Assembly (NCBI GenBank): GCA_964426025.1
Contig: CAYRQB010000001.1
Span: 1,151-65,150 of the forward strand
DNA length: 64,000 bases
Reading direction: 5' to 3'
From: an uncultured Heliomicrobium sp.
Lineage (GTDB): Bacteria; Acidobacteriota; Blastocatellia; RBC074
Part shown: positions 1 to 64,000 of the stretch, piece after piece
Numbering within the stretch: position 1 is the first letter of the stretch
Layout of the letters: every line of letters starts with the position of its first letter
Position numbers and translations under genes: made by a program
The notes under the pieces: generated by a model
What the model saw: only the letters and a program-made list of their open reading frames with translations
What the model was told of the DNA's origin: nothing
Database searches by the model: none

Positions 1-1063
1 GATAGCCGTGAATCAAATCGCGAGTGCGGTCGCCGACGTGGCAATTGCTTTCGGTGAAGCTGATGATTCGCGCCATCGTGGCGATGGTTTCGACAGGGTA
101 ATCGCCGACGGCTGTTTCAGCCGAAAGCATGACCGAATCCGTTCCGTCCAGAATCGCGTTGGCCACGTCGGAGGCTTCGGCGCGAGTCGGGCGCGGTTCG
201 TGCGTCATTGATTCCAGCATTTGCGTGGCGGTGATGACCACTTTTTCGGCGGCGTTGGCTTTGGAGATGATTTTCTTTTGATGGAAGGGAACGCTTTCGA
301 CGGCGGTTTCAACTCCCAAATCGCCGCGAGCGACCATCACTCCGTCGCAGGCGTCAATGATGTTGTCCAGGTCTTCCAACGCTTCGCGCTTTTCAATCTT
401 GGCGATCAACGGTGTGTCCGCGCCCAGAAATTCGATCAACGTTTTGGCTCCGATGCAATCGCGCGCGCTGCGAACGAACGACAGAGCAACGTAATCAACC
501 TGCTGTTCCAGACCGAAGCTCAGATCAGCGCGATCTTTTTCAGTCAGCGACGGCGCTGAAAGTTTCACTCCAGGCAAATTGATGCCCTTGTTTTCCCCCA
601 ACTCTCCATCGTTTAACACGCGACAGATGACATCAGTTGCGCCAACCTGTTCGACTCGCAATTCTATCAATCCGTCGGCGAACAAAATGCGATCACCGGC
701 TTTGACGTCTTTCGGCAAAGCCGTGTAACTGGTCGAAACCACCGTCTCGTCGCCGTTTTCCTCTCCCAGAACATCCTGCGTGGTGATGGTCAGCGATTGA
801 CCGGCTTGCAATCGAATCGGCTGGCCGTCTTTCAACTTGCCTGTGCGAATTTTCGGCCCGCATAAATCCAGCAGGATTGCCAGCGGACGATTGAGTTCGG
901 CGGCAATGGCCCGCAGATTTTTTATCGTCTCGGCGTGGCTTTCTTGCGAACCGTGAGACATGTTTACGCGAGCCACATCCATTCCGGCCAGCATCAATTC
1001 GCGCAACCGCTCGGCGGAACAGGAAGCGGGGCCGATTGTCGCTACAATTTTTGATCTTCTCAT
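1..1063 (-). CDS. pyk: Pyruvate kinase, 3'-truncated by the window edge
   Basis: Reverse-strand translation from the ATG at 1063..1061 gives [14 protein letters not shown]...VNMSHGS...LDLCGPKIR...[10 protein letters not shown], the classic pyruvate kinase N-terminus and catalytic motifs. The frame stays open to position 1. It is absent from the ORF track because no stop lies inside the window. Confidence 0.9.
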
Positions 1064-1191
1064 TTCACAATCCCAGCTTGATTTTGCATCGGTCAAAAAG
1101 GAAACAGGGACGTTCAAGAAGCACGGGCATCGGTTTGATCCCGTTCGTCTTGTTCATCCCTGCTAATACTGTAGCCATTCCGGATGATGGG

Positions 1192-1770
1192 TTATTGTTT
1201 GTCCAATTCGCGCTTGACGGTGGCGGTCAATTCGGCGGCGACCGATTCATCGTGCCCCATGAAATGAGCTACCAGCCTGCCATCGCGCGCGTAAACCAAA
1301 GTTTGCGGCACGGACAAATCCTTCGAATCAACGTATTTTTTGAAAACATCGTCGGTGACCATTCCGACCGGATAAGCGATTTTCATCTGCTGAATGAATT
1401 CGTTGACGCGTTGCGGAGTGGTTTCCGCGTCGTCAACCGCCAGCCCGACTATCTGCAAACCTCGGCTGCTTTCTTCTTCGTCGAATTTGGTCAGCGTGGG
1501 AATGTGCAGCCGCGAATGGCCGCACCAGACAGCGAAGAAATTGACAACGGCGACTTTGCCGCGCAAATCCATCAGGCTGATCTGCTGGCCGTTGAGCAAT
1601 GACAGTTGGCGACGCGCCAGCGAATCTTTAGGCAATTCGCCGATTTTTACTTTCGCTTCGCCGACACCTGAAAGCGTCAACAGAATGGCGACGCCCAATC
1701 CGGCAAAAACTGACAACAGCATCACTCGCCATTGGCGGCGAGTGGAAAAACGGGTAATGATTTTTGACAT
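1192..1770 (-). CDS. TlpA/ResA-like thioredoxin-fold protein, monothiol variant (WCGHS)
   Basis: Track ORF 1192..1776. The N-terminal hydrophobic anchor is LLSVFAGLGVAILL. The active-site region is FFAVWCGHSRLHIP, with CxxS in place of CxxC. The internal ATG at 1770 follows a GAGGTG RBS-like sequence. Confidence 0.75.
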   Translation of the reverse strand: MSKIITRFSTRRQWRVMLLSVFAGLGVAILLTLSGVGEAKVKIGELPKDSLARRQLSLLNGQQISLMDLRGKVAVVNFFAVWCGHSRLHIPTLTKFDEEESSRGLQIVGLAVDDAETTPQRVNEFIQQMKIAYPVGMVTDDVFKKYVDSKDLSVPQTLVYARDGRLVAHFMGHDESVAAELTATVKRELDKQ

Positions 1771-1843
1771 TAGCACCTCGCTAAACGGATGGTGGGGCCT
1801 TAGCTGTGAGACGCTCAGCCCGATTGTTGGCAGCAGGGGTGAT

Positions 1844-2497
1844 TCATTGTTTCTTTGATTTTCCGACTACGGATTTGTTTTGACCGCTTTTGGCGCCAGG
1901 CGCTTTGCCGAGTTGGGCTTCGATGGCCTTTTTCAACCTTTCAAAGTTCGCGGCGTTCCAGCCTACTTCGCGCAATAACATTTTGCCGTCAGCGCCGAAC
2001 AAGATCATTTGCGGCACACCGGCATCTTTCGGGTCGGCGTAATAAGCGCGAACCTCTGTGGTCAGAAAGCCGACTGTGTAATTGATTTTGGCTTTCTGTA
2101 TAAATTGCTTGAGGCTTGCCACGTCGTCCCTGTCTTCTTTTCTGTCTGTCGCCAGCCCCAGGACGGTGAAACCGCGCTGACGATATTTGTTATAAAGCTC
2201 GACAATGTGCGGAGCGTGTTCTTCGCAATGCGGGCATTTCGACCAGAAAATGTCCATCAACACGACGCGTCCGCGCAGGCTGGAAAGCTTCAGATAATCC
2301 TGCTTTTTGGCGACAGCTCCCAGATTCATCGGAACCAGATCAACCAGCATGTCAGGAACGTCGCCCATTCCGTTGCCTTTTGGCAGTTCGGGGACATCCG
2401 ACGATCCGGTGTTTGGCGCGGCGGCAATCACTGCCAGAACACAGACAAGACTCAGCAATCCGGCATTGATAAAAGTTCTGATTCGTTTTCGTAACAT
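1844..2497 (-). CDS. TlpA-like thiol:disulfide oxidoreductase (CPHC active site)
   Basis: Track ORF 1844..2515, whose first codon is TTG. The ATG at 2497 is preceded by GGTG. It has a signal/TM segment [15 protein letters not shown] and the motif [15 protein letters not shown]. It is a paralog of the next gene. Confidence 0.8.
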
Positions 2498-2543
2498 TTC
2501 TAGCACCTGAAACAATTGACGCGGCTAAACCACACAACAGCGT

Positions 2544-3194
2544 TTAACCTTGCCTGGATTTGTTTTGCGCGGGTTTAGCGCTGGCTTTGCTGCCCGGTTT
2601 GACGGTTGGCATCTTGGCAAGCTGGGCTTCGATGGCCTCTTTCAGCTTCTTGCTGATGTTATCGTTCCAGCCGATTTCACGAAAAGCCATTTTGCCGTCA
2701 GGGCCAAACAAAACTATTTGCGGGACTCCGTGATTTCTGCTGTCGGCGTAATAGGCGACAATTTCAGTTGTCATGTAACCGACCGGATAATTGATTTTGG
2801 CTTTGGCCATAAAGCCTTTGACCCTGCCGTCAGATTGTTTGTCGTCTTTGGGATCAGTTGCCAGACCGAGAACTGTAAAACCTTTCGCTCGATATTGGTT
2901 GTAAATCTCGACGATGTGAGGCGCGTGCTCTTCGCAGTGCGAGCATTGCGACCAGAACATATCTATCATCGCCACTTTCCCGCGCAGGCTGGACAGTTTC
3001 AGCTTTTCCTGTTTTGCGCCAGTGGTCGAGACAAGATCAACCATCATTTCCGGCGTATCGCCCGAACCGTCAGCCATAGGCAATTCCGGCACATCCATTG
3101 TTCCGAGCCGCGGCGCTCCGGCAATAACCATAATGGCAAACACAAAGCTCAAGAGCGCGGCATGAAAAACCGCTTTCAACCAATTTTTTGACAT
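2544..3194 (-). CDS. TlpA-like thiol:disulfide oxidoreductase (CSHC active site)
   Basis: Track ORF 2544..3257. The internal ATG at 3194 has an AGGAG about 10 nt upstream. It has the TM segment [14 protein letters not shown] and the motif [15 protein letters not shown]. Confidence 0.8.
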
Positions 3195-3322
3195 TTCTGT
3201 TACTCCTAAGGGAATTTGGGAGCGCGAGCATCCTTGCTCGCACGGTGTCGCGGGCATCTTGCCCGAATCAGATAACCTATTTCGTTCGCAGAACGCGCAC
3301 GAATTGGTAGCTTGCCCGAAGA

Positions 3323-3949
3323 TCAGCGCGCGGCGTTCAATTGTTCAACGACGACTTTTTCCAGGTATTGCATTCTGCCCGGTTGTTCGCCGATCAGATG
3401 TTCGACCACTCGGCCATCGCGCGAAATCACGAAAAGCTGCGGAATCGGCGGAGCGCCTGTTTCGTCTTCAGTGCCTTTCAGAAAGGCCGACGCAATCCAG
3501 GTGTTGTCGTAACCGATCTGGTAATTGACTCCGAACTTTTTGATGAACTCTTCTACTTTATCCTGATCGGATTTCGGATCGGCGGTCAGGCCAACCAATG
3601 CCAGTCCGCGATCCTTGTATTTTTCATTCAACTTGACCAGTTCGGGCATTTGTTTGACGCAAGGGCCGCAGAAAGTCGCCCAGAAATCAACCAGCAGAAC
3701 CTTGCCGCGGTATTCATCCAGTTTGAAGGCGCTGCCGTCCAGTTTGGAGATTGGCACGTCCAAAACATTTTTGATCGCTTCTTCGTTTGCTCGCGGATTT
3801 CTGGCTGCGCTGGCGGTCATCGGAGCCTCAGCGGCGGAAAGCGGTCGCGGCGCAGCGGCTTCATTGCAGCCAAGCGAGAATATCGCTGCGGCAAAGATGG
3901 CGAACGCCAACAAGACCGAAGCAGTGGAGCCAAACTTATTGTCTTTCAT
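3323..3949 (-). CDS. Thioredoxin-fold lipoprotein (CGPC active site), TlpA/ResA family
   Basis: Track ORF 3323..3976, which starts at a TTG. The ATG at 3949 gives [28 protein letters not shown], a lipobox-type signal peptide. The canonical WATFCGPC motif is present. Confidence 0.8.
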
Positions 3950-4133
3950 CGGAAATGCTTTCAATATCGAAATCAATGGTCAATCCGTCGGGTGATTCCG
4001 TCAGCGGGACGAAGTATTCTTCAGAGGCCCAGCGGCCAAGATCAATCGTCTGGCAGCGTTCGGAACAAAACGGCTTCCACGGATTGTCTTCCCAACTTGT
4101 TTCTTTTCGGCAGAGCGGACATCGCCGCGTCAT
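3936..4133 (-). CDS. yacG: YacG-like zinc-ribbon protein (DNA gyrase inhibitor family)
   Basis: Internal Met of track ORF 3936..4292. The product [44 protein letters not shown] matches the YacG pattern CPxC...PFCSxRCQxIDLGxWAxEE..IP. Confidence 0.8.
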
Positions 4134-4440
4134 ATTGCAAAACCTCATTCGGAAACTGGAGAATTTTATTGTCCTCGCAGATGATCTTAGCGAGGCAGGG
4201 CAATGATACAAAATTTCCGGGAAAAATCGAATCGGGTTCATCGCGTGACGCGAACATTTGAAGCCGTGTTCTCCAAATAAAAACGCGCTCAAGTCCGTAC
4301 TCCATTACTTTCGATACGACCTTGTCCAGGCCGGGTACGGATTTGAGCGCTTCTGTGGCTTTGGCGTCCCACGGATGCTGAAAATCTCTGGCTTCGATGT
4401 GCGGAAAAGTTTTCAGCCGTTTCTTTTTCGACTCGCCCAT
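4042..4440 (-). CDS. Hypothetical protein whose 3' end overlaps yacG by about 90 nt
   Basis: 132-aa ORF with no recognisable motif. Codon usage looks plausible, but the overlap with the well-supported yacG makes it uncertain. Confidence 0.3.
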
Positions 4441-4526
4441 AAATTCACCTCCAAGCGTGAAGGTAACACGAGCGAGACGGCGCTGGGTATAGCTTGCTGA
4501 AGTTTTGATGCTGTCGTGATTTCAGA

Positions 4527-5666
4527 TCACGAACGCTGCTGTTTTTCCAGGCTGTGGTATTCCGAATCGAAACCCGATGAGCGTGACGATTTGATCACTC
4601 GCAAAGGCGGAGCCGAATCGTTGCCGGAAATAACTTCGGTGTTTGACGGCAACAGCACCTCAGTCGAGGAATGAATGAGTTCTTCGCTTTCCATCGCGGG
4701 AACGATCTCTGCTTCTTTGAGTCCATGTCTTTGGCTTGTTCCCCTGAAGTTGAAATCGAAAAGGTCTGGCCGATTGAAATGACCTGTCACATCCAGCGTC
4801 AGGCTTTCTTCGCGAATGCGGTCCAGATTGATGCGAGCCAGTATGATCACTTCCGAGCCGAAGGCGGGTCCGGCGACGTATTGGCCGTCGGGCCCGATTA
4901 CTGCGCTGCCGCCGTTCAGGATGAATTCGGCTTCGTCGCTCGGAACGTTGTCGCTGATTTCCAGTTCGGCTGGCAAATCGCTGCGGCGCATGATTCCCCC
5001 GGCGGCGACGACGAAACAGCGGCCTTCGAAGGCGTAATGGCGACTGGCGATTTGATGCATCTCCTTGACCGAAGGCCACAGCGCGACGTGAATGTCTTCG
5101 CCCGCGATGTGCAGAGTCTGGCGCGCGTGCGGCATCCAGTGTTCCCAGCAAATCAAACCGCCGACGCGTCCGACCGGAGTTTCAACCGTTCGCAAACCGC
5201 TGCCGTCGCCCTGTCCCCAGATCAGTCTTTCGTTGAAAGTCGGAACCAGTTTGCGATGCACGTTCAACAATTCGCCGGTTGGGCTGAATGTCAGAATCGA
5301 GTTGTAAAGCGTGCCGCGTCCGGCTCCTTCGCCAACGCGTTCGTGAATTCCCATCACCAAAGTCAGATTGTGGCGGCGAGCGGCTTCGGCCAATGCGTCG
5401 GTAGCGCGGCTCGGCACGGTGATGCTGTTTTCCAGCAATTGCGCGTACAGCCGTTTCATCGGTTGATGATCCCACAGAGCCACATCGCGACAGTTATCCA
5501 GCCAGGCCGGATAACCCGGCAGCCAGGATTCCGGGAAAACGACAAGCTGCGCGCGCCGTTTGGCTGCTTCGGCAATCAACTCAAGCGCGCGGGAGATGCT
5601 TCGTTCCAGATTCAGGTAAATCGGAGCCGCTTGAACGGCGGCCACTACGGCAATGGATTGAGGCAT
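4527..5666 (-). CDS. Carbon-nitrogen hydrolase (nitrilase/cyanide hydratase family) with a C-terminal extension
   Basis: The start is taken at [15 protein letters not shown], the ATG at 5666 with a GGTGAGGA RBS. Family motifs include [12 protein letters not shown] and [11 protein letters not shown], the latter carrying the catalytic Cys. About 80 extra residues follow the core. Confidence 0.85.
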
Positions 5667-6100
5667 GTTTTTCCTCACCTTCTTCTTTATTGGACGGTGC
5701 CAGATTTGTGACGTGTCGGAAACGTCTGAGTCAGGGACACAATTTGCCAAGCGCTAATTATCAGGAAAGGAAGCCGGCGGCATTGATAGATTTGTTTGCA
5801 TTGTTGCCAGCCGGGGCCGGGTGACAGGGGAACGAGGCCGCTAATCAATACCATCGCAGCTAATTTTTCGCAAGGCTTTATTTCCCCAGGCAGGTTTGAG
5901 CCGTCTTCGCGCGAATCGCCAATCCGGCGATTGCCGATCAAAGCTTGCGGCTGTCGGAGCGCTTCGGATAGACTGCCCGCAATTCAAAAACCCTGTACGA
6001 CAAGCTGTCGGATTGTCGTATGAATCGGAAATCATAATCTCAAACTTCAGACCGAAGACAGGCTGGCAGCTTGTCTTACACTTTTAGGAGAAACGTTAAC

Positions 6101-6691
6101 GTGAGCGTCAAATCGGATCGCTGGATTTTGCGTATGTGCCGCGAGCACGAAATGATCATGCCGTTTGAAGAAGGATTGGTTCGCGAAATCGAAGGCCGTC
6201 GCATCATTTCCGCCGGGCTGTCCAGTTACGGATACGATCTGCGACTGGCGCCGGATGGTTTCCGCGTCTTTTCGCCGATTGCCAGCGCGGAAATTGATCC
6301 GAAGAACTTCGACGAAAATTCGCTGATCGAAGCTCCGCCGCGTCGCGCCGAAGACGGTTCGCTTTATTGGTTGTTGCCGCCGCATTCATACGCGCTGGGC
6401 GCGACGGTCGAAACTTTCAACATGCCGCGCAACGTGATCGGCATCTGCCTGGGCAAATCCACCTATGCGCGCAGCGGTCTGATCGTCAACACCACGCCAC
6501 TGGAACCGGGATGGCGAGGACGGCTGGTGCTGGAATTTTCCAACTCGGCGGATTTGCCGATTCGCATTTATGCCAATGAAGGAATTGCCCAGGTGACTTT
6601 TTTTGAATCCGATGAAGATTGCGAAGTCAGTTACGCTGACCGTGCGGGCAAATATCAGAATCAGATCGGACTGGTCACGCCGCGACTTTGA
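6101..6691 (+). CDS. dcd: dCTP deaminase
   Basis: GTG at 6101 follows an AGGAG at 6086..6090. The product [12 protein letters not shown]...SSYGYDLRL...GRLVLEFSN...KYQNQ matches the Dcd family over its whole length. The track ORF begins at an upstream TTG. Confidence 0.9.
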
Positions 6692-6732
6692 AGATCAATC
6701 GTAAACCCTCAACCCGTTTGGAGAACCATTGA

Positions 6733-7197
6733 ATGGCTTCTAGGAAAATCAAACCGGAAGATATTTCGGTCGGGCTGTTGGCCAAAGTTCAACGCAAACA
6801 ACCGAACCTGCCGCGCTTTGTCATTGTGCCCTCTCAATTGTTGACTGATTGGGGAATCAAGGAAACCACGATTGTCGAAGGTTCGCTGAACGGCATTGAT
6901 TTTGGACGCCGTTCGTTGAAACGCTGGGACGAGCAACGCTGGTTCATCGAATTGCCTGACACGGTCTGCAAAAAAGCCCGTGTGGATACTGGCCATTCGG
7001 TCACGCTGGTAATGTGGCTGGCGTTGAACGAAATGCCCGCGGAGTTGACGAAACTGATTGCCGACGATCCGCAGGCGAAATCCAATTGGGAAAAGATGAC
7101 CGCCAGTCAGCAGCGAATGCTGAAAGAACAGGTTGCCGCAGCCATACAACCGGCAACGCGCGAGCGGCGAGCCAGACTAGCTCTGTCAGGCAAATAA
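6733..7197 (+). CDS. DUF1905-like domain fused to a YdeI/OmpD-associated-like C-terminal domain
   Basis: 154-aa ORF. The N-terminal half resembles the DUF1905 beta-barrel. The C-terminal part, NWEKMTASQQRMLKEQVAAA, resembles the YdeI family. Confidence 0.5.
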   Translation: MASRKIKPEDISVGLLAKVQRKQPNLPRFVIVPSQLLTDWGIKETTIVEGSLNGIDFGRRSLKRWDEQRWFIELPDTVCKKARVDTGHSVTLVMWLALNEMPAELTKLIADDPQAKSNWEKMTASQQRMLKEQVAAAIQPATRERRARLALSGK

Positions 7198-7338
7198 GCC
7201 AAAACGAAATCTTCCGAGCCTGATTGTCGGCAAATCGCCATCAGCCAATGTCGTTTGCCAATCAGCGCTCAAGAAGATTTAGCTTTGCCAGTTCGTCCCT
7301 GAGCGGAGCGTCAGGTTATTGGTAACGAAAAAGAGATT

Positions 7339-7393
7339 ACGGAACAGACGGAAATAACGGAATGGACGGAAATTCCCCTTCCGTTTGTTCCGT
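7339..7393. promoter_or_regulatory. Array of six hexamers on a strict 9-bp period: ACGGAA four times, then TTCCGT twice
   Basis: ACGGAA occurs at 7339, 7348, 7357 and 7366. TTCCGT occurs at 7379 and 7388. The array lies about 80-130 nt upstream of the 7473 start. Confidence 0.5.
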
Positions 7394-7472
7394 CATTTTC
7401 CAGCTTTTCATTGCAGGCTTATTCGATGGCCTGAGCAGTTACCCTTTATCAACGAAACAAAGCGAGGGACTC

Positions 7473-10400
7473 ATGTATTCCAACCGGCTGAATCTCAAAC
7501 ATCGGCGAATCATCGCGCTTTCAGTTTTTCTGATTTCACTCTCCTTTCTTTTCTGGTTGGGCAAGAGCGAGGCCAGCCGTACGGCGAATACGGCGGCAGT
7601 TCGCCTTGCGCCCGTGAAGTTGAATCTTCAGTTCGGTGGTAAATGGGAAAAGCGTCTGGCTTTGCAGCGCGGAGAAACTTTCGAGCTTTCGGTCGGATTG
7701 CCATCGCCGTCGTCGTTGCCGCATCACGGGCGCATTGGCGTTCGCTGGGTGCTGGAGAAAGCCGAAGCAGGCGAAGCGTTGCCGATTGTCGCCGGGCGCA
7801 AAACAGATGCTTTCGGCATTTACACAGCGCCGACCACCGATTGGCGCAAAGTCCTGCATGCGCTCGACAGCGATGTTTATCTGGTTTATCGCGCTCCGGT
7901 CGCCGGGCAATATCGTTTGGAAATCGCGCCAATCACCGATGAAGCAAACATCTTCTCCAATCCTGAAAGCATTCGTTGGCGCGAAGACGGCGTCGCGCCG
8001 CAAGCTGTGAATTTCCCCGATAAAACTCCCTGGCCGAACGGCAAAACCGTTCCGCTGAACGTAACGATCAATCCGCTTGATCTGAATGATTCAGCGAAAG
8101 TCGGAAGCTTTGTTGAATCCGAGCCGAACGACACGCCCGAACAGGCACAGGAAGTCACGCTTCCCGAAGGCCCGGATGACAGTAAAGCCATTCAAGCCAT
8201 TCGCATCAACGGCGGAGCCGACGACATCGAATACTTCGACAATGGCAAAGTCGGCAAATCCGGCGACGATTGGTTTCGGCTGAATTTCAACGGCAAAGAA
8301 CCGCGATTGCTGACGGCGAATCTGGCGATTCCCGACCACACGCTGGCGGCGCAGTTGCGGTTTTACGCACTTGATGAAAGCGGCGCGCTCGGCGAATACA
8401 CCGAAGGCCGCAACGAAAACGAACGAACTCACCAGCAAAACGAACAACACAGAGCTTCGATAGTTCGGTTGCTGAAACCGGGCAAAACTTATTTGCTTCG
8501 CGCCGAAGCCAACGCGCCGGGTTATGAATTGGAGCTTCGCGTGTTGAAACCTGCGCCGTATGACGATCCGCGAATGGCTGTGCGACAGGCGGTGTACGAC
8601 CACCTTGGCCAAGTGGATTCGTGGCTGACCAATCGTCCGCGCGGAGCTTCGGTCGAACGACGCATTCGCGACACGGGCAATTTGATGGGCACGCATTGCA
8701 TGAGCTGTCACACGCAATCCGGCGTTTGGGGGACAGCCGGGCCTATGGAAAACGGCTACACGTTGGAAAACAAGCAAAACTTCCGGCGGTTGGTCAACGT
8801 GATGTATGAATCGCTGCGCCCGACCAATTACCTGAAAGACGCGGCGAACAACACCAGCCTGGCTCCGCTGGATGTGGGTGACGGCCCGGCAGGAACGCGC
8901 GTTGCAGGTCACAATGTTTGCACCGCCGAACGTGTCATTCCCGCGCGCAAGCTGCATTCGATGCAGGCGATTCGCGCCGCCAATCACACCATTCAAACCG
9001 CAGACCCCAGCGGCATCAATGCCGCCGGACCCGGATCGAACGTCGGCCAATCCATCGTGTACAACTACGCTGGAGAGATTTTGCGCACGGCTTGGGATCG
9101 CACCAACCATCCGCGTTATCTGGCTGCGCTGGAAGAAAAAGCCGACCGTATGCTCGGCGTTTTGCCGCGTTACAGCGACGACCTGTCGAATCGCATAGAG
9201 TTTTTCAAACGCTACTTCCCGCAGGATTACGTCGCGCAAAACCAGAAAGCGCGGACGATTTATCCCACGCTTCCGCCCGACCCGAAACCGCAACCGACTC
9301 CGACGCCATCAAATGACGGCAAACCGGTTGAACCTCCTCCCGCGATCTTTCCTGAATACAAACTGAAATCAGCCGACGCCGCCGCAAAGCTGTTGGAGCG
9401 CATCGCTGAAACGATCAAAAAAGACGAAGCGCGTTTGCGCGCGATTCAAAATGCAGACGGTTCGTGGGGATTCGATCCGGGCAAGCCCGACGGTGATAAA
9501 TGGAAAACCAACGGCGAATACGATCCGGCTCCGACGGCGTTGGCCTTGAGCGCATTTCACGCGCTGGGCTTCACGGACAAAGACCCGGCGGTTGCTCGCG
9601 GCGTCAAGGCTTTGTTGCGGATGCAAGACCCGTATGGCCGCTGGAACAAAAACGCCCTGACCGGTTTTGTGACGACCAGCTACGTGCTGCACGCGCTCGC
9701 GCGACTTTATCCTGAACAGCCTGTCAAACCGACTCGCGCCGAATTCACGCCTCGCGCTGGCGAATCTTTGCCAGCAACCATCGCGCGCGTTCGAGCGTTG
9801 TCGCACACAGATGATCCCGCGCTGGTGGATTTGATGATTCAGGCTTCGTTGCATCCGAGCGCGCAAGTTCGCGTCTGGTCGGCGATGGCGCTCGGCGGAG
9901 TTCATGACGAACGCGGCGTGCCGACTTTGATTAAACTGATGGGCGATCAGGTCAAGATGGTTCGTGACGCTGCGGCTTGGGCGATGGAACAAACTCTGCT
10001 CGATGACAAAGGTTTCGGCACGGTGTTCGTCGCTTACGAGACGGGCGGCGATCTGACACGCGAAAGCATTGCCAAAGCATTGGGCATCCGCGCCGATGCG
10101 GTGATGACCAAACCGACGTTCAGCAAAACGCGACTGACGGCTTTGCTCGATCGCGCGATCAACGACGACCGCCATCCGGCGGTTCGCGCGTGGGCTGCGC
10201 GTGCGGCGTGGCAATGGTGGATTTGGAATCCGCCTGTGCGTGAGGCGATAAATCAAAGTTGGACGCGGAAGTTGCTCGCCGCCGAATCGAACGCGCTGGT
10301 TGAAAACACGTTCCGTTACCAAAGCCACGCGCTGTTTGTCGTCAATGGCCACAAAGCCAACGGCAGCGAAGAGCATCAATACAAAGAACTGTCCGGGCTG

Positions 10401-11939
10401 TTCAAAACACTTGAGCAGAAATTGGAAGATGCTGCGTTGACTGACGCGGTGAAAAATCGTCTGGCCAGAAGATTAGTGGCGATTGCCGCTACGTTTTACG
10501 CTTCGGCGGGCGGCGACGGCGGCCCCGGTCAGATGGGTTACATCACCGCGGGCAGCACTGAGATGATGGGCAAAGCCGTCTTGCGTTTGTGGGGCAAAAC
10601 CGATGCGGCGAACATTCCGGAACTGCGACTGGTGATGGAAGGCGCGGCCAACGTCGCTTACGAACCTTTGCAGGACAAGATCATTGATTATTCGACGCAC
10701 GGCCCCGAAGAGCTTCGCACGCTGGCCGCCGCCGCAGTCAGTGATCCCAGCGCCGTGACCTTGCCCGCAGTTCAGGAGAAAGTCGAACCGCTGGTTGAAC
10801 AGATTCATCGCGCTGCGCCGGATTACGACCGCCGCCAATCGCTGGCTCAACCAGTCTTGCGATTGTTCAGCCGCGCCAAATGGGCTGTGCCGAAAACCAC
10901 CGAACAGCGCGATCTGCTTTACCGTTTGCTGATTCCCAAACACACAGCCGAACCGGGCACGGCGGAATTGAAGAAGATCATTGACGCCGCCGAAGCCGCC
11001 GTTCGTCCAATGGGTTTGCCGGATGCCGATTGGTACATCGCCGACCGAATGGGCGCGATGCTGGCGACGAACACTGATTTGCACACCGACGAATTGCTGC
11101 GCTTCATTCCCGGCGCGTCGAAAAATCCGCTGACTTCGCACTTCTGGCTGCCTTCGGTCGCCTGGGTCGCTTCGTATGGCGACGAGATTCCGGAAATTGA
11201 TTCCGCCAACAATCAACCGTCCTCGCCGCAGATTGCCGCCGCTCGCGCCCGCGCCATCGAACTGTTCGTGCAGATGTTGCAACCTTCGACTCCGGTCATG
11301 AGCCGCAACATCGCATTGCGATTGGCGAATACGACCGCTCTGCGGCAAGACCCGACTGTGCAGGCCGCGCTGCGGAAACTGGTCGAGACCGAAAAGAACA
11401 ACGTCGCGCGCAATGCTTTGAAATACTCCGATCCGCAAATCTGGATGGCCGAATTGCAGGAAGCGGTGAAGAAAGAACCGCTGGCCGCCAATTTGCTGGC
11501 TGGAAGCCTGAAAGATCAAACTCTTTCGCCGCAATTCATCGCCAGCTTTCGGTACTTCAGCGATTACGTGGCGCCGGAACTCAATCGCAATCAGCGAATG
11601 GATGAAATGTCCTGCATGAAATGCCACGCCGTCGAAGGCCGCGTGCCTTCGATGTATCTGGCCGGGCCGGACGGCAACGGATTCTGGACTGTGCCGAATA
11701 TGCTGAAGAATTATTTGACGCTGCAACAACGCGTCAATCCTGCGGACATCGAAACCAGCAAGCTGTTGCGCAAACCGCTCAACGTCCAAACCGGCAAGGA
11801 AGACGGTCACCAAGGCGGACGCCGTTACACGCCATCCGAACGCGGTTATCAGATCATTCGTCGCTGGGCGCTGGATCAACCGCGCGTGATGCAAAGTCAG
11901 GGAGCGCCGGCCACCGCTCAACCCGGAAAAAACAGATGA
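7473..11939 (+). CDS. Giant secreted/anchored multidomain protein with two CxxCH heme-c motifs, squalene-cyclase-like repeats and HEAT repeats
   Basis: The ATG at 7473 follows GAGGGA, and the track ORF starts upstream at 7362. It has an N-terminal TM/signal IIALSVFLISLSFLFWL. A PPC-like segment (SEPNDTPEQA...GDDWFRL) precedes the first heme motif HCMSCHTQSG. QxxDGSW-type repeats (NADGSWGF, QDPYGRWN) and HEAT-like repeats (VRVWSAMALGG, VRDAAAWAM, HPAVRAWAARAAW) follow. A second CMKCHAVEG motif sits near the C-terminus. Confidence 0.8.
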   Translation: MYSNRLNLKHRRIIALSVFLISLSFLFWLGKSEASRTANTAAVRLAPVKLNLQFGGKWEKRLALQRGETFELSVGLPSPSSLPHHGRIGVRWVLEKAEAGEALPIVAGRKTDAFGIYTAPTTDWRKVLHALDSDVYLVYRAPVAGQYRLEIAPITDEANIFSNPESIRWREDGVAPQAVNFPDKTPWPNGKTVPLNVTINPLDLNDSAKVGSFVESEPNDTPEQAQEVTLPEGPDDSKAIQAIRINGGADDIEYFDNGKVGKSGDDWFRLNFNGKEPRLLTANLAIPDHTLAAQLRFYALDESGALGEYTEGRNENERTHQQNEQHRASIVRLLKPGKTYLLRAEANAPGYELELRVLKPAPYDDPRMAVRQAVYDHLGQVDSWLTNRPRGASVERRIRDTGNLMGTHCMSCHTQSGVWGTAGPMENGYTLENKQNFRRLVNVMYESLRPTNYLKDAANNTSLAPLDVGDGPAGTRVAGHNVCTAERVIPARKLHSMQAIRAANHTIQTADPSGINAAGPGSNVGQSIVYNYAGEILRTAWDRTNHPRYLAALEEKADRMLGVLPRYSDDLSNRIEFFKRYFPQDYVAQNQKARTIYPTLPPDPKPQPTPTPSNDGKPVEPPPAIFPEYKLKSADAAAKLLERIAETIKKDEARLRAIQNADGSWGFDPGKPDGDKWKTNGEYDPAPTALALSAFHALGFTDKDPAVARGVKALLRMQDPYGRWNKNALTGFVTTSYVLHALARLYPEQPVKPTRAEFTPRAGESLPATIARVRALSHTDDPALVDLMIQASLHPSAQVRVWSAMALGGVHDERGVPTLIKLMGDQVKMVRDAAAWAMEQTLLDDKGFGTVFVAYETGGDLTRESIAKALGIRADAVMTKPTFSKTRLTALLDRAINDDRHPAVRAWAARAAWQWWIWNPPVREAINQSWTRKLLAAESNALVENTFRYQSHALFVVNGHKANGSEEHQYKELSGLFKTLEQKLEDAALTDAVKNRLARRLVAIAATFYASAGGDGGPGQMGYITAGSTEMMGKAVLRLWGKTDAANIPELRLVMEGAANVAYEPLQDKIIDYSTHGPEELRTLAAAAVSDPSAVTLPAVQEKVEPLVEQIHRAAPDYDRRQSLAQPVLRLFSRAKWAVPKTTEQRDLLYRLLIPKHTAEPGTAELKKIIDAAEAAVRPMGLPDADWYIADRMGAMLATNTDLHTDELLRFIPGASKNPLTSHFWLPSVAWVASYGDEIPEIDSANNQPSSPQIAAARARAIELFVQMLQPSTPVMSRNIALRLANTTALRQDPTVQAALRKLVETEKNNVARNALKYSDPQIWMAELQEAVKKEPLAANLLAGSLKDQTLSPQFIASFRYFSDYVAPELNRNQRMDEMSCMKCHAVEGRVPSMYLAGPDGNGFWTVPNMLKNYLTLQQRVNPADIETSKLLRKPLNVQTGKEDGHQGGRRYTPSERGYQIIRRWALDQPRVMQSQGAPATAQPGKNR

Positions 11940-11974
11940 CAGTTGAAATGCGACGATGAAGAGGAATTCAGTCG

Positions 11975-13504
11975 TTAAGGCTGTTTGTCTTCTTTGCGGA
12001 TGGGATTGCCTTCCCATTTCCAAACGCCGTCTTCATTCACCAGCGATCGCGCTCCGTTCGGAGCGGTCGGTTTGGCGTTCGTCTTAGGCAGCCATTTGCG
12101 ATGTTCGGCGATGATCCTGGCGAAGCGCGGATTGCCTGCCAGATTGTTCCATTCGTTCGGATCGCGTCGCATATCGTAAAGCTCTTCTGAACCATCGGCG
12201 TAACGAATGTATCGCCAGCGCTCGCTTCGCACAGTGTGATTGTCCGGATTGTGGGTAGTAATGGCAGGCCATGGACGCGAAGCTTTTGCGTTTTTCAGGA
12301 GCGGTTTCAGGCTGTGACCTTCCAGTTCTTTACTGACTGGCAGACCGCTCAAATCGGCCAGCGTCGGATAAAGATCGAGCAATTCCACCGGGCGATTGCT
12401 GCGAGCGCCAACGGAAATTCCAGGCCCTGCGAAAACCAATGGCACTCGCGTTGAACGTTCCCACAAAGAGTTTTTCCCGCTGATTGCTTTTTCTCCCAGA
12501 TGCCATCCGTGATCCGACCACAAGACGACGACCGTGTTTTCGGCCAATCCGTTTTTTTCCAGAGCTTCCAGAACGCGGCCAACCTGATTGTCCACGAAAC
12601 TGACGCTGGCCAGATAAGCCCGAACCATTGGCCGCCATTGATTGGCGGATTGCAACCAGGACAAACGTGGCTCAGGCAATTTCCAGTGCAGATACCAGGA
12701 AAATTCCGGCGTGTCGTTGCGGTCATCGGCTTTGACCGCAGGCATGATCAGTTTGTCGTCCGGGTACAGATCGAACCATCGCTCGGGCGTGTAAAGCGGT
12801 ACGTGCGGCAATCGAAAACCCACGGCCAGAAAGAAAGGTTGCGACGGAGCCGAACGCAATTTTTCAATTGCCCAATCGGCCAGCTTCCAATCGTCGTGGT
12901 CTGAATCCGTTTCGGGGAACATCCCCCAATCCACCAGCCTGTGATTTTCCGGCGTGGTGACGAATTTCTGCGCGGGCAGGTTTTTGTAATTGTCCACCTG
13001 ATCCCAGACGTTGAATTCGTTTTTGCGCTCGGCGACTGGCGGCGATCCGTCGTGAAAGATTTTGCCCGCAGTGATCGTCCGATAACCATGCTGGGCCAGG
13101 TATTGCGGAAGCGTGACCAGATTCTTCAGGCTTTCGACGCGGCGAAACCACGGCTGCAAGGCGTAAACGCCGGTCGTTGTGGGACGCAATCCGGTCAACA
13201 GACTTGTGCGAGAAGGATTGCACAGCGGAGCCTGACAATGCGCGTTGGTGAATAGCGTGCCTCTGCCAGCCAGCCCGTCAATGGCAGGAGTTTGAACCTG
13301 TTGATGGCCGTTCATGCATCCGACCCAGTCGTTCAAATCGTCAATGGCTATGAACAGGTAATTGGGTTTGGTTGGTTGAGCTTGTTTCGTTTTCGATTGT
13401 CTGTCGCTGACAGCCTCTGCGATTTGCAGTGGCTGGATCAACAACGAAGCGAGACAAAGAGCGATGAAAAATTGTTTTGAGAATTTGACGGGGCTTTTGT
13501 TCAT
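11975..13504 (-). CDS. Sulfatase of the formylglycine type
   Basis: It has a signal peptide. The sulfatase signature CNPSRTSLLTGLRP contains the C-x-P-x-R target motif. Further motifs are IAIDDLNDW near the N-terminus and WSDHGWHLGE. Confidence 0.9.
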   Translation of the reverse strand: MNKSPVKFSKQFFIALCLASLLIQPLQIAEAVSDRQSKTKQAQPTKPNYLFIAIDDLNDWVGCMNGHQQVQTPAIDGLAGRGTLFTNAHCQAPLCNPSRTSLLTGLRPTTTGVYALQPWFRRVESLKNLVTLPQYLAQHGYRTITAGKIFHDGSPPVAERKNEFNVWDQVDNYKNLPAQKFVTTPENHRLVDWGMFPETDSDHDDWKLADWAIEKLRSAPSQPFFLAVGFRLPHVPLYTPERWFDLYPDDKLIMPAVKADDRNDTPEFSWYLHWKLPEPRLSWLQSANQWRPMVRAYLASVSFVDNQVGRVLEALEKNGLAENTVVVLWSDHGWHLGEKAISGKNSLWERSTRVPLVFAGPGISVGARSNRPVELLDLYPTLADLSGLPVSKELEGHSLKPLLKNAKASRPWPAITTHNPDNHTVRSERWRYIRYADGSEELYDMRRDPNEWNNLAGNPRFARIIAEHRKWLPKTNAKPTAPNGARSLVNEDGVWKWEGNPIRKEDKQP

Positions 13505-13566
13505 AGCTCTATCCAGTTTTCACGGTTTGGAAGCGCTACCGCAATTTCCATTGGTAAGGAGAGGGA

Positions 13567-13661
13567 TTAGCCATTAACCATCAGCCATTAACCATTAACA
13601 GACAGGGGGCGGTTTTCTTACCCTGACTAATAATGGTTAGTGGCTGATGGTTAATGGCTAA
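13567..13661. repeat. Large hairpin formed by 32-nt inverted arms
   Basis: The arms TTAGCCATTAACCATCAGCCATTAACCATTAA and TTAATGGTTAGTGGCTGATGGTTAATGGCTAA differ at one position. Each arm is built from CCATTAACCAT units. A roughly 30-nt loop separates them, and a T-rich run on the + strand follows. Confidence 0.6.
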
Positions 13662-13727
13662 TTTCGATTTTTAGCTTTTGTTTCATCAGACGTTTACGCA
13701 TTGAATTACTGGTAGCGGAGGTTTGGA

Positions 13728-14690
13728 TTATTTCGCGCGATGGTAATCAATGACGCTTTTCAGGATTTCGTCCAGGCCGAAAGTCGGTTGATAACCGATC
13801 AGATCGCGAATTTTTGAAATGTCCGGGACGCGCCGCATCATGTCTTCAAAACCTTCTTCGTAGGCTTTTTCGTATGGCAGGAAGCTGATGCGCGAATTCG
13901 ATCCTGACAGAGCTTTGATTCGTTCGGCCAGTTGCAGGATGGTCACTTCGTAATCTCCGCCGATGTTGTAAACCTCGCCGACGGCATCGGGGTGTTCGAT
14001 CAATTTCATTAGCGCGCCGACCACGTCGTTGACGTGAGTGAAGCAGCGGCTTTGCGAACCGTCGCCGTAAACGGTGATGTCTTCGTTGCCAATCGCCTGT
14101 TTGACGAAGTTGGGAATGACCATCCCGTAACGTCCTGTTTGGCGCGGGCCGACTGTGTTGAACAAACGGGCAATGACGGTCGGGACTTTCTTTTCTTTCC
14201 AGTAGGCGATGGCCAGAAATTCGTCTATCGCCTTCGAGCAGGCGTAACTCCAACGGCCTTTGTTGGTCGCGCCCATGACCAGATCGTCGTCTTCGCGGAA
14301 AGGAATGGTTTCGCGTTTGCCGTAAACTTCCGATGTCGAAGTGATCAGCACGCGTTTGCGCTTCTTGGCGGCCTGAGCCAGAACGACTTCGGTTCCACGA
14401 ATGTTTGTTTCAATGGTTCTGACGGGACTTTCAACGATCAATCGAACTCCGACCGCCGCCGCCAGGTGATAAGTCGCATCGCACAAATCCACCAGTTCGG
14501 CCATCAATTGATGATTCGTCACCGTGTCGAGCGCGTAATGAAAGCCGGGGTTTTTCTTGATGTGTTCGATGTTTTCCATCGAACCGGTCGAAAGATCGTC
14601 AATGATGTAAACCTCGTCACCGCGTTCGAGATGCTTTTCAGCCAAATGCGAGCCAATGAAACCGGCTCCTCCTGTAATCAAAACTTTCAT
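13728..14690 (-). CDS. NAD-dependent epimerase/dehydratase, UDP-glucuronate decarboxylase or NDP-sugar 4,6-dehydratase-like SDR
   Basis: It carries the Rossmann motif MKVLITGGAGFIGSHL and the SDR catalytic motif YACSK. Overall similarity is to the UXS/RmlB family. Confidence 0.85.
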   Translation of the reverse strand: MKVLITGGAGFIGSHLAEKHLERGDEVYIIDDLSTGSMENIEHIKKNPGFHYALDTVTNHQLMAELVDLCDATYHLAAAVGVRLIVESPVRTIETNIRGTEVVLAQAAKKRKRVLITSTSEVYGKRETIPFREDDDLVMGATNKGRWSYACSKAIDEFLAIAYWKEKKVPTVIARLFNTVGPRQTGRYGMVIPNFVKQAIGNEDITVYGDGSQSRCFTHVNDVVGALMKLIEHPDAVGEVYNIGGDYEVTILQLAERIKALSGSNSRISFLPYEKAYEEGFEDMMRRVPDISKIRDLIGYQPTFGLDEILKSVIDYHRAK

Positions 14691-14710
14691 TCTGTTTTTT
14701 TCCTCAATAT

Positions 14711-14869
14711 GACTTACGCAGGAAAGACAATTTCAACGCAAGGTCGCAAAGCTTCGAAGACGCAAAGATGGTTTTTGGCGAGGAAACGATTCAAGTTGCC
14801 ACAACCAAGATTGCTTTGCGCTTTTGCCGCCAGGCGTCTTTGCGTTAAGGCAGTGACTCTGCGTAAGTC
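14711..14869. repeat. Imperfect palindrome of about 160 bp closed by perfect 11-bp inverted termini (GACTTACGCAG / CTGCGTAAGTC)
   Basis: The terminal inverted repeats are at 14711..14721 and 14859..14869. The inner arms carry repeated CGCAAAG and CTTTGCG motifs that pair imperfectly. Confidence 0.5.
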
Positions 14870-16087
14870 CTGACCGTAACAAATTGCCTGGTCTTGAATA
14901 GCCTGATGTTTCGGGGCTGCGAACAGTCTTTGGATATACTTGATTATGCGAGCTTGGACTGCCCCGACAGTGAACAAGGGATGCGCGAGATTGTCAACGG
15001 AATCTTTTGTGTAAAGTTGGCATTGTAAGGCCATCAGAATATGGACTCATTTTTTGAAATCAGGGCAATCTGGAGCAAAATCATTTTTCTGCTTAACCGG
15101 TAGCAAATAGGAGGTAGCTCCGGTGCAATCCCATATCCCAAGTCAGGTTTTAATTAGTGGAGCGACCAGAACTGGTCAATATGGCGAAAAATCTATTCAA
15201 TGTTGGCCATCGGACAAATCATCCTACGTACAGCATATGGGAGGACCCTCCTATAAAAATTATCGCTCCCGCCTATAAAAAATAGTCCGTGTCACCGATG
15301 CGCAGCGCTTTCCAAAAAGTTATCTTACACTTGTCCCATTCATTACTGCAGAAGTGTGGAGCTACATTTGGTGATTGAATTAACCAATTTAGCGGCAGTA
15401 AGCGGGGCAGTCTCAATAAGTGCATAACTTCAAAACCGGATTCAGTTGGCAATTGATTAAGCGACAAACGAGCGGAAGTTTTTCTCACATCGCATAGTCA
15501 ATCGAATAGCTGCCAAACTGGTTCAGTTCAGCGAAAATACGCGCCCGATTCTGTGACAATCCAGGCATGAACCGCTAACAGTTGTTGTGGGGGCGTTGGT
15601 TTTACAGGCTTCCGAACTGTGCCGGTAGCGGTTTGGTTTTGGGTAAAGGGAATTCACAAATTTTTTGGGCCGAGTTATTGACTGGAAACTCCGGATGGCG
15701 ATCCGGCGATATTCAGTCGCAAAGAGCACAGATCAAATCCAGGATTTAAGCTACGGCGGATGGTTGGTGACGGCTTGGATAAGTAGCTTGCTTTTTAAAG
15801 CAGATGGATTGTTGACAGCAACAAATATCAGGTTCATTTGCCATGAGCCAATTCTCTCTCGGCTAATTATCCCTATAAACATTACGTCGCCAAAGATTCT
15901 CCATCATTTCCAACAGGCCTAACTGGTTTTTCAGTTCAGGCGGAATGATTGGAAAGTCAATATATCGTTTTGAACAACCAGGATGCTGCCTCGGCATGAG
16001 GTTTCCTTCAAGGTTTCAAGTTTGGGCAAGGTGTGTCTTGACGGAAAACAACAAGCCGAACAAGGCATCCGAAGAGAAATAAAACGT

Positions 16088-17944
16088 ATGGGATCAAATG
16101 CATTAGTTATTGGAGCAGGACCTGCCGGTTTAACCGCCGCCTATGAATTGTCGAAACTCGGTATGGGGTCAACCATCATCGAGGCAGACGCACAGGTCGG
16201 CGGTATTTCGCGAACGGTCAATTACAAAGGCTACAGATTTGATATTGGCGGACACCGCTTTTTCTCGAAGGTTCCGGTCATCAACGAACTGTGGCAGGAA
16301 ATTCTGAGCGAAGATTTTCTGCTGCGGCCTCGGATGTCCAGGATTTATTATCGTGGGCACTATTTCGATTATCCGCTGAAAGCTGCCAACGCTCTGGCCG
16401 GATTGGGGCCGGTGGAAGCTCTGTTGGTGATGATGAGCTACAGCAAGGCCAAGATGATGCCGCACGGAGACGAGAGCAATTTCGAGCAGTGGGTTTCCAA
16501 CCGCTTCGGCCAACGGCTGTACGAAATCTTTTTCAAAACCTACACCGAGAAAGTTTGGGGAATCCCCTGCAGCGAAATTTCGGCGGATTGGGCGGCTCAG
16601 CGCATCAAAAACCTTTCGCTCAAAGAAGCCATTCGCAACGCGCTGTTCAGCGCCGCCAAAACCACCGACGGTGAAGTCATCACGACCCTGATTGATCAAT
16701 TCCATTATCCGCGTCTGGGGCCGGGAATGATGTGGGAATGCTGCGAAGAGATTCTGGCTTCGCAGGGAAATGAAACCGTTCACGGCATCAAGGTTGAAAA
16801 GGTTCGCCACCGAAAGGGAAGAGTCGAGACAGTGGTCGGTCGCAACAAAGACGGCGAGATGGTTGAATTCGACGCCGATCATTTCATCTCTTCTATGCCC
16901 TTGCGAAGTTTGATTCGCAGCCTCGATCCGTTACCGCCGGACGAAGTTCTGCAGGCGGCAAACACTTTGCGGTACCGCGATTACCTGACGGTGGTCTTGA
17001 TCGCCAAACGCGATAACGTTTTCCCGGACAACTGGATTTACATTCATTCTCCCGAAGTGAAGATGGGGCGGATTCAGAATTACAAAAACTGGAGTCCGGA
17101 AATGGTTCCCGACTCTTCGCGCAGTTCGCTGGGGCTGGAATATTTCCTCTGGCAGAAAGACGAAGAATGGGATTGGCCGGACGAACAGTTGATTGATCTG
17201 GGCATCAAGGAAGTGACCAAGATCGGGGTAATCGAACCGAGCGAAATAGAGGACGGAACGGTCGTCAGAATGAAAAAGGCGTATCCGGTTTACGATCAGG
17301 GATACAAAGAGAATCTGGAATTGATCAAAAACTATCTGGCGACGATCACCAACCTGCAAACCGTCGGCAGAAACGGATTGCATCGTTATAACAACCAGGA
17401 TCATTCGATGTTGACTGCGGTTTACGCCGCGCGCAACATCGTCGGCGAACAGAACGATGTCTGGTCGGTGAACACCGAAATGGAGTACCACGAAGAAGTG
17501 AAATCGCCGGGACCGGAACGTTCCAGTACAATCGCAAACACAATGGGCGACAGGGCAGTACCGATGCCGTTGAGAGAATCAGCCGGAACTGATTTCTCCA
17601 CCGACGAGATTATTCAGAAAGCCTTTGCCAAACTCGATCCAATTGCGCTTGGCATATCGCTTGGCGCGGTCGTTGGAACGATAATCTTTCTGGCGACGGC
17701 GGCGCTGATTTTGAAAGGCGGACCGGTAATCGGACCGACTCTTGGTTTGCTGCGTAATTACCTGTTCGGTTACGAAGTGAACTGGCAGGGGGCATTTGTC
17801 GGTTTGGCAGAAGGTGGAATCGGCGGTTTCCTGCTCGGATACGTTGTGGCCAATCTAAGAAACTGGGGAATGAGGGCATATGCCCATTTGATACGGCGAC
17901 GCGCCGAATCAAAGGCCCAGCAACATTTACTGGATGAAGTATGA
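16088..17944 (+). CDS. NAD(P)/FAD-dependent oxidoreductase with a C-terminal membrane domain
   Basis: ATG at 16088; the track ORF starts at 15983. The start gives [21 protein letters not shown], a Rossmann dinucleotide-binding motif. The body resembles the amine-oxidase/UDP-galactopyranose-mutase-like superfamily. The last ~110 aa form a hydrophobic two-helix module ([22 protein letters not shown]...[15 protein letters not shown]). Confidence 0.8.
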
Positions 17945-18270
17945 CGACGACAAATTCAACCATGGCAGAAAAAAATCGGACTACTGAAGAAATAAGCCTG
18001 GAAATCATGAGGATTCAGGCTGGCGTGTTGGCGTTGGTGTGCGCAGTCATCGGCGGAATTGGTTTGTTCGCCATGACAGTCTGGCTGTTGATCAAAGACG
18101 GGCCGGGCGCGGGGCCGCACCTGCAATTGCTCGGTCAATATTTCATCGGCTATTCCGTGACCTGGGGAGGCAGCGTGATCGGTTTGTTTTACGGCGCGCT
18201 GACCGGCGGAATTGTTGGATGGATCATCGGCATGATTTACAACCTGGTTGCCGGACTGCGGCGTGGATAA
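17941..18270 (+). CDS. Small two-TM membrane protein, paralog of the oxidoreductase C-terminal tail
   Basis: Its ATG overlaps the upstream stop (ATGA). [48 protein letters not shown] aligns with [44 protein letters not shown] in the preceding protein. Confidence 0.6.
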
Positions 18271-18321
18271 CTATCCGGGAATCAGGAAATCCTTCACCCT
18301 CTAAAATCAATAACTCGCTAA

Positions 18322-20649
18322 ATGCAATCTGAAATAGTCCGACCGATCAAAGATTCAACTTCGGCGGACAGGGGCAGAACTGTCCGAACTCCTCTTCTAT
18401 ACAGTTTGTTGCGTTTTCTAAGCTGGGCGCTGGCCATCGGTTGTTTTGCGTGGGCGGCCAAAGATTCGCGCTTTCGCGATGTCGAAGGTTTTATTCGCGG
18501 CGAAATCTGTTTGCCGATTTCAGCCGGAATCGCGCTGATCATTCTGGGATATTCGATCACCAAACCGTGGCGAAAGGCCGCCGCGTGGTTGGCGCTGGCT
18601 TTGATCGGGCAGGCGACAGCTTTGCAAATGATTGATGCCGGCCCGACGATGCATTACCAGCATTACCGGCCAATTCAATTTCTTATTCAACATTCGCCCT
18701 GGCTGATTGTTTTGTTCGCAGTTCAAGCGGTTCTGGCGCTGGCCGGGTTGCGAAGCCGATGGAGCAGTGTCAAATCCTGGCTCGCGCGCAACTTCAAATT
18801 CTGGCAACTGGCCGGAATCGGCATTGTCTTTGTTGTCACCAGCGCGACGGTTTCACGCGAAGCCAGGCTTTATCTGGAAGAGCTTCCGTTTGCCGCTTTC
18901 GTTCAATTCGTTTGTCTGATCAATCTGGCGCTGGCGGCAATGGCGATTCAGGACGACGTGCTAACGCGTTGGAAATCCGGGATTGAGCGTTGGATCGGTT
19001 GGGAAGCGGACGAGAGCGAAAGATTCGACCGAATTGTCATCTTTGCCGCAATAGGAGTGACAGCGCTTTGCGCGGTCTTGAGCGCTTTTTCTTATCAGCG
19101 GCATCCGCATCTCGGCGACGAAGTTTCCTATCTTTACCACGCGCGTTATCTGGCGACGGGCGTTTTGACAATGCCTTTGCCGTCGGCGCTCGACGCTTTC
19201 AATCTGGATTTGTTCGATTACGACAATGCGCGATGGTACGCCGCGCCTCCTCAAGGCTGGCCATTGATTTTGGCGATTGGCGTATGGTTCAAAGCTCCGT
19301 GGCTGGTCAATCCGCTGCTGTCTGGTTTGTGCGTTGTGCTGACTTACCTGTTGGCGCGCGAACTTTACGACAGACGAACGGGACGATTGTCGGCTCTGCT
19401 GTTGGCGGTTTCGCCGTGGTATGCGTTTGTCGGCATGAGCTTTATGACTCATACGGCATCGTTGACATTTGCGTTGGCGGCTGCTGTTGCTGTTGTTTGG
19501 GCAAGGAAGACAGGGCGAATCCACTGGGCGTTACTGTCGGGTTTGGCGACCGGAGTGGTTGGAATGATTCGCCCGCTGGAAGGCGCAATCATCGGCGGAT
19601 TGCTCGGATTGTGGATCATCGGCGTCGGCGGCAAACGGTTGAAAGTTCCAGCCATCGCCGCCTGGATTTTCGGATGCCTGATCGTCGGCGGATTCATCTT
19701 TCAATACAACAAGACTCTGACCGGCAGTCCGACCAAATTCCCGATCATGGTTTGGGCTGACAGGTTTATGGGATTGAACAGCAATGCGATGGGATTTGGC
19801 GCTGATCGCGGAGCCGGTTGGGCGTTGGATCCTTTTCCCGGTCACAGTCCGCTTGACGCCATCATCAATTCCAACCTGAACATTACCGTCATCAACACTG
19901 AATTGTTCGGTTGGGGCGTAGGCTCGCTGCTGTTGATGACGATGCTTTTCTTTTCGCTGAAGATGCGCAACAGCGATTACCTGATGCTGGCTTTGATCGC
20001 GGCGATTTTCGTCGCTCATTTCTTTTACTGGTACAGCGGCGGGCCGGATTTCGCTGCGCGGTACTGGTTTATGATGATCGTCCCATTGGTTGTTCTGTCG
20101 GTTCGCGGATTGCAGATTCTGGCCAACAAACTGACTGGCGATGTTGACAGAAAACCGTTGAACAAAACCCGGCTGCTGGTTGTGGCGCTGTCTTTGTGCG
20201 CGATGGCGCTGGTCAATTTCACGCTCTGGCGAGCGATTGACAAATATCATCATTACCTGGGCATGCGTCCTGACGTGATTCGTTTGGCCGAGAAAGAAAA
20301 CTTCGGCAAAAGCCTGATTCTGATTCGCGGCAAACATTCACCCGATTACGCCTCGGCGGCGATTTACAACCCGATTGATCTGCGCGCCGATGCGCCGGTT
20401 TACGCCTGGGACAACAACGCCGGTTTGCGAGCCAAATTGCTAGAACAATATTCCGATCGTCCGGTCTGGATTGTCGAAGGCCCATCGTTGACCGGACATG
20501 GTTTCAAGGTTGCTGAAGGACCGTTGACGGCGCAGACGCTGTTGGAACGCGATCGCAAGTCTGCCGAATCGGGGCATTGGCAACCGACTTACGCCGAAAA
20601 ACTGCCAGCCGATTTTGAACCGGCATATACCAAACCTCGCGCGCAATAA
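18322..20649 (+). CDS. GT-C fold membrane glycosyltransferase (ArnT/PMT-like, GT39/GT83-type)
   Basis: 775 aa with about 12 predicted TM segments. The first extracytoplasmic loop contains HLGDEVSYLYHARY, a DE motif. A large C-terminal soluble domain follows. Confidence 0.7.
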   Translation: MQSEIVRPIKDSTSADRGRTVRTPLLYSLLRFLSWALAIGCFAWAAKDSRFRDVEGFIRGEICLPISAGIALIILGYSITKPWRKAAAWLALALIGQATALQMIDAGPTMHYQHYRPIQFLIQHSPWLIVLFAVQAVLALAGLRSRWSSVKSWLARNFKFWQLAGIGIVFVVTSATVSREARLYLEELPFAAFVQFVCLINLALAAMAIQDDVLTRWKSGIERWIGWEADESERFDRIVIFAAIGVTALCAVLSAFSYQRHPHLGDEVSYLYHARYLATGVLTMPLPSALDAFNLDLFDYDNARWYAAPPQGWPLILAIGVWFKAPWLVNPLLSGLCVVLTYLLARELYDRRTGRLSALLLAVSPWYAFVGMSFMTHTASLTFALAAAVAVVWARKTGRIHWALLSGLATGVVGMIRPLEGAIIGGLLGLWIIGVGGKRLKVPAIAAWIFGCLIVGGFIFQYNKTLTGSPTKFPIMVWADRFMGLNSNAMGFGADRGAGWALDPFPGHSPLDAIINSNLNITVINTELFGWGVGSLLLMTMLFFSLKMRNSDYLMLALIAAIFVAHFFYWYSGGPDFAARYWFMMIVPLVVLSVRGLQILANKLTGDVDRKPLNKTRLLVVALSLCAMALVNFTLWRAIDKYHHYLGMRPDVIRLAEKENFGKSLILIRGKHSPDYASAAIYNPIDLRADAPVYAWDNNAGLRAKLLEQYSDRPVWIVEGPSLTGHGFKVAEGPLTAQTLLERDRKSAESGHWQPTYAEKLPADFEPAYTKPRAQ

Positions 20650-20661
20650 CCGAATCAACAA

Positions 20662-21990
20662 ATGCAATCTGTCTTGAACACATTGATTGGCGATTGGCGT
20701 CTGATGCAATCGGCGGAATCGGCGCGTATTTACAGGCGGATGACGATTGTGTTTACGGCGTTGATCGTCGTCGTCGCTGTGACCGGCAGCCTGGTTCCGG
20801 CGGGCATTGGCTGGGACTTCGCCAACTTTTACGACACCGGTCGTCGGATTGTCGCTTGGCAAATCGCCGACCTTTACAACCCTGACAGCCTGATCAACGG
20901 CGCTGCGCCGCAGGGCGGTCTGGCTTTTTGGGGAACGCCGATTTCGGCCTTGCTTTATGCGCCGCTCGGATTGCTGTCGGCTGAATCCTCGCTGCTTGTG
21001 TTCAAGCTTCAAAACACGCTAGCCCTGTTCGCCGCCTTGTGGTTGCTTTATCTGCACAATCGCAAATTCGCCGAAAATACAAACGCGGCTCAATGGCAAT
21101 ACGCCGCTTTGTTCGCCGGACTGGTTCTGCTTTACCAACCCTTCTGGTCTGTTTACCGCGTAGGCGGGCAAACGACTCCGACAGTGTTTTTGCTGTTGGT
21201 CGCAGCGATGATAGGACACGTTCGCAAGCGGTTCTGGGTTTCATCGGCTTGCGTGGTCGCGGCCATTCTGATCAAACCGGCCTTTGTGTTCGTGCTGCTT
21301 CCTCTGGTCGTAACTTCTGGCTGGCGGTATTTGCGAAACACTGCGGTCATTCTTGCCGGTGTCGGATTGGTTTCGTTGTTGATTCTGGGCTGGCAGGTTC
21401 ACGCGCAGTTTTTGCAGATGATGTCGCAGGGACTGAAAAACGCCTACCCGTGGTTTTACAACAGTTCGTTGTACGTCACGGCGGAGAATCTGAAGCTGCT
21501 GGCTTCGCCGCCGGTTGATGCGCGGTTGGTCGGCGTTTCTGTGTTGTTGGTCAAACTGCTGATGGTGACTTTGTGCGCTTATCTGATCTGGCAAGGGCGC
21601 AAACAGAAAATGACCGCAGCGGCTGGGAGGCATTTTGAGTTTCTGATGGCCGTCGTTTTCTGCCTGCTGGTTTCGCAGACGGTTTGGGAACATTACCTGT
21701 CAGTGCTTTTCCTGCTGCTGGCGTACGTCGTCGCTGCTCACAGGCATTTCAGCCTGGGCGCGCTTTCGTTGATCGCTGCCATCTTCATACTTTCCATCGG
21801 ACAAAATCTGATTCTCGTCAATCTTCTGCGCTCGATTCACAATTTCGATTCGGCGTTCGAACTGGTTTCAATCGGACTGTTCAAAAGCGCTCCGTTGTTG
21901 CTGACGGCGATTTTTTTATGGCTATGCCGACGAGAGTTTTTCAACAGTCATCTGGCCGCTGTCTGGGCGCAAACAGCGAAAGAGAAGTAA
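20662..21990 (+). CDS. Polytopic membrane protein, DUF2029/GT87-like putative glycosyltransferase
   Basis: 442 aa and multi-TM. The first loop carries GWDFANFYDTGRR. There is no soluble domain. Confidence 0.45.
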   Translation: MQSVLNTLIGDWRLMQSAESARIYRRMTIVFTALIVVVAVTGSLVPAGIGWDFANFYDTGRRIVAWQIADLYNPDSLINGAAPQGGLAFWGTPISALLYAPLGLLSAESSLLVFKLQNTLALFAALWLLYLHNRKFAENTNAAQWQYAALFAGLVLLYQPFWSVYRVGGQTTPTVFLLLVAAMIGHVRKRFWVSSACVVAAILIKPAFVFVLLPLVVTSGWRYLRNTAVILAGVGLVSLLILGWQVHAQFLQMMSQGLKNAYPWFYNSSLYVTAENLKLLASPPVDARLVGVSVLLVKLLMVTLCAYLIWQGRKQKMTAAAGRHFEFLMAVVFCLLVSQTVWEHYLSVLFLLLAYVVAAHRHFSLGALSLIAAIFILSIGQNLILVNLLRSIHNFDSAFELVSIGLFKSAPLLLTAIFLWLCRREFFNSHLAAVWAQTAKEK

Positions 21991-21993
21991 GCC

Positions 21994-24132
21994 ATGGCAT
22001 TTTCCGAACCTTTGTTGTCAATGTTGAATGTGTCTGGTCAGTCAGACGCTTCGCTACCAGATGATAGTCGAAGGTCTGTCGTCAAAGTCGTGCTGTTTTC
22101 CGGCGGCAGAGGATCAAGAGTGCTTTCACGACGATTGATCAACCACCCGCAGGTCAAACTGACTCTGGCCGTCAACGGTTATGACGACGGAGCTTCAACA
22201 GGCGAAGTCAGACGCTTTCTGGGCGACAGCCTTGGGCCGTCGGATTTTCGCAAGAACGCTTCGCGCATGGCCACTGAACTGCAACGCTGCCAACCGGAGT
22301 TGATCGAATTGCTTGATCTGCGATTGCCGGTCGGATGTACTGATGATGAAGGTCTGACGACTTTGCGATTGCTTTCAGATAAACAAGCCGCGCCGTCAAC
22401 CGATTGGCAAGCGGAGCTTCTGACCAAACAGGAAAAGCTGAACGAAGCCGCGCGGTCAGGGCTGGCGCGCAAACTGAAAAGTTTCGAGCGGGAATTGATC
22501 GAAAGCGGAAATTCATTTTCCTTCCACGATTGCAGTCTTGGGAACATAGTTTTCGCCGGATGTTTTTTGGAAGTCGGAAGGGATTTCAACTCGACCATCG
22601 CCGATTACTGCGCGCTGTTGAATCTGCCGGAAGACCTGATTGAAAACGTGACCACCGGAGAAAACGCCTGTCTGGTGGCGTTGAATCGCGAACACAGGTT
22701 GTTGACCACCGAAGCCGAAATTGTCAGCAGCAAACGGCGAAATCACATCAAGGACATTTACCTGTTCGATCGCATTCCGACGGCGGAAGAGGAAAAATGG
22801 CTGGCGACGGCGACGATTCAACAGATTGACAAGTTCATCGAGCAGCGATCAATCACACCGGCGATGAATCCGCGATTGCAGGCGAAAATCGCCGAAGCCG
22901 ATTTGATCATTTACGCGCCGGGGACTCAGCATTCCAGTTTGTTTCCGTCCTACCTGACCGCCGGTCTTGGCGAAACCATCGCGCAGAATCTGACGGCGAT
23001 TAAATTGCTGATCACCAATTTGCAGGAAGACGCTGAGATTCCAGACAGCAGCGCCGTGGACATCATTGATCGCGCGGTTTATTACCTGAAAGACCGCAAC
23101 ACGCGTTCGCTGCCGACGCCGTGTCTGATCACGCATTATTTGTTGAACGACCGCGAGCAGGGAACGGACGAAAAGCCCTACGTGCCATTGGGCCGGCTGG
23201 AAACTCTGGAAGACCCGCGCCTGGTCAGAATCGCCAATTACGAAGAGGGAAGCACTGGCTGTCACGATGCGTCGAAGGTTCTTTTGCCGTTCATCGAAAC
23301 CGCGCTGCGAACCGGAGAACGTCAAAGCATCGCCGTCTGGTTGTTGGACGGACAGACGCAGAACAAGATAACGCAGACGATTCTGGAAGCGCTGAGAGGC
23401 GGACTTGGGCGATTGCCTTTTTCAATCACTGTCTTTTATTGCAACGACGAATCGTTGCCTTACAGCTTCACCGGTTCGTTGCCGTTTGCCGTTCGCAACG
23501 TCGCCGTCAAAGGCGAATCCGAAACCGACGCCTTCCGCCGAACCCTGACCGATGAAAATTTCGATTACGTGATCCTGTTCGATTCTTCCGGGATGTATCA
23601 GGGCGAAGACATCGTCAACATCGCTTCGCTGCTGACCAACAGGCGATTGGACGCCGTGTGGGGAAGCCGCCGGTTGTCCGTCAAAGACATCCGCGAATCT
23701 TACAAACTGCGTTACCGGCACAATGTCGTGCTCGGCGCAATCAGTTATCTGGGCAGTCATTTGCTCAGCCTGGCATATCTGCTTCGTTACGGGCGTTATC
23801 TGTCGGACACGCTGTCGGCGGCCAGAGCGATCAGAGCATCTTATTTGCAAACCGGGCGATTAGATTTGAAGCATCCCAGTTTCAATCAACAATTGCTGTC
23901 GTTTCTGTTGGCCAATCGAGCCGAGCTGATTGAAACGCCAGTCAAATTCTTTCCGCTTTCGCCCGAAAAAGTTCGCAGAACTTCAATCCGCGAAGGCTTG
24001 CAATCTTTGGTTCTGGCCTTCATCGGAAAACCGAAAGCTATGCGCGAAAAGCCTGGCGCAACCGAATCCGGATATGTCCTGACGGAGCAATCGCCCAAAG
24101 GCGCGGCTTCGCCCGGATCAATACTGAAATGA
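21994..24132 (+). CDS. Fusion protein: N-terminal CofD/YvcK-like (UPF0052) domain, C-terminal GT2-like domain
   Basis: N-terminal motifs are VVLFSGGRGSRVL...AVNGYDDGASTGEVRR and ADLIIYAPGTQHSSLFPSYLTAGLGETI, matching the CofD/YvcK signatures GGGTG, DDGGSSG and ADLIV.GPGSLYTSI. The C-terminal 270 aa contain GT2-like motifs: VILFDSSG, DAVWGSRRLS and SDTLSAARAIR. Confidence 0.65.
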   Translation: MAFSEPLLSMLNVSGQSDASLPDDSRRSVVKVVLFSGGRGSRVLSRRLINHPQVKLTLAVNGYDDGASTGEVRRFLGDSLGPSDFRKNASRMATELQRCQPELIELLDLRLPVGCTDDEGLTTLRLLSDKQAAPSTDWQAELLTKQEKLNEAARSGLARKLKSFERELIESGNSFSFHDCSLGNIVFAGCFLEVGRDFNSTIADYCALLNLPEDLIENVTTGENACLVALNREHRLLTTEAEIVSSKRRNHIKDIYLFDRIPTAEEEKWLATATIQQIDKFIEQRSITPAMNPRLQAKIAEADLIIYAPGTQHSSLFPSYLTAGLGETIAQNLTAIKLLITNLQEDAEIPDSSAVDIIDRAVYYLKDRNTRSLPTPCLITHYLLNDREQGTDEKPYVPLGRLETLEDPRLVRIANYEEGSTGCHDASKVLLPFIETALRTGERQSIAVWLLDGQTQNKITQTILEALRGGLGRLPFSITVFYCNDESLPYSFTGSLPFAVRNVAVKGESETDAFRRTLTDENFDYVILFDSSGMYQGEDIVNIASLLTNRRLDAVWGSRRLSVKDIRESYKLRYRHNVVLGAISYLGSHLLSLAYLLRYGRYLSDTLSAARAIRASYLQTGRLDLKHPSFNQQLLSFLLANRAELIETPVKFFPLSPEKVRRTSIREGLQSLVLAFIGKPKAMREKPGATESGYVLTEQSPKGAASPGSILK

Positions 24133-24779
24133 TCAACGATTTCGATTTGCTGATTTTCGATATGGACGGAGTGCTGGTTGATACGACCAATTGTCATCAA
24201 CGAGCCTTCGCCAGATTGTGGCAGAAATTGGGAGTGGATGGTCCGGCTTACGATGAAATCGCCGGGCGCAAAACGAAAGATGTAGTTTCAGAATTCACTT
24301 TGCATTTGAATCCGACCGAAGCGCAGATCAACGAATGGGTCGTTTTCAAACAAAGACTGGCTCGCGAATGTCTGGCCATCGAAGAGATAGCTTTTGACGA
24401 CAGCGCGGAATCCATCAGCCAGTTGAGCGGCCATCAAATCAGATTGGCTTTGGGAACCGGAGCTTCGCGCGAAACCACTGCTTCAGTGTTGAACCGGCAA
24501 GGTTGGGGAGAGTCGTTTTCCGTCATCGTCACCGGCGAAGATGTGAATGCGGGAAAGCCCGAACCGGAAATTTATCTGGCTGCGATGGAAAGAGCCGGAG
24601 TCGAACCCGACAGAACATTGATCATTGAAGACAGTCAGGCTGGGCTGGCTTCGGCGATTGCATCCGGCGCTTACGCGGCGGTGGTCAGGACGGGCAGAAA
24701 GTCAGAATCAAAACGGTTCGTCGGCAGCTTTCCCGATTTGAAATCCTTATTTACTACTTTGGGGGTGAACGGAGCATGA
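24129..24779 (+). CDS. HAD-IA family hydrolase, beta-phosphoglucomutase-like phosphatase
   Basis: LLIFDMDGVLVDT is HAD motif I with the nucleophilic Asp. GTGASRE and GKPEPEIY are also present. Confidence 0.85.
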   Translation: MINDFDLLIFDMDGVLVDTTNCHQRAFARLWQKLGVDGPAYDEIAGRKTKDVVSEFTLHLNPTEAQINEWVVFKQRLARECLAIEEIAFDDSAESISQLSGHQIRLALGTGASRETTASVLNRQGWGESFSVIVTGEDVNAGKPEPEIYLAAMERAGVEPDRTLIIEDSQAGLASAIASGAYAAVVRTGRKSESKRFVGSFPDLKSLFTTLGVNGA

Positions 24780-25564
24780 GTCGGTTGATGATTATTCCGG
24801 CGGCGGGTTTGGGGTCGCGATTGCAATCGGAAATACCGAAGGTTTTATTTCCGGTCAACGGACGACCGATGATTGATTACCTGTTCGATCTTTATGCGCC
24901 GTTGATTGATCACTTTGTTCTGGTGATTCATCCGTTCGCAGCAGTCGCTTTGGAAAGCCATTGCTCGCGTCTGAGATTGCCGATTGAGTTCGAGATTCAA
25001 TTAGCGCCAACGGGAATGCTGGACGCGATCATGATTTCGCAGGAAGTCGTCCGCCATCATCAACCTGATCAAGTCTGGATCACCTGGTGCGATCAAATAG
25101 CGGTTCGTCGTCAAACCATCGAGCGGTTGGCTGAAACCGCGACTGCGCGAAAAGACGCTGCGGTCGTCATGCCTACGATCATCAAACCGGAGCCTTATAT
25201 TCATTGGGTCAGAAACGAACGCGGGGAAATAGTTGATTTGCTGCAACGTCGCGAAGCAGACGACATGCCTGTGAGCGGAGAAGGCGACATTGGTTTGTTC
25301 AGTTTGTCGCGACGCGCTTATCTGGAATTGTTGCCGCGCTTCGCCGCCGAAGCAGGCATCGGCAGCGCGACTCAGGAAAGAAATTTCCTGCCGTTCATTC
25401 CCTGGTTGGCGAAACAGAAGGACGGCGAAACGGCGGTTTGCACTTTTCCGGCGCTGGATGAAATCGAATCCGTCGGCATCAACACCAAAGACGATCTGGC
25501 ATTGATCGAAAAATATTTGAGCAATGAACACACGCAAGCTTTCAGTCATCATTCCAGCTTATAA
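24776..25564 (+). CDS. IspD/TarI-like nucleotidyltransferase (probable cytidylyltransferase)
   Basis: IIPAAGLGSRLQSEIPKVLFPVNGRPMIDYL matches the PAAGxGxRM...PKQ(Y/F)L...G.P(I/L)L motif of the IspD/TarI family. It is coupled to the upstream gene by a 4-nt overlap. Confidence 0.65.
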   Translation: MSRLMIIPAAGLGSRLQSEIPKVLFPVNGRPMIDYLFDLYAPLIDHFVLVIHPFAAVALESHCSRLRLPIEFEIQLAPTGMLDAIMISQEVVRHHQPDQVWITWCDQIAVRRQTIERLAETATARKDAAVVMPTIIKPEPYIHWVRNERGEIVDLLQRREADDMPVSGEGDIGLFSLSRRAYLELLPRFAAEAGIGSATQERNFLPFIPWLAKQKDGETAVCTFPALDEIESVGINTKDDLALIEKYLSNEHTQAFSHHSSL

Positions 25565-26255
25565 CGAGGAACAGTTCATTGGCCGTTTGCTGGAAAAAGT
25601 TCTGGCCGTTGATTTGTCGCGCTTCAATCTGGAGAAGGAAGTCATTGTCGTTGACGACCGTTCAAGCGATCGCACGGCGGAAATCGCCGGTCAATTTTCC
25701 GAAGTCATTTTGCGAACTCACGAAGTGAACCAGGGCAAGGGCGGAGCAGTCAGAACCGGACTGGCTTTGGCCACAGGAGATTTCGTCATCATTCAGGACG
25801 CCGATCTGGAATACGATCCGAACGATTATGTGCAGATGTTTTTGGCTCTGTTTGAAAACGGCACGGGCGCTGTTTACGGCAGCCGATATATGAAACATCC
25901 GAACGGCGGAGTTTTCATCAACCTGCTGACCGGAAAACATCCAGGACAATCCTGGCCCGCATATCTGGGCGGACAAAGCCTTAGCTTCGCTTCGCTGATT
26001 TGCACCGGACGTTATCTGACAGACACCGTGACTGCGTTGAAGCTTTTCAAACAGGAAGTCATCAAACCGTTGGAGCTTCAGACGAGCGGCTTTGAACTGG
26101 ATCACGAAATTTCAGCCAAAGTCCTGGCCAAAGGTTACAAGATAAGAGAAGTGCCGATCAGCTATTTCCCTCGCAGCAAAGAGGAGGGGAAGAAGATCGG
26201 TTTGAAAGATTGGTTTATCGCTTTGAGAACGTTTTACCGTTTCCGCAGAGGTTGA
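25524..26255 (+). CDS. Glycosyltransferase family 2, DPM1-like
   Basis: GT2 core motifs are LSVIIPAYNEE, VIVVDDRSSDRT and IIQDADLEYDP (the DxD). Confidence 0.85.
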   Translation: MNTRKLSVIIPAYNEEQFIGRLLEKVLAVDLSRFNLEKEVIVVDDRSSDRTAEIAGQFSEVILRTHEVNQGKGGAVRTGLALATGDFVIIQDADLEYDPNDYVQMFLALFENGTGAVYGSRYMKHPNGGVFINLLTGKHPGQSWPAYLGGQSLSFASLICTGRYLTDTVTALKLFKQEVIKPLELQTSGFELDHEISAKVLAKGYKIREVPISYFPRSKEEGKKIGLKDWFIALRTFYRFRRG

Positions 26256-26376
26256 ATTTCTAAAATCCCCACCATTTTTGAACTATGGCTCGTCGAATGA
26301 TTGTAGGGCTGTCAAACTCCAGGTTTGCCGGAAGCCAACAGGCTTATCGAACGCGCCAGTTTGCCGGAGATAACAA

Positions 26377-27486
26377 GTGTGTGATTACGAAAAAGTAAAA
26401 ACAACCTGCGCCCCGCCGGAATCCACGCCCACACTTTCCGTCGTCATTCCCGTCTTCAATTCCAATGAGTTTTTGAAGAAATGTCTGGCGGCGCTGGCCG
26501 AATCGGATTTCGACGATTACGACGTGTTGGTGGTGGATGACGGTTCGACCGAAGCCGTGGAGCCGATTGTCAGGCAGCACGGTTACGAATACATGCGGAT
26601 TGAAGGTCCGGGCGGCCCGGCCAGAGCGCGCAATCGCGGGGTCGCTCGCGTCAAAGGCAAGTATCTGGTTTTCATTGACGCGGATGTTTGCGTTCATTCA
26701 GACACGCTTCGGCGCTTTGCCGAAGTCTTCGCCGCAGATTCGTCCATTGACGCCGTCGTCGGTTGTTATGACGAAACGCCCGCCGATCCGAGTTTCTTCT
26801 CGCAATACAAAAACCTTTTCCATCATTATGTTCACCACAGCAATGGCGGGTTGGTCAGCACTTTCTGGAGCGGATGCGGGGCGATGCGTCGCGATCTGTT
26901 TCTGGCTTTCGGCGGATTCGATGAAGAGCGTTACCGTCGTCCGGCCATCGAAGACATAGAGCTGGGAACGTGGGTCACAGCCGCCGGTTTTCAAATTGTG
27001 CTGGCTCCGCAGGTCAAGGCAACGCATCTGAAGAAATGGACGCTGTGGAGCATTCTGAAAACCGACATCTTCGACAGAGGCGTGCCGTGGATTCGGTTGA
27101 TGCTGCGCGCCGGAGCCGTTGCCAATACGCTGAACGCGAAACCGACTCAGCGATTCTGTGTGGCAATGGTTTGCCTGAGCAGTCTGTTGATGCCGTTGGC
27201 AATCTGGTGGCCGGTGACCGGAGTTATGGCTCTGGTTATGCTTTCAATCGTGACCGCCTTGAACATGGATTTTTATCGTTACTTTGCCGATCATTCCGGC
27301 ATCTGGTTCGCCGTTCGCGTCGTGCCTTTGCACTGGCTTTATTTCTGGTACTGCGGGTTCTGCGTTGTTTGGGGAACGATGCTGCATCATCTGGACGGTT
27401 CGTCGCGAAATCAACCATCGCCCTCGGAAAAGTTGGGTTCCGGCCTTTCCGCCAACAACGAGCGACAACCGACGACTTATAAATAA
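26377..27486 (+). CDS. Glycosyltransferase family 2 with a C-terminal multi-TM region
   Basis: GTG start. Motifs are LSVVIPVFNS, VLVVDDGSTE, FIDADV and GGFDEE. The C-terminal 120 aa are hydrophobic. Confidence 0.85.
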   Translation: MCDYEKVKTTCAPPESTPTLSVVIPVFNSNEFLKKCLAALAESDFDDYDVLVVDDGSTEAVEPIVRQHGYEYMRIEGPGGPARARNRGVARVKGKYLVFIDADVCVHSDTLRRFAEVFAADSSIDAVVGCYDETPADPSFFSQYKNLFHHYVHHSNGGLVSTFWSGCGAMRRDLFLAFGGFDEERYRRPAIEDIELGTWVTAAGFQIVLAPQVKATHLKKWTLWSILKTDIFDRGVPWIRLMLRAGAVANTLNAKPTQRFCVAMVCLSSLLMPLAIWWPVTGVMALVMLSIVTALNMDFYRYFADHSGIWFAVRVVPLHWLYFWYCGFCVVWGTMLHHLDGSSRNQPSPSEKLGSGLSANNERQPTTYK

Positions 27487-27524
27487 ACACCTGACGCCGA
27501 CAGGCGTTTCTTGATTGTTCAACA

Positions 27525-28439
27525 ATGTCAAAACCGAAACTGTCAATTGTCATAGCCTCCTGCGTTGGACCGCCGTTCATCAATCGTTGTTTGCAATCGC
27601 TGGACGCGCAACGCAATCAGGCTGAGCTTGAATTCATTGTGGTTGATCGCGCCGGAGGTGAAATCGCCGCCGGGATCGAACGGGATTTTCCCTGGGTTCG
27701 ATTGATTCATCGTCCGCCGGGCGAAAGCGTGCCGGATTTGCGCCGTCGCGGAATTGAGCAAGCTCAGGCCGATTACATCGCCATCATCGAAGAGCATTGC
27801 GTGGCTCGCGAAGATTGGATTGCCACGATTCTGCGTTGCATTGAAGAAGGCGACCTGAATCAAAAACCTGTCGCCGCCATCCGGGGCGTGGTGGCCGACG
27901 CCAATTACGAACGCCTGATGGATTGGGCTGTCTACTTCACTGAGTACAACTCTTACATGCCGCCGCTGGAACGCGGGACGACAGATGATGTTTGCGCCGC
28001 CAACTGCGTTTATCGCCGCGATCTGTTGCTGCGTTATCTGCCCGAAGAAGGCAGCGGTTATTGGGAAGCCGTGCTGAATAAAACTCTGCTGGACGCGGGC
28101 GAACGTTTTCTGGCCGAACCTGAACTGGTGGTTTATCACACAGGGCCGTTTGGTTTCGGTTATTACCTGTGGCAGCGTTACCTGTTCAGCCGCGCTTTCG
28201 CAGGCGTTCGCAGAACAAATGTTTCCGCCGCATTCCGACTGGTTTATCTGCTGGCCGCGCCGTTGATGGTTCCGTTGTTGTGGGCGCGAACCGCATCGCG
28301 CGTTTATCGCAAACGCCATCGCGTGGACAAATTCATTCAGGTGTTGCCGCATTTGGTTCCGATCACGGCGACTTATGTGTTCGGTGAATGGGTCGGCTTT
28401 CTGGCCGGGCCGGGCGACAGCCTTTCAAAGATCGAATAA
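27525..28439 (+). CDS. GT2-like protein, tandem paralog 1 (DxD replaced by EEH)
   Basis: Motifs are LSIVIASC, EFIVVDRAGGE, DYIAIIEEHC, DWAVYFTEYNSYMPPL and ELVVYH. A C-terminal TM helix is present. Confidence 0.7.
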   Translation: MSKPKLSIVIASCVGPPFINRCLQSLDAQRNQAELEFIVVDRAGGEIAAGIERDFPWVRLIHRPPGESVPDLRRRGIEQAQADYIAIIEEHCVAREDWIATILRCIEEGDLNQKPVAAIRGVVADANYERLMDWAVYFTEYNSYMPPLERGTTDDVCAANCVYRRDLLLRYLPEEGSGYWEAVLNKTLLDAGERFLAEPELVVYHTGPFGFGYYLWQRYLFSRAFAGVRRTNVSAAFRLVYLLAAPLMVPLLWARTASRVYRKRHRVDKFIQVLPHLVPITATYVFGEWVGFLAGPGDSLSKIE

Positions 28440-29440
28440 TGACAGAGCAAACAAAGACCAACGCAGACGACAACGCGCCGGAGCTTTCCGTCGTGGTTGC
28501 CATCATCGCAGGCGGTTCAGCGCCGATGCGCAATTGCCTGACCGCGCTTGAAGCCAGCGCGATGGAACACGGCGTCGAGTGTCTGGTTCCATACGACGAC
28601 CGGTTGGACGGCGTGGCGGAACTTTCGGCGCAATTTCGCTGGGTCAGATTCATTGACGCCCGCGACAAAGTTGACGCTGCGCTGTTCGGCGATTTCAGCC
28701 GCGAACATCACGACATTCTGCGCGCCATCGGCATCAATCAAGCGCGCGGCAGAATCGTAGCCTTGCTGGAAGATCACGCCGCTCCGCCGCCCGGATGGTG
28801 CGGCGCAATGCTGGCGGCTCATCGCGGATCGGAAGCGGCCATCGGCGGCGCGGTCGAAAACGGAGTTGACCGATTGCTCAATTGGGCTGTCTACCTTTGC
28901 GATTTTGGCCGGTACATGAATCCTGTGCCGACAGGCCCGGCTGAATTTCTTAGCGACAGCAACATCTCTTACAAACGACAAGCGCTGGAACAAGTCAAAG
29001 ATCAATGGCAAAACGCCTTTCACGAAACCGCAGTCAATTGGGAATTGCGCCGATTGGGCGAACAGTTGCGGCTCGATCCTGAGATGGTCGTTTATCAGGC
29101 TCGTCACGGTTTGCGGCTGATTCCGGCTTTGCGCGAACGATTTGTCTGGGGACGTTCGTTTGCCGGAACGCGAGCGAAAGATATGAGCCTGGTTCAGCGC
29201 GCGGTTTTCTCCGGCATATCGTTTCTGTTGCCGTTTGTTCTGACGCTGAGAATAGTGCGGTTGGCATTGGCCAAAGGCCGTCACCTGAATCGCATTGTGC
29301 CAGCGTTGCCGCTGGTTTTCGTGTTGCAGATTTTCTGGTCGCTGGGCGAATTGGCCGGTTATGTCACCGGTCGAACCGGCGGCCCTGAAGGCATATCGAG
29401 CGAGAAGGATTCGTATCTTGAGTCAACGTCGCGAACTTAA
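28439..29440 (+). CDS. GT2-like protein, tandem paralog 2 (EDH)
   Basis: The ATG overlaps the upstream TAA (TAATG); the track ORF starts at 28388. Motifs are LSVVVAIIAGG, RIVALLEDHAAPPPGW, NWAVYLCDFGRYMNPV and EMVVYQ. Confidence 0.7.
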   Translation: MTEQTKTNADDNAPELSVVVAIIAGGSAPMRNCLTALEASAMEHGVECLVPYDDRLDGVAELSAQFRWVRFIDARDKVDAALFGDFSREHHDILRAIGINQARGRIVALLEDHAAPPPGWCGAMLAAHRGSEAAIGGAVENGVDRLLNWAVYLCDFGRYMNPVPTGPAEFLSDSNISYKRQALEQVKDQWQNAFHETAVNWELRRLGEQLRLDPEMVVYQARHGLRLIPALRERFVWGRSFAGTRAKDMSLVQRAVFSGISFLLPFVLTLRIVRLALAKGRHLNRIVPALPLVFVLQIFWSLGELAGYVTGRTGGPEGISSEKDSYLESTSRT

Positions 29441-29467
29441 ACAGTAGCAATCGCTTTCAAACCGATC

Positions 29468-30463
29468 TTGAATCACCAGGCAAAAAACGACATCGCGATT
29501 TCCATTTTGATCACAGTGATCAGCGGCAAAGAAACCATGCGCCGATGCCTGAAAGCCTTGCAGCCGCAGGTTCAATCGCTGGTTGCTGAGATCATCGTTC
29601 CGTACGACGAATGGTCAAACGAGATTGGCGATTTGAAAACCGAATTTCCGGCAGTGAATTTTCCCTTTGTCGCCGATTTGGGAATCGCCGCCGATCCGAA
29701 CGTCCCCGCGCATCAACACAGACTTTGCGACCGTCGCCGTGCGATCGGTTTGCAGATGGCGCGCGGACGGGTCATTGCCATGACCGAAGATCAGGTTATT
29801 CCGGCAACGGATTGGGTCGAACAGATTCTGGCGGCTCACGACCGATTGCCCGACGCGGTGATTGGCGGTTCGATTGACAACGTGGTTGATCATCCGTTGC
29901 ATTGGGCCGCGTATTACTGCGATCACGGGCGATACGGCAGTCCGTTGGCGGCAACCGAAGCCGAATACGTTTCCGACCTCAACATCTCCTACAAACGCGA
30001 AGCGATGGAAATCACCCGCGATGTCTGGGGCGAAGCTTACAGCGAAACGAAAGTGCATTGGGCTTTGCGAGAGCGCGGCATGAAATTGCGGCTTGATCCG
30101 ACGCTGAAAGTTTACAAACACCGACCGGAGTTTGATTACTGGCACGCCGTCCGCGAGCGCGCCGAATGGGGCAGAGTTTTTGCCGAAACCAGAACGGTCA
30201 GCGCGGGATTGAAACAGAGGATTTTATTCGCCGCGATGACGCCGCTTTTGCCCGCATTGCTGCTGATGCGCAATTGCAAACACATGCTCAGGCAGAATCG
30301 AACGGCAGTGCAGATGATTTTGGCTCTGCCATTGATCGCGGGGTTTTTGATCGCCTGGTCGTGGGGCGAACTGCTTGGCTACGTTTTCGGCGAACCGCAT
30401 GCCGGTGAGCCAAAAGCTGTGACAAGCGAACTGGCGAATTCAAGAATCTCGAATACCGATTGA
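29468..30463 (+). CDS. GT2-like protein, tandem paralog 3 (EDQ)
   Basis: Probable TTG start. Motifs are IAISILITVISG, RVIAMTEDQVIPATDW and HWAAYYCDHGRYGSPL. Confidence 0.65.
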   Translation: MNHQAKNDIAISILITVISGKETMRRCLKALQPQVQSLVAEIIVPYDEWSNEIGDLKTEFPAVNFPFVADLGIAADPNVPAHQHRLCDRRRAIGLQMARGRVIAMTEDQVIPATDWVEQILAAHDRLPDAVIGGSIDNVVDHPLHWAAYYCDHGRYGSPLAATEAEYVSDLNISYKREAMEITRDVWGEAYSETKVHWALRERGMKLRLDPTLKVYKHRPEFDYWHAVRERAEWGRVFAETRTVSAGLKQRILFAAMTPLLPALLLMRNCKHMLRQNRTAVQMILALPLIAGFLIAWSWGELLGYVFGEPHAGEPKAVTSELANSRISNTD

Positions 30464-31218
30464 AGATGTTTACGATTCTTACTTATCACTCGATTGACGA
30501 CAGCGGTTCGGTGGTTTCCGTCGCGCCGCAAACTTTCGCCGATCAGATGGCTTGTTTGTCGGAAATCGGTTATCGCGGAATTTCAATGCGCGAAGCCGTC
30601 GCTCATTTCAAATCGCAAGGCCGCTGGCCGGAAAAATGCGCCGCGCTGACTTTCGATGACGGCTTCGCCAACTTTTACGACGACGCGACACCTGTGCTGG
30701 CTCGGCACAATTTTTCGGCGACGGTGTTCGTCATCAGCGGTCATATGGATGGTCGCAACGATTGGGCCGAACCGCCCGCCGGTTTGGGTTGGCGCGACAT
30801 GCTGTCGTGGAAACAGGTGCGAGAGTTGTCGGCGTTGGGAATTGAGATTGGCGCGCACACTCGCACGCATCCCGATTTGCGCGCTTTGTCATCCAGCCAA
30901 CTCGAAGAAGAGATCGCCGGTTCATGCGTCGAAATCAGCGATTACACCGGCCAGCAGGTTGAAAGTTTCGCCTACCCATTCGGTTACCTGGACAATTCGG
31001 CGGAAGATGCAGTGGCGCGAGCGGTTCGTTCGGCCTGCACTACAGAATTGCGCAGAGCGAACGACGACCCGCTTCATTTGCTGCCTCGTGTTGATATGTA
31101 TTACCTGCAATCGCCGCGTCAGTTGCAATTGCTGGTCAAAGGAAAACTTGACGGTTATCTAACCATCAGGCGTTGGGGCCGAGCCGTCAAACAAACACTG
31201 ACCGAACGCAGACATTAA
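30460..31218 (+). CDS. Polysaccharide deacetylase (CE4, NodB-homology domain)
   Basis: ALTFDDGFANFYD carries the DD metal-binding motif. ATVFVISGH and IEIGAHTRTHPDL carry the His motifs. Confidence 0.85.
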   Translation: MKMFTILTYHSIDDSGSVVSVAPQTFADQMACLSEIGYRGISMREAVAHFKSQGRWPEKCAALTFDDGFANFYDDATPVLARHNFSATVFVISGHMDGRNDWAEPPAGLGWRDMLSWKQVRELSALGIEIGAHTRTHPDLRALSSSQLEEEIAGSCVEISDYTGQQVESFAYPFGYLDNSAEDAVARAVRSACTTELRRANDDPLHLLPRVDMYYLQSPRQLQLLVKGKLDGYLTIRRWGRAVKQTLTERRH

Positions 31219-31363
31219 GCCGGAAAGCGGACAATAGCCGGAACACGGAAATAGCCGGAACGCGGACGTTCCCGTCCGCAAACTGGTTGGCGGACTTCCA
31301 GTCCGCCCTTCACGCTGGAGTAGATTTCTCAATTACAACATACACGCGGACAGAATGTCCGCG
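31219..31363. promoter_or_regulatory. Three tandem 17-bp direct repeats followed by three GCGGAC..GTCCGC hairpins
   Basis: The direct repeats are gccggaaagcggacaat, agccggaacacggaaat and agccggaacgcggacgtt, spanning 31219..31270. The hairpins are GCGGACgttcccGTCCGC at 31262..31279, GGCGGACTtccAGTCCGCC at 31289..31307 and CGCGGACAgaaTGTCCGCG at 31345..31363. Confidence 0.6.
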
Positions 31364-31378
31364 TTCCAAGGAATGACC

Positions 31379-32533
31379 ATGCAGCTATTAAACCGAGTCG
31401 CAAAACACGCGCGTTTGAACTGGCAGAATCTGGCCATACCGGACGTGACCAGCCCGCCTTTCGTGATCCTGTTCATCAATTCGATCTGCAATATGAAATG
31501 CGAACATTGCTTTTACTGGTCGAGTCTGAACAAACGCGACGACCTGAGCTTTGAAGAAATCGTGGCTTTGTCCAAAGAACTGGGGCCGATTGAAAACCTG
31601 AATCTTTCAGGCGGCGAGCCTTTTTTGCGAAAAGAGTTCGGCGCGATCTGTCGCCAGTTCATTCAGCAAAACGGCGTCAAGGAAATTTACGTTCCCAGCA
31701 ACGGCTGGTACACGGACAAAACCATCGCGCAGATTCGTGAAACGCTGAAGGAAAAAAGCCTGAAGATTTTCGCTATCGAACTTTCGCTTGACGGCATGCA
31801 GGAATTCCATGACCGGTTCCGCGTCGCTCCTGGCGCTTTTGAACATGCGATGAAAACTTACGACGCATTGGTTGAATTGCAACGCGAAGATTCACGGTTG
31901 CAGATTCATTCAATTTCAACCGCAACTGCCGAAAACATGGACGAGATTCGGCGGCTGACGACTTACCTGTACGAGCGTTGTCCGCAAATGTCGCATCACA
32001 ATCTGGCGCTGATTCGCGGCGACCGCAAAAATCCTTCGTTGCAGGGACCGAAGCTGGCCGAATACCAGAGGCTTTACGAATACGTCAAACGTTTGTGGGC
32101 GCCGCGCGAAGAAAGCCGTTACGGCAGCATAGTCGAACCGATGCTGCAATGGGCGAAAGTCAAAACCGCCGAAGAGCAACGGCAAGTCATCCCTTGCCGC
32201 GCAGGAGTGTTGAGCGTGGTCATCAACGCCAACGGCGACGTTGGGCTTTGTGAACAGCACAAACCAATCGGCAATCTGCGGCAGAAATCATTCAACGAAA
32301 TCTGGCATTCTGAAGAAACGCGTCGGCTTAGAGCTTCGATCAGCGCGAAAGAATGTTATTGCACCAACGAAATTTTCCTGTGGCCGAGCATCACTTTCCA
32401 ACCGGTTCAATTGGCCAAAGCCATGATCGGCGCAAAGGTCTGGCGGAAGGCTGAGCCTTTGCCCGTTGGCGAACGCGCGGATTACAACGCGAGCGGAAAA
32501 ATGGAATTGCCGATTTTGCCGATGAAGCAGTGA
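31379..32533 (+). CDS. Radical SAM enzyme with a reduced SPASM/twitch-type C-terminal domain
   Basis: CNMKCEHC is a Cx3Cx2C motif. GGEP is present. The C-terminal Cys residues are CRAG, LCEQH and ECYC only. The start is taken at the ATG at 31379, which has an AAGGAA 6 nt upstream; the track start at 31355 lies inside a hairpin. Confidence 0.8.
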
Positions 32534-32541
32534 ATTTACCT

Positions 32542-32559
32542 GCGGACAAGGATGTCCGC
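32542..32559. promoter_or_regulatory. GCGGACAaggaTGTCCGC hairpin/palindrome 13 nt upstream of the Wzx start
   Basis: It shares the same half-sites, and a following (C/T)TCCAAG, with the hairpin at 31345..31363. Confidence 0.55.
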
Positions 32560-32571
32560 GCTCCAAGATAG

Positions 32572-33843
32572 ATGTTGTTCAAAAATTTCCTATCACTGGC
32601 CGGAGCCGAAATCGCCGCGAAGGCGTTGACCTTTGCGGCGTTCGCTTATCTGGCGCGAGTGGCCGGGCCGGACGGATTCGGTTACATCGAATTCGCGGCG
32701 GCTGTGGTGATGTGTGCCGGTCTGGTCGTCGAACAAGGCTTCAATCCATTCGGCGCGCGCGAAATCGCCAAATCGCCCGAACGGACGAACGCGCTGGTTT
32801 CGGAAATTTTTCTGGTTCGATTGGTTCTGGCAATCTGTTTGTATGTTGGCGTGGTCGTCTTCTCTCTGAGCTTCGATCGTTCGCCGCTGCTGACGCGCTT
32901 GTTGTTGGTTTACGGTTTGAGTCTGTTGGCGATGCCCTTGCTATTGCAATGGGTCTTTCAGGGTCACGACCGAATGCAAGTTGTCGCGGCGATTCAAATC
33001 ATACGGCAGATGGTTTTTGCGGCGATGGTCTTTGGATTCGTTCGCGAAGCTTCGCAAATCTGGATGGTCGGATTGGCGGAAACCGCCGGATTGATCGGCG
33101 CAGCGGCTTTCGGCGTCTGGATGTATCGTTGTCAATTGAACGGCAGAATTCATCTGCGGTTAAGCGTTTCATCCCGGTTGGTTCGCGAAGGCGCGACCAT
33201 CGGATTGAGCCAGATTTTCTGGGTCGTCAAAATGTCCGGCGCGACGTTGATTATGGGTTTGATGGCGACGGCTGAAGACGTAGGTTACTTCGGCGGAGCG
33301 ATGCGGATTCTGATGGCGCTTCACACCTTCGTCTGGCTTTACTTCTTCAATATGCTGCCGACGATGTCCAGGTCCTGGGCGGCTGCGGACGGTTCGTTTG
33401 CCGCACTGATAGCGCGTTCGATGCGATTGATTGTGGCGCTGTCGTTTGTCGGAGCGATCATCTGGGTGATGGCGTCTCCGTTGGTTGTCAGAATTGCTTA
33501 CGGCCAGGCTTTTGCTCCGGCGGGCGTGGCGTTGCAATGGTTCGCGGGCGTTTGCGCTGTGGCGGCCATCAGCGGTCATTACCGTTTCGGTTTGATCGCC
33601 GCCGGACATCAGACCGCAGAAATGCTGACGGCATTGATCGGCGCGATTGCCGCTGTGATTCTGGTTCCGGCTGGTTATTTCGCCTCTGGCGTTGGCGGAG
33701 CGGCGGCGGGATTGTTCATCGGCGAAGTTCTGATCTGGCTCAGCGCGTGGTGGTTCGGGCGAAGGAAATTGCACTTGGGTTCGCGCCGCTTCGACAGCGC
33801 GGCGGTCGGAAGCGCGGCTTATCAGGGTGAGGTCACACAGTGA
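32572..33843 (+). CDS. wzx: Wzx-type oligosaccharide flippase (polysaccharide biosynthesis protein, MOP superfamily)
   Basis: 423 aa with about 12 TM segments. Composition and length are typical of the PST-family Wzx. Confidence 0.75.
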   Translation: MLFKNFLSLAGAEIAAKALTFAAFAYLARVAGPDGFGYIEFAAAVVMCAGLVVEQGFNPFGAREIAKSPERTNALVSEIFLVRLVLAICLYVGVVVFSLSFDRSPLLTRLLLVYGLSLLAMPLLLQWVFQGHDRMQVVAAIQIIRQMVFAAMVFGFVREASQIWMVGLAETAGLIGAAAFGVWMYRCQLNGRIHLRLSVSSRLVREGATIGLSQIFWVVKMSGATLIMGLMATAEDVGYFGGAMRILMALHTFVWLYFFNMLPTMSRSWAAADGSFAALIARSMRLIVALSFVGAIIWVMASPLVVRIAYGQAFAPAGVALQWFAGVCAVAAISGHYRFGLIAAGHQTAEMLTALIGAIAAVILVPAGYFASGVGGAAAGLFIGEVLIWLSAWWFGRRKLHLGSRRFDSAAVGSAAYQGEVTQ

Positions 33844-35435
33844 TTGCAAATCGAGTAGCGGATTGGGAAACGAGTTCGGCATCGTCTGAATCGGAAGCCT
33901 TGTCGCGATTCGAACCTGAACCGTGGCGGTTTACGACGCGCGGGCTGGCCTGGAGATTGTTTCTGACTTGCTGGTTGGTTTACGCGATGCATTTCGCCAC
34001 CAACGTCGTGCGTGAAATTTATCCGGCGCTTTCCATCGGCGATCACTTTTCGTTTCGGGTTGACGAGTACGCCAACCTGCATCCTGATTTGTTTGAAAAG
34101 CCCGGTTACGGTTGGCACATCAACAACAACCCCGGAGCTTCGATGATCGCGGCGATTCCTTACGCCGTTGCGCGTCCGGTCATTGACCGCGTGGTCGAAC
34201 GCGTTCGTCAACAACGCGCGGCCAGCGGATTGACCGAACCGCCCGCTTACAATTCGCCGTGGCCATTGGCGCGAGAATTTTTCAAAGAATCCTGGAAGCG
34301 CGGTTACGACATCAAATTCGGTTTGGCTGCCTTGGTGACTCAGGCTTTGTGCATGGCTCCGATTTCCGCGCTCGGCGTGGTGGTCATGTTTTATGTGCTG
34401 AGACAGGTTTTCGCTTCGGACAAATGGGCGTTGTTGCTGTCGCTGCTTTACGGATTCGGCACGCCGGTTTTTTTCCGCACGGGTTTCCTGAACCAGAATA
34501 TGTTGATGGCGAATGCCGCTTTTCTGGCTTTGGTGGTGATGTGGAACCCGAGCGGCAGTCGGCGATTGACGACGCGAACCAGATACTTTCTGGGCGGCAT
34601 CGGAGGCGGAACTGCCTTGCTCATGGATTACAGCGGAATGGTGATGTTGCTCGGTTTGTTCGCTTACGGATTGATCAAACGTTGGCGCGAAGCTTCGATT
34701 GCCGATTCCGTACGTCACGGCGCGATGTATGTGCTGGGAACTCTGCCGCCGGTCGGTCTGCTGTGGTTTTATCAATGGCGAAGTTTCGGCCATCCGTTTC
34801 TTCCGGCTCAGCATTGGATGCCGAAAGTCGCTTATATCGAACAGGGTTATCAGGGATTCAGTTTGCCGCAACCGGATTTGCTGTTGGCTTTGCTGGCGGA
34901 TTACCGATACGGATTGTTCACCAGTTGTCCGCTGTTTCTGCTGGCGTTCGCAGCCTGGTGGGTGAACCGGCGTCACAGGCAATTGGAAAGCTGGGAATTG
35001 TTTTCGCTGGCGGCGATCAGCGCGGCGCTGTGGATTTTCTTCAGTTGCGTTGGTTATTCGCGGCTGCAATTCAACAGCGGCATTCGATATTTCGCTCCGG
35101 CCTTTCCGCTGCTGTTCATTCTGTCGGCGATTGTGTTGATGCGGTTGCCGAAGATGCCGGCTTACTTCATTGCCGTTGCCGCGCTGACTGAATCGTGGTG
35201 TCTGGCCATGTACAGAGATGTCGAACGCGGACTTGGCGTGATTGATCCGCTGGTCAACGTTTTCATAGGCGGATTCAAATTGCCCGCTTTGACCACGCTG
35301 CAAAATATGGGCGGACAGTACGGCGGATTTTCCGCTCAGGGAGTTTCACCTTTGCCGCTGTTCGTTTTGATGGCGGCGATTCTTTATGGAATTTGGTTCA
35401 GTACCGGGAGCGGTAGCGACCGGGTGAAGTCGTAA
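33840..35435 (+). CDS. Polytopic membrane protein, putative GT-C-like glycosyltransferase or polymerase
   Basis: 531 aa and multi-TM. The first loop contains RVDEYANLHPD, a DE motif. It is coupled to wzx by a 4-nt overlap. Confidence 0.5.
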   Translation: MIANRVADWETSSASSESEALSRFEPEPWRFTTRGLAWRLFLTCWLVYAMHFATNVVREIYPALSIGDHFSFRVDEYANLHPDLFEKPGYGWHINNNPGASMIAAIPYAVARPVIDRVVERVRQQRAASGLTEPPAYNSPWPLAREFFKESWKRGYDIKFGLAALVTQALCMAPISALGVVVMFYVLRQVFASDKWALLLSLLYGFGTPVFFRTGFLNQNMLMANAAFLALVVMWNPSGSRRLTTRTRYFLGGIGGGTALLMDYSGMVMLLGLFAYGLIKRWREASIADSVRHGAMYVLGTLPPVGLLWFYQWRSFGHPFLPAQHWMPKVAYIEQGYQGFSLPQPDLLLALLADYRYGLFTSCPLFLLAFAAWWVNRRHRQLESWELFSLAAISAALWIFFSCVGYSRLQFNSGIRYFAPAFPLLFILSAIVLMRLPKMPAYFIAVAALTESWCLAMYRDVERGLGVIDPLVNVFIGGFKLPALTTLQNMGGQYGGFSAQGVSPLPLFVLMAAILYGIWFSTGSGSDRVKS

Positions 35436-35451
35436 AAGTTCCCGGTAATGC

Positions 35452-36416
35452 ATGGTAAACATGGCGCAACCAGTAACAACAATTTCTGAACAAGCTGAAA
35501 CGATAGCGCAACGAGGCAGATTGCGCGCGTTGCTGATTTCCATGCGTCCGCATCAATGGACGAAGAATCTGTTCGTTCTGGCTCCGCTGCTGTTCGGTCA
35601 AAAGCTAGGGGATTTGAATGCGGTAGGATTGGCGTTGATGGCTTTCGCAGCTTTTTGTCTGATCTCCAGTTCGCTTTACATCATCAACGATGTTGCAGAC
35701 GCCGAAGCCGACCGAGCGCATCCTGAAAAACGTCTTCGCCCGATTGCTTCCGGCGAGCTTACGGTTTCGTTGTCGTTGCTGTCTGTCATTGTTTTGCTGG
35801 CGATTGCGTTTGGAATCGCGGCTTCCATTGGCTGGCGGTTTATGGCGTTGGCCGGAGCTTATGGAGTTCTGACTCTGGGTTATTCGCTGGCTGTCAAACA
35901 CGTAGTGATTCTGGATTGCATGACCATCGCCACGGGTTTTGTTTTGCGCGTGGTTGGCGGAGCGGTCGCAGTCAGCGTTACGCCGACGCATTGGTTGATC
36001 GCCTGCGCTTTTCTGCTGGCGCTGTATCTGGCCTTTGCCAAAAGGCGGCAGGAGATTCTGTTGCTGGCCGAATCGGCGCGCGAACATCGTCAGGTGCTCG
36101 GCGAATACACGGTCAGTTTTCTCGATCAGGTCAACAACATTCTGGTTGGCGCGACGATAGTTTGTTACACGCTTTACACAGTAGCGCCTGAAACCGTCGC
36201 GCGTTTCGGCACTGACAAACTGATTTACGGAACCATCTTCGTCGTTTACGGAATGTTGCGATACATGATCCTGACTCAGAATTCGGCCAATGGCGGCAAT
36301 CCCAGCAAGGCGTTGATCAGCGACAAACCGTTGTTGTTGGCGATCATCGGCTGGGCGATTTACAACGCTTTGATTATTTATCGCGGCGTAATGGTTTCGT
36401 TGTGGGGGCAGGTGCA

Positions 36417-36420
<4 letters not shown>
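35452..36420 (+). CDS. UbiA-family prenyl-phosphate phosphoribosyltransferase-like (DPPR-synthase-like)
   Basis: IINDVADAEADRAHPEKRLRPIASG is the NDxxDxxxD Mg-binding motif. Multi-TM. Similarity is to decaprenyl-phosphate phosphoribosyltransferase. Confidence 0.8.
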
Positions 36421-38164
<1,744 letters not shown>

Positions 38165-38168
<4 letters not shown>

Positions 38169-39160
38169 ATGAAGACAAATTGCGGGTTTCGGTTGTCATA
38201 CCCGCTTACAACGAAGAGGCCGCGGTTGGAGCCGAGGTGAAAAACATCCGCCGGGTTTTGCAACAGCACGGCATCGCGCACGAAATCATAATCGTTGACG
38301 ACGGATCGCAGGATCGCACGGCTGACGAAGCTTTGAAGGCCGAAGCCAGGGTGCTGCGGCATTTGAAAAATCGCGGTTACGGCGCATCGCTCAAAACCGG
38401 AATCGTCGCCGCCAAATACGACATCATTGCCATCACAGACGCCGACGGAACTTATCCGGCTGATCAAATTCCTGAGTTGCTGGAAAAATTGAGGACGGCG
38501 GATATGGCTGTCGGCGCGCGCATCGGATCGAACGTCAACATTCCGCTGATTCGCAAACCCGGCAAATTGATTCTTGGATGGTTGGCCGAACGCATCGCCG
38601 GTCGGAAGATTCCCGATTTGAATTCGGGGCTGCGAGTTTTTCGCCGCGAAGTGGCGACTCAGTACTTTCCGGTTCTGTCGAACAAGTTTTCTTTCACGAC
38701 GACCATCACGTTGGCGCTGTTGGCCGACGATTATACGGTCATCTATCACCCGATTGATTATTACGCGCGGATCGGACGGTCGAAGATCGTCCCGCGTCAT
38801 TTTATGGATTTCATCATGCTGGTCTTGCGCCTGGCCATGCTGTTTCAACCATTGAAGGTGTTTATTCCGGCATCGCTGTTGTTTGGTTTTCTGGGCTTTG
38901 CCAAAGTGGTTTTCGACATTGTTACTTCATCATTGCGCCATCCGACAAACGATTGGTCGGTGCTTTACACGCCGGTGCTTTCAACTTCGGCGATTCTGCT
39001 GTTGCTGACCGGATTGCAATTCCTGTTGATCGGAATGGTGGCTGATGGGGTCGTTCGCCGCATTGCCCTGAACGCGGGACCGATGGCAGTTTCACGAGCC
39101 GTCGTCGCAGCGGAAATGAATCAAGACCAACAACGGGAGATGACTCATATTGCAGAGTGA
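38165..39160 (+). CDS. GT2 polyprenyl-phosphate glycosyltransferase (GtrB/ArnC/DPM1-like)
   Basis: Motifs are VSVVIPAYNEE, EIIIVDDGSQDRT and AITDADGTYPA. Two C-terminal TM helices are present, as in GtrB. Confidence 0.85.
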
Positions 39161-39222
39161 TCTGAATCCGGTTTTCGATCAATGAGCTTCAACTTTCCAG
39201 AGGATCGTTTAACTTAAAAATT

Positions 39223-41121
39223 ATGTGCGGTATATGCGGCGTTTTGCGCCTGAACCCGGAAGCCGAACGCGTCGAACAAACGCTGATTGACAAAATGACA
39301 GATTCTTTGGCGCATCGCGGGCCGAATGATCGTGGGACGTGGTCGAATCATCGTATAAGTCTTGGAAGCCGTCGGCTGTCCGTGATTGACCTTTCAACCG
39401 CCGGCCATATGCCGATGGCGAATGAGGACGGAACCGTTTTCATCACATACAACGGCGAGTTGTACAATTTTCGCGAGTTGAAAGAACGCTTCAAGCTTGC
39501 CGAAAAATATAAATTCCGTTCGCGCACGGACACGGAAGTTCTGTTGCATCTGTACGAAGAACTTGGCGTCGAGATGGCCGAGCATTTGAACGGAATGTTC
39601 GCCATTGCCATTTGGGACAGCCGGACTGATACGCTTCACCTGATACGCGATCACATCGGAATCAAACCGCTGTTCTATCAGCGCGACGAAAACTACTTTC
39701 GCTTCGGATCGGAGATCAAAGCCATCATCGCCGATCCGCGCGTCCAGCGTCGCCCGTCGTTACAGGCGCTTTACGATTTTCTGACCTTCGATTACATCCC
39801 CGGCGAGCAAACGGCTTTCGATGGCATTTACGAAGTTCCGCCGGGTTATTGGCTGAGCGTTGATAAGGACGGGAATTCCAGACTGCAACGTTATTGGCAA
39901 ATCCCCTGGCAATTGGATGAATCGCTGGACGAACAAACGGCCAGCCGTCGCGCTTTCGAATTGATGGATCAGGCGGTCGAACGTCAGTTGGTTGCAGATG
40001 TTCCTGTCGGCGTTTTGTTGTCGGGCGGAATGGATTCCAGCACGCTCGTCGCTTTGATGTCTCGCCACACCTCTGAACCGATTCACACTTATTCCGTCGG
40101 CTTTGAAGATCAAAGCTTCAACGAACTGCCTTACGCCAGAATCGTCGCCAATCAGTTCAACACAGTACAACGCGAGGTGGTCGTTACTCCGCAGATTGTG
40201 CGCGATCTGTTGCCGAAATATCTGAGCTTCATTGACGAACCATACGGCGACGGTTCGGCCATTCCGACCTATTGCGTCTGCGAAATTGCCAAAGACGAAG
40301 TCGTCGTCGTGCTGTCTGGCGAAGGCGGAGACGAGGTTTTCGCCGGATACGACACGCACGCCGCCTACAAAGTCTCAAGTTGGTTCAAACGCGTGCCCCG
40401 CGTCATCAGACAGAAATTGATTGCGCCGATGGTCAACAGCTTGCCGGTTTCGGACAAAAAGCTGAGCCTGGAATTCAAGCTGAAGCGTTTTATCGGCGGG
40501 CAGGATTTGTCTCCGGCTGAAGCTCATATGTGGTGGCGCGTCGTGCTGACCGAAGCGCAGAAACGGGAATTGCTGGCGCCGCAGTTGTTCGCCGATTTCG
40601 ATCCGCAACCATCCGTTCGTCATTTCACTCAGGTTTTCAATCAATCGAAAGCCAATGAAACCTTGTCGCGGTTGATGGAAGTTGATTCGTCGGTTTTCCT
40701 GCCTGACGACCTGATGATCAAAAACGACAGGATGAGCATGGCGCATTCGCTGGAAGCTCGCGTGCCGATGACCGACACTGATCTGATGAACTTCATGTCC
40801 GGCGTGCCGACAAAATTGAAACTGCCGGGATTGCGGAAAAAGAACATCATGCGGCGCGCGATGGAAGGACATCTGCCTCCGGCCATTCTGAACAAGAAAA
40901 AGGTCGGCCTGGAAATGCCCTACTCCCGTTGGTTCAAAAATGAGTTGAAAGAAACTCTGCTCGATTACCTGTCGCCGGAACGCGTCAATGATCGCGGATT
41001 GTTTCAACCGGCGGCGGTCAAAAAACTGATTGATGAACATTTGACGGCCAAACACGATCACGGACGCGCTCTGTGGGGATTGTTGAATTACGCCGTCTGG
41101 ATGGAGCTTTACATCCCTTGA
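39223..41121 (+). CDS. asnB: Asparagine synthase (glutamine-hydrolysing) family amidotransferase
   Basis: MCGICGV gives the N-terminal Cys nucleophile. The PP-loop is LLSGGMDSS. The length is 632 aa. Confidence 0.9.
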   Translation: MCGICGVLRLNPEAERVEQTLIDKMTDSLAHRGPNDRGTWSNHRISLGSRRLSVIDLSTAGHMPMANEDGTVFITYNGELYNFRELKERFKLAEKYKFRSRTDTEVLLHLYEELGVEMAEHLNGMFAIAIWDSRTDTLHLIRDHIGIKPLFYQRDENYFRFGSEIKAIIADPRVQRRPSLQALYDFLTFDYIPGEQTAFDGIYEVPPGYWLSVDKDGNSRLQRYWQIPWQLDESLDEQTASRRAFELMDQAVERQLVADVPVGVLLSGGMDSSTLVALMSRHTSEPIHTYSVGFEDQSFNELPYARIVANQFNTVQREVVVTPQIVRDLLPKYLSFIDEPYGDGSAIPTYCVCEIAKDEVVVVLSGEGGDEVFAGYDTHAAYKVSSWFKRVPRVIRQKLIAPMVNSLPVSDKKLSLEFKLKRFIGGQDLSPAEAHMWWRVVLTEAQKRELLAPQLFADFDPQPSVRHFTQVFNQSKANETLSRLMEVDSSVFLPDDLMIKNDRMSMAHSLEARVPMTDTDLMNFMSGVPTKLKLPGLRKKNIMRRAMEGHLPPAILNKKKVGLEMPYSRWFKNELKETLLDYLSPERVNDRGLFQPAAVKKLIDEHLTAKHDHGRALWGLLNYAVWMELYIP

Positions 41122-41219
41122 ATAAACGACGCTGGCAAGCTCGACTGAAATTGCTACACACAATTGACGAATAACCAAAGATCACAATTATGGCCGACAC
41201 TGAAAAAAGGAGAAGTCAT

Positions 41220-43406
41220 ATGTCGAAGTTAGGGTTACTCATAATTGGGTTGGCGATTCTGGTTGCAGTATTTCCAAAGTCGGAGCCTTCTTTGGAACCT
41301 GCCCCCTTGCAACAGGCTCAAATCACGATTGATCCGAACACCAGTTACCAGACGATTGTTGGTTGGGAAGCAGTGGCTCAGGCCGGACAGGTGCTGGAAA
41401 CAAATTCCGTCACCAACAGATCAAACATCAACCCTGCATTCGTCAATTACAAAAATCAGTTGTTCGATCTGGCGGTCAACGATTTGGGGCTGAACAGGTT
41501 TCGTCTGGAAATCAGAGCCGGTTTGGAAAATCCCGTTGATTATTACACCAGGTACATCAACGGCCAGATTTCTTTCGACAATTTCAAAAACCGATGGTAC
41601 GAGATCATCAACGATAATAACGATCCGCAAACGATAAATCCGAGCGGTTTTCAATTCGCCGAACTGGATTTCAACATCGAGAACGTAATCATACCGATTC
41701 GCCAACGGCTGGCGGCCAGAAGCGAAAAGCTTTACCTGAATCTGAACTACGTTGATTTCACCGCCTCGGCCTTCGAGCATAAAAACTTTCCGGAAGAATA
41801 TGCAGAGTTTATGTTGGCCGCTTTCATTCATATGCGCGACAAATTTGGTTTCACGCCGGACGCGGTGGAAATCATTCTGGAACCCGACACCGGAGCCAAC
41901 TGGAACGCGACGCAAATTGGAAACTGTTTGGCCGCCGCCGGAAATCGTTTGCGAGCGAACGGATTCAATCCGGATTTCGTCGCTCCGTCCTGCACCAACA
42001 TGTTCAATTCGTTGGCATACTTCGATCAATTGATACAGGTTCCCGGCGTCACTCAATTCATTTCAGAAGTTTCCTACCATCGTTACGCGGGAGCGACCGA
42101 CGATGCGTTGCGAGGATTTGCCAGTCGCGGCGCTCAATACAAGATTGACACTTCTCATCTGGAATTGATCGGAGCGACACAAAACGATCTTCATTCTGAT
42201 TTGACGCTGGCGAACAATTCTTCGTGGCAACAATTTGCGCTGGCGTTTCCGTTGGGAGGCAGCGACGACGGCAGCGCTTATTACGATGTCAACGACAGCA
42301 ACCCGGCCAATCCGACGCTGACGATGGGAAGCCGCGCGAAGATACTCAGGCAATATTTCCGATTCATCCGGGCTGGCGCTTTGCGAATCAAAGCCACAAC
42401 CACTTCCGATGTGTTCGACCCGGCGGTTTTCGTCAACACCGATGGCAAGTTCGTTGTCGTAGTGAAAGCTATTGCCGGTGGAAACATCACGCTGCAAGGG
42501 TTGCCAGCCGGAACTTATGGAATCAAATACACCACGCCCAGCCAATACGACGTTGACGCAACGGACGCGACAATCAGCGCCGGGCAATCGTTGAATGCTT
42601 CCATCCCGCGCGACGGCGTGATTACGATTTACGGCAAAACTTTGCCGAGCGTGGTGTCGGTTGATGCCGCCAGTTATGTTCGCGCCAGTTCGCCCGGACA
42701 GATCGAAGCCGCTTTCGGCTCAGGTTTTCCAGCGCAAACAAACGTCGCTGTGTCGGCCAGTTCAACTCCGCTGCCAACCAAATTGTCGAATGTCTCATTG
42801 AAAGTGAACGGCGTTCTCGCTCCGTTGTTTTTTGTCGGCGTCGGAGGCGGTCAAGGCGCAGGAGCTTTTCAAATCAATTATCAGGTTCCGTATCAAACCA
42901 AACCCGGTTTGGCGAGAATTGAAGCGCTGAATAACGATGTGCCGGTTTCAACCGGATACCTGATCGTCGGCGAAGTGGCTCCCGGGGTTTTCACAATTTC
43001 GGCGACGGGCAAAGGGCAGGCTGTGGCAATCAATCAGGATTTTTCGCTCAATGGCGATTCGGCGCAAAACCCGCGCGCGAAGCCGGAAGAGCGCGGGCGT
43101 GTCATAACCTTCTTCGCCAACGGTCCCGGCGGACAATTTACAAATCCGGCCAACGGCCAGTCTCTAACTCCGGTTTCCGGCGAACCCACGCCCGCCAATC
43201 CGTTCTATGCGACTCAAACCGCTCCGATCGTCACCGTCGGCGGCGTGCCTGCGACAGTTACTTTCAGCGGATTGACGCCTGGCTTTGTCGGATTGTGGCA
43301 ATTGAACGTGGTCATTCCGCCAACCGCGCCGGTCGGCAATGCGGTTCCAGTCGTCATCAAATTGAATCGGCGAACGACCAATCTGACCAACATCGCAGTG
43401 ATTTGA
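41220..43406 (+). CDS. Secreted clan GH-A-like glycoside hydrolase with two C-terminal TIGR03437-type soil-associated domains
   Basis: The ATG at 41220 has an AAGGAG 6 nt upstream and encodes a signal peptide. ILEPDTG is a GH-A NEP-like acid/base motif. The C-terminal repeats are IEAAFGSGF...VNGVLAPLFFV...QINYQVPY and TVGGVPATVTFSGLTPGFVGLWQLNVVIP. Confidence 0.65.
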   Translation: MSKLGLLIIGLAILVAVFPKSEPSLEPAPLQQAQITIDPNTSYQTIVGWEAVAQAGQVLETNSVTNRSNINPAFVNYKNQLFDLAVNDLGLNRFRLEIRAGLENPVDYYTRYINGQISFDNFKNRWYEIINDNNDPQTINPSGFQFAELDFNIENVIIPIRQRLAARSEKLYLNLNYVDFTASAFEHKNFPEEYAEFMLAAFIHMRDKFGFTPDAVEIILEPDTGANWNATQIGNCLAAAGNRLRANGFNPDFVAPSCTNMFNSLAYFDQLIQVPGVTQFISEVSYHRYAGATDDALRGFASRGAQYKIDTSHLELIGATQNDLHSDLTLANNSSWQQFALAFPLGGSDDGSAYYDVNDSNPANPTLTMGSRAKILRQYFRFIRAGALRIKATTTSDVFDPAVFVNTDGKFVVVVKAIAGGNITLQGLPAGTYGIKYTTPSQYDVDATDATISAGQSLNASIPRDGVITIYGKTLPSVVSVDAASYVRASSPGQIEAAFGSGFPAQTNVAVSASSTPLPTKLSNVSLKVNGVLAPLFFVGVGGGQGAGAFQINYQVPYQTKPGLARIEALNNDVPVSTGYLIVGEVAPGVFTISATGKGQAVAINQDFSLNGDSAQNPRAKPEERGRVITFFANGPGGQFTNPANGQSLTPVSGEPTPANPFYATQTAPIVTVGGVPATVTFSGLTPGFVGLWQLNVVIPPTAPVGNAVPVVIKLNRRTTNLTNIAVI

Positions 43407-44419
43407 TGGAAACAGGAACGCGGGCATCCCTGCCCGCAAAAATCGAAGCGCGAAGCATCCTGGTTTTCGGCTCATCAGGTTTCATAGGCCGCTGGGTTTC
43501 CCGGCGGCTTTGCGGTCAGGGCACAAAGCCTTTTCTGGTCGTGCGCGATGAGAAAGCGGCAGAGCGAGTTTTCGCCGATTACGAAATCGAGGGCGAGGTT
43601 ATCCGGGCGGATTTGCGTCGGCTGGATTCCGTTGCCGAGATCATAGGTAAGATCAAACCTGACGTGGTTTTCAATCTGGCCGGTTACGGCGTTGATCGTT
43701 CAGAACGCGACGAAGCGATGGCTTATCGAATCAACGCCGAATTGGTTGAAACAATCTGCAAAGCGATGGCGGCGAATCGAAATTCAAACTGGCCGGGTCA
43801 ACAAATTGTTCACGTAGGTTCTGCGTTGGAGTACGGCGAAATCGGCGGCAATCTGGCTGAAGATTCGTCGGTCAATCCGACCACGCTTTACGGCAAATCA
43901 AAACTGATGGGGACGAACTTGTTGACCAGATGTTGCCGTGAATTCGGCATCAGTGGAATCACGGCTCGTTTGTTTACTGTCTATGGCGCTGGCGAACACG
44001 ACGGACGATTGTTGCCTTCGTTGCTGAAAGCCGCAACCGACGGCCAGCCGTTGCAATTGACGGCGGGCGAACAAAAACGGGACTTCACCTATGTCGAAGA
44101 CGTCGCCGAAGGTTTGCTTCGTTTGGCTGCATGTAAATCGCAGGCCGGAGAGATCGTCAATCTGGCGACCGGACGATTGACTGCGGTTCGCGGCTTCATC
44201 GAGACGGCGGCTTCGATTCTGAACATCCCCGAAAACAAATTGCAGTTCGGCGCGATTCCAACCCGCGCCGAAGAAATGCAGCACGACCCGGTGACGGTTG
44301 ATCGTTTGCGGGGGCTGATTGATTGGACGCCGCCGACTGACATCGCCGAAGGAATTCAACAAACAGTAAAGCAGGCGAGACGCCTGATTTACCAGGAGGC
44401 AGTATGCGCATCTTCTTAG
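43406..44419 (+). CDS. NAD(P)-dependent epimerase/reductase (SDR, NDP-sugar modifying)
   Basis: The ATG overlaps the upstream TGA (TGATG). Motifs are ILVFGSSGFIGRWV and YGKSK (the YxxxK). Confidence 0.8.
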   Translation: METGTRASLPAKIEARSILVFGSSGFIGRWVSRRLCGQGTKPFLVVRDEKAAERVFADYEIEGEVIRADLRRLDSVAEIIGKIKPDVVFNLAGYGVDRSERDEAMAYRINAELVETICKAMAANRNSNWPGQQIVHVGSALEYGEIGGNLAEDSSVNPTTLYGKSKLMGTNLLTRCCREFGISGITARLFTVYGAGEHDGRLLPSLLKAATDGQPLQLTAGEQKRDFTYVEDVAEGLLRLAACKSQAGEIVNLATGRLTAVRGFIETAASILNIPENKLQFGAIPTRAEEMQHDPVTVDRLRGLIDWTPPTDIAEGIQQTVKQARRLIYQEAVCASS

Positions 44420-46449
44420 CCGATCTTGGCCATAATCAACTGACTTACAGTTCGGATGTTTATCCGCTGGGTGTAGCCAATCTGGCGACTTACGTTCGCG
44501 AATACCTCGATCCGCGCTATCCGTTGGAGATCAAAATTTTCCGCGAGCCTGAAGACTTGAAAGCTGCGCTGGACGACGGTTCGCCGGATGTGTTGGCGCT
44601 CAGCAGTTATTCGTGGAATCACAACCTGGCGCTGCACTTTGCCGATTACGCGAAAGCTGGCAATTCACAAGTCTTGACGCTGATGGGCGGGCCGAACTTT
44701 CCGCTGACGGCTGCCGAACAGGAAAGCTTTTTGCGCGGAATGTCGCAGATAGACATTGCTGTTCGCGGCCCGACTTACGAAGGCGAGCGCGCATTTCTGA
44801 ACATCATTCGCCGCCTTGCCGAAGTCGGTTGTCAGCGCGAAGGTGTGTTTGAAGAATCGGTTCCGGGCAATATGTGGATTCATCCGCGCACTGGCGAATT
44901 CGTCGTTGGCGGAGAGGTCGAACGCATTCGCGATCTGGATGAAATTCCTTCGCCTTATCTGTCGGGATTGATGGACGATTATTTCAAGACAGGATATTTC
45001 CCGATGATGCAGATTGCGCGCGGCTGTCCGTTCAGTTGCACCTATTGCAATTCCAGCGTTGACGCCAACAGCAAGATTTACGCGCATTCGGTTGAAAACG
45101 TGAAGGCCGATTTGTTGTACATCGCCGAACGCATCCGGCCAGAGGTCACGTTATGCTTTGCCGACGACAACTTTGGAATGTATCAGCGCGACGAAGAAGT
45201 CGCCGATTACATCAGCTACTTGCAGGAGCATTACAACTGGCCGCAGTACTTGCGCACTACGACCGGCAAAAATCGCGGCGAGCGAATCATCAAAGTCATG
45301 CGAAAGGTCAAAGGCCGTTTGCCGATGACCGCGGCGGTACAATCGCTGAATCCCACGGTTCTGAAAAACATCAAACGGGCGAACATCAGTCTGGATACAT
45401 TCGCGGACATTCAGAAAGAAGTCATCGCACAGGGAATGCAATCTTACGGCGAACTGATTCTGAGCATGCCGGGCGAAACCAAAGCTTCGTTTATGAACGC
45501 CGTTCGCGATTTGCTGGAAGCCGGAGTCAAACGAATCTCCGCGCATCAATTGATGCTGTTGCACGGCGCTCCGCTCAGCAATCCCGAAAGCCGCGAACTG
45601 TTCCAATTCAAAACCCGGTTTCGCGTCGTCGCTCGCAACATCGGCGATTACACCGGAACGCCGGTCATCGAAACCGAAGAGATGGTGGTCGAAACGCCTG
45701 ACTTCAGTTTCGAGGAATATCTGGAAGCGCGAGTCTTTCATCTGCTGCTGACGATCTTTTATTACGAAGGCAATTTTGAAGAGCCGTTCGAATACGCGCA
45801 TCAGGAAGGCATCAAGGCTTTCGACGTGATGGTGCGAATGCAGCAAATGCTTGACGAAGCGCCGCCCGCATTCCGGGCGATGATTGACGATTTCCTGCAA
45901 GAAAGTCAGGAAGAGCTTTTCCAGACCAGAGAAGCCTGCGTCGAATGGGCGAAGCAGAATTTCGTCGCGCTGGTTGACGGCAGTTTGGGCGGCAATTTGC
46001 TGAGCAAGTATTCGATGATCGGACGGTTTTATCTGACTCAGGAAGCGATTGAGTTTCTGGAAACGACGATTTCCGCAATGCTTGATGAAGCCGAGCTTCG
46101 ATCGGAACCGGCGGCGCTTCACGCGACGACGGATTATCTTCGCTGCATTTTGCTTCACGTTCCGTTCGCTGAAAACCTGTCGGCCAATCCTGAATGGACG
46201 ACTTCTTACGATGTCGAAGCCTGGCATCGAGACGGTTACGCGAACCATCTGGAAAAATACGATCTGGGTCGTCCGATGACATTCGCCACGAAAGTCGAGG
46301 CCGACAAACGAGCCTTGATCGAAAGCCGTGTCGCCACTTTTGGCGAACATCCATCCGGACTGGGAAAATTCACTAGAACCATGTTTGCGCAGGATTTGCG
46401 CCGCACCACTGTTCGCGGTGAAAGCGCAACGGCAGGAACCGGAGATTGA
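44404..46449 (+). CDS. B12-binding-domain radical SAM protein (class B radical SAM, methyltransferase-like)
   Basis: A GGAGG RBS precedes it. The N-terminal ~150 aa are B12-binding-like. ARGCPFSCTYC is a Cx3Cx2C motif. The length is 681 aa. Confidence 0.8.
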   Translation: MRIFLADLGHNQLTYSSDVYPLGVANLATYVREYLDPRYPLEIKIFREPEDLKAALDDGSPDVLALSSYSWNHNLALHFADYAKAGNSQVLTLMGGPNFPLTAAEQESFLRGMSQIDIAVRGPTYEGERAFLNIIRRLAEVGCQREGVFEESVPGNMWIHPRTGEFVVGGEVERIRDLDEIPSPYLSGLMDDYFKTGYFPMMQIARGCPFSCTYCNSSVDANSKIYAHSVENVKADLLYIAERIRPEVTLCFADDNFGMYQRDEEVADYISYLQEHYNWPQYLRTTTGKNRGERIIKVMRKVKGRLPMTAAVQSLNPTVLKNIKRANISLDTFADIQKEVIAQGMQSYGELILSMPGETKASFMNAVRDLLEAGVKRISAHQLMLLHGAPLSNPESRELFQFKTRFRVVARNIGDYTGTPVIETEEMVVETPDFSFEEYLEARVFHLLLTIFYYEGNFEEPFEYAHQEGIKAFDVMVRMQQMLDEAPPAFRAMIDDFLQESQEELFQTREACVEWAKQNFVALVDGSLGGNLLSKYSMIGRFYLTQEAIEFLETTISAMLDEAELRSEPAALHATTDYLRCILLHVPFAENLSANPEWTTSYDVEAWHRDGYANHLEKYDLGRPMTFATKVEADKRALIESRVATFGEHPSGLGKFTRTMFAQDLRRTTVRGESATAGTGD

Positions 46450-46452
46450 TTT

Positions 46453-47235
46453 ATGGAAACAATTACTCGAATTTCAGACCCTGAACTTTCCTTCGTCATG
46501 CCTTGTTACAACGAAGAGGAGATCATCGGTTACACCATTCCGCGTTTTACCGCTGCATTCAAAAAAGCGGGTATCAAGTTGGAATTGATCGCGGTTGACA
46601 ACGGTTCGCGCGACCGCACTAGCGAAATGATTCGCGAAATGGCGGCGGGCGATCCGACGATTGTTTATCACCGCGTCGAAATCAACGAAGGTTACGGCAA
46701 CGGCGTGCTGTGCGGATTGAAGGTTTGCCGCGCGCCGTGGGTCGGCATCATTCCATGTGACGGACAGGTTGACGCCGAAGACGTGGTTGCCTTGTTCGAC
46801 GCAATCAAAACCACGAACGGAAATGTGCTTGGCAAAGTGCGGCGGCGATTCCGCATGGACGGGCTGTGGCGCAAAGTCGTTTCGGTCAGTTACAACCTGA
46901 TGGTGCGCGCGCTGTGGCCGCGATTGGGTTCGATTGACGTCAACGGCAGTCCGAAGATTTTGCCGCGCGAAGCGATTGAAGCGATGGAACTGAAATCGAA
47001 GAACTGGTTTCTGGACCCCGAGATCGTCATCAAGGCTCATTACATGGGATTGCGCGTTCTGGAATTCAACGTCTTCGCGCGAATGCGCGGCAACGGACTT
47101 TCTCACGTGCGAGTGACGACCTGCTGGGAATTTCTGCGAAACCTTCTGATCTTCCGCTTCTCGCCCGAAATGCCCAAGTGGCGACAATCGTTAAGTTCCG
47201 AACTCAAGTCTGAAAAGACGCGAGTCGCCGCCTGA
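46453..47235 (+). CDS. Glycosyltransferase family 2 (soluble, DPM1-like)
   Basis: Motifs are SFVMPCYNEEE, LIAVDNGSRDRT and GIIPCDGQVD. Confidence 0.8.
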   Translation: METITRISDPELSFVMPCYNEEEIIGYTIPRFTAAFKKAGIKLELIAVDNGSRDRTSEMIREMAAGDPTIVYHRVEINEGYGNGVLCGLKVCRAPWVGIIPCDGQVDAEDVVALFDAIKTTNGNVLGKVRRRFRMDGLWRKVVSVSYNLMVRALWPRLGSIDVNGSPKILPREAIEAMELKSKNWFLDPEIVIKAHYMGLRVLEFNVFARMRGNGLSHVRVTTCWEFLRNLLIFRFSPEMPKWRQSLSSELKSEKTRVAA

Positions 47236-47263
47236 ACGCTATGGAGTTCAAGAAAATTTACTT

Positions 47264-47403
47264 CCCGCGAATCACGCAGATGAACGCGGATATTTAGCGG
47301 AGGCTTTTGATCAGCAGCCCACGTCCTAAACGTTTAGCGAATGAACGGCACTCAAACTGATAAAAGCCTCCTCCTCATTCGCGTTATCTGCGTGATTCGC
47401 GGG
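47264..47403. repeat. Imperfect palindrome of about 140 bp between the GT2 and C-methyltransferase genes
   Basis: The outer arms are CCCGCGAATCACGCAGATGAACGCG and CGCGTTATCTGCGTGATTCGCGGG. The inner arms pair GAGGCTTTTGATCAG with CTGATAAAAGCCTCC. AAACGTTT sits at the centre. Confidence 0.5.
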
Positions 47404-47430
47404 CAGAGTTTTCTTAACAGCTAAATCCTG

Positions 47431-48702
47431 ATGCTTATGGTGAATCCGAAAATGTCAACACGACCTGTTTATCATCGAAGAGAAACCTGCAGAGCCTGCG
47501 GCGAAAAAAGTCTCAGGCTCTTTTTGCCATTGGGTTCGCAACCGCTGGCTAATTCGTTTTTGAAATCGCCGGACGAATTTGCGAACGAACTTTTTTTCCC
47601 GCTGGACACGCATTTCTGTGAAAGCTGTTCGCTGGTTCAAATTCCCGACGTGGTTGACCCCGAAGTTTTGTTTCGTCATTACCTGTATGTGACCGGAACT
47701 TCCGAAACCATCGCCCGGCACAATCGCGATTACGCCAGAGCGGTGACCGAAATGCAGCATCTGGCCGCCGACGATCTGGTGATTGAAGTCGCCAGCAATG
47801 ACGGCAGTCTGTTGAGATGTTTTCAGGAATTGGGAGTGAAAACTTTGGGCGTTGATCCGGCGACGAACGTGGCGGCGATTGCACGCGCAAACGGAGTTGA
47901 AACGATCAATGAGTTTTTCAGTCACGACAGCGCACGAAAGATTCGCGGCGATTACGGCGCGGCCAAAGCCGTCATCGGCAACAACGTTCTGGCTCACGTT
48001 GACGACACACAGGATTTTTTGCGCGGTTGCAAAACTGTCATTGGCCCGGACGGGTTGGTCATCATCGAAATGCCTTATCTGGGCGATCTGCTCAATCGCA
48101 CGGAATACGACACGATTTACCACGAACATCTTTGTTACTTTTCGGTCAATTCGCTGATGCGGTTGTGCGAATCCGCAGGTTTGCGAATTGTGCGGATGGA
48201 TCACGTGCCGATTCACGGCGGCTCGCTCAGAATGCATGCCGGTCACGCCGAAGTTCATCAAGACCATTCGGCGCAAGTGATGGCTTGGGCTGAAGAAGAA
48301 AAGAGCAAAGGCTTCACCAGCTTTGAGCGATATGAACAATTGGCCAGAAGCGTCGAACGCAGTCGCGAAACGCTGCTCGATTTGTTGAACCGTTTGAAGT
48401 CCGAAGGTAAAACCGTCGCCGGTTACGGAGCGGCGGCAAAAGGCAATACGCTGTTGAATTATTGCCGGATCACGACCGATTTGATGCCTTACGTGGTGGA
48501 CAAAAACCCATTGAAATTGGGATTGTTCACGCCGGGCATGCACATTCCGGTTTTGCCGGTTTCGACCTTGCTGGAACAACAGCCGGATTACCTGCTGATT
48601 CTGGCGTGGAACTTTGCCGAAGAAATCATGCGTCAACAAAGCGAATACAAAGCTCGCGGCGGCAAGTTCATCATCCCGATTCCTGAAGCGACGGTGGTTT
48701 GA
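47431..48702 (+). CDS. NDP-hexose C-methyltransferase (TylCIII/NovU-like; N-terminal zinc-ribbon plus SAM-MTase plus C-MT C-terminal domain)
   Basis: ETCRACGEKSLRLFLPLGSQPLANSF is the putative Zn-binding methyltransferase domain. VIEVASNDGSLLR is the SAM-binding motif. The start could instead be 47437 or 47452. Confidence 0.75.
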   Translation: MLMVNPKMSTRPVYHRRETCRACGEKSLRLFLPLGSQPLANSFLKSPDEFANELFFPLDTHFCESCSLVQIPDVVDPEVLFRHYLYVTGTSETIARHNRDYARAVTEMQHLAADDLVIEVASNDGSLLRCFQELGVKTLGVDPATNVAAIARANGVETINEFFSHDSARKIRGDYGAAKAVIGNNVLAHVDDTQDFLRGCKTVIGPDGLVIIEMPYLGDLLNRTEYDTIYHEHLCYFSVNSLMRLCESAGLRIVRMDHVPIHGGSLRMHAGHAEVHQDHSAQVMAWAEEEKSKGFTSFERYEQLARSVERSRETLLDLLNRLKSEGKTVAGYGAAAKGNTLLNYCRITTDLMPYVVDKNPLKLGLFTPGMHIPVLPVSTLLEQQPDYLLILAWNFAEEIMRQQSEYKARGGKFIIPIPEATVV

Positions 48703-48703
48703 A

Positions 48704-49474
48704 ATGCAAGTTGTAATTTTGGCAGGCGGGCGCGGAACGCGTCTGGCCGAAGAAACCTCGATTCGTCCGAAGCCGATGGTGGAAATCGGCGGCAAGCCCA
48801 TGCTGTGGCACATCATGAACATCTACGCTCACCACGGCTTTAAGGATTTTCTGGTGGCCTGCGGTTACAAAGGTGAAATGATCAAGGAGTATTTCCACAA
48901 CTTCTTCATTCATCATAGCGATTACGTCATTAACCTCAGCGACCGTTCGATGGAAATCATCAACACCAACCGGCTGGATTGGCGCATCGGAGCCATTGAT
49001 ACCGGTTTGGATGCGATGACCGGCGGGCGTGTTTTGGCCTTGAAGCGTTTGATCGGCGAGAAAACTTTTTCGGTGACTTACGGCGACAGTTTGGGCAATG
49101 TTGATGTTCGGGCGCTGGTCGAATTCCATCGTTCGCACAAAAAGCTGGCGACGGTAACGGCGGTCAGGCCTCCGGCGCGATTCGGCGAATTGGTGCTTGA
49201 TGGAGATCGGGTCTGCGAGTTCCGCGAAAAACCCCAAACCGGCGAAGGTTGGATCAACGGCGGTTTTTTCGTTTTCGAACCCGGCGTTTTCGATTATCTG
49301 GCCGACGATCAAACCGTGCTGGAACGCGAACCGTTGGAACGGCTGGCAGCCGATGGGCAATTGATGGTTTTCAGGCACGAAGGATTTTGGCAGCCGATGG
49401 ACACGCTGAGAGAAAAACATTTACTTGAATCTTTGTGGAACGAGGGGAGAGCGCCTTGGAAAGTGTGGGAATGA
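48704..49474 (+). CDS. rfbF: Glucose-1-phosphate cytidylyltransferase
   Basis: [38 protein letters not shown]. The length is 256 aa. The ATG lies 1 nt after the upstream TGA. Confidence 0.9.
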
Positions 49475-50445
49475 ATTTCTGGAATCGCCGCAACGTTTTT
49501 GTGACGGGAGCGACCGGTTTGCTCGGTTCGTGGATGACCGAAGAGTTGTTGCAGCGCGGAGCGAATGTCACTTGCCTGATTCGCGATTGGGTTCCCGAAA
49601 GCCGTCTGGTGAATTCGGGCGCAGTTGCGCGAGTCAACGCCGTGCGCGGTGAATTGGAAGATTACCAGGCGCTGGCGCGGGCGCTGAACGAATACGAGAT
49701 TGATTCGGTTTTTCACCTGGGCGCGCAAACCATTGTCGGCACAGCATTGCGCGCGCCGCTTTCAACCTTTGAAGCGAACATTCGCGGCACGTGGAATTTG
49801 ATGGAAGCCTGCCGCGTCAATCCGAAAGTCGAACGCGTGATTCTGGCTTCCAGCGACAAGGCATACGGCGAGCAGGAGCAATTGCCTTACACCGAAGACG
49901 AGACTCTGAACAGCAAATATCCTTACGACGTTTCAAAATCGTGTTCGGAGTTCATCGCAATGTCGTATTTTCACACTTACCAAACGCCGGTGGCGATCAC
50001 GCGATGCGGCAATCTGTACGGAGGCGGCGATCTGAATTTCAATCGGCTGATTCCCGGAACGATTCGCTCGGCGTTGCGCGACGAAGCTCCGATCATTCGC
50101 AGCGACGGCAAATTCATTCGCGATTACTTTTTCGTCCGCGATGCTGTTGACGCTTATCTGACGCTGGCCGAACGATTGCCGGATCAGAAATTCAACGGCG
50201 AAGCTTTCAACTTCAGCACCGAAACGCCGCTTTCCGTTTTGGAGTTGGTGAATCAAATACTAAAGCTGACCGGCAAGACTCATTTGGTTCCGAAAGTTAT
50301 GAACGAAGCCAGTCGAGAGATTCACAAACAATATTTGAGCTGTGAGAAAGCCAAACGCATGCTCGGTTGGCAATCCAGACACGCGTTGGAAGATGGTCTG
50401 CAAGAAACAATCGGCTGGTACAAAAAGCGTTTGGGCGTGAGTTAA
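49471..50445 (+). CDS. rfbG: CDP-glucose 4,6-dehydratase
   Basis: Motifs are [14 protein letters not shown] and YDVSKSC (the YxxxK). An ATGA overlap couples it to rfbF. Confidence 0.9.
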
Positions 50446-50546
50446 TGCGACCACTGATTTGCCGATGAATCTTGTGGAAAGTTCGATGATGACGCAGGAA
50501 TACTTTTTGAAAATTCGCCCCAATGAAAAATGGAGAGTCTGATCAA

Positions 50547-51719
50547 ATGAAAATTGGGGTTGATGCTACCAGTCGCCAAAATAACCGTGGCTATGGCCGA
50601 CACGCTCGCGCCCTGCTGAACGCCTTGATTCCACTGGACAAAGGGAATCAATACACATTGTTTGTTGATTCGGTTGAAACCGAGGACGCGCTTCCGGCGG
50701 AAGCCGATGTCAGGCTTGTGCAAACCGACGCGCCGACCGCGGTTGCCACTGCGGCAAACGGGCGTCGTTCGGCGCTTGATATGCTGCGAATGAGCCGCGC
50801 GATGTCGGATTCGCAATTCGACATGCTGCTGTTTCCTACCGTCTACAGCTACGTTCCGGTGATCAGTCGCGCCAAAAAGATCGTCATGATCCACGACGTG
50901 ATTGCCGAAACGTATCCGCAACTGACGCTTCCGAGTTTTGCGGCCAGACTTTTCTGGCGCAGCAAGGTCGCTCTTGGGCGTTGGCAGGCGGACGCCATCG
51001 TTACGGTTTCGGATTTCTCGCGACAGGGAATTCTGAAGCATTTCAAGACTTCGCCGGAACGCGTCTTCGTCGTTGGAGAAGCGAGCGATCCGGTCTTTCG
51101 TGTTCTGCCCGATCCACGACCATCAGAAAAGCTTCGCGAGTTGGGAATCACCGGCAATGGCCGCACGGTTGTTTACGTTGGTGGATTCAGTCCGCATAAA
51201 AACCTGGATGCGCTGGTTGAGGTCTTCGCCAAGCTTGTCTCTCATCCAACTTTCTCCGATGTCAATCTGGTGATGGTCGGCGAGTACAAGAAGGAAGTCT
51301 TCCACAGTTGTTACGCCTTGCTTAAACAGTTAATCTCGAATCTTGGAATTTCCAGCCGGGTTGTCTTTACGGGTTATTTGTCGGATGAAGAGCTTGTAGT
51401 GCTGCTCAATCTGGCTTCGGTGTTGGTTCTGCCGTCGTTGATCGAGGGGTTTGGATTGCCGGCAGTGGAAGCGGCAGCCTGTGGTTGCCCGGTTATTGCC
51501 ACAACATCCAGCCCATTGCCCGGGTTGTTGGGCGATGGCGGCATTTTCGTCAATCCGGCTGATGATGAAGAATTGGAATCCGCGCTGGTTAAGGTGCTGG
51601 AGTCGGAAAACCTGCGGCAACAAATGCGAGAGGCTGGATTGCAAGCCGCCGCCAATTTGACGTGGGATGCCGCCGCCAGACAAATGATCAGCTTGATGCG
51701 GCAGGTGGCTTCGCAATGA
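50547..51719 (+). CDS. Glycosyltransferase family 4
   Basis: EGFGLPAVEAAACGCPVIAT is the E-x7-E region. The start is taken at MKIGVDATS, which has a GGAGAG RBS. Confidence 0.85.
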   Translation: MKIGVDATSRQNNRGYGRHARALLNALIPLDKGNQYTLFVDSVETEDALPAEADVRLVQTDAPTAVATAANGRRSALDMLRMSRAMSDSQFDMLLFPTVYSYVPVISRAKKIVMIHDVIAETYPQLTLPSFAARLFWRSKVALGRWQADAIVTVSDFSRQGILKHFKTSPERVFVVGEASDPVFRVLPDPRPSEKLRELGITGNGRTVVYVGGFSPHKNLDALVEVFAKLVSHPTFSDVNLVMVGEYKKEVFHSCYALLKQLISNLGISSRVVFTGYLSDEELVVLLNLASVLVLPSLIEGFGLPAVEAAACGCPVIATTSSPLPGLLGDGGIFVNPADDEELESALVKVLESENLRQQMREAGLQAAANLTWDAAARQMISLMRQVASQ

Positions 51720-53005
51720 ATCGTCCGCTCAATTTCCTGCACCTCACTACTTTCTACCCTCCTTACAGTTTTGGCGGCGATGCGATGTATCTTTACCGGC
51801 TGACACATGCACTGGGCGATGCCGGTCACAAGGTTGATGTTGTTCATTGCGTAGATTCGTATCATTTGCTGCATCCTGCCGAACCTGAAATCAAATTTGC
51901 AGACCATCCGAATGTGACAGTGCATGGGTTGCGTAGCGGATACAAATGGCTTTCTCCGTTGCTGACGCAACAAACCGGTCGTCCGTTTTTGAAAAAAGAC
52001 CGCATTAAAGAAGTTCTAGCCAGCAAGCCATATGATGTATTGCACTATCACAACATATCGTTGTTGGGACCAGAAATATTAATGATGGAGCCAGAACAGG
52101 GAAAGGCCGTCAAACTTTACACCACACATGAACACTGGCTGATTTGTCCGACACACGTACTTTGGAAATTCAACAGCCGTCCGTGCGAAAAACCTGATTG
52201 TTTGCGCTGCACGATCCGTGCGAAACGACCACCTCAGTTATGGCGCTATAGCGGTCTTCTCGAAAAGGCCAGCAAGCAGGTTGACCAATTTGTTTCGCCC
52301 AGTCGTTTTACCGCCGGGATGCACGCTGAACGCGGCTTTCCACAGCCGGTAGCGCATCTTCCTTACTTTATAGACCGTGTTGATCAGGACTGGATGCAGC
52401 CTGGCGAGCGTCCTCAGGAAAGACCGTATTTCATTTTTGTCGGGCGATTGGAAGAGATCAAAGGATTGCAGACGTTGATCGAAGTCTGGAAGAAAGTTGA
52501 AGACTTTGACCTCTTGGTAGCCGGAGCAGGCAATTATGGAGAACAATTACGAGCGCAGGCGGCAGACAATCCTCGAATAAAATTCCTGGGCGCTTTATCA
52601 CAGCGACAACTTGGAGCGCTTTATTTTCATGCGCTTGCCTGTCTGGTTCCTTCACTTACTTTCGAGACTTTCGGGATCATTATCATCGAATCGTTTGCTC
52701 GAAAAACTCCGGTTATTGTTCGCGACCTCGGCGCGCTTCCCGAAGTCGCCCAAGACAGCGGGGGCGGCTTCGTCTACCAAAATGATGAAGAGTTGCTGGC
52801 AGCCATCAATCGTCTGGCGGCTTCGCCAACTTTACGCAACGATTTAGGCGAAAATGGATATAGTGCCTTTCTTCGTTGGTGGTCAAAAGAGGCGCATCTG
52901 GACCTGTATTTTGACTTTCTGAAAAAGGCATCCACTCGCAAGTTCGGCTCAGTTCCCTGGGAAATGTCCGAAGTAGAGTCCGATAGCCTGATCGCACCTC
53001 GCTGA
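51716..53005 (+). CDS. Glycosyltransferase family 4
   Basis: An ATGA overlap couples it to the preceding gene. LNFLHLTTFYPPYSFGGDAMY is the GT4 N-terminal domain. ETFGIIIIESFARKTPVIV is present. Confidence 0.85.
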   Translation: MNRPLNFLHLTTFYPPYSFGGDAMYLYRLTHALGDAGHKVDVVHCVDSYHLLHPAEPEIKFADHPNVTVHGLRSGYKWLSPLLTQQTGRPFLKKDRIKEVLASKPYDVLHYHNISLLGPEILMMEPEQGKAVKLYTTHEHWLICPTHVLWKFNSRPCEKPDCLRCTIRAKRPPQLWRYSGLLEKASKQVDQFVSPSRFTAGMHAERGFPQPVAHLPYFIDRVDQDWMQPGERPQERPYFIFVGRLEEIKGLQTLIEVWKKVEDFDLLVAGAGNYGEQLRAQAADNPRIKFLGALSQRQLGALYFHALACLVPSLTFETFGIIIIESFARKTPVIVRDLGALPEVAQDSGGGFVYQNDEELLAAINRLAASPTLRNDLGENGYSAFLRWWSKEAHLDLYFDFLKKASTRKFGSVPWEMSEVESDSLIAPR

Positions 53006-53387
53006 CAGTTGCTGTATATAGACCTCTGCCATTCCATTGGTTATCAAAACCATATAAGACTTCGCTCGCCAGAGTGACTCGTTCTTTGCTTCTGCTAGAA
53101 TCAACTGAATCCCTCAAAAATCAAAAACTCCCTAACCCATAGCATAACTTGGCTTTGAAGCCGCCCTCTCAAGTCTTCCGCATAAAGCTTGGATATTTTC
53201 GACTCCATCGTCTGACAATTATTTTGTGAGTAGGACTTGAAGACTATTAAATGTAGGTAAAAACCTGACAATTATATTGACAGGTGACTACAATGCAGCT
53301 AAAGTCAGTCCGACTTAAGTTGTCCTATTTTTTGTAAGTTTAGTCATCACTTGATGGTGATTACAGATAAACGTCAGTCGAAAAATT

Positions 53388-54209
53388 ATGAAGCGACAGG
53401 TGCTGATTGCCGACTTAAAAGAGTCGGTCAACAAGAATGTTCGTTTGGTCGCCAATGACGATTCTGTATCACTGGTCAGCGAGCCTGAATTTGAGATCGC
53501 GGGTTATGGGAGTAGGACCAGGCCCATACTCGTAAAGCAGTTTAAGTCATATGATTTACAACTGCTTAAGGAAATTGATGCCGCTCGTGAGGATGAGCGT
53601 CGTCGTCTGTCTCGCGAATTACACGACCAGTTGGGGCAAGACCTGGTTGCATTATCGCTGGGGTTGAGATCGCTGAGAAAATCTGCCGCATACGATTCCA
53701 TCACAGGCAGCCAAATAGACGAATTGCAAGGGCTGGTTGATCAGCTTGGGATGCATGTCCATGAAATTGCTATGACATTGCGTCCGACAATTCTTGATGA
53801 TTTGGGATTGCAAATGGCTTTGACGAGCCTTGCGGAGCAATGGTCGCTGAATACCGGCATTGAAGTGAATTGCCGTATTTCGGGATTGGAAAATCAATAC
53901 ATCCCCAAGCCTGTTGAAACAACGATTTACAGAGTCTCGCAGGAAGCTCTAACAAACGTCTACAAACATGCTAAGGCGGATAACGTAGACCTAACCTTGA
54001 ACCGTGATGGCCGTAACTTAGTAGTGGTTATTTCTGATGATGGGAAGGGAATTGACTTTGAAGCTTTGAACAAAGCATCAGGGCTAAGTCATGGGTTGGG
54101 ACTGACCGGAATGCGCGAGCGAGTAACTCTGGTCAATGGCACGTTGAAGATTAAATCATCTCCAAACAAAGGGACGTCAATAATAATGAACATCCCACTT
54201 TTATCGTGA
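53388..54209 (+). CDS. Cytoplasmic sensor histidine kinase (HisKA_3 family) lacking TM or sensor domains
   Basis: RRRLSRELHDQLGQDL is the H-box. The HATPase_c region is LTGMRERVTLVNGTLKI. The N-terminal region is only about 75 aa. Confidence 0.8.
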   Translation: MKRQVLIADLKESVNKNVRLVANDDSVSLVSEPEFEIAGYGSRTRPILVKQFKSYDLQLLKEIDAAREDERRRLSRELHDQLGQDLVALSLGLRSLRKSAAYDSITGSQIDELQGLVDQLGMHVHEIAMTLRPTILDDLGLQMALTSLAEQWSLNTGIEVNCRISGLENQYIPKPVETTIYRVSQEALTNVYKHAKADNVDLTLNRDGRNLVVVISDDGKGIDFEALNKASGLSHGLGLTGMRERVTLVNGTLKIKSSPNKGTSIIMNIPLLS

Positions 54210-54220
54210 AAAGTACACCG

Positions 54221-54880
54221 ATGACCAAGTTAAGGGTCTTCCTTGTTGATGACCATCCAATTGTTCGCAAAGGGTTAAAGGCTCTAATTGACGAGCAGCT
54301 TGATATGGAAGTTGTTGGTGAAGCAGGTGATGGGCGTGTGGCTTTATTACAGGTAAAAGAGTTGCAGCCGGACGTTATGATTCTCGACCTGACGTTGCCG
54401 GATATGAATGGCATACAGGTCATGGAGCGTGTTAAACAGCTTTGCCCTAAGGTAAATGTTTTGGTGCTGACGATTCATGAAGCCAGCGGCTATCTTCGTC
54501 AGTTATTTCAAACGGGCGCAGCCGGTTATTTGTTAAAGAGAACTGCCGGGGAAGAGTTAACGCATGCTATACGGGTTGTCGCAACCGGCGGCGCTTATCT
54601 TGACCCTACTCTTGCAGGCAAGATGGTAACCACGTTGGTGCATCATTCACCTCAGAAGGGCAAAGACCCCGGCGCCCCCAACAAGCTAAGTGACCGTGAA
54701 AAAGAAGTGTTGCGCTTGATTGCTCTGGGTTACAGCAACAAGGAAATAGCCGCGCAACTTGATTTAAGCGCAAAAACAATCGAAACATATAAAGCTAGGC
54801 TGATTGAAAAACTTGGGTTAAGTAGTCGTTCTGAACTGGTCAGATATGCCTTGAATCAAGGCTGGCTCCAGGATGTTTGA
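54221..54880 (+). CDS. NarL/LuxR-family response regulator
   Basis: VFLVDDHPIVRKGL...VMILDLTLPDMNG is the receiver domain with the phospho-acceptor Asp. The HTH region is LSDREKEVLRLIALGYSNKEIA. The start could instead be the GTG at 54206. Confidence 0.85.
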   Translation: MTKLRVFLVDDHPIVRKGLKALIDEQLDMEVVGEAGDGRVALLQVKELQPDVMILDLTLPDMNGIQVMERVKQLCPKVNVLVLTIHEASGYLRQLFQTGAAGYLLKRTAGEELTHAIRVVATGGAYLDPTLAGKMVTTLVHHSPQKGKDPGAPNKLSDREKEVLRLIALGYSNKEIAAQLDLSAKTIETYKARLIEKLGLSSRSELVRYALNQGWLQDV

Positions 54881-54906
54881 TTTGAAAGTTGGCTTGGTTT
54901 TGCCAT

Positions 54907-54966
54907 GTCAGGAAAAACCCTTACTGAGGGGGATTTTCTGACTGTCGGCTCTTTTTTTTCCGACAG
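54907..54966 (+). terminator. Two adjacent stem-loops downstream of the response regulator gene
   Basis: The first is GTCAGGAAAAACCC..GGGGGATTTTCTGAC. The second is CTGTCGGctcttttttttCCGACAG. The T-run lies inside the loop rather than 3' of the stem. Confidence 0.35.
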
Positions 54967-55446
54967 ACAAGTTCGTTAATAAATGAGAGATTATGCTTAG
55001 GTGCCAGGAGACTTTTTTTGCTCCTCCTACAGCGGCTCAGCTCAGGGGGTAGTGACAAGATGTCAATTAGTTATGATCTGGTTATTTGGATGATCAGGTC
55101 TTGTCGCAAACCAGTAGGAAAGCGTGCGTTTCCGAATTGATTTTCGGTGTGTTCGCTATGGCTAAAAGTTTTAGGGAATGTCCGGGTCTCTAACCAATAA
55201 CATTAGGCCAGTTACAATCTTAAACAATACCGAATAACCCTTGGCTCCATCGCGAAGATGGACAACGACGGTCCCCATATAGTCCGAACGAGTTGCCCCA
55301 CATCGGAAGCTCAGAATTCGAACTCTTCTTATTATTACTTAGTAATTCAAGTGTGCATCTTGTAAGAGGTTTATGAATTCGTTCAATTTGCCCCATCGCA
55401 AATAATTTTAGTTTGCTTGTTACACTTTTGAGTTAGGAGGCGAATC

Positions 55447-56163
55447 TTGAGAACAGCAGTTATATCCCCCACGCAGAAACCAGTACGTGTATTGTTGATT
55501 CAAAATCAGGAATGCGTTCGATTTGGTTTGCGTTTGTTGATTGAAAGTAAGCCCGAAGTTGAAGTGATAGGTGAAGCTTCGACATATGCGCAGGCTCTCG
55601 CAGTCATTGAAAGTCAGCCGGATGTTATCCTGCTTGATCATGAACATGGCGGAGATTGCGATATTGATGCTATCCCGAATTTGCTTGCGGCGGCAAAAGG
55701 CGCGCGCGTGCTGGTGTTCACGGGTGAATGGAACCCTGAAGCCCATTACAGAGCATTCGGGCTTGGAGCAATGGGGCTGGTGTTCAAAACCGATTCCCCG
55801 GAAGTGTTAATCAAGGCGATTGAGAAAGTCCACGCTGGCGAAGCCTGGATTGAAAGCGTTACTATGGCCCGTCTTCTCAGAGAGATGTGGCAGGGTAAGG
55901 TCAAAGCTGGAGAAAATCACCATCCCACCCCGGCAAAACGTAACCTAACAAAACTGACTCAGCGAGAGCGAGAAGTCGTTGCTTTAATCGGAGAGCGATT
56001 GCAAAACAAACAGATTGCCGATCGCTTGTTCGTCTGTGAAGCAACTGTTCGCCATCATCTAACGTCAATTTACGACAAACTAAATGTAAAAAACCGCTTT
56101 GATTTGGCGCTCTACGCCTATCAACACGGCCTGGCCAAGCAACCATTGCTTGGCGCAGAGTAA
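55447..56163 (+). CDS. Atypical LuxR-family response-regulator-like protein (receiver lacking the acidic pair)
   Basis: TTG start 6 nt after an AGGAGG. VRVLLIQNQECVRFGL occupies the usual LLVDDH position with N-Q-E. An Asp is retained in VILLDHEHGGD. The C-terminal LuxR HTH is LTQREREVVALIGERLQNKQIADRL. Confidence 0.75.
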   Translation: MRTAVISPTQKPVRVLLIQNQECVRFGLRLLIESKPEVEVIGEASTYAQALAVIESQPDVILLDHEHGGDCDIDAIPNLLAAAKGARVLVFTGEWNPEAHYRAFGLGAMGLVFKTDSPEVLIKAIEKVHAGEAWIESVTMARLLREMWQGKVKAGENHHPTPAKRNLTKLTQREREVVALIGERLQNKQIADRLFVCEATVRHHLTSIYDKLNVKNRFDLALYAYQHGLAKQPLLGAE

Positions 56164-56173
56164 CGAGTGATAA

Positions 56174-56200
56174 GCCGAGTAATAAAAAGCTCGGCGTTTG
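56174..56200 (+). terminator. Rho-independent terminator candidate
   Basis: GCCGAGtaataaaaagCTCGGC is followed by GTTTGG, 11 nt after the stop of the 55447..56163 gene. Confidence 0.4.
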
Positions 56201-56447
56201 GCATTGTATGCACCCATTGTAACTAAGACTTAACAATGGAACGCGAGTAATAAAACAAATATGAGTAACATATTCGCTACCATCTCGGATATCTCTTCCT
56301 TAACTGAACCGGCATTAATGCTTGTTTTAGGAATTGTTTTGTTTGTGCTGGCACAAGGAATCAGGCAGTGGGTGCGAAAGAGAGTCAAGTTATAATCCGA
56401 CGTCTAATTAAAAGATAACTTCAGGCGGATGAATCTAAGAGGAACAA

Positions 56448-58055
56448 ATGGGAAATTTTAGGCCAAGAAATCCTTTTGAATATTTGCGGATTCTGTGGCG
56501 GCGTAAATTGCTTATTATTTTATTCGCCGCTGCAATGTTGATCGCAACATATATTGCAATGGCTCCCGTTCCCAACGTTTATGAAGCGAAAGCCCTGATT
56601 GCCATCGCGCTGCAATCCAGCGACGAGAGAAATGCGGTTGATGTACAAGTCGCGATGGTGAATCAGTACTTGCTGAGCCGATCGAATCTGGAACCGCTGA
56701 TCAATCGGTACGGTCTCTATAACATAAATTCCAGCGCTAATTCGACTGCCAACAGGGATGCGAGGATCGAATCTGCCCTGCAACAGTTACGCAAGGATAT
56801 AGTGCTGGAAACCAAGCTTCGCGATTATTATCCGCAGTTTCCCGAATCTTTTACCATTACTTATCGTCATACAGACCCAGTAATTACACAAAAAGTAACA
56901 AATGACCTGGCTTCGTTCTTTAACAATACGAATGAAATGATGGAAAAACAGTCCATTGAAGAAGCCAAGTCATTGGATACGACCATAAGCGAAATTGAAA
57001 ACCGGATTAAGCAGATAAACCAGGAGCGTTCGGCAAGTCAGTCGTCGGGGAATGTGAATGCTATACGAATGCAGCGGGGCACGCTAAGCGCCACCATTGA
57101 TACCCTTAGTGACAAGGAGTTTGCGCTTACACAACAAATTGCTGAGCAGAAGCGCCTGGTTGCCGAACAGGAGAAAATAGCAAAAGTAACGCCGACAACC
57201 GACACAGCGCGTGGTAGCAGCTCTTACGGAGTGTTACTTGTGCGCAAAGCTCAGTTGGAAGCACAGCTTAAAGATTATCTGGCTCAATACACCGAGAAGA
57301 ATTCAAAAGTTGTTCAAACGCGCTATGAAATTGCTGAGGTAAATCGGCAGCTTACTGCGCTTGATTCCGGGGGAACTCAGAATGGCGCTGCCCCAATTTC
57401 GAATGAAGTCCGCGAATTGCGCGCGCTTCAGCGTGAACAGGCCCGGCTGGAAATAGATTTGGAAGTAACACAAAGAGAGCTTTCCAGGAAGCGAGCGGCC
57501 TTGGCGGTTCTGCCGGATGTAGGCGGCGCGCCGATCGGAGCTATGCCAAATGGAAGTAACCCAACCGGGCTTCCTTCTGAAAGTTTCAAAGACCTTGAGC
57601 TTAACAGGGAATACGGCCTGTTATTCAATCGTTACACTGCCCTGACAGAAAGACGAGATTCGTTGCGGCGCGGAAGTTCCGCGAACAACGGCATTGACGC
57701 CGCACTATTCAGAGTGGTTGATCGTGCCAGCGTCCCTCAGTTCCCGGTTGCGCCGAATCGTTTGAAGATGATGTTGATTGCATTCGCAATGTCATTGGTT
57801 ATTGGTTTGGCAGTTGCCGTAGCAGTTGAGATTCCGCAAATGACCCTTATTCACGATGACCGCGACGTTCAGTATTACCTTGGCGCTCCGGTTATTGCTT
57901 TGATCCCTGAAACACTGACGCCTGCCGAAAGCGGGCGTAAGCGGCGATTGTTTATGATGCGAGCACTTGGGATTTTGTTACTTGCAGCATCGCTAGTGCC
58001 TGTATTCACCATTCTGCTGAAAAAACTGCAAGTATTTCAAATGCTTGCCAAGTGA
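56448..58055 (+). CDS. Polysaccharide co-polymerase (Wzz/GumC/EpsA-like PCP, transmembrane modulator)
   Basis: An AGAGGA RBS precedes it. TM1 is LIILFAAAMLIATYIAMAP, followed by a long coiled-coil periplasmic region and a second TM (LIAFAMSLVIGLAVAVAV). There is no C-terminal Tyr cluster. Confidence 0.8.
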   Translation: MGNFRPRNPFEYLRILWRRKLLIILFAAAMLIATYIAMAPVPNVYEAKALIAIALQSSDERNAVDVQVAMVNQYLLSRSNLEPLINRYGLYNINSSANSTANRDARIESALQQLRKDIVLETKLRDYYPQFPESFTITYRHTDPVITQKVTNDLASFFNNTNEMMEKQSIEEAKSLDTTISEIENRIKQINQERSASQSSGNVNAIRMQRGTLSATIDTLSDKEFALTQQIAEQKRLVAEQEKIAKVTPTTDTARGSSSYGVLLVRKAQLEAQLKDYLAQYTEKNSKVVQTRYEIAEVNRQLTALDSGGTQNGAAPISNEVRELRALQREQARLEIDLEVTQRELSRKRAALAVLPDVGGAPIGAMPNGSNPTGLPSESFKDLELNREYGLLFNRYTALTERRDSLRRGSSANNGIDAALFRVVDRASVPQFPVAPNRLKMMLIAFAMSLVIGLAVAVAVEIPQMTLIHDDRDVQYYLGAPVIALIPETLTPAESGRKRRLFMMRALGILLLAASLVPVFTILLKKLQVFQMLAK

Positions 58056-58086
58056 TGGTTTGACGATGACAAATAGGAGTACCCAA

Positions 58087-58974
58087 ATGGATAAGATGTT
58101 CGAAGTGCTGACAAACAGGAGCACTGAGACCAGAAGTAACGAGCCACGTCGCACCAAACCGTTTCGTGATGAGCCAGATGGTTCAGAGGAGTCAGCGAAA
58201 AGTCAGGCGCTGGAAAAGCTTGACTTCAAATATTACACGATGACCGCACCGGGGACTTCAAAACTTGAAGGGCGAGATTCTGCCTCTCTGTCACCGCACC
58301 GCAGGTCGCTGGCGCAACCCGCGCGCGAAGTGGCGCTGAACCTTTATCACGTCGCGCCCAATCTGGTAACTCTCCACGACCAGGACCTAAGGGCATCGGA
58401 ACAATACGACGTACTCGCTTTGAGATTGATCTCAGCGACTACCGTGCGAATGTTCAAACGTTTGTTAATAACTTCAGCTCAAAAAGGCGAAGGTAGAACG
58501 AGCGTGTTACTTAATCTGGCCGGCGCGTTATCGCGTGCCGGAAAACGTGTTTTGGTTATAGATACGGATCTGTTCAGACCATCGGTCATCCGGTTGTTGG
58601 GCATCGAAACCGAAATCGGACTTGCGGAAGCATTCGGGCGCGATCTGCCGCCGGGCATGGCTGTGATGAGGGTGTTACCTTACGGATTCCATGTTTTGCC
58701 GACGCGAGAAAGAGTTGATAACGCCGTTGAAGTACTCACTTCTCACGCTTTCAGGGAGATGTTGGAGATACTTGAGCCTGATTATGATTTCATCCTTTTC
58801 GATTCTCCGCCATTGTTGGAAAGAGCCGATTCGGGGATGTTGATTAAGCTGGCCGACACGGCATTGATGGTTATACGTCAGGGGGCAACGAAAGCATCGC
58901 AGATGGCGAAGGCCATTGAGTTACTGGCCGAAGAAGATATTTTCGGAGTGGTGCTTAATCGCGTCAATCCTTAA
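58087..58974 (+). CDS. BY-kinase/CapB-like P-loop ATPase domain protein, degenerate (Walker A Lys replaced by Arg, no Tyr tail)
   Basis: AGGAG lies 7 nt upstream. The Walker A region reads LLITSAQKGEGRTS, where the aga codon gives GEG-R-T instead of GEG-K-S/T. Walker A' is VLVIDTDLFRPS. Walker B is FILFDSPPLL. There are no Tyr residues in the last 40 aa. Confidence 0.75.
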   Translation: MDKMFEVLTNRSTETRSNEPRRTKPFRDEPDGSEESAKSQALEKLDFKYYTMTAPGTSKLEGRDSASLSPHRRSLAQPAREVALNLYHVAPNLVTLHDQDLRASEQYDVLALRLISATTVRMFKRLLITSAQKGEGRTSVLLNLAGALSRAGKRVLVIDTDLFRPSVIRLLGIETEIGLAEAFGRDLPPGMAVMRVLPYGFHVLPTRERVDNAVEVLTSHAFREMLEILEPDYDFILFDSPPLLERADSGMLIKLADTALMVIRQGATKASQMAKAIELLAEEDIFGVVLNRVNP

Positions 58975-59090
58975 CGCCGACCGGAATGGATGCCGACCTG
59001 AATGATGTCGGTGGGTAAAGATTCTTCGGTGTGGTTTGCAAAAAACGCCTGGTTGGTGGTTGTCCCGTGGGAAGGTAAGGCAGTTTCGCC

Positions 59091-60473
59091 ATGTTACTGA
59101 GAAGTCGCTCAAGGACTATAAGTCTGTTGATCTTTGAAGGTGTGTTGATATACCTGTGTGGTGTGGCGGCAATCTATCTCAGGTTGGCTGCGGAAGCAGA
59201 GGAGGTACTTTTCAGTAAGCAGGGCTGGCTGAAAATTCTGCTTATATCGGCGATTGTTCAAGGGTTGTTTTACCTGTTCGACCTTTATGATTTTCAGATG
59301 ATTCGCCAACGCACGCTGCTTTACATAAGGATATTGCAGGCTCTTGGGTTAAGTGCGATTACGCTGGCGCTGATTTTTTACCTGGTGCCGCAGGTGATGA
59401 TAGGCCGTGGCGTTTTTTCCGTAAGCTTGTTGCTTATGTTATCCGTCATGTCAGGGTGGCGAACTTTGGCAATGTGGTTATTGGGGCATCCTGGTCTGAC
59501 TGAGCGGGTATTGATTCTTGGCACCGGTGAAAATGCCGTGGAGTTGGCGAAAGAAGTACTTGACCACAGGGAAAAAGGTTATTCGGTTGTTGGTTTTGTT
59601 GGCGACGATCCGCAATTGGTCGGGCAGAGCTTAATCAATCCCTGCGTGATTGGTGTTACTACCGACCTTGAAGAGTTAGCCAGACGTTACCATGCCGACA
59701 GGATTGTAGTAGCTTTCGACGATCGTCGAGGCCAATTGCCGGTTGACACGTTATTGAAACTGAGGCTTGGAACGGAGGTCTTGGTTGAAGATTCGGCTAC
59801 GTTTTATGAAAAGCTGACCAGGAAGATCAATATTGGAACATTACGCCCAAGCGGTTTGATCTTTTCAACCAATTCGTGGTGGATGCCTTTTTATAAGAGG
59901 CCTCGCAAGGTAGCCGATTTTGTTTTGGCTTTGATCGGTTTGTTACTGGCTTCGCCGATAATGCTGATAACCGCAATTGCCATCAAACTGGATTCGGTCG
60001 GCCCCGTTTTTTACGTGCAGGAACGGGTTGGATTGCATAACCGAATATTCAGAATCATCAAGTTTCGGTCAATGTTCATCAACGCCGAAGAAGGCGGGCC
60101 TGCCTGGGCCGGAGAAGCAGACCCGCGTATCAGCAGAGTTGGACGCATTATCCGCAAACTGCGGATTGACGAGTTGCCGCAATTTATCAATGTGCTGCGC
60201 GGAGAAATGAGCCTGATCGGGCCGCGTCCCGAACGCGCAGTTTTCGTCGAATTGTTTGAACGCGATATTCCGTACTACTCGCAACGGCATTTAGTTAAAC
60301 CCGGTCTTACAGGTTGGGCGCAGGTTCGTTACCCATACGGAGCGTCTTTCGAAGATGCCGTTGAGAAACTGCAGTACGACCTTTATTACATCAAAAATCA
60401 GTCGCCTTTGCTGGATGCAATCATCCTGTTTGAAACCGCCAGAATTGTTTTCTTCGGCAGGTTTGCCCGCTGA
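59091..60473 (+). CDS. Polyprenyl-phosphate glycosyl-1-phosphate transferase (WbaP/EpsL/ExoY-type priming transferase)
   Basis: IIKFRSMFINAEEGGPAW and DELPQFINVLRGEMSLIGPRPER are classic bacterial sugar-transferase motifs. About five N-terminal TM segments are present. Confidence 0.9.
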   Translation: MLLRSRSRTISLLIFEGVLIYLCGVAAIYLRLAAEAEEVLFSKQGWLKILLISAIVQGLFYLFDLYDFQMIRQRTLLYIRILQALGLSAITLALIFYLVPQVMIGRGVFSVSLLLMLSVMSGWRTLAMWLLGHPGLTERVLILGTGENAVELAKEVLDHREKGYSVVGFVGDDPQLVGQSLINPCVIGVTTDLEELARRYHADRIVVAFDDRRGQLPVDTLLKLRLGTEVLVEDSATFYEKLTRKINIGTLRPSGLIFSTNSWWMPFYKRPRKVADFVLALIGLLLASPIMLITAIAIKLDSVGPVFYVQERVGLHNRIFRIIKFRSMFINAEEGGPAWAGEADPRISRVGRIIRKLRIDELPQFINVLRGEMSLIGPRPERAVFVELFERDIPYYSQRHLVKPGLTGWAQVRYPYGASFEDAVEKLQYDLYYIKNQSPLLDAIILFETARIVFFGRFAR

Positions 60474-60543
60474 TCGGAACATAAACGCGCGGTGATTACG
60501 AGGAATATGCAGCCGGTAAGTTGGCGACTAGCAGGTGCAAGAG

Positions 60544-61335
60544 ATGATTACAAGGAACAGCTCTAGAGCAATTTTAAGGAGTCTTTTCCTGTTGGCAGGA
60601 CTCGTTGTTTATGTCTGCTTTCCGGTGAATGTCGGTGTGGAAGCGCTGGCTCAATCTGTGGCCGCAAATACGGAAACCGAAAAGCCGCAACCGGCAAAAG
60701 GCGGATCGAACGTCGAATCCGGCGAAGCGATGTTTCAATCAATTTACCGGAATTTTTATGACACTTACCGGTTGGGACCGGGTGACATAGTGGCGGTTCG
60801 TGTTTACGGTCAACCGGATTATGCATTGCCCCAAGCGAAGGTTTCGCCTGTCGGGCGTATCTATCATCCTTTGGTCGGAGAAGTTGAAGTTGCCGGATTC
60901 ACCGTCGGTCAGTTGGAAAAGAGATTGACGGAAGATTTCAGCGAATACGTCAGGGATCCCAAAGTAACTGTTTCGCTGGAAGAAGCTCAAAGCGCCAAAA
61001 TCGGCGTTTTGGGAGAGATCAAATCGCCCGGAATTGTTGTTATGGCCAGGCCGATGACCGTGCTTGAAGCGATCTCCGACAGAGGCGGTTTCAGCGATAC
61101 AGCCAAACGAAATCCGGTAACAGTATTGCGCCGATTAGCCGATGGACGGATGCAGACGATCAAGGTTGATGTTAAACGCATTATGGAAGGCAAAGCCGAT
61201 CCTGAAGAAAACCTGATGATGCGTGCAGGCGATACCGTGATTGTGGACAGCAACCTAAGAAAGAAAATGACTTCGGTGATGTCAGTCGCCGGGTTTGCTC
61301 AATTTTTAACGTTCATTGCCTTCGGGCGCGGATAA
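60544..61335 (+). CDS. wza: Periplasmic polysaccharide export protein (Wza/OPX family)
   Basis: YRLGPGDIVAVRVYGQPD is the Poly_export motif. A signal peptide and an SLBB-like region are present. The ATG at 60544 follows AGGTG; the track ORF starts at the GTG at 60535. Confidence 0.85.
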   Translation: MITRNSSRAILRSLFLLAGLVVYVCFPVNVGVEALAQSVAANTETEKPQPAKGGSNVESGEAMFQSIYRNFYDTYRLGPGDIVAVRVYGQPDYALPQAKVSPVGRIYHPLVGEVEVAGFTVGQLEKRLTEDFSEYVRDPKVTVSLEEAQSAKIGVLGEIKSPGIVVMARPMTVLEAISDRGGFSDTAKRNPVTVLRRLADGRMQTIKVDVKRIMEGKADPEENLMMRAGDTVIVDSNLRKKMTSVMSVAGFAQFLTFIAFGRG

Positions 61336-61625
61336 ACTTTGCCAGTGGTCTTTGTTTTTATACCATTGGCTTTAACCGAATAAGCAGGGTTTTGGTGTGG
61401 GCGCTCATGCCAAAATCTATTTATAACTCAAAAGTGTTACACACACCTGGCTCAAAAAGGTATGAGCTAAGCGAGCGCCCAACCGTAGATAGCAAATACG
61501 GTTTCTCCACCGCTGGCAGTTCAACCCGAGCTGGTACCCACAGGCTAGCTCGACAAAGGCCAGACAGAGTTAAGAAAAAAGCGGTTTTGTAGCGCCACTG
61601 GCCGCCTACCCCACGAAGGTGCCAA

Positions 61626-61961
61626 GTGAATCTGACACAACTGGTTGAACCAATAACATTCAGTGCAATAAAGCGCGTGCGAGTAAATGAGCAAACGCCA
61701 CTTGCAATGTTCGTGCGCGACCGTTTAGCTGAGTTAGGTCTGAAGCAGTCAGAATTCTGCCGGTTGAACGGTTTTGATCAAGGCCTGATGTCGAGAATAC
61801 AAAACTCGATGATAACGAATTTAAGCCTGGAGAGCGTGCTGCGTCTCTCGCTTGGCTTGCATACTTCACCCGAGAAGATATTCAGGCTGATTGACCGTAT
61901 GGATCTTCATGAACTGGTGGTGAAATCGTATTCGGCAGATCATCTGGTCAAAGAAGACTGA
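61626..61961 (+). CDS. Small HTH (XRE/Cro-like) protein, putative transcriptional regulator
   Basis: GTG start. FVRDRLAELGLKQSEFCRLNGFDQGLMSRI has a helix-turn-helix-like pattern. The call is weak. Confidence 0.4.
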   Translation: MNLTQLVEPITFSAIKRVRVNEQTPLAMFVRDRLAELGLKQSEFCRLNGFDQGLMSRIQNSMITNLSLESVLRLSLGLHTSPEKIFRLIDRMDLHELVVKSYSADHLVKED

Positions 61962-62119
61962 GCTTGGAAGCGCCGGGTAATTAGCAGTGCTCGCGCGCAA
62001 GCTAAGGTGATATTGCCGGCAAAAAACTTTCGGTGCCCGCCAATTTTCAGCTTCTGAATTTCGATTCGGAAGAAACGCGACATCAATTGTCGGAACCCAA
62101 TGTCGAGGTTTAACTGAAG

Positions 62120-62983
62120 ATGAGCGACCCTAACTTTCGAATAATACTACTAACACACGGCGCGGATGAAGAAATAATAAACGCGCTAGCTGCTATCGAG
62201 CGAGTAACTCTGGCAGGAGTTATCGTTGAAACAGAAACGACGCGCCGTTACGGTTGGCGCGAAAAATTACAGCGATCCATTCGCTATGATGGTTATTTTG
62301 GCACTTTGACAAAGTTCTGGCGAAAGCTGATCCGCATAAGCAAGTCGCAGGAAGATGGCGGAGCGGATATACAAATAGCTCAGTTGCGATTGAGCGAGTT
62401 GGCGCAAAAACATGGAGTGCCGATTCATTACGTCGCCAATTATCACTCTGAAGAAGCTATAAGTTTGATCCGCGAGGCAGGCGCCGATTTAGGGATTATT
62501 TACGGGACGAACATTCTCAAAGAATCCGTCTACAAAATCCCGCGACTCGGTTCGATCAATCTGCATCAGGGACGAGTTCCATATTATCGGGGCGGCCCGC
62601 CCGTTTTTTGGGAGCTGTTTAATGACGAAAAGGAAGTAGGAATAACCGTTCACTTCGTCGAGCCGAAAGTAGACACCGGCGAAGTAATCGTTCAGGAAAC
62701 AGTCCCGATGACTTACGACTATTCGTACGGAACCGACTATGAATCCTTCATTGCCGATTTTCGTGCGAGGCTGATGAAGCGATGTCCGATCCTGGTGGCT
62801 GAAGCGGTCAAACAGATTGCTGATGGAACCGCCAAGCCCTGGCGACAAGACACTGAGTTAGGACGCAGGTATCGTCTGCCGGTCAAAAGAGAAAAAGACG
62901 AAATGAAACGGCGTTTGAAGATGAGGCAGGTATTTTCTTCTGCTGTGGTGATTCCGCAACAAATGGAGCAAAGAGGCGATTGA
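62120..62983 (+). CDS. Formyltransferase-domain protein (Fmt/ArnA-N-like; putative sugar N-formyltransferase)
   Basis: SINLHQGRVPYYRGGPPVFWELFND fits the formyl_trans_N catalytic pattern (N..H...D). The product is 287 aa. Confidence 0.75.
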   Translation: MSDPNFRIILLTHGADEEIINALAAIERVTLAGVIVETETTRRYGWREKLQRSIRYDGYFGTLTKFWRKLIRISKSQEDGGADIQIAQLRLSELAQKHGVPIHYVANYHSEEAISLIREAGADLGIIYGTNILKESVYKIPRLGSINLHQGRVPYYRGGPPVFWELFNDEKEVGITVHFVEPKVDTGEVIVQETVPMTYDYSYGTDYESFIADFRARLMKRCPILVAEAVKQIADGTAKPWRQDTELGRRYRLPVKREKDEMKRRLKMRQVFSSAVVIPQQMEQRGD

Positions 62984-63996
62984 TGAAACAGGCTGTGCTC
63001 AATTTGATGATGGCTGGCGGTGTTTTCGCTCCTTTTCGTCTGGCGAATCGCAACAAGGTTGTCATTCTGACTTATCACCGTTTCGGCGAAGATGATTCGG
63101 GAACCAGAACTACCGGTCGTCTCTTTGCTTCTCAACTTGAATATCTTTGTAGGCATTATAACGTTGTGCCGCTTTCTTCGATTGCGGAACGAATAGCCAA
63201 TAATGAAGAGCTAATACCGTATTCGGTGGTTATTACGATAGACGATGGATACAGCGATGCGTATGAGATTGCCTATCCGTTGCTGCGTCGTTATGGCCTG
63301 CCTGCGACATTGTTCGTGGTGACGGATTTTGTTGACGGTGAAAGCTGGATTTGGACTGACAAGCTACGTTTTCTGGCCTTGTATTCCGGCACGAAGGAAG
63401 TTGAAGTTACAGTTGACGGACGCCGGTTACGGCTGGGCGGAATGGAAAGAAAAGCTCGACTTCAGGCCGCAGGCAGAATCAACGAATTGCTCAAGCTAGT
63501 GCCGAACGTAGTGAAAGAAGAAGTAATTAACCGGTTTGCCGATGGTTTTGATTTGCCGATTCCGGATTGTGCGACTGAAGAATTCGGAGCGATAAGTTGG
63601 AAACAGGCACGCGAAATGAGCGCCAACCAAATCGAGATCGGATCGCATACGGTTACGCATCCGATACTTACTCAAGTTAACGATGATCAGCTTTGCCGGG
63701 AACTGATCGAATCAAAGACGCGAATCGAAAATGTTCTGGGTAACGAAGCCAGGTTATTTTGTTACCCGAATGGTAATTTCGATTCCAGGGTTCAATCGGC
63801 GGCTGAGCGCGCCGGTTATCTTTGCGCAGTAACCACTCGGCACGGTTTTAACGACAGTAACTGTCATCCGTTGGCTTTTCGCCGAATTGACGCTGACCGC
63901 GATCTGGCGCATTTCGTACAGAGCACTAGCGGATTTGAGCAGGTGAAGAACAGGTTGAGACGAACGGGTTTCAATCCTGTAGGTGTGGAGACGTAG
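62983..63996 (+). CDS. Polysaccharide deacetylase (CE4)
   Basis: The ATG overlaps the upstream TGA, and AGAGG lies 6 nt upstream. The motifs are VVITIDDGYSDAYE and IEIGSHTVTHP. Confidence 0.85.
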   Translation: MKQAVLNLMMAGGVFAPFRLANRNKVVILTYHRFGEDDSGTRTTGRLFASQLEYLCRHYNVVPLSSIAERIANNEELIPYSVVITIDDGYSDAYEIAYPLLRRYGLPATLFVVTDFVDGESWIWTDKLRFLALYSGTKEVEVTVDGRRLRLGGMERKARLQAAGRINELLKLVPNVVKEEVINRFADGFDLPIPDCATEEFGAISWKQAREMSANQIEIGSHTVTHPILTQVNDDQLCRELIESKTRIENVLGNEARLFCYPNGNFDSRVQSAAERAGYLCAVTTRHGFNDSNCHPLAFRRIDADRDLAHFVQSTSGFEQVKNRLRRTGFNPVGVET

Positions 63997-64000
63997 CAAG

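Follow-up and report, generated by a model that had tools for sequence, protein, structure and literature searches.

The gene at 31379..32533 of the DNA analysed here (a stretch of 64,000 nucleotides, called the window) encodes a radical SAM enzyme of an uncharacterised family, hereafter rSAM. By its conserved cysteines, its C-terminal domain is of the twitch type, with one predicted auxiliary cluster. The substrate is very probably a sugar. Our preferred reading, to which we give a probability of roughly 0.45, is that rSAM is a cytoplasmic tailoring enzyme of surface-glycan assembly, modifying a sugar on a polyprenyl-linked glycan that has yet to be flipped; we infer both the attachment of this sugar to a lipid, not a nucleotide, and the order of the steps. 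Because the family sits inside surface-sugar gene clusters, the product is probably an unusual, so far undescribed sugar. An earlier note on this DNA had preferred a twitch-type, carbohydrate-acting radical SAM enzyme, a reading that gains support from the cysteine count, the evidence against a sulfatase or peptide maturase, fusions to glycosyltransferases, and synteny across phyla. A full-text literature search for radical SAM, SPASM, and twitch enzymes in polysaccharide assembly contexts found no paper on this family. The features discussed below are listed in Table 1.

Table 1. Features of the window, with their coordinates and supporting observations.
Feature	Coordinates	Strand	Observations
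Radical SAM/twitch-domain enzyme (rSAM), uncharacterised family	31379..32533	+	384 aa; PF04055 4.6e-16, PF13186 1.4e-11
CX3CX2C (C37, C41, C44), ligands of the SAM-cleaving [4Fe-4S] cluster	31487..31510	+	invariant in alignments of 20 and 70 sequences
GGEP (residues 78-81), SAM-binding 'GGE' motif	31610..31621	+	G78, G79, and P81 invariant; E80 at least 90% conserved
Predicted twitch (half-SPASM) segment, residues 273-328: C273-X17-C291 (G-X4-C), invariant E292, C326-X-C328	32195..32362	+	Pfam SPASM match; alignments
CE4 polysaccharide deacetylase, likely upstream partner	30460..31218	+	252 aa; PF01522 2.7e-26; no signal peptide or TM helix
Wzx-type (MOP) flippase, commonest partner	32572..33843	+	423 aa; PF01943 8.6e-30
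u531, multi-pass membrane protein, probably a GT-C-fold polyprenyl-phosphate-sugar-dependent glycosyltransferase	33840..35435	+	homologue annotations, fusions, fold match
GT2_a, soluble GT2, candidate polyprenyl-P-sugar synthase	25524..26255	+	243 aa; PF00535 1.3e-32
GT2_b glycosyltransferase	26377..27486	+	369 aa; C-terminal TM hairpin (helices at 260-292); Pfam GT2, Glyco_tranf_2_3, Glyco_transf_21
GTcde, three tandem paralogous GT2-like genes	27525-28439, 28388-29440, 29468-30463	+	weak PF00535 matches
Sulfatase	11975..13504	-	PF00884 1.4e-50; motif PLCNPSRTSLLTG; N-terminal hydrophobic leader
Three GCGGAC-N4-6-GTCCGC palindromes in the deacetylase-rSAM spacer	31262..31362	+	structured, lineage-specific leader
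Fourth palindrome copy in the rSAM-Wzx spacer	32542..32559	+	12 nt before the Wzx start; sequence scan

The open reading frame list gives this gene as 31355..32533 on the forward strand (392 aa), while translation from the ATG at 31379 yields 384 aa. In alignments the homologues start at the position matching 31379, a Shine-Dalgarno-like sequence (AAGGAA) lies 5' of it, and the exact 384-aa sequence is present at NCBI, where the 392-aa version is not on record and the cluster mates carry only the name 'radical SAM protein'. The claim that this is a radical SAM enzyme with CX3CX2C and GGEP motifs holds: both were located, the former within the 11-residue segment 37-47, and the protein scores 59.9 bits against the Pfam Radical_SAM model (cut-off 29.5). 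Four Pfam matches fall on rSAM, and the core begins at about residue 28. In the AF2 model (pLDDT 93.9), strands and helices alternate over residues 28-211 as a partial TIM-barrel core, and a two-helix insert follows at 226-266. The marks of the superfamily were thus all found: CX3CX2C, GGE, a score above the Pfam gathering threshold, and the core fold. There is no signal peptide or TM helix. At E<=1e-3 we retrieved 3491 homologues, far beyond chance, of which the best 120 listed are 72-92% identical to rSAM; at 50% identity the family forms 664 clusters with scores <1e-30.

Residues 273-328 match the Pfam SPASM model with 45 bits (cut-off 21.5), because that model covers the half shared by SPASM and twitch domains. 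The earlier note had counted only four C-terminal cysteines and called the domain twitch-like; counting conserved cysteines in alignments of 20 and 70 sequences likewise gave exactly four auxiliary positions. These are C273 (in PCRAG), C291 (in LCEQH), and C326 and C328 (in ECYC). C273, C291, and C328 are invariant in both alignments; C326 is invariant in the smaller and at least 90% conserved in the larger. A full SPASM domain has 7 or 8 conserved cysteines including a CX2CX5CX3C block, a block absent from both family alignments, and rSAM does not fit this definition. It does fit the twitch pattern, C-X9-17-G-X4-C around a beta-hairpin with two downstream cysteines: the model places strands 279-282 and 287-289 between C273 and C291, and the glycine is G286 (G286-X4-C291). 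The segment aligns with the twitch region of BtrN and with the 'PCD' segment of anSME. Since four conserved auxiliary cysteines leave room for one cluster, the domain is predicted to be twitch-type rather than full SPASM.

No curated NCBIfam family claims this protein: among the best 25 of 69 matches inspected, it reaches the cut-off of none. Against NF033640 (twitch domain-containing radical SAM protein, N_Twi_rSAM) it scores 63.1 bits with a cut-off of 170. The best matches are haem and haem d1 enzymes, all far under their cut-offs (NirJ2 80.8/500, NirJ1 71.8/650, AhbD 64.1/500). A NirJ, AhbC, or AhbD identity was ruled out by these scores, and no tetrapyrrole genes were seen near rSAM in the window. 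Nor is the B12-binding domain PF02310, a mark of HpnJ-type enzymes, matched by rSAM. The other radical SAM gene of the window, at 44404-46449, carries this domain.

The earlier note had compared the enzyme to twitch-domain sugar enzymes such as BtrN and DesII. The likeness to BtrN, the 2-deoxy-scyllo-inosamine dehydrogenase of butirosin biosynthesis and the founding twitch enzyme, stands at the level of the twitch segment: both proteins combine a radical SAM core with a single-cluster C-terminal extension, family positions 265-327 align with BtrN 181-245, and the C-X17-C spacing around a beta-hairpin corresponds to that of BtrN C169/C187. BtrN also acts on an amino-sugar/aminocyclitol class of substrate in a pathway that includes an N-deacetylase, as in the context of rSAM. 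Membership in the BtrN family is not supported, however. Full-length homology failed, the twitch segment alone aligning at 33.8 bits with a TM-score of 0.39 (normalised to the query); rSAM is about 130 residues longer, with its two-helix insert, and has CxC where BtrN has CxxC. BtrN works in an antibiotic cluster, in contrast to the Wzx-dependent glycan assembly context of rSAM. As for DesII, which the earlier note had named as a twitch enzyme, we know of no auxiliary cluster in it.

The alternative offered at that time was an anSME-like maturase serving a C-x-P-x-R sulfatase 18 kb upstream. This sulfatase is real and carries a CNPSR motif and a leader. It is also true that no FGE or anSME gene adjoins it, as far as the two scanned neighbours are concerned (7362..11939 and 13728..14690), and when the window was scanned crudely for motifs in all six frames, no FGE-like gene came up. 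The solved anSME structures (PDB 4K36-4K39) can be aligned with rSAM over residues 27-318, both proteins having an acidic residue right after the second hairpin cysteine (Glu292 in the family, Asp in anSME), and the two may share the same oxidation chemistry. Nevertheless, anSME acts on a protein and uses about eight cysteines to bind two auxiliary clusters, whereas the rSAM family conserves four, and in the alignment to the PDB anSME the second-cluster cysteines are not present in the family. The anSME model TIGR03942 is outside the best 25 NCBIfam matches, the weakest of which has 39.6 bits, so its score must lie below that value; PDB anSME reaches 18.5 bits when the protein is the query and 53 bits when the family profile is used. 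Moreover, the sulfatase lies on the opposite strand and outside the glycan cluster, and sulfatase-domain genes are not consistent neighbours of rSAM elsewhere. The two in locus L001 encode proteins of about 700 aa, and the one recurring sulfatase-like cluster (c23) has TVRASS where the Cys/Ser-x-P-x-R site would be. We regard the maturase reading as extremely improbable, in agreement with the earlier judgement that it was the less apt of the two.

Neither by structure nor by sequence could relatives that act on sugars be told apart from those that act on peptides. The top PDB fold matches to the AF2 model are all radical SAM enzymes with SPASM or twitch domains and include the sugar-acting BlsE and DesII, yet the closest solved structure is a peptide maturase, SkfB of the sporulation killing factor (PDB 6EFN; 4.9e-11 with the protein, 4.2e-22 with the profile, TM-score 0.57), followed by CteB and SuiB. 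SkfB has a twitch-type domain whose CxC pair aligns with C326/C328. An enzyme of the SkfB/CteB/SuiB type, modifying a ribosomal peptide or a protein of the cluster, would account for these similarities. SkfB is only 21% identical to rSAM, however, and has about 100 extra residues ahead of its radical SAM core as well as an adjoining precursor gene, both of which are missing here. No N-terminal peptide-recognition domain is found among the four Pfam matches, and RiPP maturase models score far under their cut-offs (SkfB 49 of 300, MftC 50.7 of 265, WgkB 57 of 650). Across the 97 related loci compared below, no conserved precursor-peptide reading frame lies beside rSAM, and the spacers are too short for one, with medians of 55 bp upstream and 17.5 bp downstream. 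The earlier note had likewise seen no precursor gene, only a small overlapping frame; this frame (31173..31376, 67 aa, TTG start), the sole small one nearby, runs over the 3' end of the deacetylase gene, read in a different frame, and is not conserved, the 90%-identical locus L085 having spacers of just ~30 bp (between deacetylase and rSAM) and ~12 bp. A peptide or protein substrate is therefore very unlikely.

The neighbours reported earlier (a deacetylase, Wzx, and glycosyltransferases) were confirmed by Pfam matches. The deacetylase gives weak PgaB, IcaB, and HfsH matches. Five GT2 genes lie at 25524..30463, and the window also encodes a Wzz-like protein, an adjoining P-loop ATPase, and a WbaP-like initiating transferase. 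We compared gene order across 97 related loci, which represent about ten lineages at the level of phylum or class. Wzx is encoded directly downstream of rSAM in 31 of 86 loci, co-directionally in every case, and in 10 of the 31 the junction is at -4 or -1 nt. In 17 of 84 loci the gene immediately upstream of rSAM encodes a CE4 deacetylase lacking a signal peptide, without exception on the same strand, and the deacetylase-rSAM-Wzx triad occurs in 12. Genes of the GTcde family are found no more than three genes from rSAM in 35/97 loci. The recurrent cassette can be written GT2–GT2(n)–deacetylase–rSAM–Wzx–GT-C, with GT2_a as its first gene, and GT2_b, GTcde, deacetylase, and rSAM stay contiguous even in loci where Wzx has moved off. 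Among the 32 well-flanked loci, clustered glycosyltransferase families are present in 27, Wzx in 56%, GT2b or GTcde in 59%, and the deacetylase in 41%; three have none of these (Wzx, GT2b/GTcde, deacetylase). Cultivable carriers of the gene include Pseudanabaena biceps O153 (L032) and the cultured strain Ruegeria sediminis CAU 1488 (L027). The R. sediminis copy (61% identical) lies in a context without recognisable glycan genes, where the reading frames, picked crudely, are partly mis-called. A search of plasmids gave a single remote relative, at 25% identity in Parabacteroides distasonis, which adjoins a glycosyltransferase annotated for lipid glycosylation; this is suggestive and too distant to count.

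Fusions tie the family to glycosyltransferases more directly. Six representative clusters among the best 150 relatives are GT2-rSAM fusions, so at least six distant relatives are built in this way. In each of the six, the GT2 domain finds its best match within the window in GT2_b. In three fusions, a two-helix membrane hairpin separates the GT2 and rSAM domains; two TM helices between them put both domains on one side of the membrane. The GT2 fusions and the synteny with glycosyltransferases, CE4 deacetylase, and Wzx support a carbohydrate role.

In the preferred reading, membrane-anchored GT2s (GT2_b and the three GTcde proteins) would build a glycan on polyprenyl phosphate at the inner membrane face, and the signal-less CE4 deacetylase would strip an N-acetyl group. 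The rSAM enzyme would then cleave SAM reductively, its 5'-deoxyadenosyl radical taking a hydrogen from a sugar carbon of the lipid-linked intermediate, and the Wzx encoded directly downstream would flip the modified unit. Our leading guess for the chemistry, a tentative one drawn by analogy, is a two-electron oxidation of the BtrN/anSME type, C-OH to ketone, in which the second electron would pass to the auxiliary cluster and the base would be the invariant Glu292 beside the ligand C291. The C291-E292 pair of the family aligns with the 'PCD' of anSME, in which Asp277 is the catalytic base. Other candidates may be an epimerisation, a deamination or dehydration, a decarboxylation, or a contraction of the ring. 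One epimerase mechanism was rejected: NeoN needs a conserved non-cluster cysteine as H donor, and a donor of this type is unsupported here because the two extra core cysteines, C91 (the only candidate) and C201, are not conserved across the family. The archaeal glucuronyl C5-epimerase Agl32 was dropped as a lead, the word 'radical' being absent from its paper.

Radical SAM sugar chemistry is known in antibiotic pathways (BtrN, DesII, AprD4, NeoN, BlsE) and on lipid head groups (HpnJ, Cds); to our knowledge it has not been described in Wzx-dependent surface polysaccharide assembly. It is somewhat doubtful, but conceivable, that rSAM performs a radical reaction new to polysaccharide biosynthesis on the polyprenyl-linked glycan ahead of Wzx, such as contracting the ring into a carba- or cyclitol sugar, epimerising an unactivated carbon, or deaminating the sugar to a deoxy-keto form. 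If so, soil Acidobacteriota, Planctomycetota, Gemmatimonadota, and others would have an undescribed type of monosaccharide in their exopolysaccharides, and a Wzx subfamily would be co-adapted to the modified unit. The family is large, its core is unusually conserved across roughly ten phylum- or class-level lineages, and it is tied to glycosyltransferases by fusion and to Wzx by overlapping frames. Solving its reaction would reveal a new type of glycan-tailoring step, and probably a sugar not seen before in the little-known exopolysaccharides that abundant soil bacteria make, and would turn rSAM into a marker gene for spotting such glycans in genomes.

Similar logic on a membrane-bound substrate is seen in the HpnI/HpnK/HpnJ route to the hopanoid cyclitol ether and in the calditol synthase Cds. 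In the hopanoid route, a GT2 puts GlcNAc on the lipid; a deacetylase then exposes its amine, and rearrangement of the sugar falls to a radical SAM enzyme (review PMC13459092). The Hpn components are not orthologous to the genes of the cassette, GT2_b giving a weak HpnI match (2.1e-9), and the lipid in the cassette, presumably a polyprenyl carrier, would be flipped at a later stage, whereas the hopanoid or calditol lipid is the final membrane lipid. HpnK is of the YdjC type rather than CE4, and HpnJ carries a B12-binding domain.

No partner is obligatory in the 32 well-flanked loci, and the Ruegeria sediminis copy stands apart from recognisable glycan genes; both points speak against the preferred reading, and so does the pattern of conservation. 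Between Acidobacteriota and Planctomycetota, rSAM is 75% identical, the glycosyltransferases 59-67%, the deacetylase 50%, and Wzx 54%. It is the most conserved gene of the cassette, keeping 60-92% identity across phyla while the glycosyltransferases drift. Such conservation, exceeding that of any neighbour, fits a common soluble substrate better than a variable oligosaccharide. The enzyme could instead act on a soluble NDP-sugar, as DesII does on TDP-sugars, and feed an unusual donor to the neighbouring glycosyltransferases; the occurrence of rSAM in otherwise very different glycan clusters would agree with this, and so would the presence of DesII and BlsE (TM-score 0.66, normalised to the target) among the best structural matches. 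BlsE, DesII, NeoN, and AprD4 (a decarboxylase, deaminase, epimerase, and dehydratase of sugars in antibiotic pathways) belong to the same branch of the superfamily but have no family-level similarity to rSAM. A soluble substrate would explain neither the fusion to membrane-anchored GT2s through a TM hairpin nor the tight, often overlapping coupling to Wzx. The pairing with a CE4 deacetylase also argues against it, CE4 enzymes being known to act on glycans or lipid-linked sugars rather than NDP-sugars. On balance, we consider nucleotide-sugar tailoring unlikely.

A further possibility concerns u531, which is probably a GT-C-fold enzyme. No Pfam match was found for u531 itself, its profile was negative against the window's PMT_2 family (profile-profile, probability 2.7%), and a profile search of PDB sequences gave no match; what supports the assignment is therefore how homologues are annotated, their fusions, and a fold match that is weak though consistent. 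Of 120 homologues, about 20 carry PF02366 or PF13231, one is named 'phospholipid carrier-dependent glycosyltransferase', and seven are fused to a GT2. In a Foldseek search with the AF2 model, 8 of the top ten matches were GT-C enzymes (Pmt4, ArnT, PimE, AglB, AftA, DPY19, Pmt1/Pmt2). The GT2 domains of the u531 fusions match GT2_f first, with GT2_a among the next, and GT2_a shares a cluster with the fused GT2. In the Arn pathway (ArnC GT2, ArnD CE4-type deformylase, ArnE/F, ArnT GT-C), a GT2 makes a lipid-linked sugar, which is modified in the cytoplasm and, once flipped, serves a GT-C enzyme; one block of the window has gene types for all these steps.

In an Arn-like route, rSAM might act on a monosaccharide that a GT2 of the GtrB/ArnC type has linked to polyprenyl phosphate and that is deacetylated in loci with a CE4 enzyme; the adjacent MOP protein would flip this sugar and the adjacent u531 transfer it in the periplasm. 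The GtrB type of the GT2 domains fused to u531 homologues fits this Arn-like route, and in the Bryobacterales loci L030, L031, L033, and L152, rSAM–Wzx–u531(–GT2af) is the entire recognisable module. A precedent for auxiliary enzymes that act on undecaprenyl-P-sugars ahead of flipping comes from the three-component pentofuranose systems, in which a GT2 or synthase makes the lipid-linked sugar, cytoplasmic enzymes tailor it, and a GT-C uses it once it has been flipped (Kelly et al. 2024, PMC11127046). The tailoring enzymes of the Arn and pentofuranose systems are deformylases or SDR/DprE-type epimerases, however, with no radical SAM enzyme known there. A GT-C gene is present in 18 of the 32 well-flanked loci, but u531 lies within 10 kb of rSAM in just 10, and u531 systems without rSAM exist (L166). 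The GT2 fused to rSAM is of the GT2_b type, not the GtrB type, and the known flippases of polyprenyl-P-monosaccharides are small 4-TM proteins rather than proteins of Wzx size. Taken together, these points make the Arn-like route decidedly unlikely. The idea that rSAM stands in for DprE1/E2 on polyprenyl-phosphoribose was set aside because a UbiA-type synthase co-occurs in just 4/32 loci.

The spacers on either side of rSAM in the window contain copies of one palindrome (Table 1). The palindromes are missing from L085, and Rfam gave no match for the structured leader they form upstream of the gene. The predicted RNA fold of this leader has an energy of -56.6 kcal/mol (z = -5.3). There are four copies in the 64 kb, where 0.05 would be expected, and all four flank rSAM.

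The radical SAM protein (rSAM) sits within a longest ORF of 392 aa in the ORF list of the window and, read from the second ATG of that ORF, has 384 aa. In a comparison with homologues, their N-terminus corresponds to this second ATG, the 384 aa sequence is an exact NCBI record (from an 89-kb contig) with none existing for the 392 aa form, and AAGGAA is found upstream of the start codon; 31379..32533 is therefore the right gene, as the earlier note had placed it. The gene is evidently real, given 3491 homologues at E<=1e-3, the best 120 of which are 72-92% identical. Public annotation labels its close relatives only as "radical SAM protein" or something similarly generic. The motifs that had been read from the sequence were all found, namely the 11-residue cysteine motif (residues 37-47), GGEP (78-81), and C273, C291, C326, and C328. 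Pfam matches were to Radical_SAM (59.9 bits) and SPASM (45 bits over residues 273-328).

Features of the window discussed in the text
Feature	Position	Strand	Remarks
Sulfatase	11975..13504	opposite to rSAM	motif PLCNPSRTSLLTG and leader peptide
FAD-dependent amine-oxidase/phytoene-desaturase-like	15983-17944		
CofD-like protein	21994-24132		712 aa
HAD hydrolase	24129-24779		
MobA-like nucleotidyltransferase	24776-25564		
GT2_a	25524..26255		
GT2_b	26377..27486		
GTcde	27525..30463		three tandem GT2-like genes
Deacetylase	30460..31218		CE4
Small ORF	31173..31376		
Palindrome 1	31262-31279		spacer upstream of rSAM
Palindrome 2	31290-31306		spacer upstream of rSAM
Palindrome 3	31346-31362		spacer upstream of rSAM
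Longest ORF around rSAM	31355..32533	+	392 aa
rSAM	31379..32533	+	384 aa
Palindrome 4	32542-32559		12 nt ahead of Wzx start
Wzx	32572..33843		MOP flippase
u531	33840..35435		membrane protein; no Pfam match of its own
UbiA-family	35452-36420		
PMT_2 GT-C	36402-38168		
GtrB-like GT2	38165-39160		
TIGR03437 protein	41190-43406		738 aa
B12-binding-class rSAM	44404-46449		681 aa
GT2	46453-47235		
Sugar C-methyltransferase	47431-48702		Methyltransf_13/14
Second CE4 deacetylase	62980-63996		338 aa

In family alignments of 20 and then 70 members (identity down to 28%), C37/C41/C44 and C273/C291/C328 are invariant, C326 is invariant in the smaller alignment and at least 90% conserved in the larger, and C91 and C201 are variable. 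The C-terminal pattern is C-X17-C (including G-X4-C) followed by C-X-C, and neither alignment contains a CX2CX5CX3C block. Since this pattern can ligate one auxiliary cluster, the C-terminal domain is, by its cysteine pattern, a twitch domain with a predicted single auxiliary cluster and not a full SPASM domain, in agreement with the four C-terminal cysteines from which a twitch-like type had been proposed. The AlphaFold model (pLDDT 93.9, pTM 0.91) has two short strands between C273 and C291, and a Foldseek search of the PDB retrieved solely SPASM/twitch-branch enzymes at TM ~0.55 (SkfB, SuiB, BlsE, CteB, anSME, DesII, MoaA, viperin, PqqE, and BtrN), with no close structural match. The rSAM family profile matched SkfB at 4e-22 and anSME with 53 bits, and aligned to BtrN over the twitch segment only.

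No NCBIfam cut-off is reached by rSAM; the best scores were for NirJ2 (80.8 against a cut-off of 500) and the generic twitch model (63 against 170), with SkfB at 49 against 300 and MftC at 50.7 against 265. The earlier note's alternative, an anSME-type sulfatase maturase, was checked by the same scoring, and the anSME model is absent from the top 25 matches. The sulfatase that it had pointed to is genuine, with motif and leader peptide both present, but it is encoded on the opposite strand 18 kb from rSAM and does not belong to the glycan cluster. In the related loci compared, rSAM family members have no recurrent sulfatase neighbours. An anSME identity was rejected on these grounds. A peptide substrate is unlikely, because the sole small ORF near rSAM overlaps the deacetylase gene and spacers are short, with medians of 55 bp upstream and 17.5 bp downstream in 97 related loci and ~30 bp and ~12 bp in L085, a 90% identical locus; the absence of a precursor-peptide ORF thus held up. 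rSAM is a member of none of the families tested, though it probably works like the sugar-acting twitch enzymes.

Relatives were sought among every protein of a 1.84-billion-protein library, and the family was found to comprise a tight core and a cloud of relatives at 30-40% identity with the same invariant residues. Six representative clusters in this cloud are GT2-rSAM fusions of 629-721 aa with the GT2 domain N-terminal, and the best window match of that domain is GT2_b in all six. Two hydrophobic helices separate the GT2 and rSAM domains in three of the six, GT2_b having a similar hairpin, which puts both domains on the same side of the membrane; that side must be the cytoplasm. Among 32 loci of unfused distant relatives, a GT2_b-type gene directly adjoins rSAM in about 10.

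The gene order GT2_b–GTcde–deacetylase–rSAM–Wzx–u531 is the same in a Planctomycetota MAG, with identities to the window of 75% for rSAM, 59-67% for the glycosyltransferases, 50% for the deacetylase, 54% for Wzx, and 49% for u531. In species-representative genomes, carriers of rSAM copies 58-75% identical include Acidobacteriota, Planctomycetota, Gemmatimonadota, Chloroflexota, Binatia, alpha-, beta-, and delta-proteobacteria, a cyanobacterial plasmid, and an Acidimicrobiaceae MAG. We clustered the ORFs of 127 loci, in 97 of which the rSAM ORF was callable. A Wzx of one subfamily lies directly downstream of rSAM in 31 of 86 loci, always co-directional and with a junction at -4 or -1 nt in 10 of the 31, and directly upstream are a CE4 deacetylase (17/84 loci) or a GTcde-type GT2 (13/84). 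The 97 loci contain the deacetylase–rSAM–Wzx triad 12 times; the full string GT2a–GT2b–GTcde(n)–deacetylase–rSAM–Wzx–u531 is repeated in the window, L084, and L099, shorter or permuted forms are found in L086, L087, L092, L100, and L134, and L164 keeps GT2b–GTcde–deacetylase–rSAM as one block, with Wzx 8 kb further on. In the 32 loci that extend 7 kb or more on both sides of rSAM, clustered glycosyltransferase families were present in 27, Wzx in 18, a GT-C gene in 18, GT2b or GTcde in 19, and the deacetylase in 13, with no universal partner; this is the pattern of a modular tailoring gene in glycan clusters. FAD-dependent amine-oxidase/phytoene-desaturase-like genes, often multicopy, occur in 14 of these 32 loci (examples are in the window, L005, L013, L017, L018, L099, L118, and L164). 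A remote rSAM relative (25% identity, E 2e-31) in the cultured gut bacterium Parabacteroides distasonis (L167 11938-14415, NZ_OY725749.1) is paired with a glycosyltransferase annotated for lipid glycosylation.

The fusions, together with the synteny with glycosyltransferases, deacetylase, and Wzx, bear out the carbohydrate-acting reading of the earlier note, and we infer, with a probability of about 0.8, that the substrate of rSAM is a carbohydrate. The deacetylase has a CE4 domain with motifs resembling CE4 signatures (TFDDG and HTRTH) and weak matches to PgaB, IcaB, and HfsH; no signal peptide or TM helix was found in it, so it should act in the cytoplasm, where rSAM must. At the cytoplasmic face, rSAM would take hydrogen from a sugar belonging to a polyprenyl-linked glycan, once N-deacetylation is done and ahead of flipping by Wzx; to this placement we give a little less than an even chance. 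The exceptional conservation of rSAM relative to its neighbours would suit a nucleotide sugar as the substrate, which we consider unlikely.

The family's invariant C291-E292 aligns with the "PCD" of anSME, the Asp of which is the proposed base. From this alignment and the single redox-capable auxiliary cluster, a BtrN/anSME-type oxidation (C-OH to C=O) is our first guess at the chemistry, and a doubtful one. C-C cleavage or decarboxylation would agree with NirJ/AhbC/AhbD being the best NCBIfam matches and with the BlsE fold match. The family alignments contain no conserved free cysteine and so lend no support to an epimerase that uses a cysteine as H-donor. The pairing of a deacetylase with a subsequent radical SAM enzyme is shared with HpnK and HpnJ, and the HpnJ reaction is a ring contraction (PMC13459092). 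A literature search found no published account of radical SAM tailoring within Wzx-dependent polysaccharide assembly.

The perfect palindrome GCGGAC-N4-6-GTCCGC has four copies in the 64-kb window, all flanking rSAM, against a chance expectation of 0.05. As RNA, the spacer upstream of rSAM has a folding energy of -56.6 kcal/mol (z = -5.3), with mutual pairing also possible between palindromes 1 and 3, and a leader GCGYTCCAAG(R)A precedes the start codons of both rSAM and Wzx; the upstream leader of rSAM has no Rfam match. The palindrome element is missing from L085 and from 161 of 166 loci, which marks it as a lineage-specific insertion, and it is either REP-like or controls the expression of rSAM and Wzx specifically.

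With moderate confidence, u531 is a GT-C glycosyltransferase. Among its 120 best homologues, about 20 have PMT or PMT_2 matches, a GtrB-type GT2 is fused to seven, and one bears the name "phospholipid carrier-dependent glycosyltransferase". GT-C enzymes make up 8 of the top 10 Foldseek matches of its AF2 model (pLDDT 76.7), namely Pmt4, ArnT, PimE, AglB, AftA, DPY19, and Pmt1/Pmt2; its profile did not match that of the window's PMT_2 family. An Arn-like route, in which a polyprenyl-P-monosaccharide is passed to u531, seems to us improbable; in its favour are Bryobacterales modules as small as rSAM–Wzx–u531–GT2 and a known case of undecaprenyl-P-sugars being tailored in the cytoplasm (PMC11127046). 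In L164 (10001-15468) and L166 (8919-14363), a u531 homologue-GtrB-type GT2 fusion (~820 aa) has an SDR (453 aa) and a GMC-oxidoreductase-like gene (535 aa) after it; by analogy with DprE1/DprE2, these two could be an oxidase and a reductase working on a polyprenyl-P-sugar.

Overall, the window is a glycan cluster more than 50 kb long that also encodes nucleotide-sugar enzymes, a Wzz-like protein with a P-loop ATPase beside it, and a WbaP-like initiating transferase. The UbiA-family gene exceeds the NCBIfam cut-off for decaprenyl-phosphate phosphoribosyltransferase (252 against 234 bits) and, with the two genes after it (35452-39160), looks like a periplasmic pentofuranose side-chain system as in Kelly et al. 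2024 (PMC11127046); next to this trio, neither DprE1/E2 nor an SDR epimerase was identified. Within the glycan cluster, the CofD-like, HAD, and MobA-like genes lie in a row resembling the CofC/CofD logic of F420 synthesis and may add a phospho-lactate- or phospho-glycerate-type sugar substituent. A second, B12-type rSAM adjoins a GT2 and a sugar C-methyltransferase, and related loci repeatedly contain B12-type rSAM genes (clusters c2 and c19). Radical-methylated sugars may be part of the glycan as well. The second CE4 deacetylase gene lies at the cluster's far end, past the Wzz-like, P-loop ATPase, and WbaP-like genes. The 738 aa protein has one N-terminal TM helix and a "Solibacter uncharacterized C-terminal domain" (TIGR03437, 142.9 bits), which, along with the names borne by close homologues (Blastocatellales, Acidobacteriota), suggests that the window derives from an acidobacterium.

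Follow-up and report, generated by a model that had tools for sequence, protein, structure and literature searches.

The LPS of Coxiella burnetii contains virenose, a 6-deoxy-3-C-methyl sugar with a proposed pathway that includes the TylCIII-like protein CBU_0691 (PMC3539893), and the trio SMb21416–21418 on pSymB of S. meliloti consists of ddhA, ddhB, and an NDP-hexose 3-C-methyltransferase (PMC4053727). Sugar C-methylation by B12 radical SAM enzymes is described for GenK, GenD1, and MoeK5, while Fom3 performs B12 radical SAM C-methylation of a cytidylylated substrate, cytidylyl-2-hydroxyethylphosphonate (PMC9204698). Class B radical SAM enzymes also comprise non-methylases such as OxsB, BchE, and HpnJ (PMC9204698), and in the radical methylases a Trp residue shields the lower face of cobalamin (PMC12931638, PMC9204698).

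We compared with these systems a cassette of six genes at positions 43406–50445 on the forward strand of the window, that is, the whole stretch of 64,000 nucleotides analyzed, which encode in this order an SDR, a B12-binding radical SAM protein, a GT2 glycosyltransferase, a 3-C-methyltransferase, RfbF, and an RfbG-like dehydratase. Table 1 gives their coordinates, along with those of two more distant candidates. The first-pass annotation had named five of these genes, all of which were found in this interval and on this strand, but its list was not complete, since the GT2 gene was omitted.

Table 1. Genes of the cassette and two candidate members of the module elsewhere in the window.
Feature	Position	Strand	Description	Domain or family match
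SDR	43406-44419	+	extended SDR, 337 aa	PF01370 (E 6e-44)
Radical SAM protein	44404-46449	+	cobalamin-binding class B, TokK/CysS-like, 681 aa	PF02310 + PF04055
GT2 glycosyltransferase	46453-47235	+	260 aa	PF00535
C-methyltransferase	47431-48702	+	TylC3/MtmC/TcaB9 class, 423 aa	PF08421, PF13489, PF08484
rfbF, glucose-1-phosphate cytidylyltransferase	48704-49474	+	256 aa	TIGR02623
rfbG-like CDP-hexose 4,6-dehydratase	49471-50445	+	324 aa, divergent short form	TIGR02622 below cut-off
GT-C membrane glycosyltransferase	18322-20649	+	775 aa	PF13231 PMT_2 (35.7 bits); STT3 N-terminal domain (30.2 bits)
FAD amine-oxidase-like protein	15983-17944	+	653 aa	PF01593, PF13450

The start of the SDR gene overlaps the preceding gene by 1 nt (TGATG), the SDR and radical SAM genes overlap by 16 nt, and gaps of 3 nt and 1 nt separate the radical SAM gene from GT2 and the methyltransferase gene from rfbF, respectively. 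The ATGA coupling of rfbF to rfbG noted earlier is present (gaATGAat). The spacer between GT2 and the methyltransferase gene is 195 nt long and contains a 146-nt hairpin that is absent from related loci. The surrounding locus is rich in other glycosyltransferase and sugar-modifying genes.

Linkage was counted in 43 loci related by the radical SAM orthologue, with at least 6 kb of flank on each side. GT2 is present in 32 of the 43, rfbF in 31, the C-methyltransferase in 30, and the SDR and rfbG-like genes in 24 each; all five partners accompany the radical SAM gene in 20 loci and none in 8, where it stands solitary amid housekeeping genes. In 47 of 73 loci, the distance from the radical SAM gene to the GT2 gene downstream of it is no more than 400 nt. 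Related loci occur in Acidobacteriota, Gemmatimonadota, Planctomycetota, Chloroflexi, and Alphaproteobacteria; the order found in the window recurs in Acidobacteriota, Gemmatimonadota, Chloroflexi, and Rokubacteria, and it is rearranged in Planctomycetota and Alphaproteobacteria. In several planctomycetal loci, GT2 is the sole partner of the radical SAM gene within 10 kb. The carriers are bacteria that live in soil and water and that belong to several phyla. One of the related loci belongs to a cultured isolate, Ruegeria sp. HKCCD7303, which has rfbF, the rfbG-like SDR, the methyltransferase, the SDR, and the radical SAM gene, with GT-C and GT2 on the opposite strand. Outside the orthogroup, the nearest radical SAM paralogue (42% identity) is directly followed by a PF08421/PF08484 C-methyltransferase and an SDR, and no GT2 homologue is found among its neighbors.

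Since the radical SAM orthologue has these same genes as neighbors in several phyla, their grouping is far beyond chance, and the synteny kept across phyla indicates that they belong to one pathway. Thus, the six genes form a conserved pathway module and not a chance neighborhood.

The radical SAM protein matches both the B12-binding domain (PF02310, 38.6 bits, cut-off 32.1) and the radical SAM domain (PF04055, 40.8 bits, cut-off 29.5), with the cluster motif C208-x3-C212-x2-C215. In profile searches it matches TokK (E 7e-56) and CysS (E 3e-52), with an identity of only ~22% to both. Its AF2 model, of moderate confidence (pLDDT 70, pTM 0.70), superposes over the full length on TokK (TM 0.66–0.70) and CysS (TM 0.63–0.69) in Foldseek; this match means that the cobalamin-binding fold, whose absence from a predicted structure had been named as a risk, is not refuted, and the proposed class B, B12-binding identity is supported. 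W71 aligns with TokK W76 and is invariant among orthologues, D254-D255-N256 aligns with TokK D250-A251-N252, and the position of TokK W215 is occupied by S217, also invariant. On the KedN5 family model, the protein scores 186 bits against a cut-off of 700. Hundreds of uncharacterized proteins of ~680 aa (30–42% identity) are nearer to it than TokK, and neither GenK, GenD1, MoeK5, nor Fom3 was among the close relatives retrieved.

The most likely role predicted for this enzyme is a second C-methylation. Alternatively, the cassette would make a CDP-3-C-methyl-6-deoxyhexose, with the radical SAM enzyme acting on a polyprenyl-phosphate-linked sugar or the finished glycan, or catalyzing a non-methylating reaction (epimerization, rearrangement, or ring contraction); we consider this unlikely, although it has an appreciable chance of being correct. 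GT2 is the tightest neighbor of the radical SAM gene by the counts above, and the loci where that gene is solitary or paired with GT2 only suggest that the enzyme might act on a lipid-linked sugar or something else. However, the 42% paralogue, with its C-methyltransferase and SDR and no GT2 homologue, links the enzyme more closely with sugar tailoring than with a lipid step. The substrates of TokK and CysS carry long handles, as the crystal entry titles naming pantetheinylated substrates indicate, and Ser replaces TokK Trp215 in a class that includes non-methylases (PMC9204698); on the other hand, the solved proteins nearest to the enzyme in sequence as well as in fold are methylases, and the Trp under the corrin that is typical of radical methylases is invariant (PMC12931638).

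The SAM-dependent methyltransferase combines a PF08421 zinc domain with a class I methyltransferase domain and with PF08484 (206.7 bits), and it aligns over its full length with MtmC, the solved D-mycarose 3-C-methyltransferase (4rv9; E 2e-103, 42% identity, 406 ungapped positions), followed by KijD1 (E 1e-84) and TcaB9 (E 1e-83). All of its strongly matching solved relatives are sugar 3-C-methyltransferases (E 2e-103 to 1e-82), which agrees with the NDP-ketosugar C-methylating type assigned at first pass and not with a grouping among O- or N-methyltransferases, the outcome that had been named as counting against it. The zinc cysteines C20, C23, C63, and C66, as well as H189 and the Y-x-E-H motif Y230-H231-E232-H233, are conserved.

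In this family, the methyl group goes to the carbon adjoining the 4-keto group, and the expected site is therefore C3 (or C5) and not C4. Of the 3-C- or 4-C-methyl product suggested before, only the first part therefore stands for this enzyme; a 4-C-methyl group could come from the radical enzyme only. Judging by the family, C3 is the most likely site. Both C3 and C5 flank the 4-keto group, NovU, reportedly of the same family, is said to methylate C5 in noviose biosynthesis, and the cassette has no 3,5-epimerase gene, so that a 5-C-methyl (gem-dimethyl) sugar might be considered; this is improbable, as the active-site residues match MtmC, KijD1, and TcaB9, the strongly matching 3-C-methyltransferases, one to one.

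The assignment of rfbF as a glucose-1-phosphate cytidylyltransferase was borne out by TIGR02623 (377 bits, cut-off 300, covering 1–255 of 255). That of rfbG as a CDP-glucose 4,6-dehydratase was only partly so: TIGR02622 is the best model, but its 217 bits are under the curated equivalog cut-off of 278, whereas the best solved matches are CDP-glucose 4,6-dehydratases (1rkx, E 7e-43; 1wvg, E 1e-39). The protein keeps the S-D-K and YxxxK motifs in alignment with 1rkx, including the Asp-Lys pair. In the SDR at the head of the cassette, the GxxGxxG, Ser, and YxxxK motifs are legible in the translation, and the solved relatives are weak (MoeE5 6kv9, E 1e-18; GDP-6-deoxy-D-lyxo-4-hexulose reductase 2pk3, E 1e-13). 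In the pathway, it probably acts as the C4 ketoreductase or as an epimerase/reductase, two functions that these matches do not separate.

A scan of 45 window ORFs found neither DegT-type E1 nor E3 genes for 3-deoxygenation, which makes a branched sugar likelier than a 3,6-dideoxy sugar. It is very improbable that the genes are adjacent only through a large polysaccharide locus with its many other glycosyltransferase and sugar-modifying genes, rfbF and rfbG giving an ordinary CDP-sugar (e.g., a 3,6-dideoxyhexose) and the rest being unrelated, because the set stays together in differing surroundings and across at least five phyla, its junctions overlap or nearly do so, and E1 and E3 genes are absent from the window ORFs.

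The best solved sequence match of GT2 is the Pyrococcus DPMS (5mlz, E 1e-13), followed by ArnC and GtrB, and the best 25 Foldseek matches of its AF2 model (pLDDT 78) are all GtrB, ArnC, or DPMS (TM 0.60–0.72). The sequence has no visible hydrophobic C-terminal (transmembrane) tail, unlike GtrB and ArnC. GT2 is thus predicted to be a polyprenyl-phosphate glycosyltransferase, which points to carrier delivery to a GT-C enzyme; we know of no polyprenyl-phosphate transferase that uses a CDP-sugar. Of 80 loci, 29 have a GT-C homologue (31–54% identity), in most cases immediately 5' of the SDR, and a GT-C of roughly 730 aa is directly upstream of the SDR in ~25 loci. The GT-C of the window, displaced 23 kb upstream of the cassette, probably carries out the last transfer step of the module, and the window yielded no GtrA-like flippase. 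The FAD amine-oxidase-like protein is a possible further member: its 52% homologue adjoins rfbF in two Ruegeria loci (L068 and L075), and a 477-aa relative, also with a GLF match, is present in 21–28 loci.

From the observed family assignments, catalytic motifs, fold-level matches, and cross-phylum linkage, we infer the substrates and step order of a pathway that, taken as a whole, has in our judgment a slightly better than even chance of being correct. RfbF would convert glucose-1-phosphate and CTP to CDP-D-glucose, which the RfbG-like SDR would dehydrate to CDP-4-keto-6-deoxy-D-glucose. The TylC3/MtmC-type enzyme would then use SAM to methylate the carbon beside the keto group, most likely C3, forming a quaternary branched carbon, and the SDR would reduce the C4 keto group, perhaps with epimerization. 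The B12 radical SAM enzyme is expected to modify the same sugar, most likely by adding at least one further methyl group to an unactivated sp3 carbon, for which the C6 methyl, the new C-methyl branch, and a ring carbon are candidates. The finished sugar would be moved to polyprenyl phosphate by the small GT2 and, after flipping, attached by GT-C to an acceptor beyond the cytoplasmic membrane, for which the polysaccharide of the surrounding Wzx/Wza/Wzc locus is a plausible candidate. Judged from this context, it is plausible that the sugar ends up in EPS. If the pathway is true, the final sugar is one not yet described.

Among known lipid-carrier systems, GtrA/GtrB/GtrC and ArnC/ArnT are the relevant comparison: GT2 of the cassette is structurally nearest to GtrB/ArnC/DPMS, and GT-C is the usual upstream neighbor. 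In contrast to these systems, GT2 has 260 aa with no visible transmembrane helices, and it would draw on a CDP-sugar as donor where they use a UDP- or GDP-sugar.

The radical SAM protein shares with TokK, ThnK, and CysS, members of the KedN5 family that methylate sp3 carbons once or more, its length, the three-domain fold, and the cluster motif, as well as the Trp beneath the corrin and D-x-N in the "GGE" position (PMC9204698). It differs from them in its low identity (~22%), in its score far under the family cut-off, in the lack of Trp215, and in its partners, which are nucleotide-sugar enzymes and not carbapenem or polyketide/NRPS enzymes. GenK, GenD1, MoeK5, and Fom3 (gentamicin, moenomycin, and phosphonate) are precedents for sugar-carbon methylation and for a cytidylylated substrate, but these enzymes belong to antibiotic pathways, and their substrates are pseudo-oligosaccharides or a phosphonate rather than an NDP-hexose.

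TylC3, MtmC, TcaB9, and KijD1 (TDP-L-mycarose, D-mycarose, and tetronitrose) have the same three domains, four zinc cysteines, His, and Y-x-E-H as the methyltransferase. The mycarose and tetronitrose pathways follow the same logic, in which the 4-keto sugar made by a 4,6-dehydratase is methylated from SAM at the neighboring carbon and reduced at C4 by an SDR. Unlike those pathways, the cassette is predicted to use CDP and not dTDP, lacks 2- or 3-deoxygenation and amination genes, lies in a cell-envelope glycan locus and not in an antibiotic cluster, and has the B12 radical SAM enzyme as a fixed extra part.

The virenose and pSymB systems are similar in that an envelope branched 6-deoxyhexose is made via a nucleotidyltransferase, a 4,6-dehydratase, a TylC3-type methyltransferase, and a reductase, although GDP or dTDP activation is proposed for virenose, as opposed to the CDP predicted here. 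An rfbF/rfbG/3-C-methyltransferase trio is annotated on Sinorhizobium pSymB and on Labrenzia plasmids, rfbF being the starting point of the pathway in both versions, as predicted for the cassette, and that of Labrenzia having an additional DegT-family gene; methyltransferase homologues are found on 169 plasmid records. The view that such a gene combination is rare outside antibiotic pathways was therefore overstated at the gene level. The virenose, pSymB, and Labrenzia loci have no B12 radical SAM gene, and since the trio without this enzyme is common, the new element of the cassette is the B12 radical SAM enzyme.

The gene set for a CDP-activated branched sugar described in the first-pass annotation is present at 43406–50445, and all the genes named there were confirmed; the count is six and not five, since a GT2 glycosyltransferase gene had been missed. 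The interpretation as a whole is largely borne out, with corrections in several places.

Genes of the predicted branched-sugar cassette (positions in the window)
Gene	Position	Strand	Product length
SDR	43406–44419	+	337 aa
B12-binding radical SAM protein	44404–46449	+	681 aa
GT2 glycosyltransferase	46453–47235	+	260 aa
C-methyltransferase	47431–48702	+	423 aa
rfbF	48704–49474	+	256 aa
rfbG-like dehydratase	49471–50445	+	324 aa

The cassette lies within one long plus-strand operon extending from approximately 15983 to 53005. The upstream gene joins the SDR gene through TGATG with a 1-nt overlap, the SDR and radical SAM genes overlap by 16 nt, the radical SAM and GT2 genes are separated by 3 nt, the methyltransferase gene and rfbF by 1 nt, and the ATGA overlap by which rfbF and rfbG had been said to be coupled is present. 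The only loose junction is the 195-nt spacer between the GT2 and methyltransferase genes. Division of the cassette by internal promoters or terminators was rejected, as consensus scans gave no excess of sites over shuffled sequence; the only plausible terminator in such a scan follows the operon (53062–53077). A search of the whole window against Rfam gave no match to a B12 riboswitch or other known RNA at the gathering score. Long antisense ORFs at 45151–46350 and 47455–48822 overlap the radical SAM and methyltransferase genes, and we regard them as shadow ORFs.

The spacer contains a nested near-perfect inverted repeat (47261–47406; outer arms of 21 nt, inner arms of 10 nt), which as RNA forms one hairpin with a folding energy of −73.6 kcal/mol (z = −8.7 relative to shuffled sequences). 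The hairpin is missing from all related loci, in which the spacer is about 22–170 nt long except in two loci. It was rejected as a repeated mobile element, being single-copy in the window; a 26-mer from it does not occur in the metagenome collection, and a 17-mer matches there only as isolated, unpaired copies, consistent with chance. It has the appearance of a palindromic insertion specific to this lineage.

The first two enzymes of the predicted pathway can be assigned with different closeness to the curated families. The rfbF product scores 377.1 bits on TIGR02623 over positions 1–255 of 255, passing the equivalog cut-off of 300.25, and is thus predicted to be a glucose-1-phosphate cytidylyltransferase (RfbF/DdhA). 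The rfbG-like protein is under the equivalog cut-off of TIGR02622 (RfbG/DdhB; 217.3 vs 278.45 bits, with 324 aa vs 352 model positions) and is best described as a predicted divergent short form of CDP-glucose 4,6-dehydratase. Its best solved relatives are the CDP-glucose 4,6-dehydratases 1rkx and 1wvg; its S-S-D-K-A-Y aligns with T-S-D-K-C-Y of 1rkx and its Y-D-V-S-K with Y-S-N-S-K, the catalytic Ser/Thr, Asp-Lys and YxxxK all being present. The Asp-Lys acid/base pair is typical of CDP-type 4,6-dehydratases, with Asp-Glu found in the dTDP enzymes. In Planctomycetota, the RfbF homologue (about 43% identical to that of the window) still reaches 298 bits on TIGR02623, and the rfbG-like orthologue 195 bits on TIGR02622.

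A classical 3,6-dideoxyhexose (ddh/rfb) pathway would begin with the same two enzymes; it was rejected because the E1 and E3 genes were not found in the window. Among the 45 window ORFs scanned, none matched DegT_DnrJ_EryC1, the family of the PMP-dependent E1 (DdhC), and none matched an E3-like reductase (DdhD). The SDR carries the catalytic motifs of its family and has weak solved relatives; it is predicted to be either a 4-ketoreductase or an epimerase/reductase.

The methyltransferase has the three-domain layout of the TylC3/TcaB9 class, with an N-terminal zinc domain (PF08421, 75.3 bits), a class I SAM methyltransferase domain (PF13489, 57.1 bits) and a C-terminal PF08484 domain (206.7 bits), each profile being fully covered. 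It matches the D-mycarose 3-C-methyltransferase MtmC at E = 2e-103, with 42% identity over 406 residues without gaps, and KijD1 and TcaB9 at about 1e-84. In the alignment, the four zinc-binding cysteines (C20, C23, C63, C66) and the active-site His and Tyr-x-Glu-His (H189, Y230, E232, H233) are the same residues in MtmC and KijD1; the active-site residues of TcaB9 are H181, Y222, E224 and H225. Grouping with O- or N-methyltransferases, which would have spoken against a C-methylated product, is therefore not observed, given these matches and the conserved zinc and active-site residues. Its resemblance to MtmC (42% identity), together with its neighbors rfbF and the rfbG-like gene, leads us to infer that the enzyme would methylate C3 of an NDP-4-keto-6-deoxyhexose.

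The radical SAM protein exceeds the cut-offs of both PF02310, for the N-terminal B12-binding domain (38.6 vs 32.1 bits), and PF04055, for the radical SAM core (40.8 vs 29.5 bits), and has the cluster motif C208-x3-C212-x2-C215, all three cysteines of which are invariant in 14 orthologues. A profile of these orthologues, compared with solved structures, found only TokK (7e-56) and CysS (3e-52). The AlphaFold model (pLDDT 70, pTM 0.70) superposes over its full length on TokK (TM 0.66–0.70) and CysS (TM 0.63–0.69) across approximately 640–710 columns, including the C-terminal helical domain, with TsrM and MgmA next, so that the cobalamin-binding fold supposed in the first-pass annotation is also predicted structurally. 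The motifs of the TokK cluster are Trp76, Asp250-Ala251-Asn252 and Trp215 (PMC9204698), and Trp76 shields the lower face of cobalamin in radical methylases (PMC12931638, PMC9204698). W71 of the window protein aligns with Trp76 and D254-D255-N256 with D250-A251-N252; the position of Trp215 is occupied by Ser217, which is invariant in the family. It should be noted that the protein is well under the cut-off of the KedN5/TokK model NF033712 (186 vs 700 bits, the match being limited to residues 53–389). It is predicted to resemble TokK, ThnK and CysS (KedN5) at the level of the fold and should not be filed as a member of that family.

More than 4,300 database proteins match the radical SAM protein at E ≤ 1e-20. 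Orthologues at 60–70% identity are labeled, for example, as Blastocatellia, Bryobacteraceae, Gemmatimonadaceae or Chloroflexi, and clustering at 50% reduces this orthogroup of close relatives to essentially one representative. Beyond it, identity drops to 42, 40 and 39% for the next relatives and to 30–37% for a diffuse set of proteins of about 680 aa; roughly 1,000 more distant relatives are found at E ≤ 1e-30.

To examine the neighborhood of the orthologues, 80 genomic loci were fetched and the window proteins were mapped on them by tblastn. When greedily called ORFs were clustered automatically, families were broken up and the number of loci came out too low, and the tblastn counts were used instead; the clustering did reveal GT-C (membrane glycosyltransferase), FAD oxidoreductase and PEMT-like neighbors. 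Among the 43 loci flanked by 6 kb or more on either side, the partner found most often was the GT2 (32/43), followed by rfbF (31/43), the methyltransferase (30/43), and the SDR and rfbG-like genes (24/43 each); all five partners occur in 20 of these loci and none in 8. In 47 of 73 loci, the radical SAM gene is followed within 400 nt by the GT2 gene. The gene order of the window (SDR, radical SAM, GT2, methyltransferase, rfbF, rfbG) is also seen in loci from Acidobacteriota, Gemmatimonadota, Chloroflexi and Rokubacteria, and rearranged versions occur in Planctomycetota and Alphaproteobacteria. The loci closest to the window, with 85–90% identity, come from MAGs of Blastocatellia and other Acidobacteriota. 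Radical SAM loci without the cassette have housekeeping neighbors (L11/L1, MreB/MreC, BamB-like), which are uninformative on function.

The cultured marine alphaproteobacterium Ruegeria sp. HKCCD7303 carries the complete functional set, arranged differently (locus L068, 3396–15169): FAD oxidoreductase, rfbF, rfbG-like SDR, C-methyltransferase, SDR and B12 radical SAM genes on one strand, and genes for a GT-C and a GT2 of 357 aa on the other.

Paralogues outside the orthogroup indicate a wider association. Directly downstream of the 42% paralogue is a PF08421/PF08484 methyltransferase gene, whose product is 37% identical to that of the window, and then an SDR gene; the partnership of this radical SAM clade with TylC3-type methyltransferases therefore predates the orthogroup. 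Two paralogues of the same length and 36–40% identity (L085, 8001–10061; L086, 8001–10064) belong to nonulosonic-acid loci, both with NeuB and AsnB; a CMP-type cytidylyltransferase family gene (PF02348) and DegT occur in L085 only, and a second B12 radical SAM gene in L086. The wider clade is thus linked to the tailoring of nucleotide-activated sugars, and these two loci hint at a broad clade of radical enzymes with cytidine-activated sugars as their substrates. The paralogue encoded on an Azospirillum plasmid (30% identity), located among carbamoyltransferases, more radical SAM genes and a methyltransferase, is uninformative for the cassette.

The GT2 is closest in sequence to DPMS, ArnC and GtrB, which are polyprenyl-phosphate glycosyltransferases (DPMS 5mlz at 1e-13). 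In a Foldseek search with its model, the top 25 matches were all GtrB, ArnC or DPMS (E from 8e-14 to 1e-10, TM 0.60–0.72), and other GT-A enzymes came after them. The protein appears to lack the C-terminal TM anchor of GtrB, ArnC and Pyrococcus DPMS: no hydrophobic C-terminal tail is visible on inspection of its 260 residues, and the model ends in helices 221–235 and 239–254. DPM1-type enzymes without TM helices exist.

A membrane protein of about 730 aa with weak similarity to PMT_2 is encoded directly upstream of the SDR gene in about 25 loci. Its homologue in the window is a 775-aa GT-C (18322–20649) with matches to PMT_2 and the STT3 N-terminal region and 44–52% identity to two members of the family; homologues of this GT-C occur in 29 of the 80 loci at 31–54% identity. 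The combination of a GtrB/ArnC-like GT2 with such a GT-C suggests, by analogy with the Gtr and Arn systems, that the sugar travels on polyprenyl phosphate as its carrier and is handed to a GT-C transferase in the periplasm.

In the window and its closest relatives (L001–L008), the slot upstream of the SDR gene, which in most other phyla is taken by the GT-C gene, is occupied by a 738-aa protein without a Pfam match (41190–43406 in the window). It has an N-terminal signal-like segment, its gene has one base in common with the SDR gene, and its C-terminal region may resemble the C-terminal domain common in Acidobacteria. The FAD amine-oxidase-like gene at 15983–17944 may be a further member of the module; a 52% homologue lies beside rfbF in Ruegeria, and a 477-aa relative is found in 21–28 loci. 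In the closest relatives (L001, 3664–5701, and related loci), genes for a PEMT/ICMT-like membrane methyltransferase of about 190 aa (10 loci) and for an FAD amine-oxidase/GLF-like protein of about 477 aa (21 loci) lie between the ArnC-like GT2 gene and that of the 738-aa protein. At this position the window carries a gene for an asparagine synthase (39223–41121), and it has no PEMT-like homologue.

The surrounding locus, with Wzx, a Wza-like exporter, a Wzz/BY-kinase pair, a priming Bac_transf enzyme, many glycosyltransferases, deacetylases and AsnB, fits an exopolysaccharide type; the acceptor of the sugar may instead be a protein or lipid. A second lipid-carrier glycosylation module is located at 35452–39160. 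Its UbiA-family protein scores 252 bits, above the equivalog cut-off of 234 bits for decaprenyl-phosphate phosphoribosyltransferase, and the module also contains a PMT_2 GT-C (36402–38168) and an ArnC/AglJ-like GT2 (38165–39160), a pair that is also near the cassette in about 25 of the 80 loci; by analogy, the module recalls the mycobacterial decaprenyl-phospho-ribose/arabinose route. The segment 21994–26255 may represent another activated-precursor pathway inside the same operon: the gene for an unusually long CofD-like protein (712 aa), which weakly matches the "GAK system CofD-like" model, precedes those for a HAD phosphatase, a GlmU-like nucleotidyltransferase and a GT2 of 243 aa. Just 5′ of the Wzx flippase gene, a radical SAM/SPASM protein (31355–32533) is encoded within the polysaccharide operon, with homologues at 59–65% identity in three related loci (L058, L060, L078). 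Upstream of the operon is a 1525-aa protein (7362–11939) with weak matches to the squalene-hopene cyclase C-terminal domain and HEAT repeats. Past the last GT4 gene, in 53000–64000, the G+C content falls from about 0.53 to about 0.47; after the terminator-like sequence come a histidine kinase and two LuxR-type response regulators, then the Wzz, BY-kinase, Bac_transf and Wza export genes, a formyltransferase-like gene and a deacetylase.

On this basis, we propose a pathway of seven steps. RfbF would convert Glc-1-P and CTP to CDP-glucose, the rfbG-like enzyme would convert this to CDP-4-keto-6-deoxyglucose, and the methyltransferase would carry out a SAM-dependent methylation beside the keto group, most likely at C3; these three steps draw on family membership and conserved catalytic residues. 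For the remaining steps and for the order of the pathway, we infer a reduction at C4 by the SDR, a radical cobalamin-dependent change, in our judgment most likely further C-methylation, once or repeatedly, of an unactivated carbon, transfer of the sugar to polyprenyl phosphate by the GT2, and its transfer by the GT-C to an acceptor outside the membrane.

Taken together, the data allow a joint reading that we put forward tentatively, rating it as rather improbable: the radical enzyme would add at least one carbon to a CDP- or lipid-linked 3-C-methyl-6-deoxyhexose, for instance by lengthening the new C-methyl branch or the C6 methyl to ethyl or isopropyl in the manner of TokK, ThnK and CysS on their own substrates. 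This would give a doubly C-alkylated sugar without a described counterpart, used as a surface decoration common in Acidobacteriota, Gemmatimonadota, Planctomycetota and some marine Alphaproteobacteria, and the wider clade of relatives of about 680 aa, part of which lie in nonulosonic-acid loci, would be a large family of radical methylases tailoring cytidine-activated sugars.

To our knowledge, only a few C-methyl-branched sugars of envelope glycans have been solved chemically, and we know of B12-dependent radical C-methylation of sugars from antibiotic pathways only. The cassette unites C-methyl branching and B12 radical chemistry on one predicted CDP-hexose pathway and is kept at 60–70% identity across phyla dominant in soils and fresh waters. 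If the proposal is true, the sugar would be new, a tight and widespread B12 radical SAM orthogroup would gain its first function, with a lead for its roughly 1,000 distant relatives, and surface-glycan synthesis in poorly studied bacteria would require cobalamin. As Ruegeria sp. HKCCD7303 is a cultured carrier, the prediction is directly testable in a practical organism.

Among known systems, vinelose is a CDP-linked 3-C-methyl sugar of Azotobacter. Radical C-methylation of sugars has precedents in GenK, GenD1 and MoeK5, and Fom3 acts on a cytidylylated substrate (PMC9204698). The earlier statement that such a combination is rare outside antibiotic pathways does not hold at the gene level, with methyltransferase homologues on 169 plasmid records and the rfbF/rfbG/3-C-methyltransferase trio on pSymB of S. 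meliloti, where ddhA, ddhB and an "NDP-hexose 3-C-methyltransferase" are annotated (PMC4053727). By tblastn, the pSymB genes are 59–66% (rfbF) and 44.5% (methyltransferase) identical to those of the window. Labrenzia plasmids carry GtrA, a hypothetical protein, rfbF, rfbG, DegT, the methyltransferase, an SDR and a GT2. Unlike the cassette of the window, the pSymB and Labrenzia loci are without the B12 enzyme. The proposed virenose pathway of Coxiella involves like chemistry, but on a GDP- or dTDP-sugar (PMC3539893). Our literature search returned no paper joining a cobalamin radical SAM enzyme, CDP-glucose and a C-methyltransferase. The branched-deoxysugar pathway and lipid-carrier decoration are already known, and the widely conserved, uncharacterised B12 radical SAM step is new; what sets the cassette apart is that a TylC3-type methyltransferase is coupled in a fixed way with a TokK-like B12 radical SAM protein and a GtrB-like GT2 lacking TM helices.

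Follow-up and report, generated by a model that had tools for sequence, protein, structure and literature searches.

The BY-kinase-like protein encoded in the 64-kb window (the whole stretch of DNA analysed here, from a soil bacterium) is most likely no kinase but a helper that binds nucleotide, because its lineage, going by the sequences, has swapped the catalytic P-loop lysine for arginine and has lost the acceptor tyrosines. We put the probability at roughly 60% that this protein, which has a BY-kinase fold, no longer phosphorylates tyrosine and that, as an ATP-binding partner of the polysaccharide co-polymerase (PCP) encoded upstream, it makes up a bipartite PCP-2 which operates independently of phosphorylation (Table 1).

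Table 1. Features of the export locus and of the BY-kinase-like protein, in window coordinates
Feature	Position	Strand	Remarks
Wzx-like flippase	32572-33843		
Partner polysaccharide co-polymerase, PCP-2-like	56448..58055	+	Wzz and GNVR; two TM helices; no kinase/P-loop domain
Short conserved cytoplasmic tail of the PCP, LLKKLQVFQMLAK	58014-58052	+	No Tyr
BY-kinase-like protein with Arg in the P-loop (query)	58087..58974	+	295 aa; start ATG 58087
Short N-terminal motif LDFKYYTM (clade consensus FDFxxYSL)	58219..58242	+	Conserved in the disordered N-terminus; candidate docking motif
Helix alpha2 segment EQYDVLA	58399..58419	+	Site of the BY-kinase ExxRxxR oligomerisation (O) motif
Variant Walker A, TSAQKGEGRTS	58471..58503	+	Codons act tca gct caa aaa ggc gaa ggt aga acg agc
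Walker A'-like VLVIDTDLFR	58549..58578	+	VLVIDTD is aa 155-161; D159 116/121, D161 121/121
Walker B FILFDSPP	58789..58812	+	aa 235-242; D239 120/121, S240 119/121
C-terminus	58963..58974	+	VNP (3 residues) after core LNR, then stop; no Tyr cluster
Priming polyprenyl-phosphate glycosylphosphotransferase (PGT)	59091..60473	+	Bac_transf; TIGR03013 439.7 bits, cutoff 393
OPX / Wza-like periplasmic export protein	60535..61335	+	Poly_export and SLBB

Fold and family assignment

The gene lies in a sugar/exopolysaccharide export cluster, and a check of its reading frame located an AGGAG 8 nt 5' of the ATG. Residues 1-66 of the product were predicted to be disordered, and residues from approximately 70 to 293 to take the fold of the BY-kinase catalytic domain. 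The AF2 model had a pLDDT of 81.8 overall and above 90 in the core, and its best Foldseek matches were the Wzc CD (3la6; E 1.6e-15), CapA/B, VpsO, BceF and Etk, so that model and matches both point to the BY-kinase P-loop catalytic-domain fold. Elements resembling alpha1 and beta1 (H70-76 and E80-83) were located within the ATPase itself.

The best matches by sequence and structure taken together were the stand-alone BY-kinases of the bipartite PCP-2b systems CapB/CapA and CpsD/CpsC, which share with the query the split architecture and the partners PCP, PGT and OPX, and the TIGR01007 and TIGR03018 families. Public records label the proteins of the query's clade 'CpsD/CapB family tyrosine-protein kinase', a label that is probably wrong. 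In contrast to the CapB/CpsD type, the query carries GR instead of GK, lacks the arginine of DxDxR, the ExxRxxR motif and the Tyr cluster, and has no cognate phosphatase nearby. Its scores also fell below the curated cutoffs of both families. The best-scoring model, TIGR03018 (XrtA-associated tyrosine autokinase), gave 110.6 bits, far under its cutoff of 230.65, and TIGR01007 gave 86.6 bits against a cutoff of 108.05; two other proteins with the arginine (hereafter Arg-type) likewise stayed below the latter (88.8 and 93.0), whereas Lys-type paralogs from the same MAGs, at 133-150, passed it.

Membership in the MinD/ParA, BcsQ and KGGVGR families was rejected by both score and motif. The MinD and ParA models gave 38-47 bits (cutoffs 180-213), the BcsQ model TIGR03371 30.7 bits (cutoff 157.85), and NF047398, which describes a KGGVGR-motif variant AAA ATPase, 37.1 bits (cutoff 90) over the P-loop region only (aa 127-172). 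The signature lysine of KGGxxGK[ST] is absent from the query, since K133 is wrongly spaced and unconserved (H 62, K 25 and others). NF047398 and BcsQ are natural examples of MinD/ParA-class P-loops with arginine, or without lysine, at the position in question, and in BcsQ the altered Walker A accompanies stable ATP binding and scaffolding in polysaccharide secretion; the query, however, has no conserved signature lysine and belongs to a different subfamily. A literature search returned no natural Walker A Lys-to-Arg variant in ParA/MinD, and searches on the KGGVGR motif and on acidobacterial exopolysaccharide kinases yielded no relevant paper.

An arginine fixed in the P-loop

The sequence-only reading of this locus had proposed that the invariant P-loop lysine is replaced by arginine, and the analysis bore this out. 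Translation in the frame of the ATG reproduced the reported P-loop peptide, with Arg137 encoded by AGA (58495-58497), and a HMMER alignment to BceF, VpsO and CapB set this residue opposite the lysine of GxGK[ST]. The P-loop thus reads GEGRT and departs from the BY-kinase Walker A consensus Gx5GK[ST], the 'GK' of which was found to be 100% conserved in 796 BY-kinases (PMC4007543).

Whether orthologs in related genomes share the residue had been named as a check, and lysine was found in none of them. Arginine occupies position 137 in all 121 homologs (43-90% identity), across the approximately 50 representatives left after clustering at 50% identity, and in 44 of 44 related genome loci with a readable motif, nearly all of them from Blastocatellia (Acidobacteriota). 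Positions without any variation in the clade are S130, G136 and R137, and T138 occurs in 118 of 121 proteins. The Arg-type proteins form a single clade, as a bipartition with an NJ bootstrap of 186/200. All six arginine codons (CGC, CGG, CGT, CGA, AGA and AGG) are in use among the loci.

By these comparisons the Lys-to-Arg substitution is ancient rather than recent, and the conservation of Arg137 is far beyond what chance or sequencing error would yield. The suggested single-nucleotide step from AAA to AGA fits the codon of the query, but the change is old and the clade now uses every arginine codon. An artefact of sequencing, a mutation confined to this strain or a pseudogene in decay, to which the one-nucleotide distance between AGA and AAA might point, is effectively ruled out by the presence of arginine in all homologs, cluster representatives and readable loci, that is, in independent assemblies and through six different codons; the open reading frame is moreover intact and strongly conserved along its whole length.

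Loss of the residues of phosphotransfer

Walker A' and Walker B had both been described as intact. This is correct for Walker B, which agrees with the phi4-DxxP pattern, and for the DxD of Walker A', but Walker A' as a whole is not fully intact, because the arginine position of phi4-DxDxR, by which the motif is defined (PMC4007543, PMC9800525), is taken by Phe163 in the query (DTDLFRP) and varies among F, L, H, Q, V and R across the clade. In the alpha2 segment both arginines of ExxRxxR are missing clade-wide, leaving the consensus (E)xYxxLA. ExxRxxR is needed for the trans-phosphorylating ring of BY-kinases.

The absence of a Tyr-rich tail, which had been noted for both the query and its PCP, was also upheld. 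The query ends in ...GVVLNRVNP, three residues past the last core strand, and the last 40 residues of the PCP (ending LLKKLQVFQMLAK) contain zero tyrosines. A Tyr cluster on a partner protein had been raised as a point that could overturn the interpretation; the partner PCP has none, either at the query locus or at three distant loci. Tails in the Arg clade are mostly 0-15 aa long and without a Tyr cluster, whereas those of Lys-type proteins usually span 15-65 aa with 3-13 tyrosines. The next-best relatives of the clade carry GEGK[ST], ExxRxLRT, DxDLRR and tails with 3-8 tyrosines. The alignments thus show that in the Arg clade the C-terminal Tyr cluster has been lost jointly with ExxRxxR, the motif of the ring interface, and with the arginine of Walker A'.

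Three tyrosine columns only, Y50, Y107 and Y233, are kept in at least 50% of the clade. Each of them is Phe or His in some members (Y50, in the N-terminal motif, is Phe in 15/121; Y107, in the alpha2 segment, is Y in 115 and F in 6), which argues against an essential phospho-acceptor, and they were therefore considered unlikely to serve as alternative acceptor sites.

Genomic neighbourhood and Lys-type paralogs

The PCP gene lies directly upstream of the ATPase gene in almost all Arg-type loci, and the PGT gene directly downstream in many. The order PCP, Arg-type ATPase, OPX is maintained at identities of 43-72%, and in most cases the PGT stands between the ATPase and the OPX. No LMW-PTP/PHP phosphotyrosine phosphatase was detected when the approximately 45 ORFs of the 64-kb window were scanned with NCBIfam and Pfam, nor in 10 kb to each side of three homologous loci. 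A HAD hydrolase at 24129-24779 was considered for this role and rejected, being of the sugar-phosphatase type. The same scan of the window returned no exosortase, and the sole XrtA-linked model to pass its cutoff there was TIGR03013, through the PGT. A second kinase-like gene was likewise absent from the window, as tblastn with the query returned only the query itself.

Arg-type genes often occur in several copies per genome. In two MAGs, JADJLO01 (L038, L046) and JANPFS01 (L032, L055), an Arg-type module occurs together with a canonical Lys-type module. The Blastocatellia Lys-type paralogs (L046, L048-L058) are among the nearest Lys-bearing relatives of the query (approximately 35-39% identity); they come from the same phylum, in two cases from the same MAG, and their modules have the same composition, but they differ in having GEGKTS, ExxR/KxxR, DxDLRR and tails such as GYYDYYYNY. 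Such co-occurrence, for which eukaryotic pseudokinases that pair with a kinase offer a parallel, could mean that the query modulates a canonical BY-kinase, either as the pseudo-enzyme partner of a Lys-type, Tyr-tailed paralog or as its substrate or decoy. This is very improbable, given that each type of module has its own PCP, PGT and OPX genes, that the Arg type has neither the ring-interface motif nor a phosphorylatable Tyr tail, and that, among the at least 80 loci listed, several MAGs have two Arg-type loci and zero Lys-type loci. EcpK of M. xanthus, furthermore, functions independently of bona fide BY-kinases (PMC12004946).

Comparison with known BY pseudokinases

EcpK of Myxococcus xanthus (MXAN_7447) and HfsB of Caulobacter crescentus were published in 2025 as BY pseudokinases, which act as scaffolds on the C-termini of their partners, the kinase-less PCP-2 proteins EpsV and HfsA (PMC12004946). 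Like the query, they are stand-alone cytoplasmic proteins of the BY-kinase fold that have no C-terminal Tyr cluster and lack a catalytic residue, they are encoded in a Wzx/Wzy exopolysaccharide cluster alongside a kinase-less PCP-2, and they are proposed to support the PCP independently of phosphorylation. The query falls within the definition of a BY pseudokinase, namely a BY-kinase-like fold in which catalytic residues and/or the Tyr tail are missing, and its locus has the bipartite arrangement of a stand-alone protein and a PCP-2 devoid of a kinase domain in a Wzx/Wzy cluster.

According to its description, EcpK has no Walker A, A' or B and terminates in a basic helix (PMC12004946). Set against EcpK so described, the Arg clade still has Walker B, the DxD of Walker A' and a complete P-loop with the lysine as the sole change. 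Two further contrasts to the EcpK and HfsB systems, again compared by description, are that the alpha1/beta1-like elements belong to the ATPase and that the tail of the query's PCP is only approximately 11-13 residues long. Nucleotide binding has probably been retained in the clade, because Walker B, DxD and the P-loop are kept and only the lysine has been exchanged for an invariant arginine. The nucleotide pocket as a whole is, on the evidence of the alignments, under strong purifying selection. It is rather improbable that the query serves purely as a structural scaffold, in the manner of EcpK, with no nucleotide involved and with its pocket residues kept only for fold stability or the binding of the PCP, even though EcpK functions without any Walker motif (PMC12004946) and loss of the lysine could be the first step towards degeneration. 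G136, R137, T138, D161, D239 and S240 are essentially invariant over the approximately 50 representatives, down to approximately 43% identity, and the arginine has been kept through synonymous turnover; a near-invariant pocket with an arginine maintained across six codons does not look like a site under relaxed constraint.

Catalytic potential of the Arg-type proteins

The remaining alternative is that the protein is still an active enzyme in which Arg137 stands in for the lysine, working as a tyrosine kinase in trans on the PGT, the PCP or Y50/Y107 of a neighbouring subunit, or as an ATPase whose hydrolysis drives cycling of the PCP. The Mg-ATP pocket is invariant except for the lysine, including the DxD of Walker A' and the Asp of Walker B; the PGT is closely linked in many loci; and Y50, Y107 and Y233 are conserved. 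For the second Asp of DxD, a role in recognising the substrate tyrosine and in driving the chemistry has been proposed, and the strong conservation of this motif also fits a retained phosphotransfer reaction. An arginine can still contact the beta and gamma phosphates, so some activity may remain.

Known BY-kinases have intrinsic ATPase activity, and a Walker A change does not always abolish kinase activity, the K547Q variant of A. baumannii Wzc being listed as 'not affected' (PMC9800525, Table 3). In Wzc K540M, on the other hand, ATPase activity and exopolysaccharide production were abolished (PMC9800525), and the Walker A Lys-to-Arg variant K70R of RecA retains ATP binding but loses ATPase activity (PMC9769622). 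Continued catalysis by the query appears unlikely: with the lysine and the DxDxR arginine, two of the seven residues reported to be 100% conserved in 796 BY-kinases (PMC4007543) are gone, the motif for the trans-phosphorylating ring is missing, each of the conserved tyrosines is Phe or His in some members, and there is no phosphatase at the locus in the regions searched. We infer that the query is inactive as a kinase.

A probable nucleotide-binding partner of the PCP

On the prevailing view, BY-kinases control capsule and exopolysaccharide assembly through cycles of tyrosine phosphorylation, by which the PCP-2 octamer is assembled and dissociated. In the preferred reading, the query and the upstream kinase-less PCP would form a bipartite PCP-2 for Wzx/Wzy-dependent polymerisation and export of exopolysaccharide. 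The query would still bind ATP, because the remainder of the Mg-nucleotide pocket (G136, T138, D159/D161, D239 and S240) is conserved, and with arginine in place of lysine the ATP, once bound, would probably turn over slowly or not at all. In place of a kinase/phosphatase cycle, nucleotide occupancy may then determine the conformation of the PCP's cytoplasmic base, or its state of association, and in this way polymerisation and transfer to the OPX. To dock on the PCP, the query could use the conserved short tail of the PCP and/or the FDFxxYSL motif of its own disordered N-terminus. The sequence-only reading had already favoured a nucleotide-binding scaffold or regulator over an active tyrosine kinase, and this is supported by the conserved pocket, by the loss of ExxRxxR and of the Walker A' arginine, by the score below the TIGR01007 cutoff and by the absence of a phosphatase from the window.

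The general concept of BY pseudokinases that partner PCP-2 proteins has already been published (PMC12004946), and that work on EcpK and HfsB means that some systems manage without phosphorylation. It says little about what replaces the phosphorylation cycle, because in those proteins the whole active site is lost. What sets the Arg clade apart is a conserved nucleotide pocket alongside the lost chemistry residues, and since this pocket is conserved, unlike in EcpK, the pattern suggests an ATP-binding switch. The clade, with approximately 50 sequence clusters at 50% identity and members that sometimes stand beside canonical kinases, amounts to a large natural experiment. Just the chemistry-specific residues (the lysine, the Walker A' arginine, the ring motif and the Tyr tail) have been lost and the nucleotide pocket has been kept, which opens a direct route to asking whether nucleotide binding alone drives PCP-2 function.

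Tentatively, the Arg clade could be viewed as a natural 'ATP-locked' derivative of the BY-kinases, mechanistically a third state, intermediate between BY-kinases that are active and the scaffolds EcpK and HfsB that lack the motifs. In this state the cycle of phosphorylation and dephosphorylation controlling PCP-2 oligomerisation would be replaced by a switch based on nucleotide binding or slow hydrolysis, and Arg137 would have been selected specifically to hold ATP without transferring its phosphate. If this were true, exopolysaccharide polymerisation and export in Blastocatellia would be coupled directly to the ATP status of the cell.

Motifs and predicted fold

The Arg-ATPase, a 295-residue BY-kinase-like protein with Arg137 in place of the Walker A Lys, is encoded directly after a polysaccharide co-polymerase (PCP) gene. 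An alternative TTG start at 58045 gives a longer ORF overlapping the upstream stop codon, and since homologs are 288–297 residues long and start at the Met equivalent to the ATG, the latter is the likely start codon. Translation and HMMER alignments bore out the Lys-to-Arg substitution claimed in the sequence-only reading, Arg137 being placed opposite the P-loop Lys of the solved BY-kinase domains of BceF (6z0p; 6e-18), VpsO (6u1q), CapB (4jlv and 2ved), Etk (3cio) and Wzc (3la6). The same reading considered Walker A' and Walker B intact, which holds for the Walker B motif FILFDSPP (residues 235–242) and partly for the Walker A'-like VLVIDTD (155–161), as Phe163 occupies the Arg position of the BY-kinase consensus DxDxR (PMC4007543, PMC9800525). 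The absence of a Tyr-rich tail was also borne out: the protein ends three residues beyond the last core strand, and the last 40 residues of the PCP, which ends LLKKLQVFQMLAK, contain no Tyr.

AlphaFold2, run on an alignment of 91 sequences, gave a model with a mean pLDDT of 81.8, with residues 1–66 disordered and residues ~70–293 above 90. A helix (70–76) and a strand (80–83) precede alpha2, and the disordered N-terminus holds a short conserved motif (clade FDFxxYSL, window protein LDFKYYTM). The top Foldseek matches in the PDB were exclusively BY-kinase catalytic domains, namely Wzc (3la6, E 1.6e-15), CapA/B chimeras, VpsO, BceF and Etk.

Features of the window
Feature	Position	Strand	Remark
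Arg-ATPase ORF	58087..58974	+	295 aa; ATG start, AGGAG 8 nt upstream
Variant Walker A TSAQKGEGRTS	58471-58503	+	Arg137 = AGA, 58495-58497
PCP	56448..58055
HisKA_3 histidine kinase and two LuxR-type response regulators	53388-56163		directly upstream of PCP
Wzx-like flippase	32572-33843
UbiA-type decaprenyl-phosphate phosphoribosyltransferase-like gene	35452-36420		NF008977, 252 bits (cutoff 234)
Two GT-C/PMT_2 membrane glycosyltransferases, GT87, CofD-like protein	18322-20649, 20662-21990, 21994-24132, 36402-38168
Radical SAM/SPASM protein and B12-binding radical SAM methyltransferase (KedN5-like)	31355-32533 and 44404-46449
C-methyltransferase	47431-48702
CDP-glucose pathway genes	48614-50445
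TIGR03437 protein	41190-43406		738 aa
AhpC/TSA-redoxin paralogs	1192-3257	-	three in tandem; 194, 223, 237 aa
HEAT-repeat protein	7362-11939		1525 aa

Conservation of the Walker A arginine

As the sequence-only reading had proposed, orthologs were inspected, and Arg rather than Lys was found within an invariant G-[ED]-G-R-T in all 121 sequences comprising the query and its 120 best homologs (43–90% identity) from a search of 5.8 billion proteins. An exhaustive phmmer scan over 1.84 billion cluster representatives displayed a step in the score ranking, with Arg in the ~50 representatives above roughly 135 bits and GEGK[ST] below. Scanning GTDB species genomes added, among the loci listed, 44 Arg-type loci with a readable motif, almost all in Blastocatellia/Acidobacteriota MAGs. 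These use all six Arg codons (CGC most commonly, then CGG, CGT, CGA, AGA and AGG), and such turnover between codon families at an invariant residue means that Arg has been maintained by long-term selection. A single-nucleotide change from AAA/AAG to AGA thus describes the query codon, though not a recent event. Together, the 121 sequences, ~50 representatives and 44 loci rule out a sequencing error or private mutation, and an artefact is so improbable as to be effectively refuted.

Residues lost together with the lysine

The Arg proteins in the phmmer ranking end 2–15 residues past the core LNR without a Tyr cluster. A few seem to depart from this, but they are fragments resulting from truncation or frameshift and are likewise devoid of Tyr. 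They carry (E)xYxxLA where BY-kinases have the ring-interface motif ExxRxxR, and the Arg position of DxDxR varies. Relatives just under the score step, in turn, show ExxRxLRT, DxDLRR and tails of 20–65 residues with 3–8 Tyr (e.g. YYDYYYNY). Strongly conserved across the Arg clade are S130, G136, R137, T138, N143, D159/D161, P165, D239, S240, G266 and N291. In this pattern, phosphotransfer- and ring-specific residues are selectively lost and nucleotide-binding residues retained.

Neighbour-joining on the core domain places the Arg proteins in one bipartition (41 of 131 leaves, bootstrap 186/200). Two proteins, P0147, nested within the clade, and P0160, a short relative, have GSGKT with Lys yet neither tail nor ring motif, and therefore look like secondary reversions. 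The unrelated 876-residue tandem-domain protein P0213, with one GEGRST and one GEGKTT domain, represents an independent Lys-to-Arg event.

Residual kinase or ATPase activity is an unlikely alternative, but one that deserves weight, since the kinase activity of A. baumannii Wzc K547Q is listed as 'not affected' (Table 3 of PMC9800525), so that a P-loop substitution alone does not prove inactivity. The argument rests instead on the correlated losses of Tyr tail, ring motif and DxDxR Arg.

The curated NCBI model TIGR01007 ('polysaccharide biosynthesis tyrosine autokinase', cutoff 108.05) gave 133–150 bits for Lys-type paralogs and 86.6 (window protein), 88.8 and 93.0 for Arg proteins. The best-scoring model for the window protein was TIGR03018 (110.6 bits), whose cutoff of 230.65 neither type reaches. 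Relatives are named 'CpsD/CapB family tyrosine-protein kinase' in public records; as the window protein departs from the BY-kinase definition in four of six sequence criteria and in the curated HMM threshold, it ought not to be classed among the tyrosine kinases.

Genomic context and partner proteins

A large EPS cluster of the Wzx/Wzy type makes up the window, and in it NCBIfam/Pfam scans identified many glycosyltransferases, nucleotide-sugar enzymes, an Asn-synthase-like amidotransferase and radical-SAM enzymes. A HisKA_3 kinase and two LuxR-type regulators (the second with a weak receiver-domain score, 39.8 bits) are followed by the PCP, the Arg-ATPase, a priming glycosylphosphotransferase (PGT; TIGR03013, above cutoff) and a Wza-like export protein (OPX). 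This trio also stands ahead of the PCP in a locus with 67% identity (L003, 5994-8327) and so may be dedicated to regulating the export module. Members down to 43–47% identity keep the order PCP, ATPase, OPX, usually with the PGT between ATPase and OPX. A short cytoplasmic tail past TM2 is common to the partner PCPs (also LLNYLRIIQIFANRW, LLGHLKIFQALAIRW and LLKKVQIFQLLAK), whose last 40 residues contain no more than one Tyr. Five loci with this gene order (L004, L007, L016, L019 and L043; 46–72% identical) come from public MAG records assigned to Heliomicrobium sp., Heliobacteriaceae or Clostridia, assignments that are probably wrong.

Canonical Blastocatellia kinases (L046, L048–L058) have GEGKTS and tails such as GYYDYYYNY, each adjoining its own PCP-, PGT- and OPX-like genes. 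Among the loci listed, both types co-occur in two MAGs, JADJLO01 (L038 Arg, L046 Lys) and JANPFS01 (L032 Arg, L055 Lys), and at least four MAGs hold two Arg-type loci (L013/L042, L017/L047, L014/L015, L034/L040). That the Arg-ATPase modulates a canonical Lys-type paralog is very improbable: every module in MAGs with two has its own PCP, and many have a PGT and an OPX gene of their own as well. Within the 64-kb window, a search for another kinase-like gene found none, and the ORFs scanned included neither an LMW-PTP or PHP phosphotyrosine phosphatase nor an exosortase.

The cluster also contains a UbiA-type gene accompanied by the two GT-C/PMT_2 glycosyltransferases, the GT87 and the CofD-like protein, a toolkit reminiscent of mycobacterial arabinan-type pathways with lipid-linked pentose donors and uncommon in EPS loci of acidobacteria. 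The radical SAM genes, together with the C-methyltransferase and CDP-glucose pathway genes, suggest a polysaccharide with heavily modified, C-methylated deoxysugars. Also in the window, a 738-residue protein is recognisable solely by its TIGR03437 'Solibacter uncharacterized C-terminal domain' (142.9 bits); no Pfam or NCBIfam model matches its first 490 residues. The HEAT-repeat protein has a segment resembling the squalene-hopene cyclase C-terminal domain.

Proposed role and relation to BY pseudokinases

In the current model, BY-kinases form octameric rings via the O-motif, the Tyr tail enters the neighbour's active site, and the ring comes apart upon phosphorylation, to be reset by a phosphatase; Wzc K540M abolishes ATPase activity and EPS production (PMC9800525, PMC12004946). 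Walker A Lys-to-Arg substitutions typically keep nucleotide binding and remove hydrolysis, as in RecA K70R (PMC9769622). Since nothing specific to the ring/phosphorylation cycle is left in the Arg clade, the Arg-ATPase is most likely a non-phosphorylating PCP partner that still binds ATP and for which nucleotide occupancy, or very slow turnover, would serve as the switch. We put this whole statement at roughly 0.6; the lack of Tyr autophosphorylation, taken by itself, is probable. Docking could involve the PCP tail, the N-terminal motif or both. All computational tests applied, among them the correlated losses, the conserved pocket and the sub-cutoff TIGR01007 score, support the sequence-only proposal of a nucleotide-binding scaffold or regulator rather than an active Tyr kinase.

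The concept of BY pseudokinases is not new: Blocher et al. 2025 defined them, counting among them EcpK, HfsB and sequence-based candidates from Cuthbertson et al. (PMC12004946). The window protein falls within their operational definition: it has the BYK fold, lacks catalytic residues and the Tyr tail, stands alone and is paired, within a Wzx/Wzy cluster, with a PCP-2 that carries no kinase domain. EcpK is, however, described as devoid of all three Walker motifs, whereas the Arg clade has lost only residues specific to the chemistry and keeps its pocket under purifying selection, which makes a nucleotide-free scaffold of the EcpK kind rather improbable. Our literature search found no paper on the Arg clade or acidobacterial BY pseudokinases, though a passing earlier mention, e.g. 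in Cuthbertson 2009, is possible. After the EcpK paper a specialist would not be astonished; the Arg clade is nonetheless large, cleanly defined and mechanistically informative, and makes directly testable what replaces the phosphorylation cycle.
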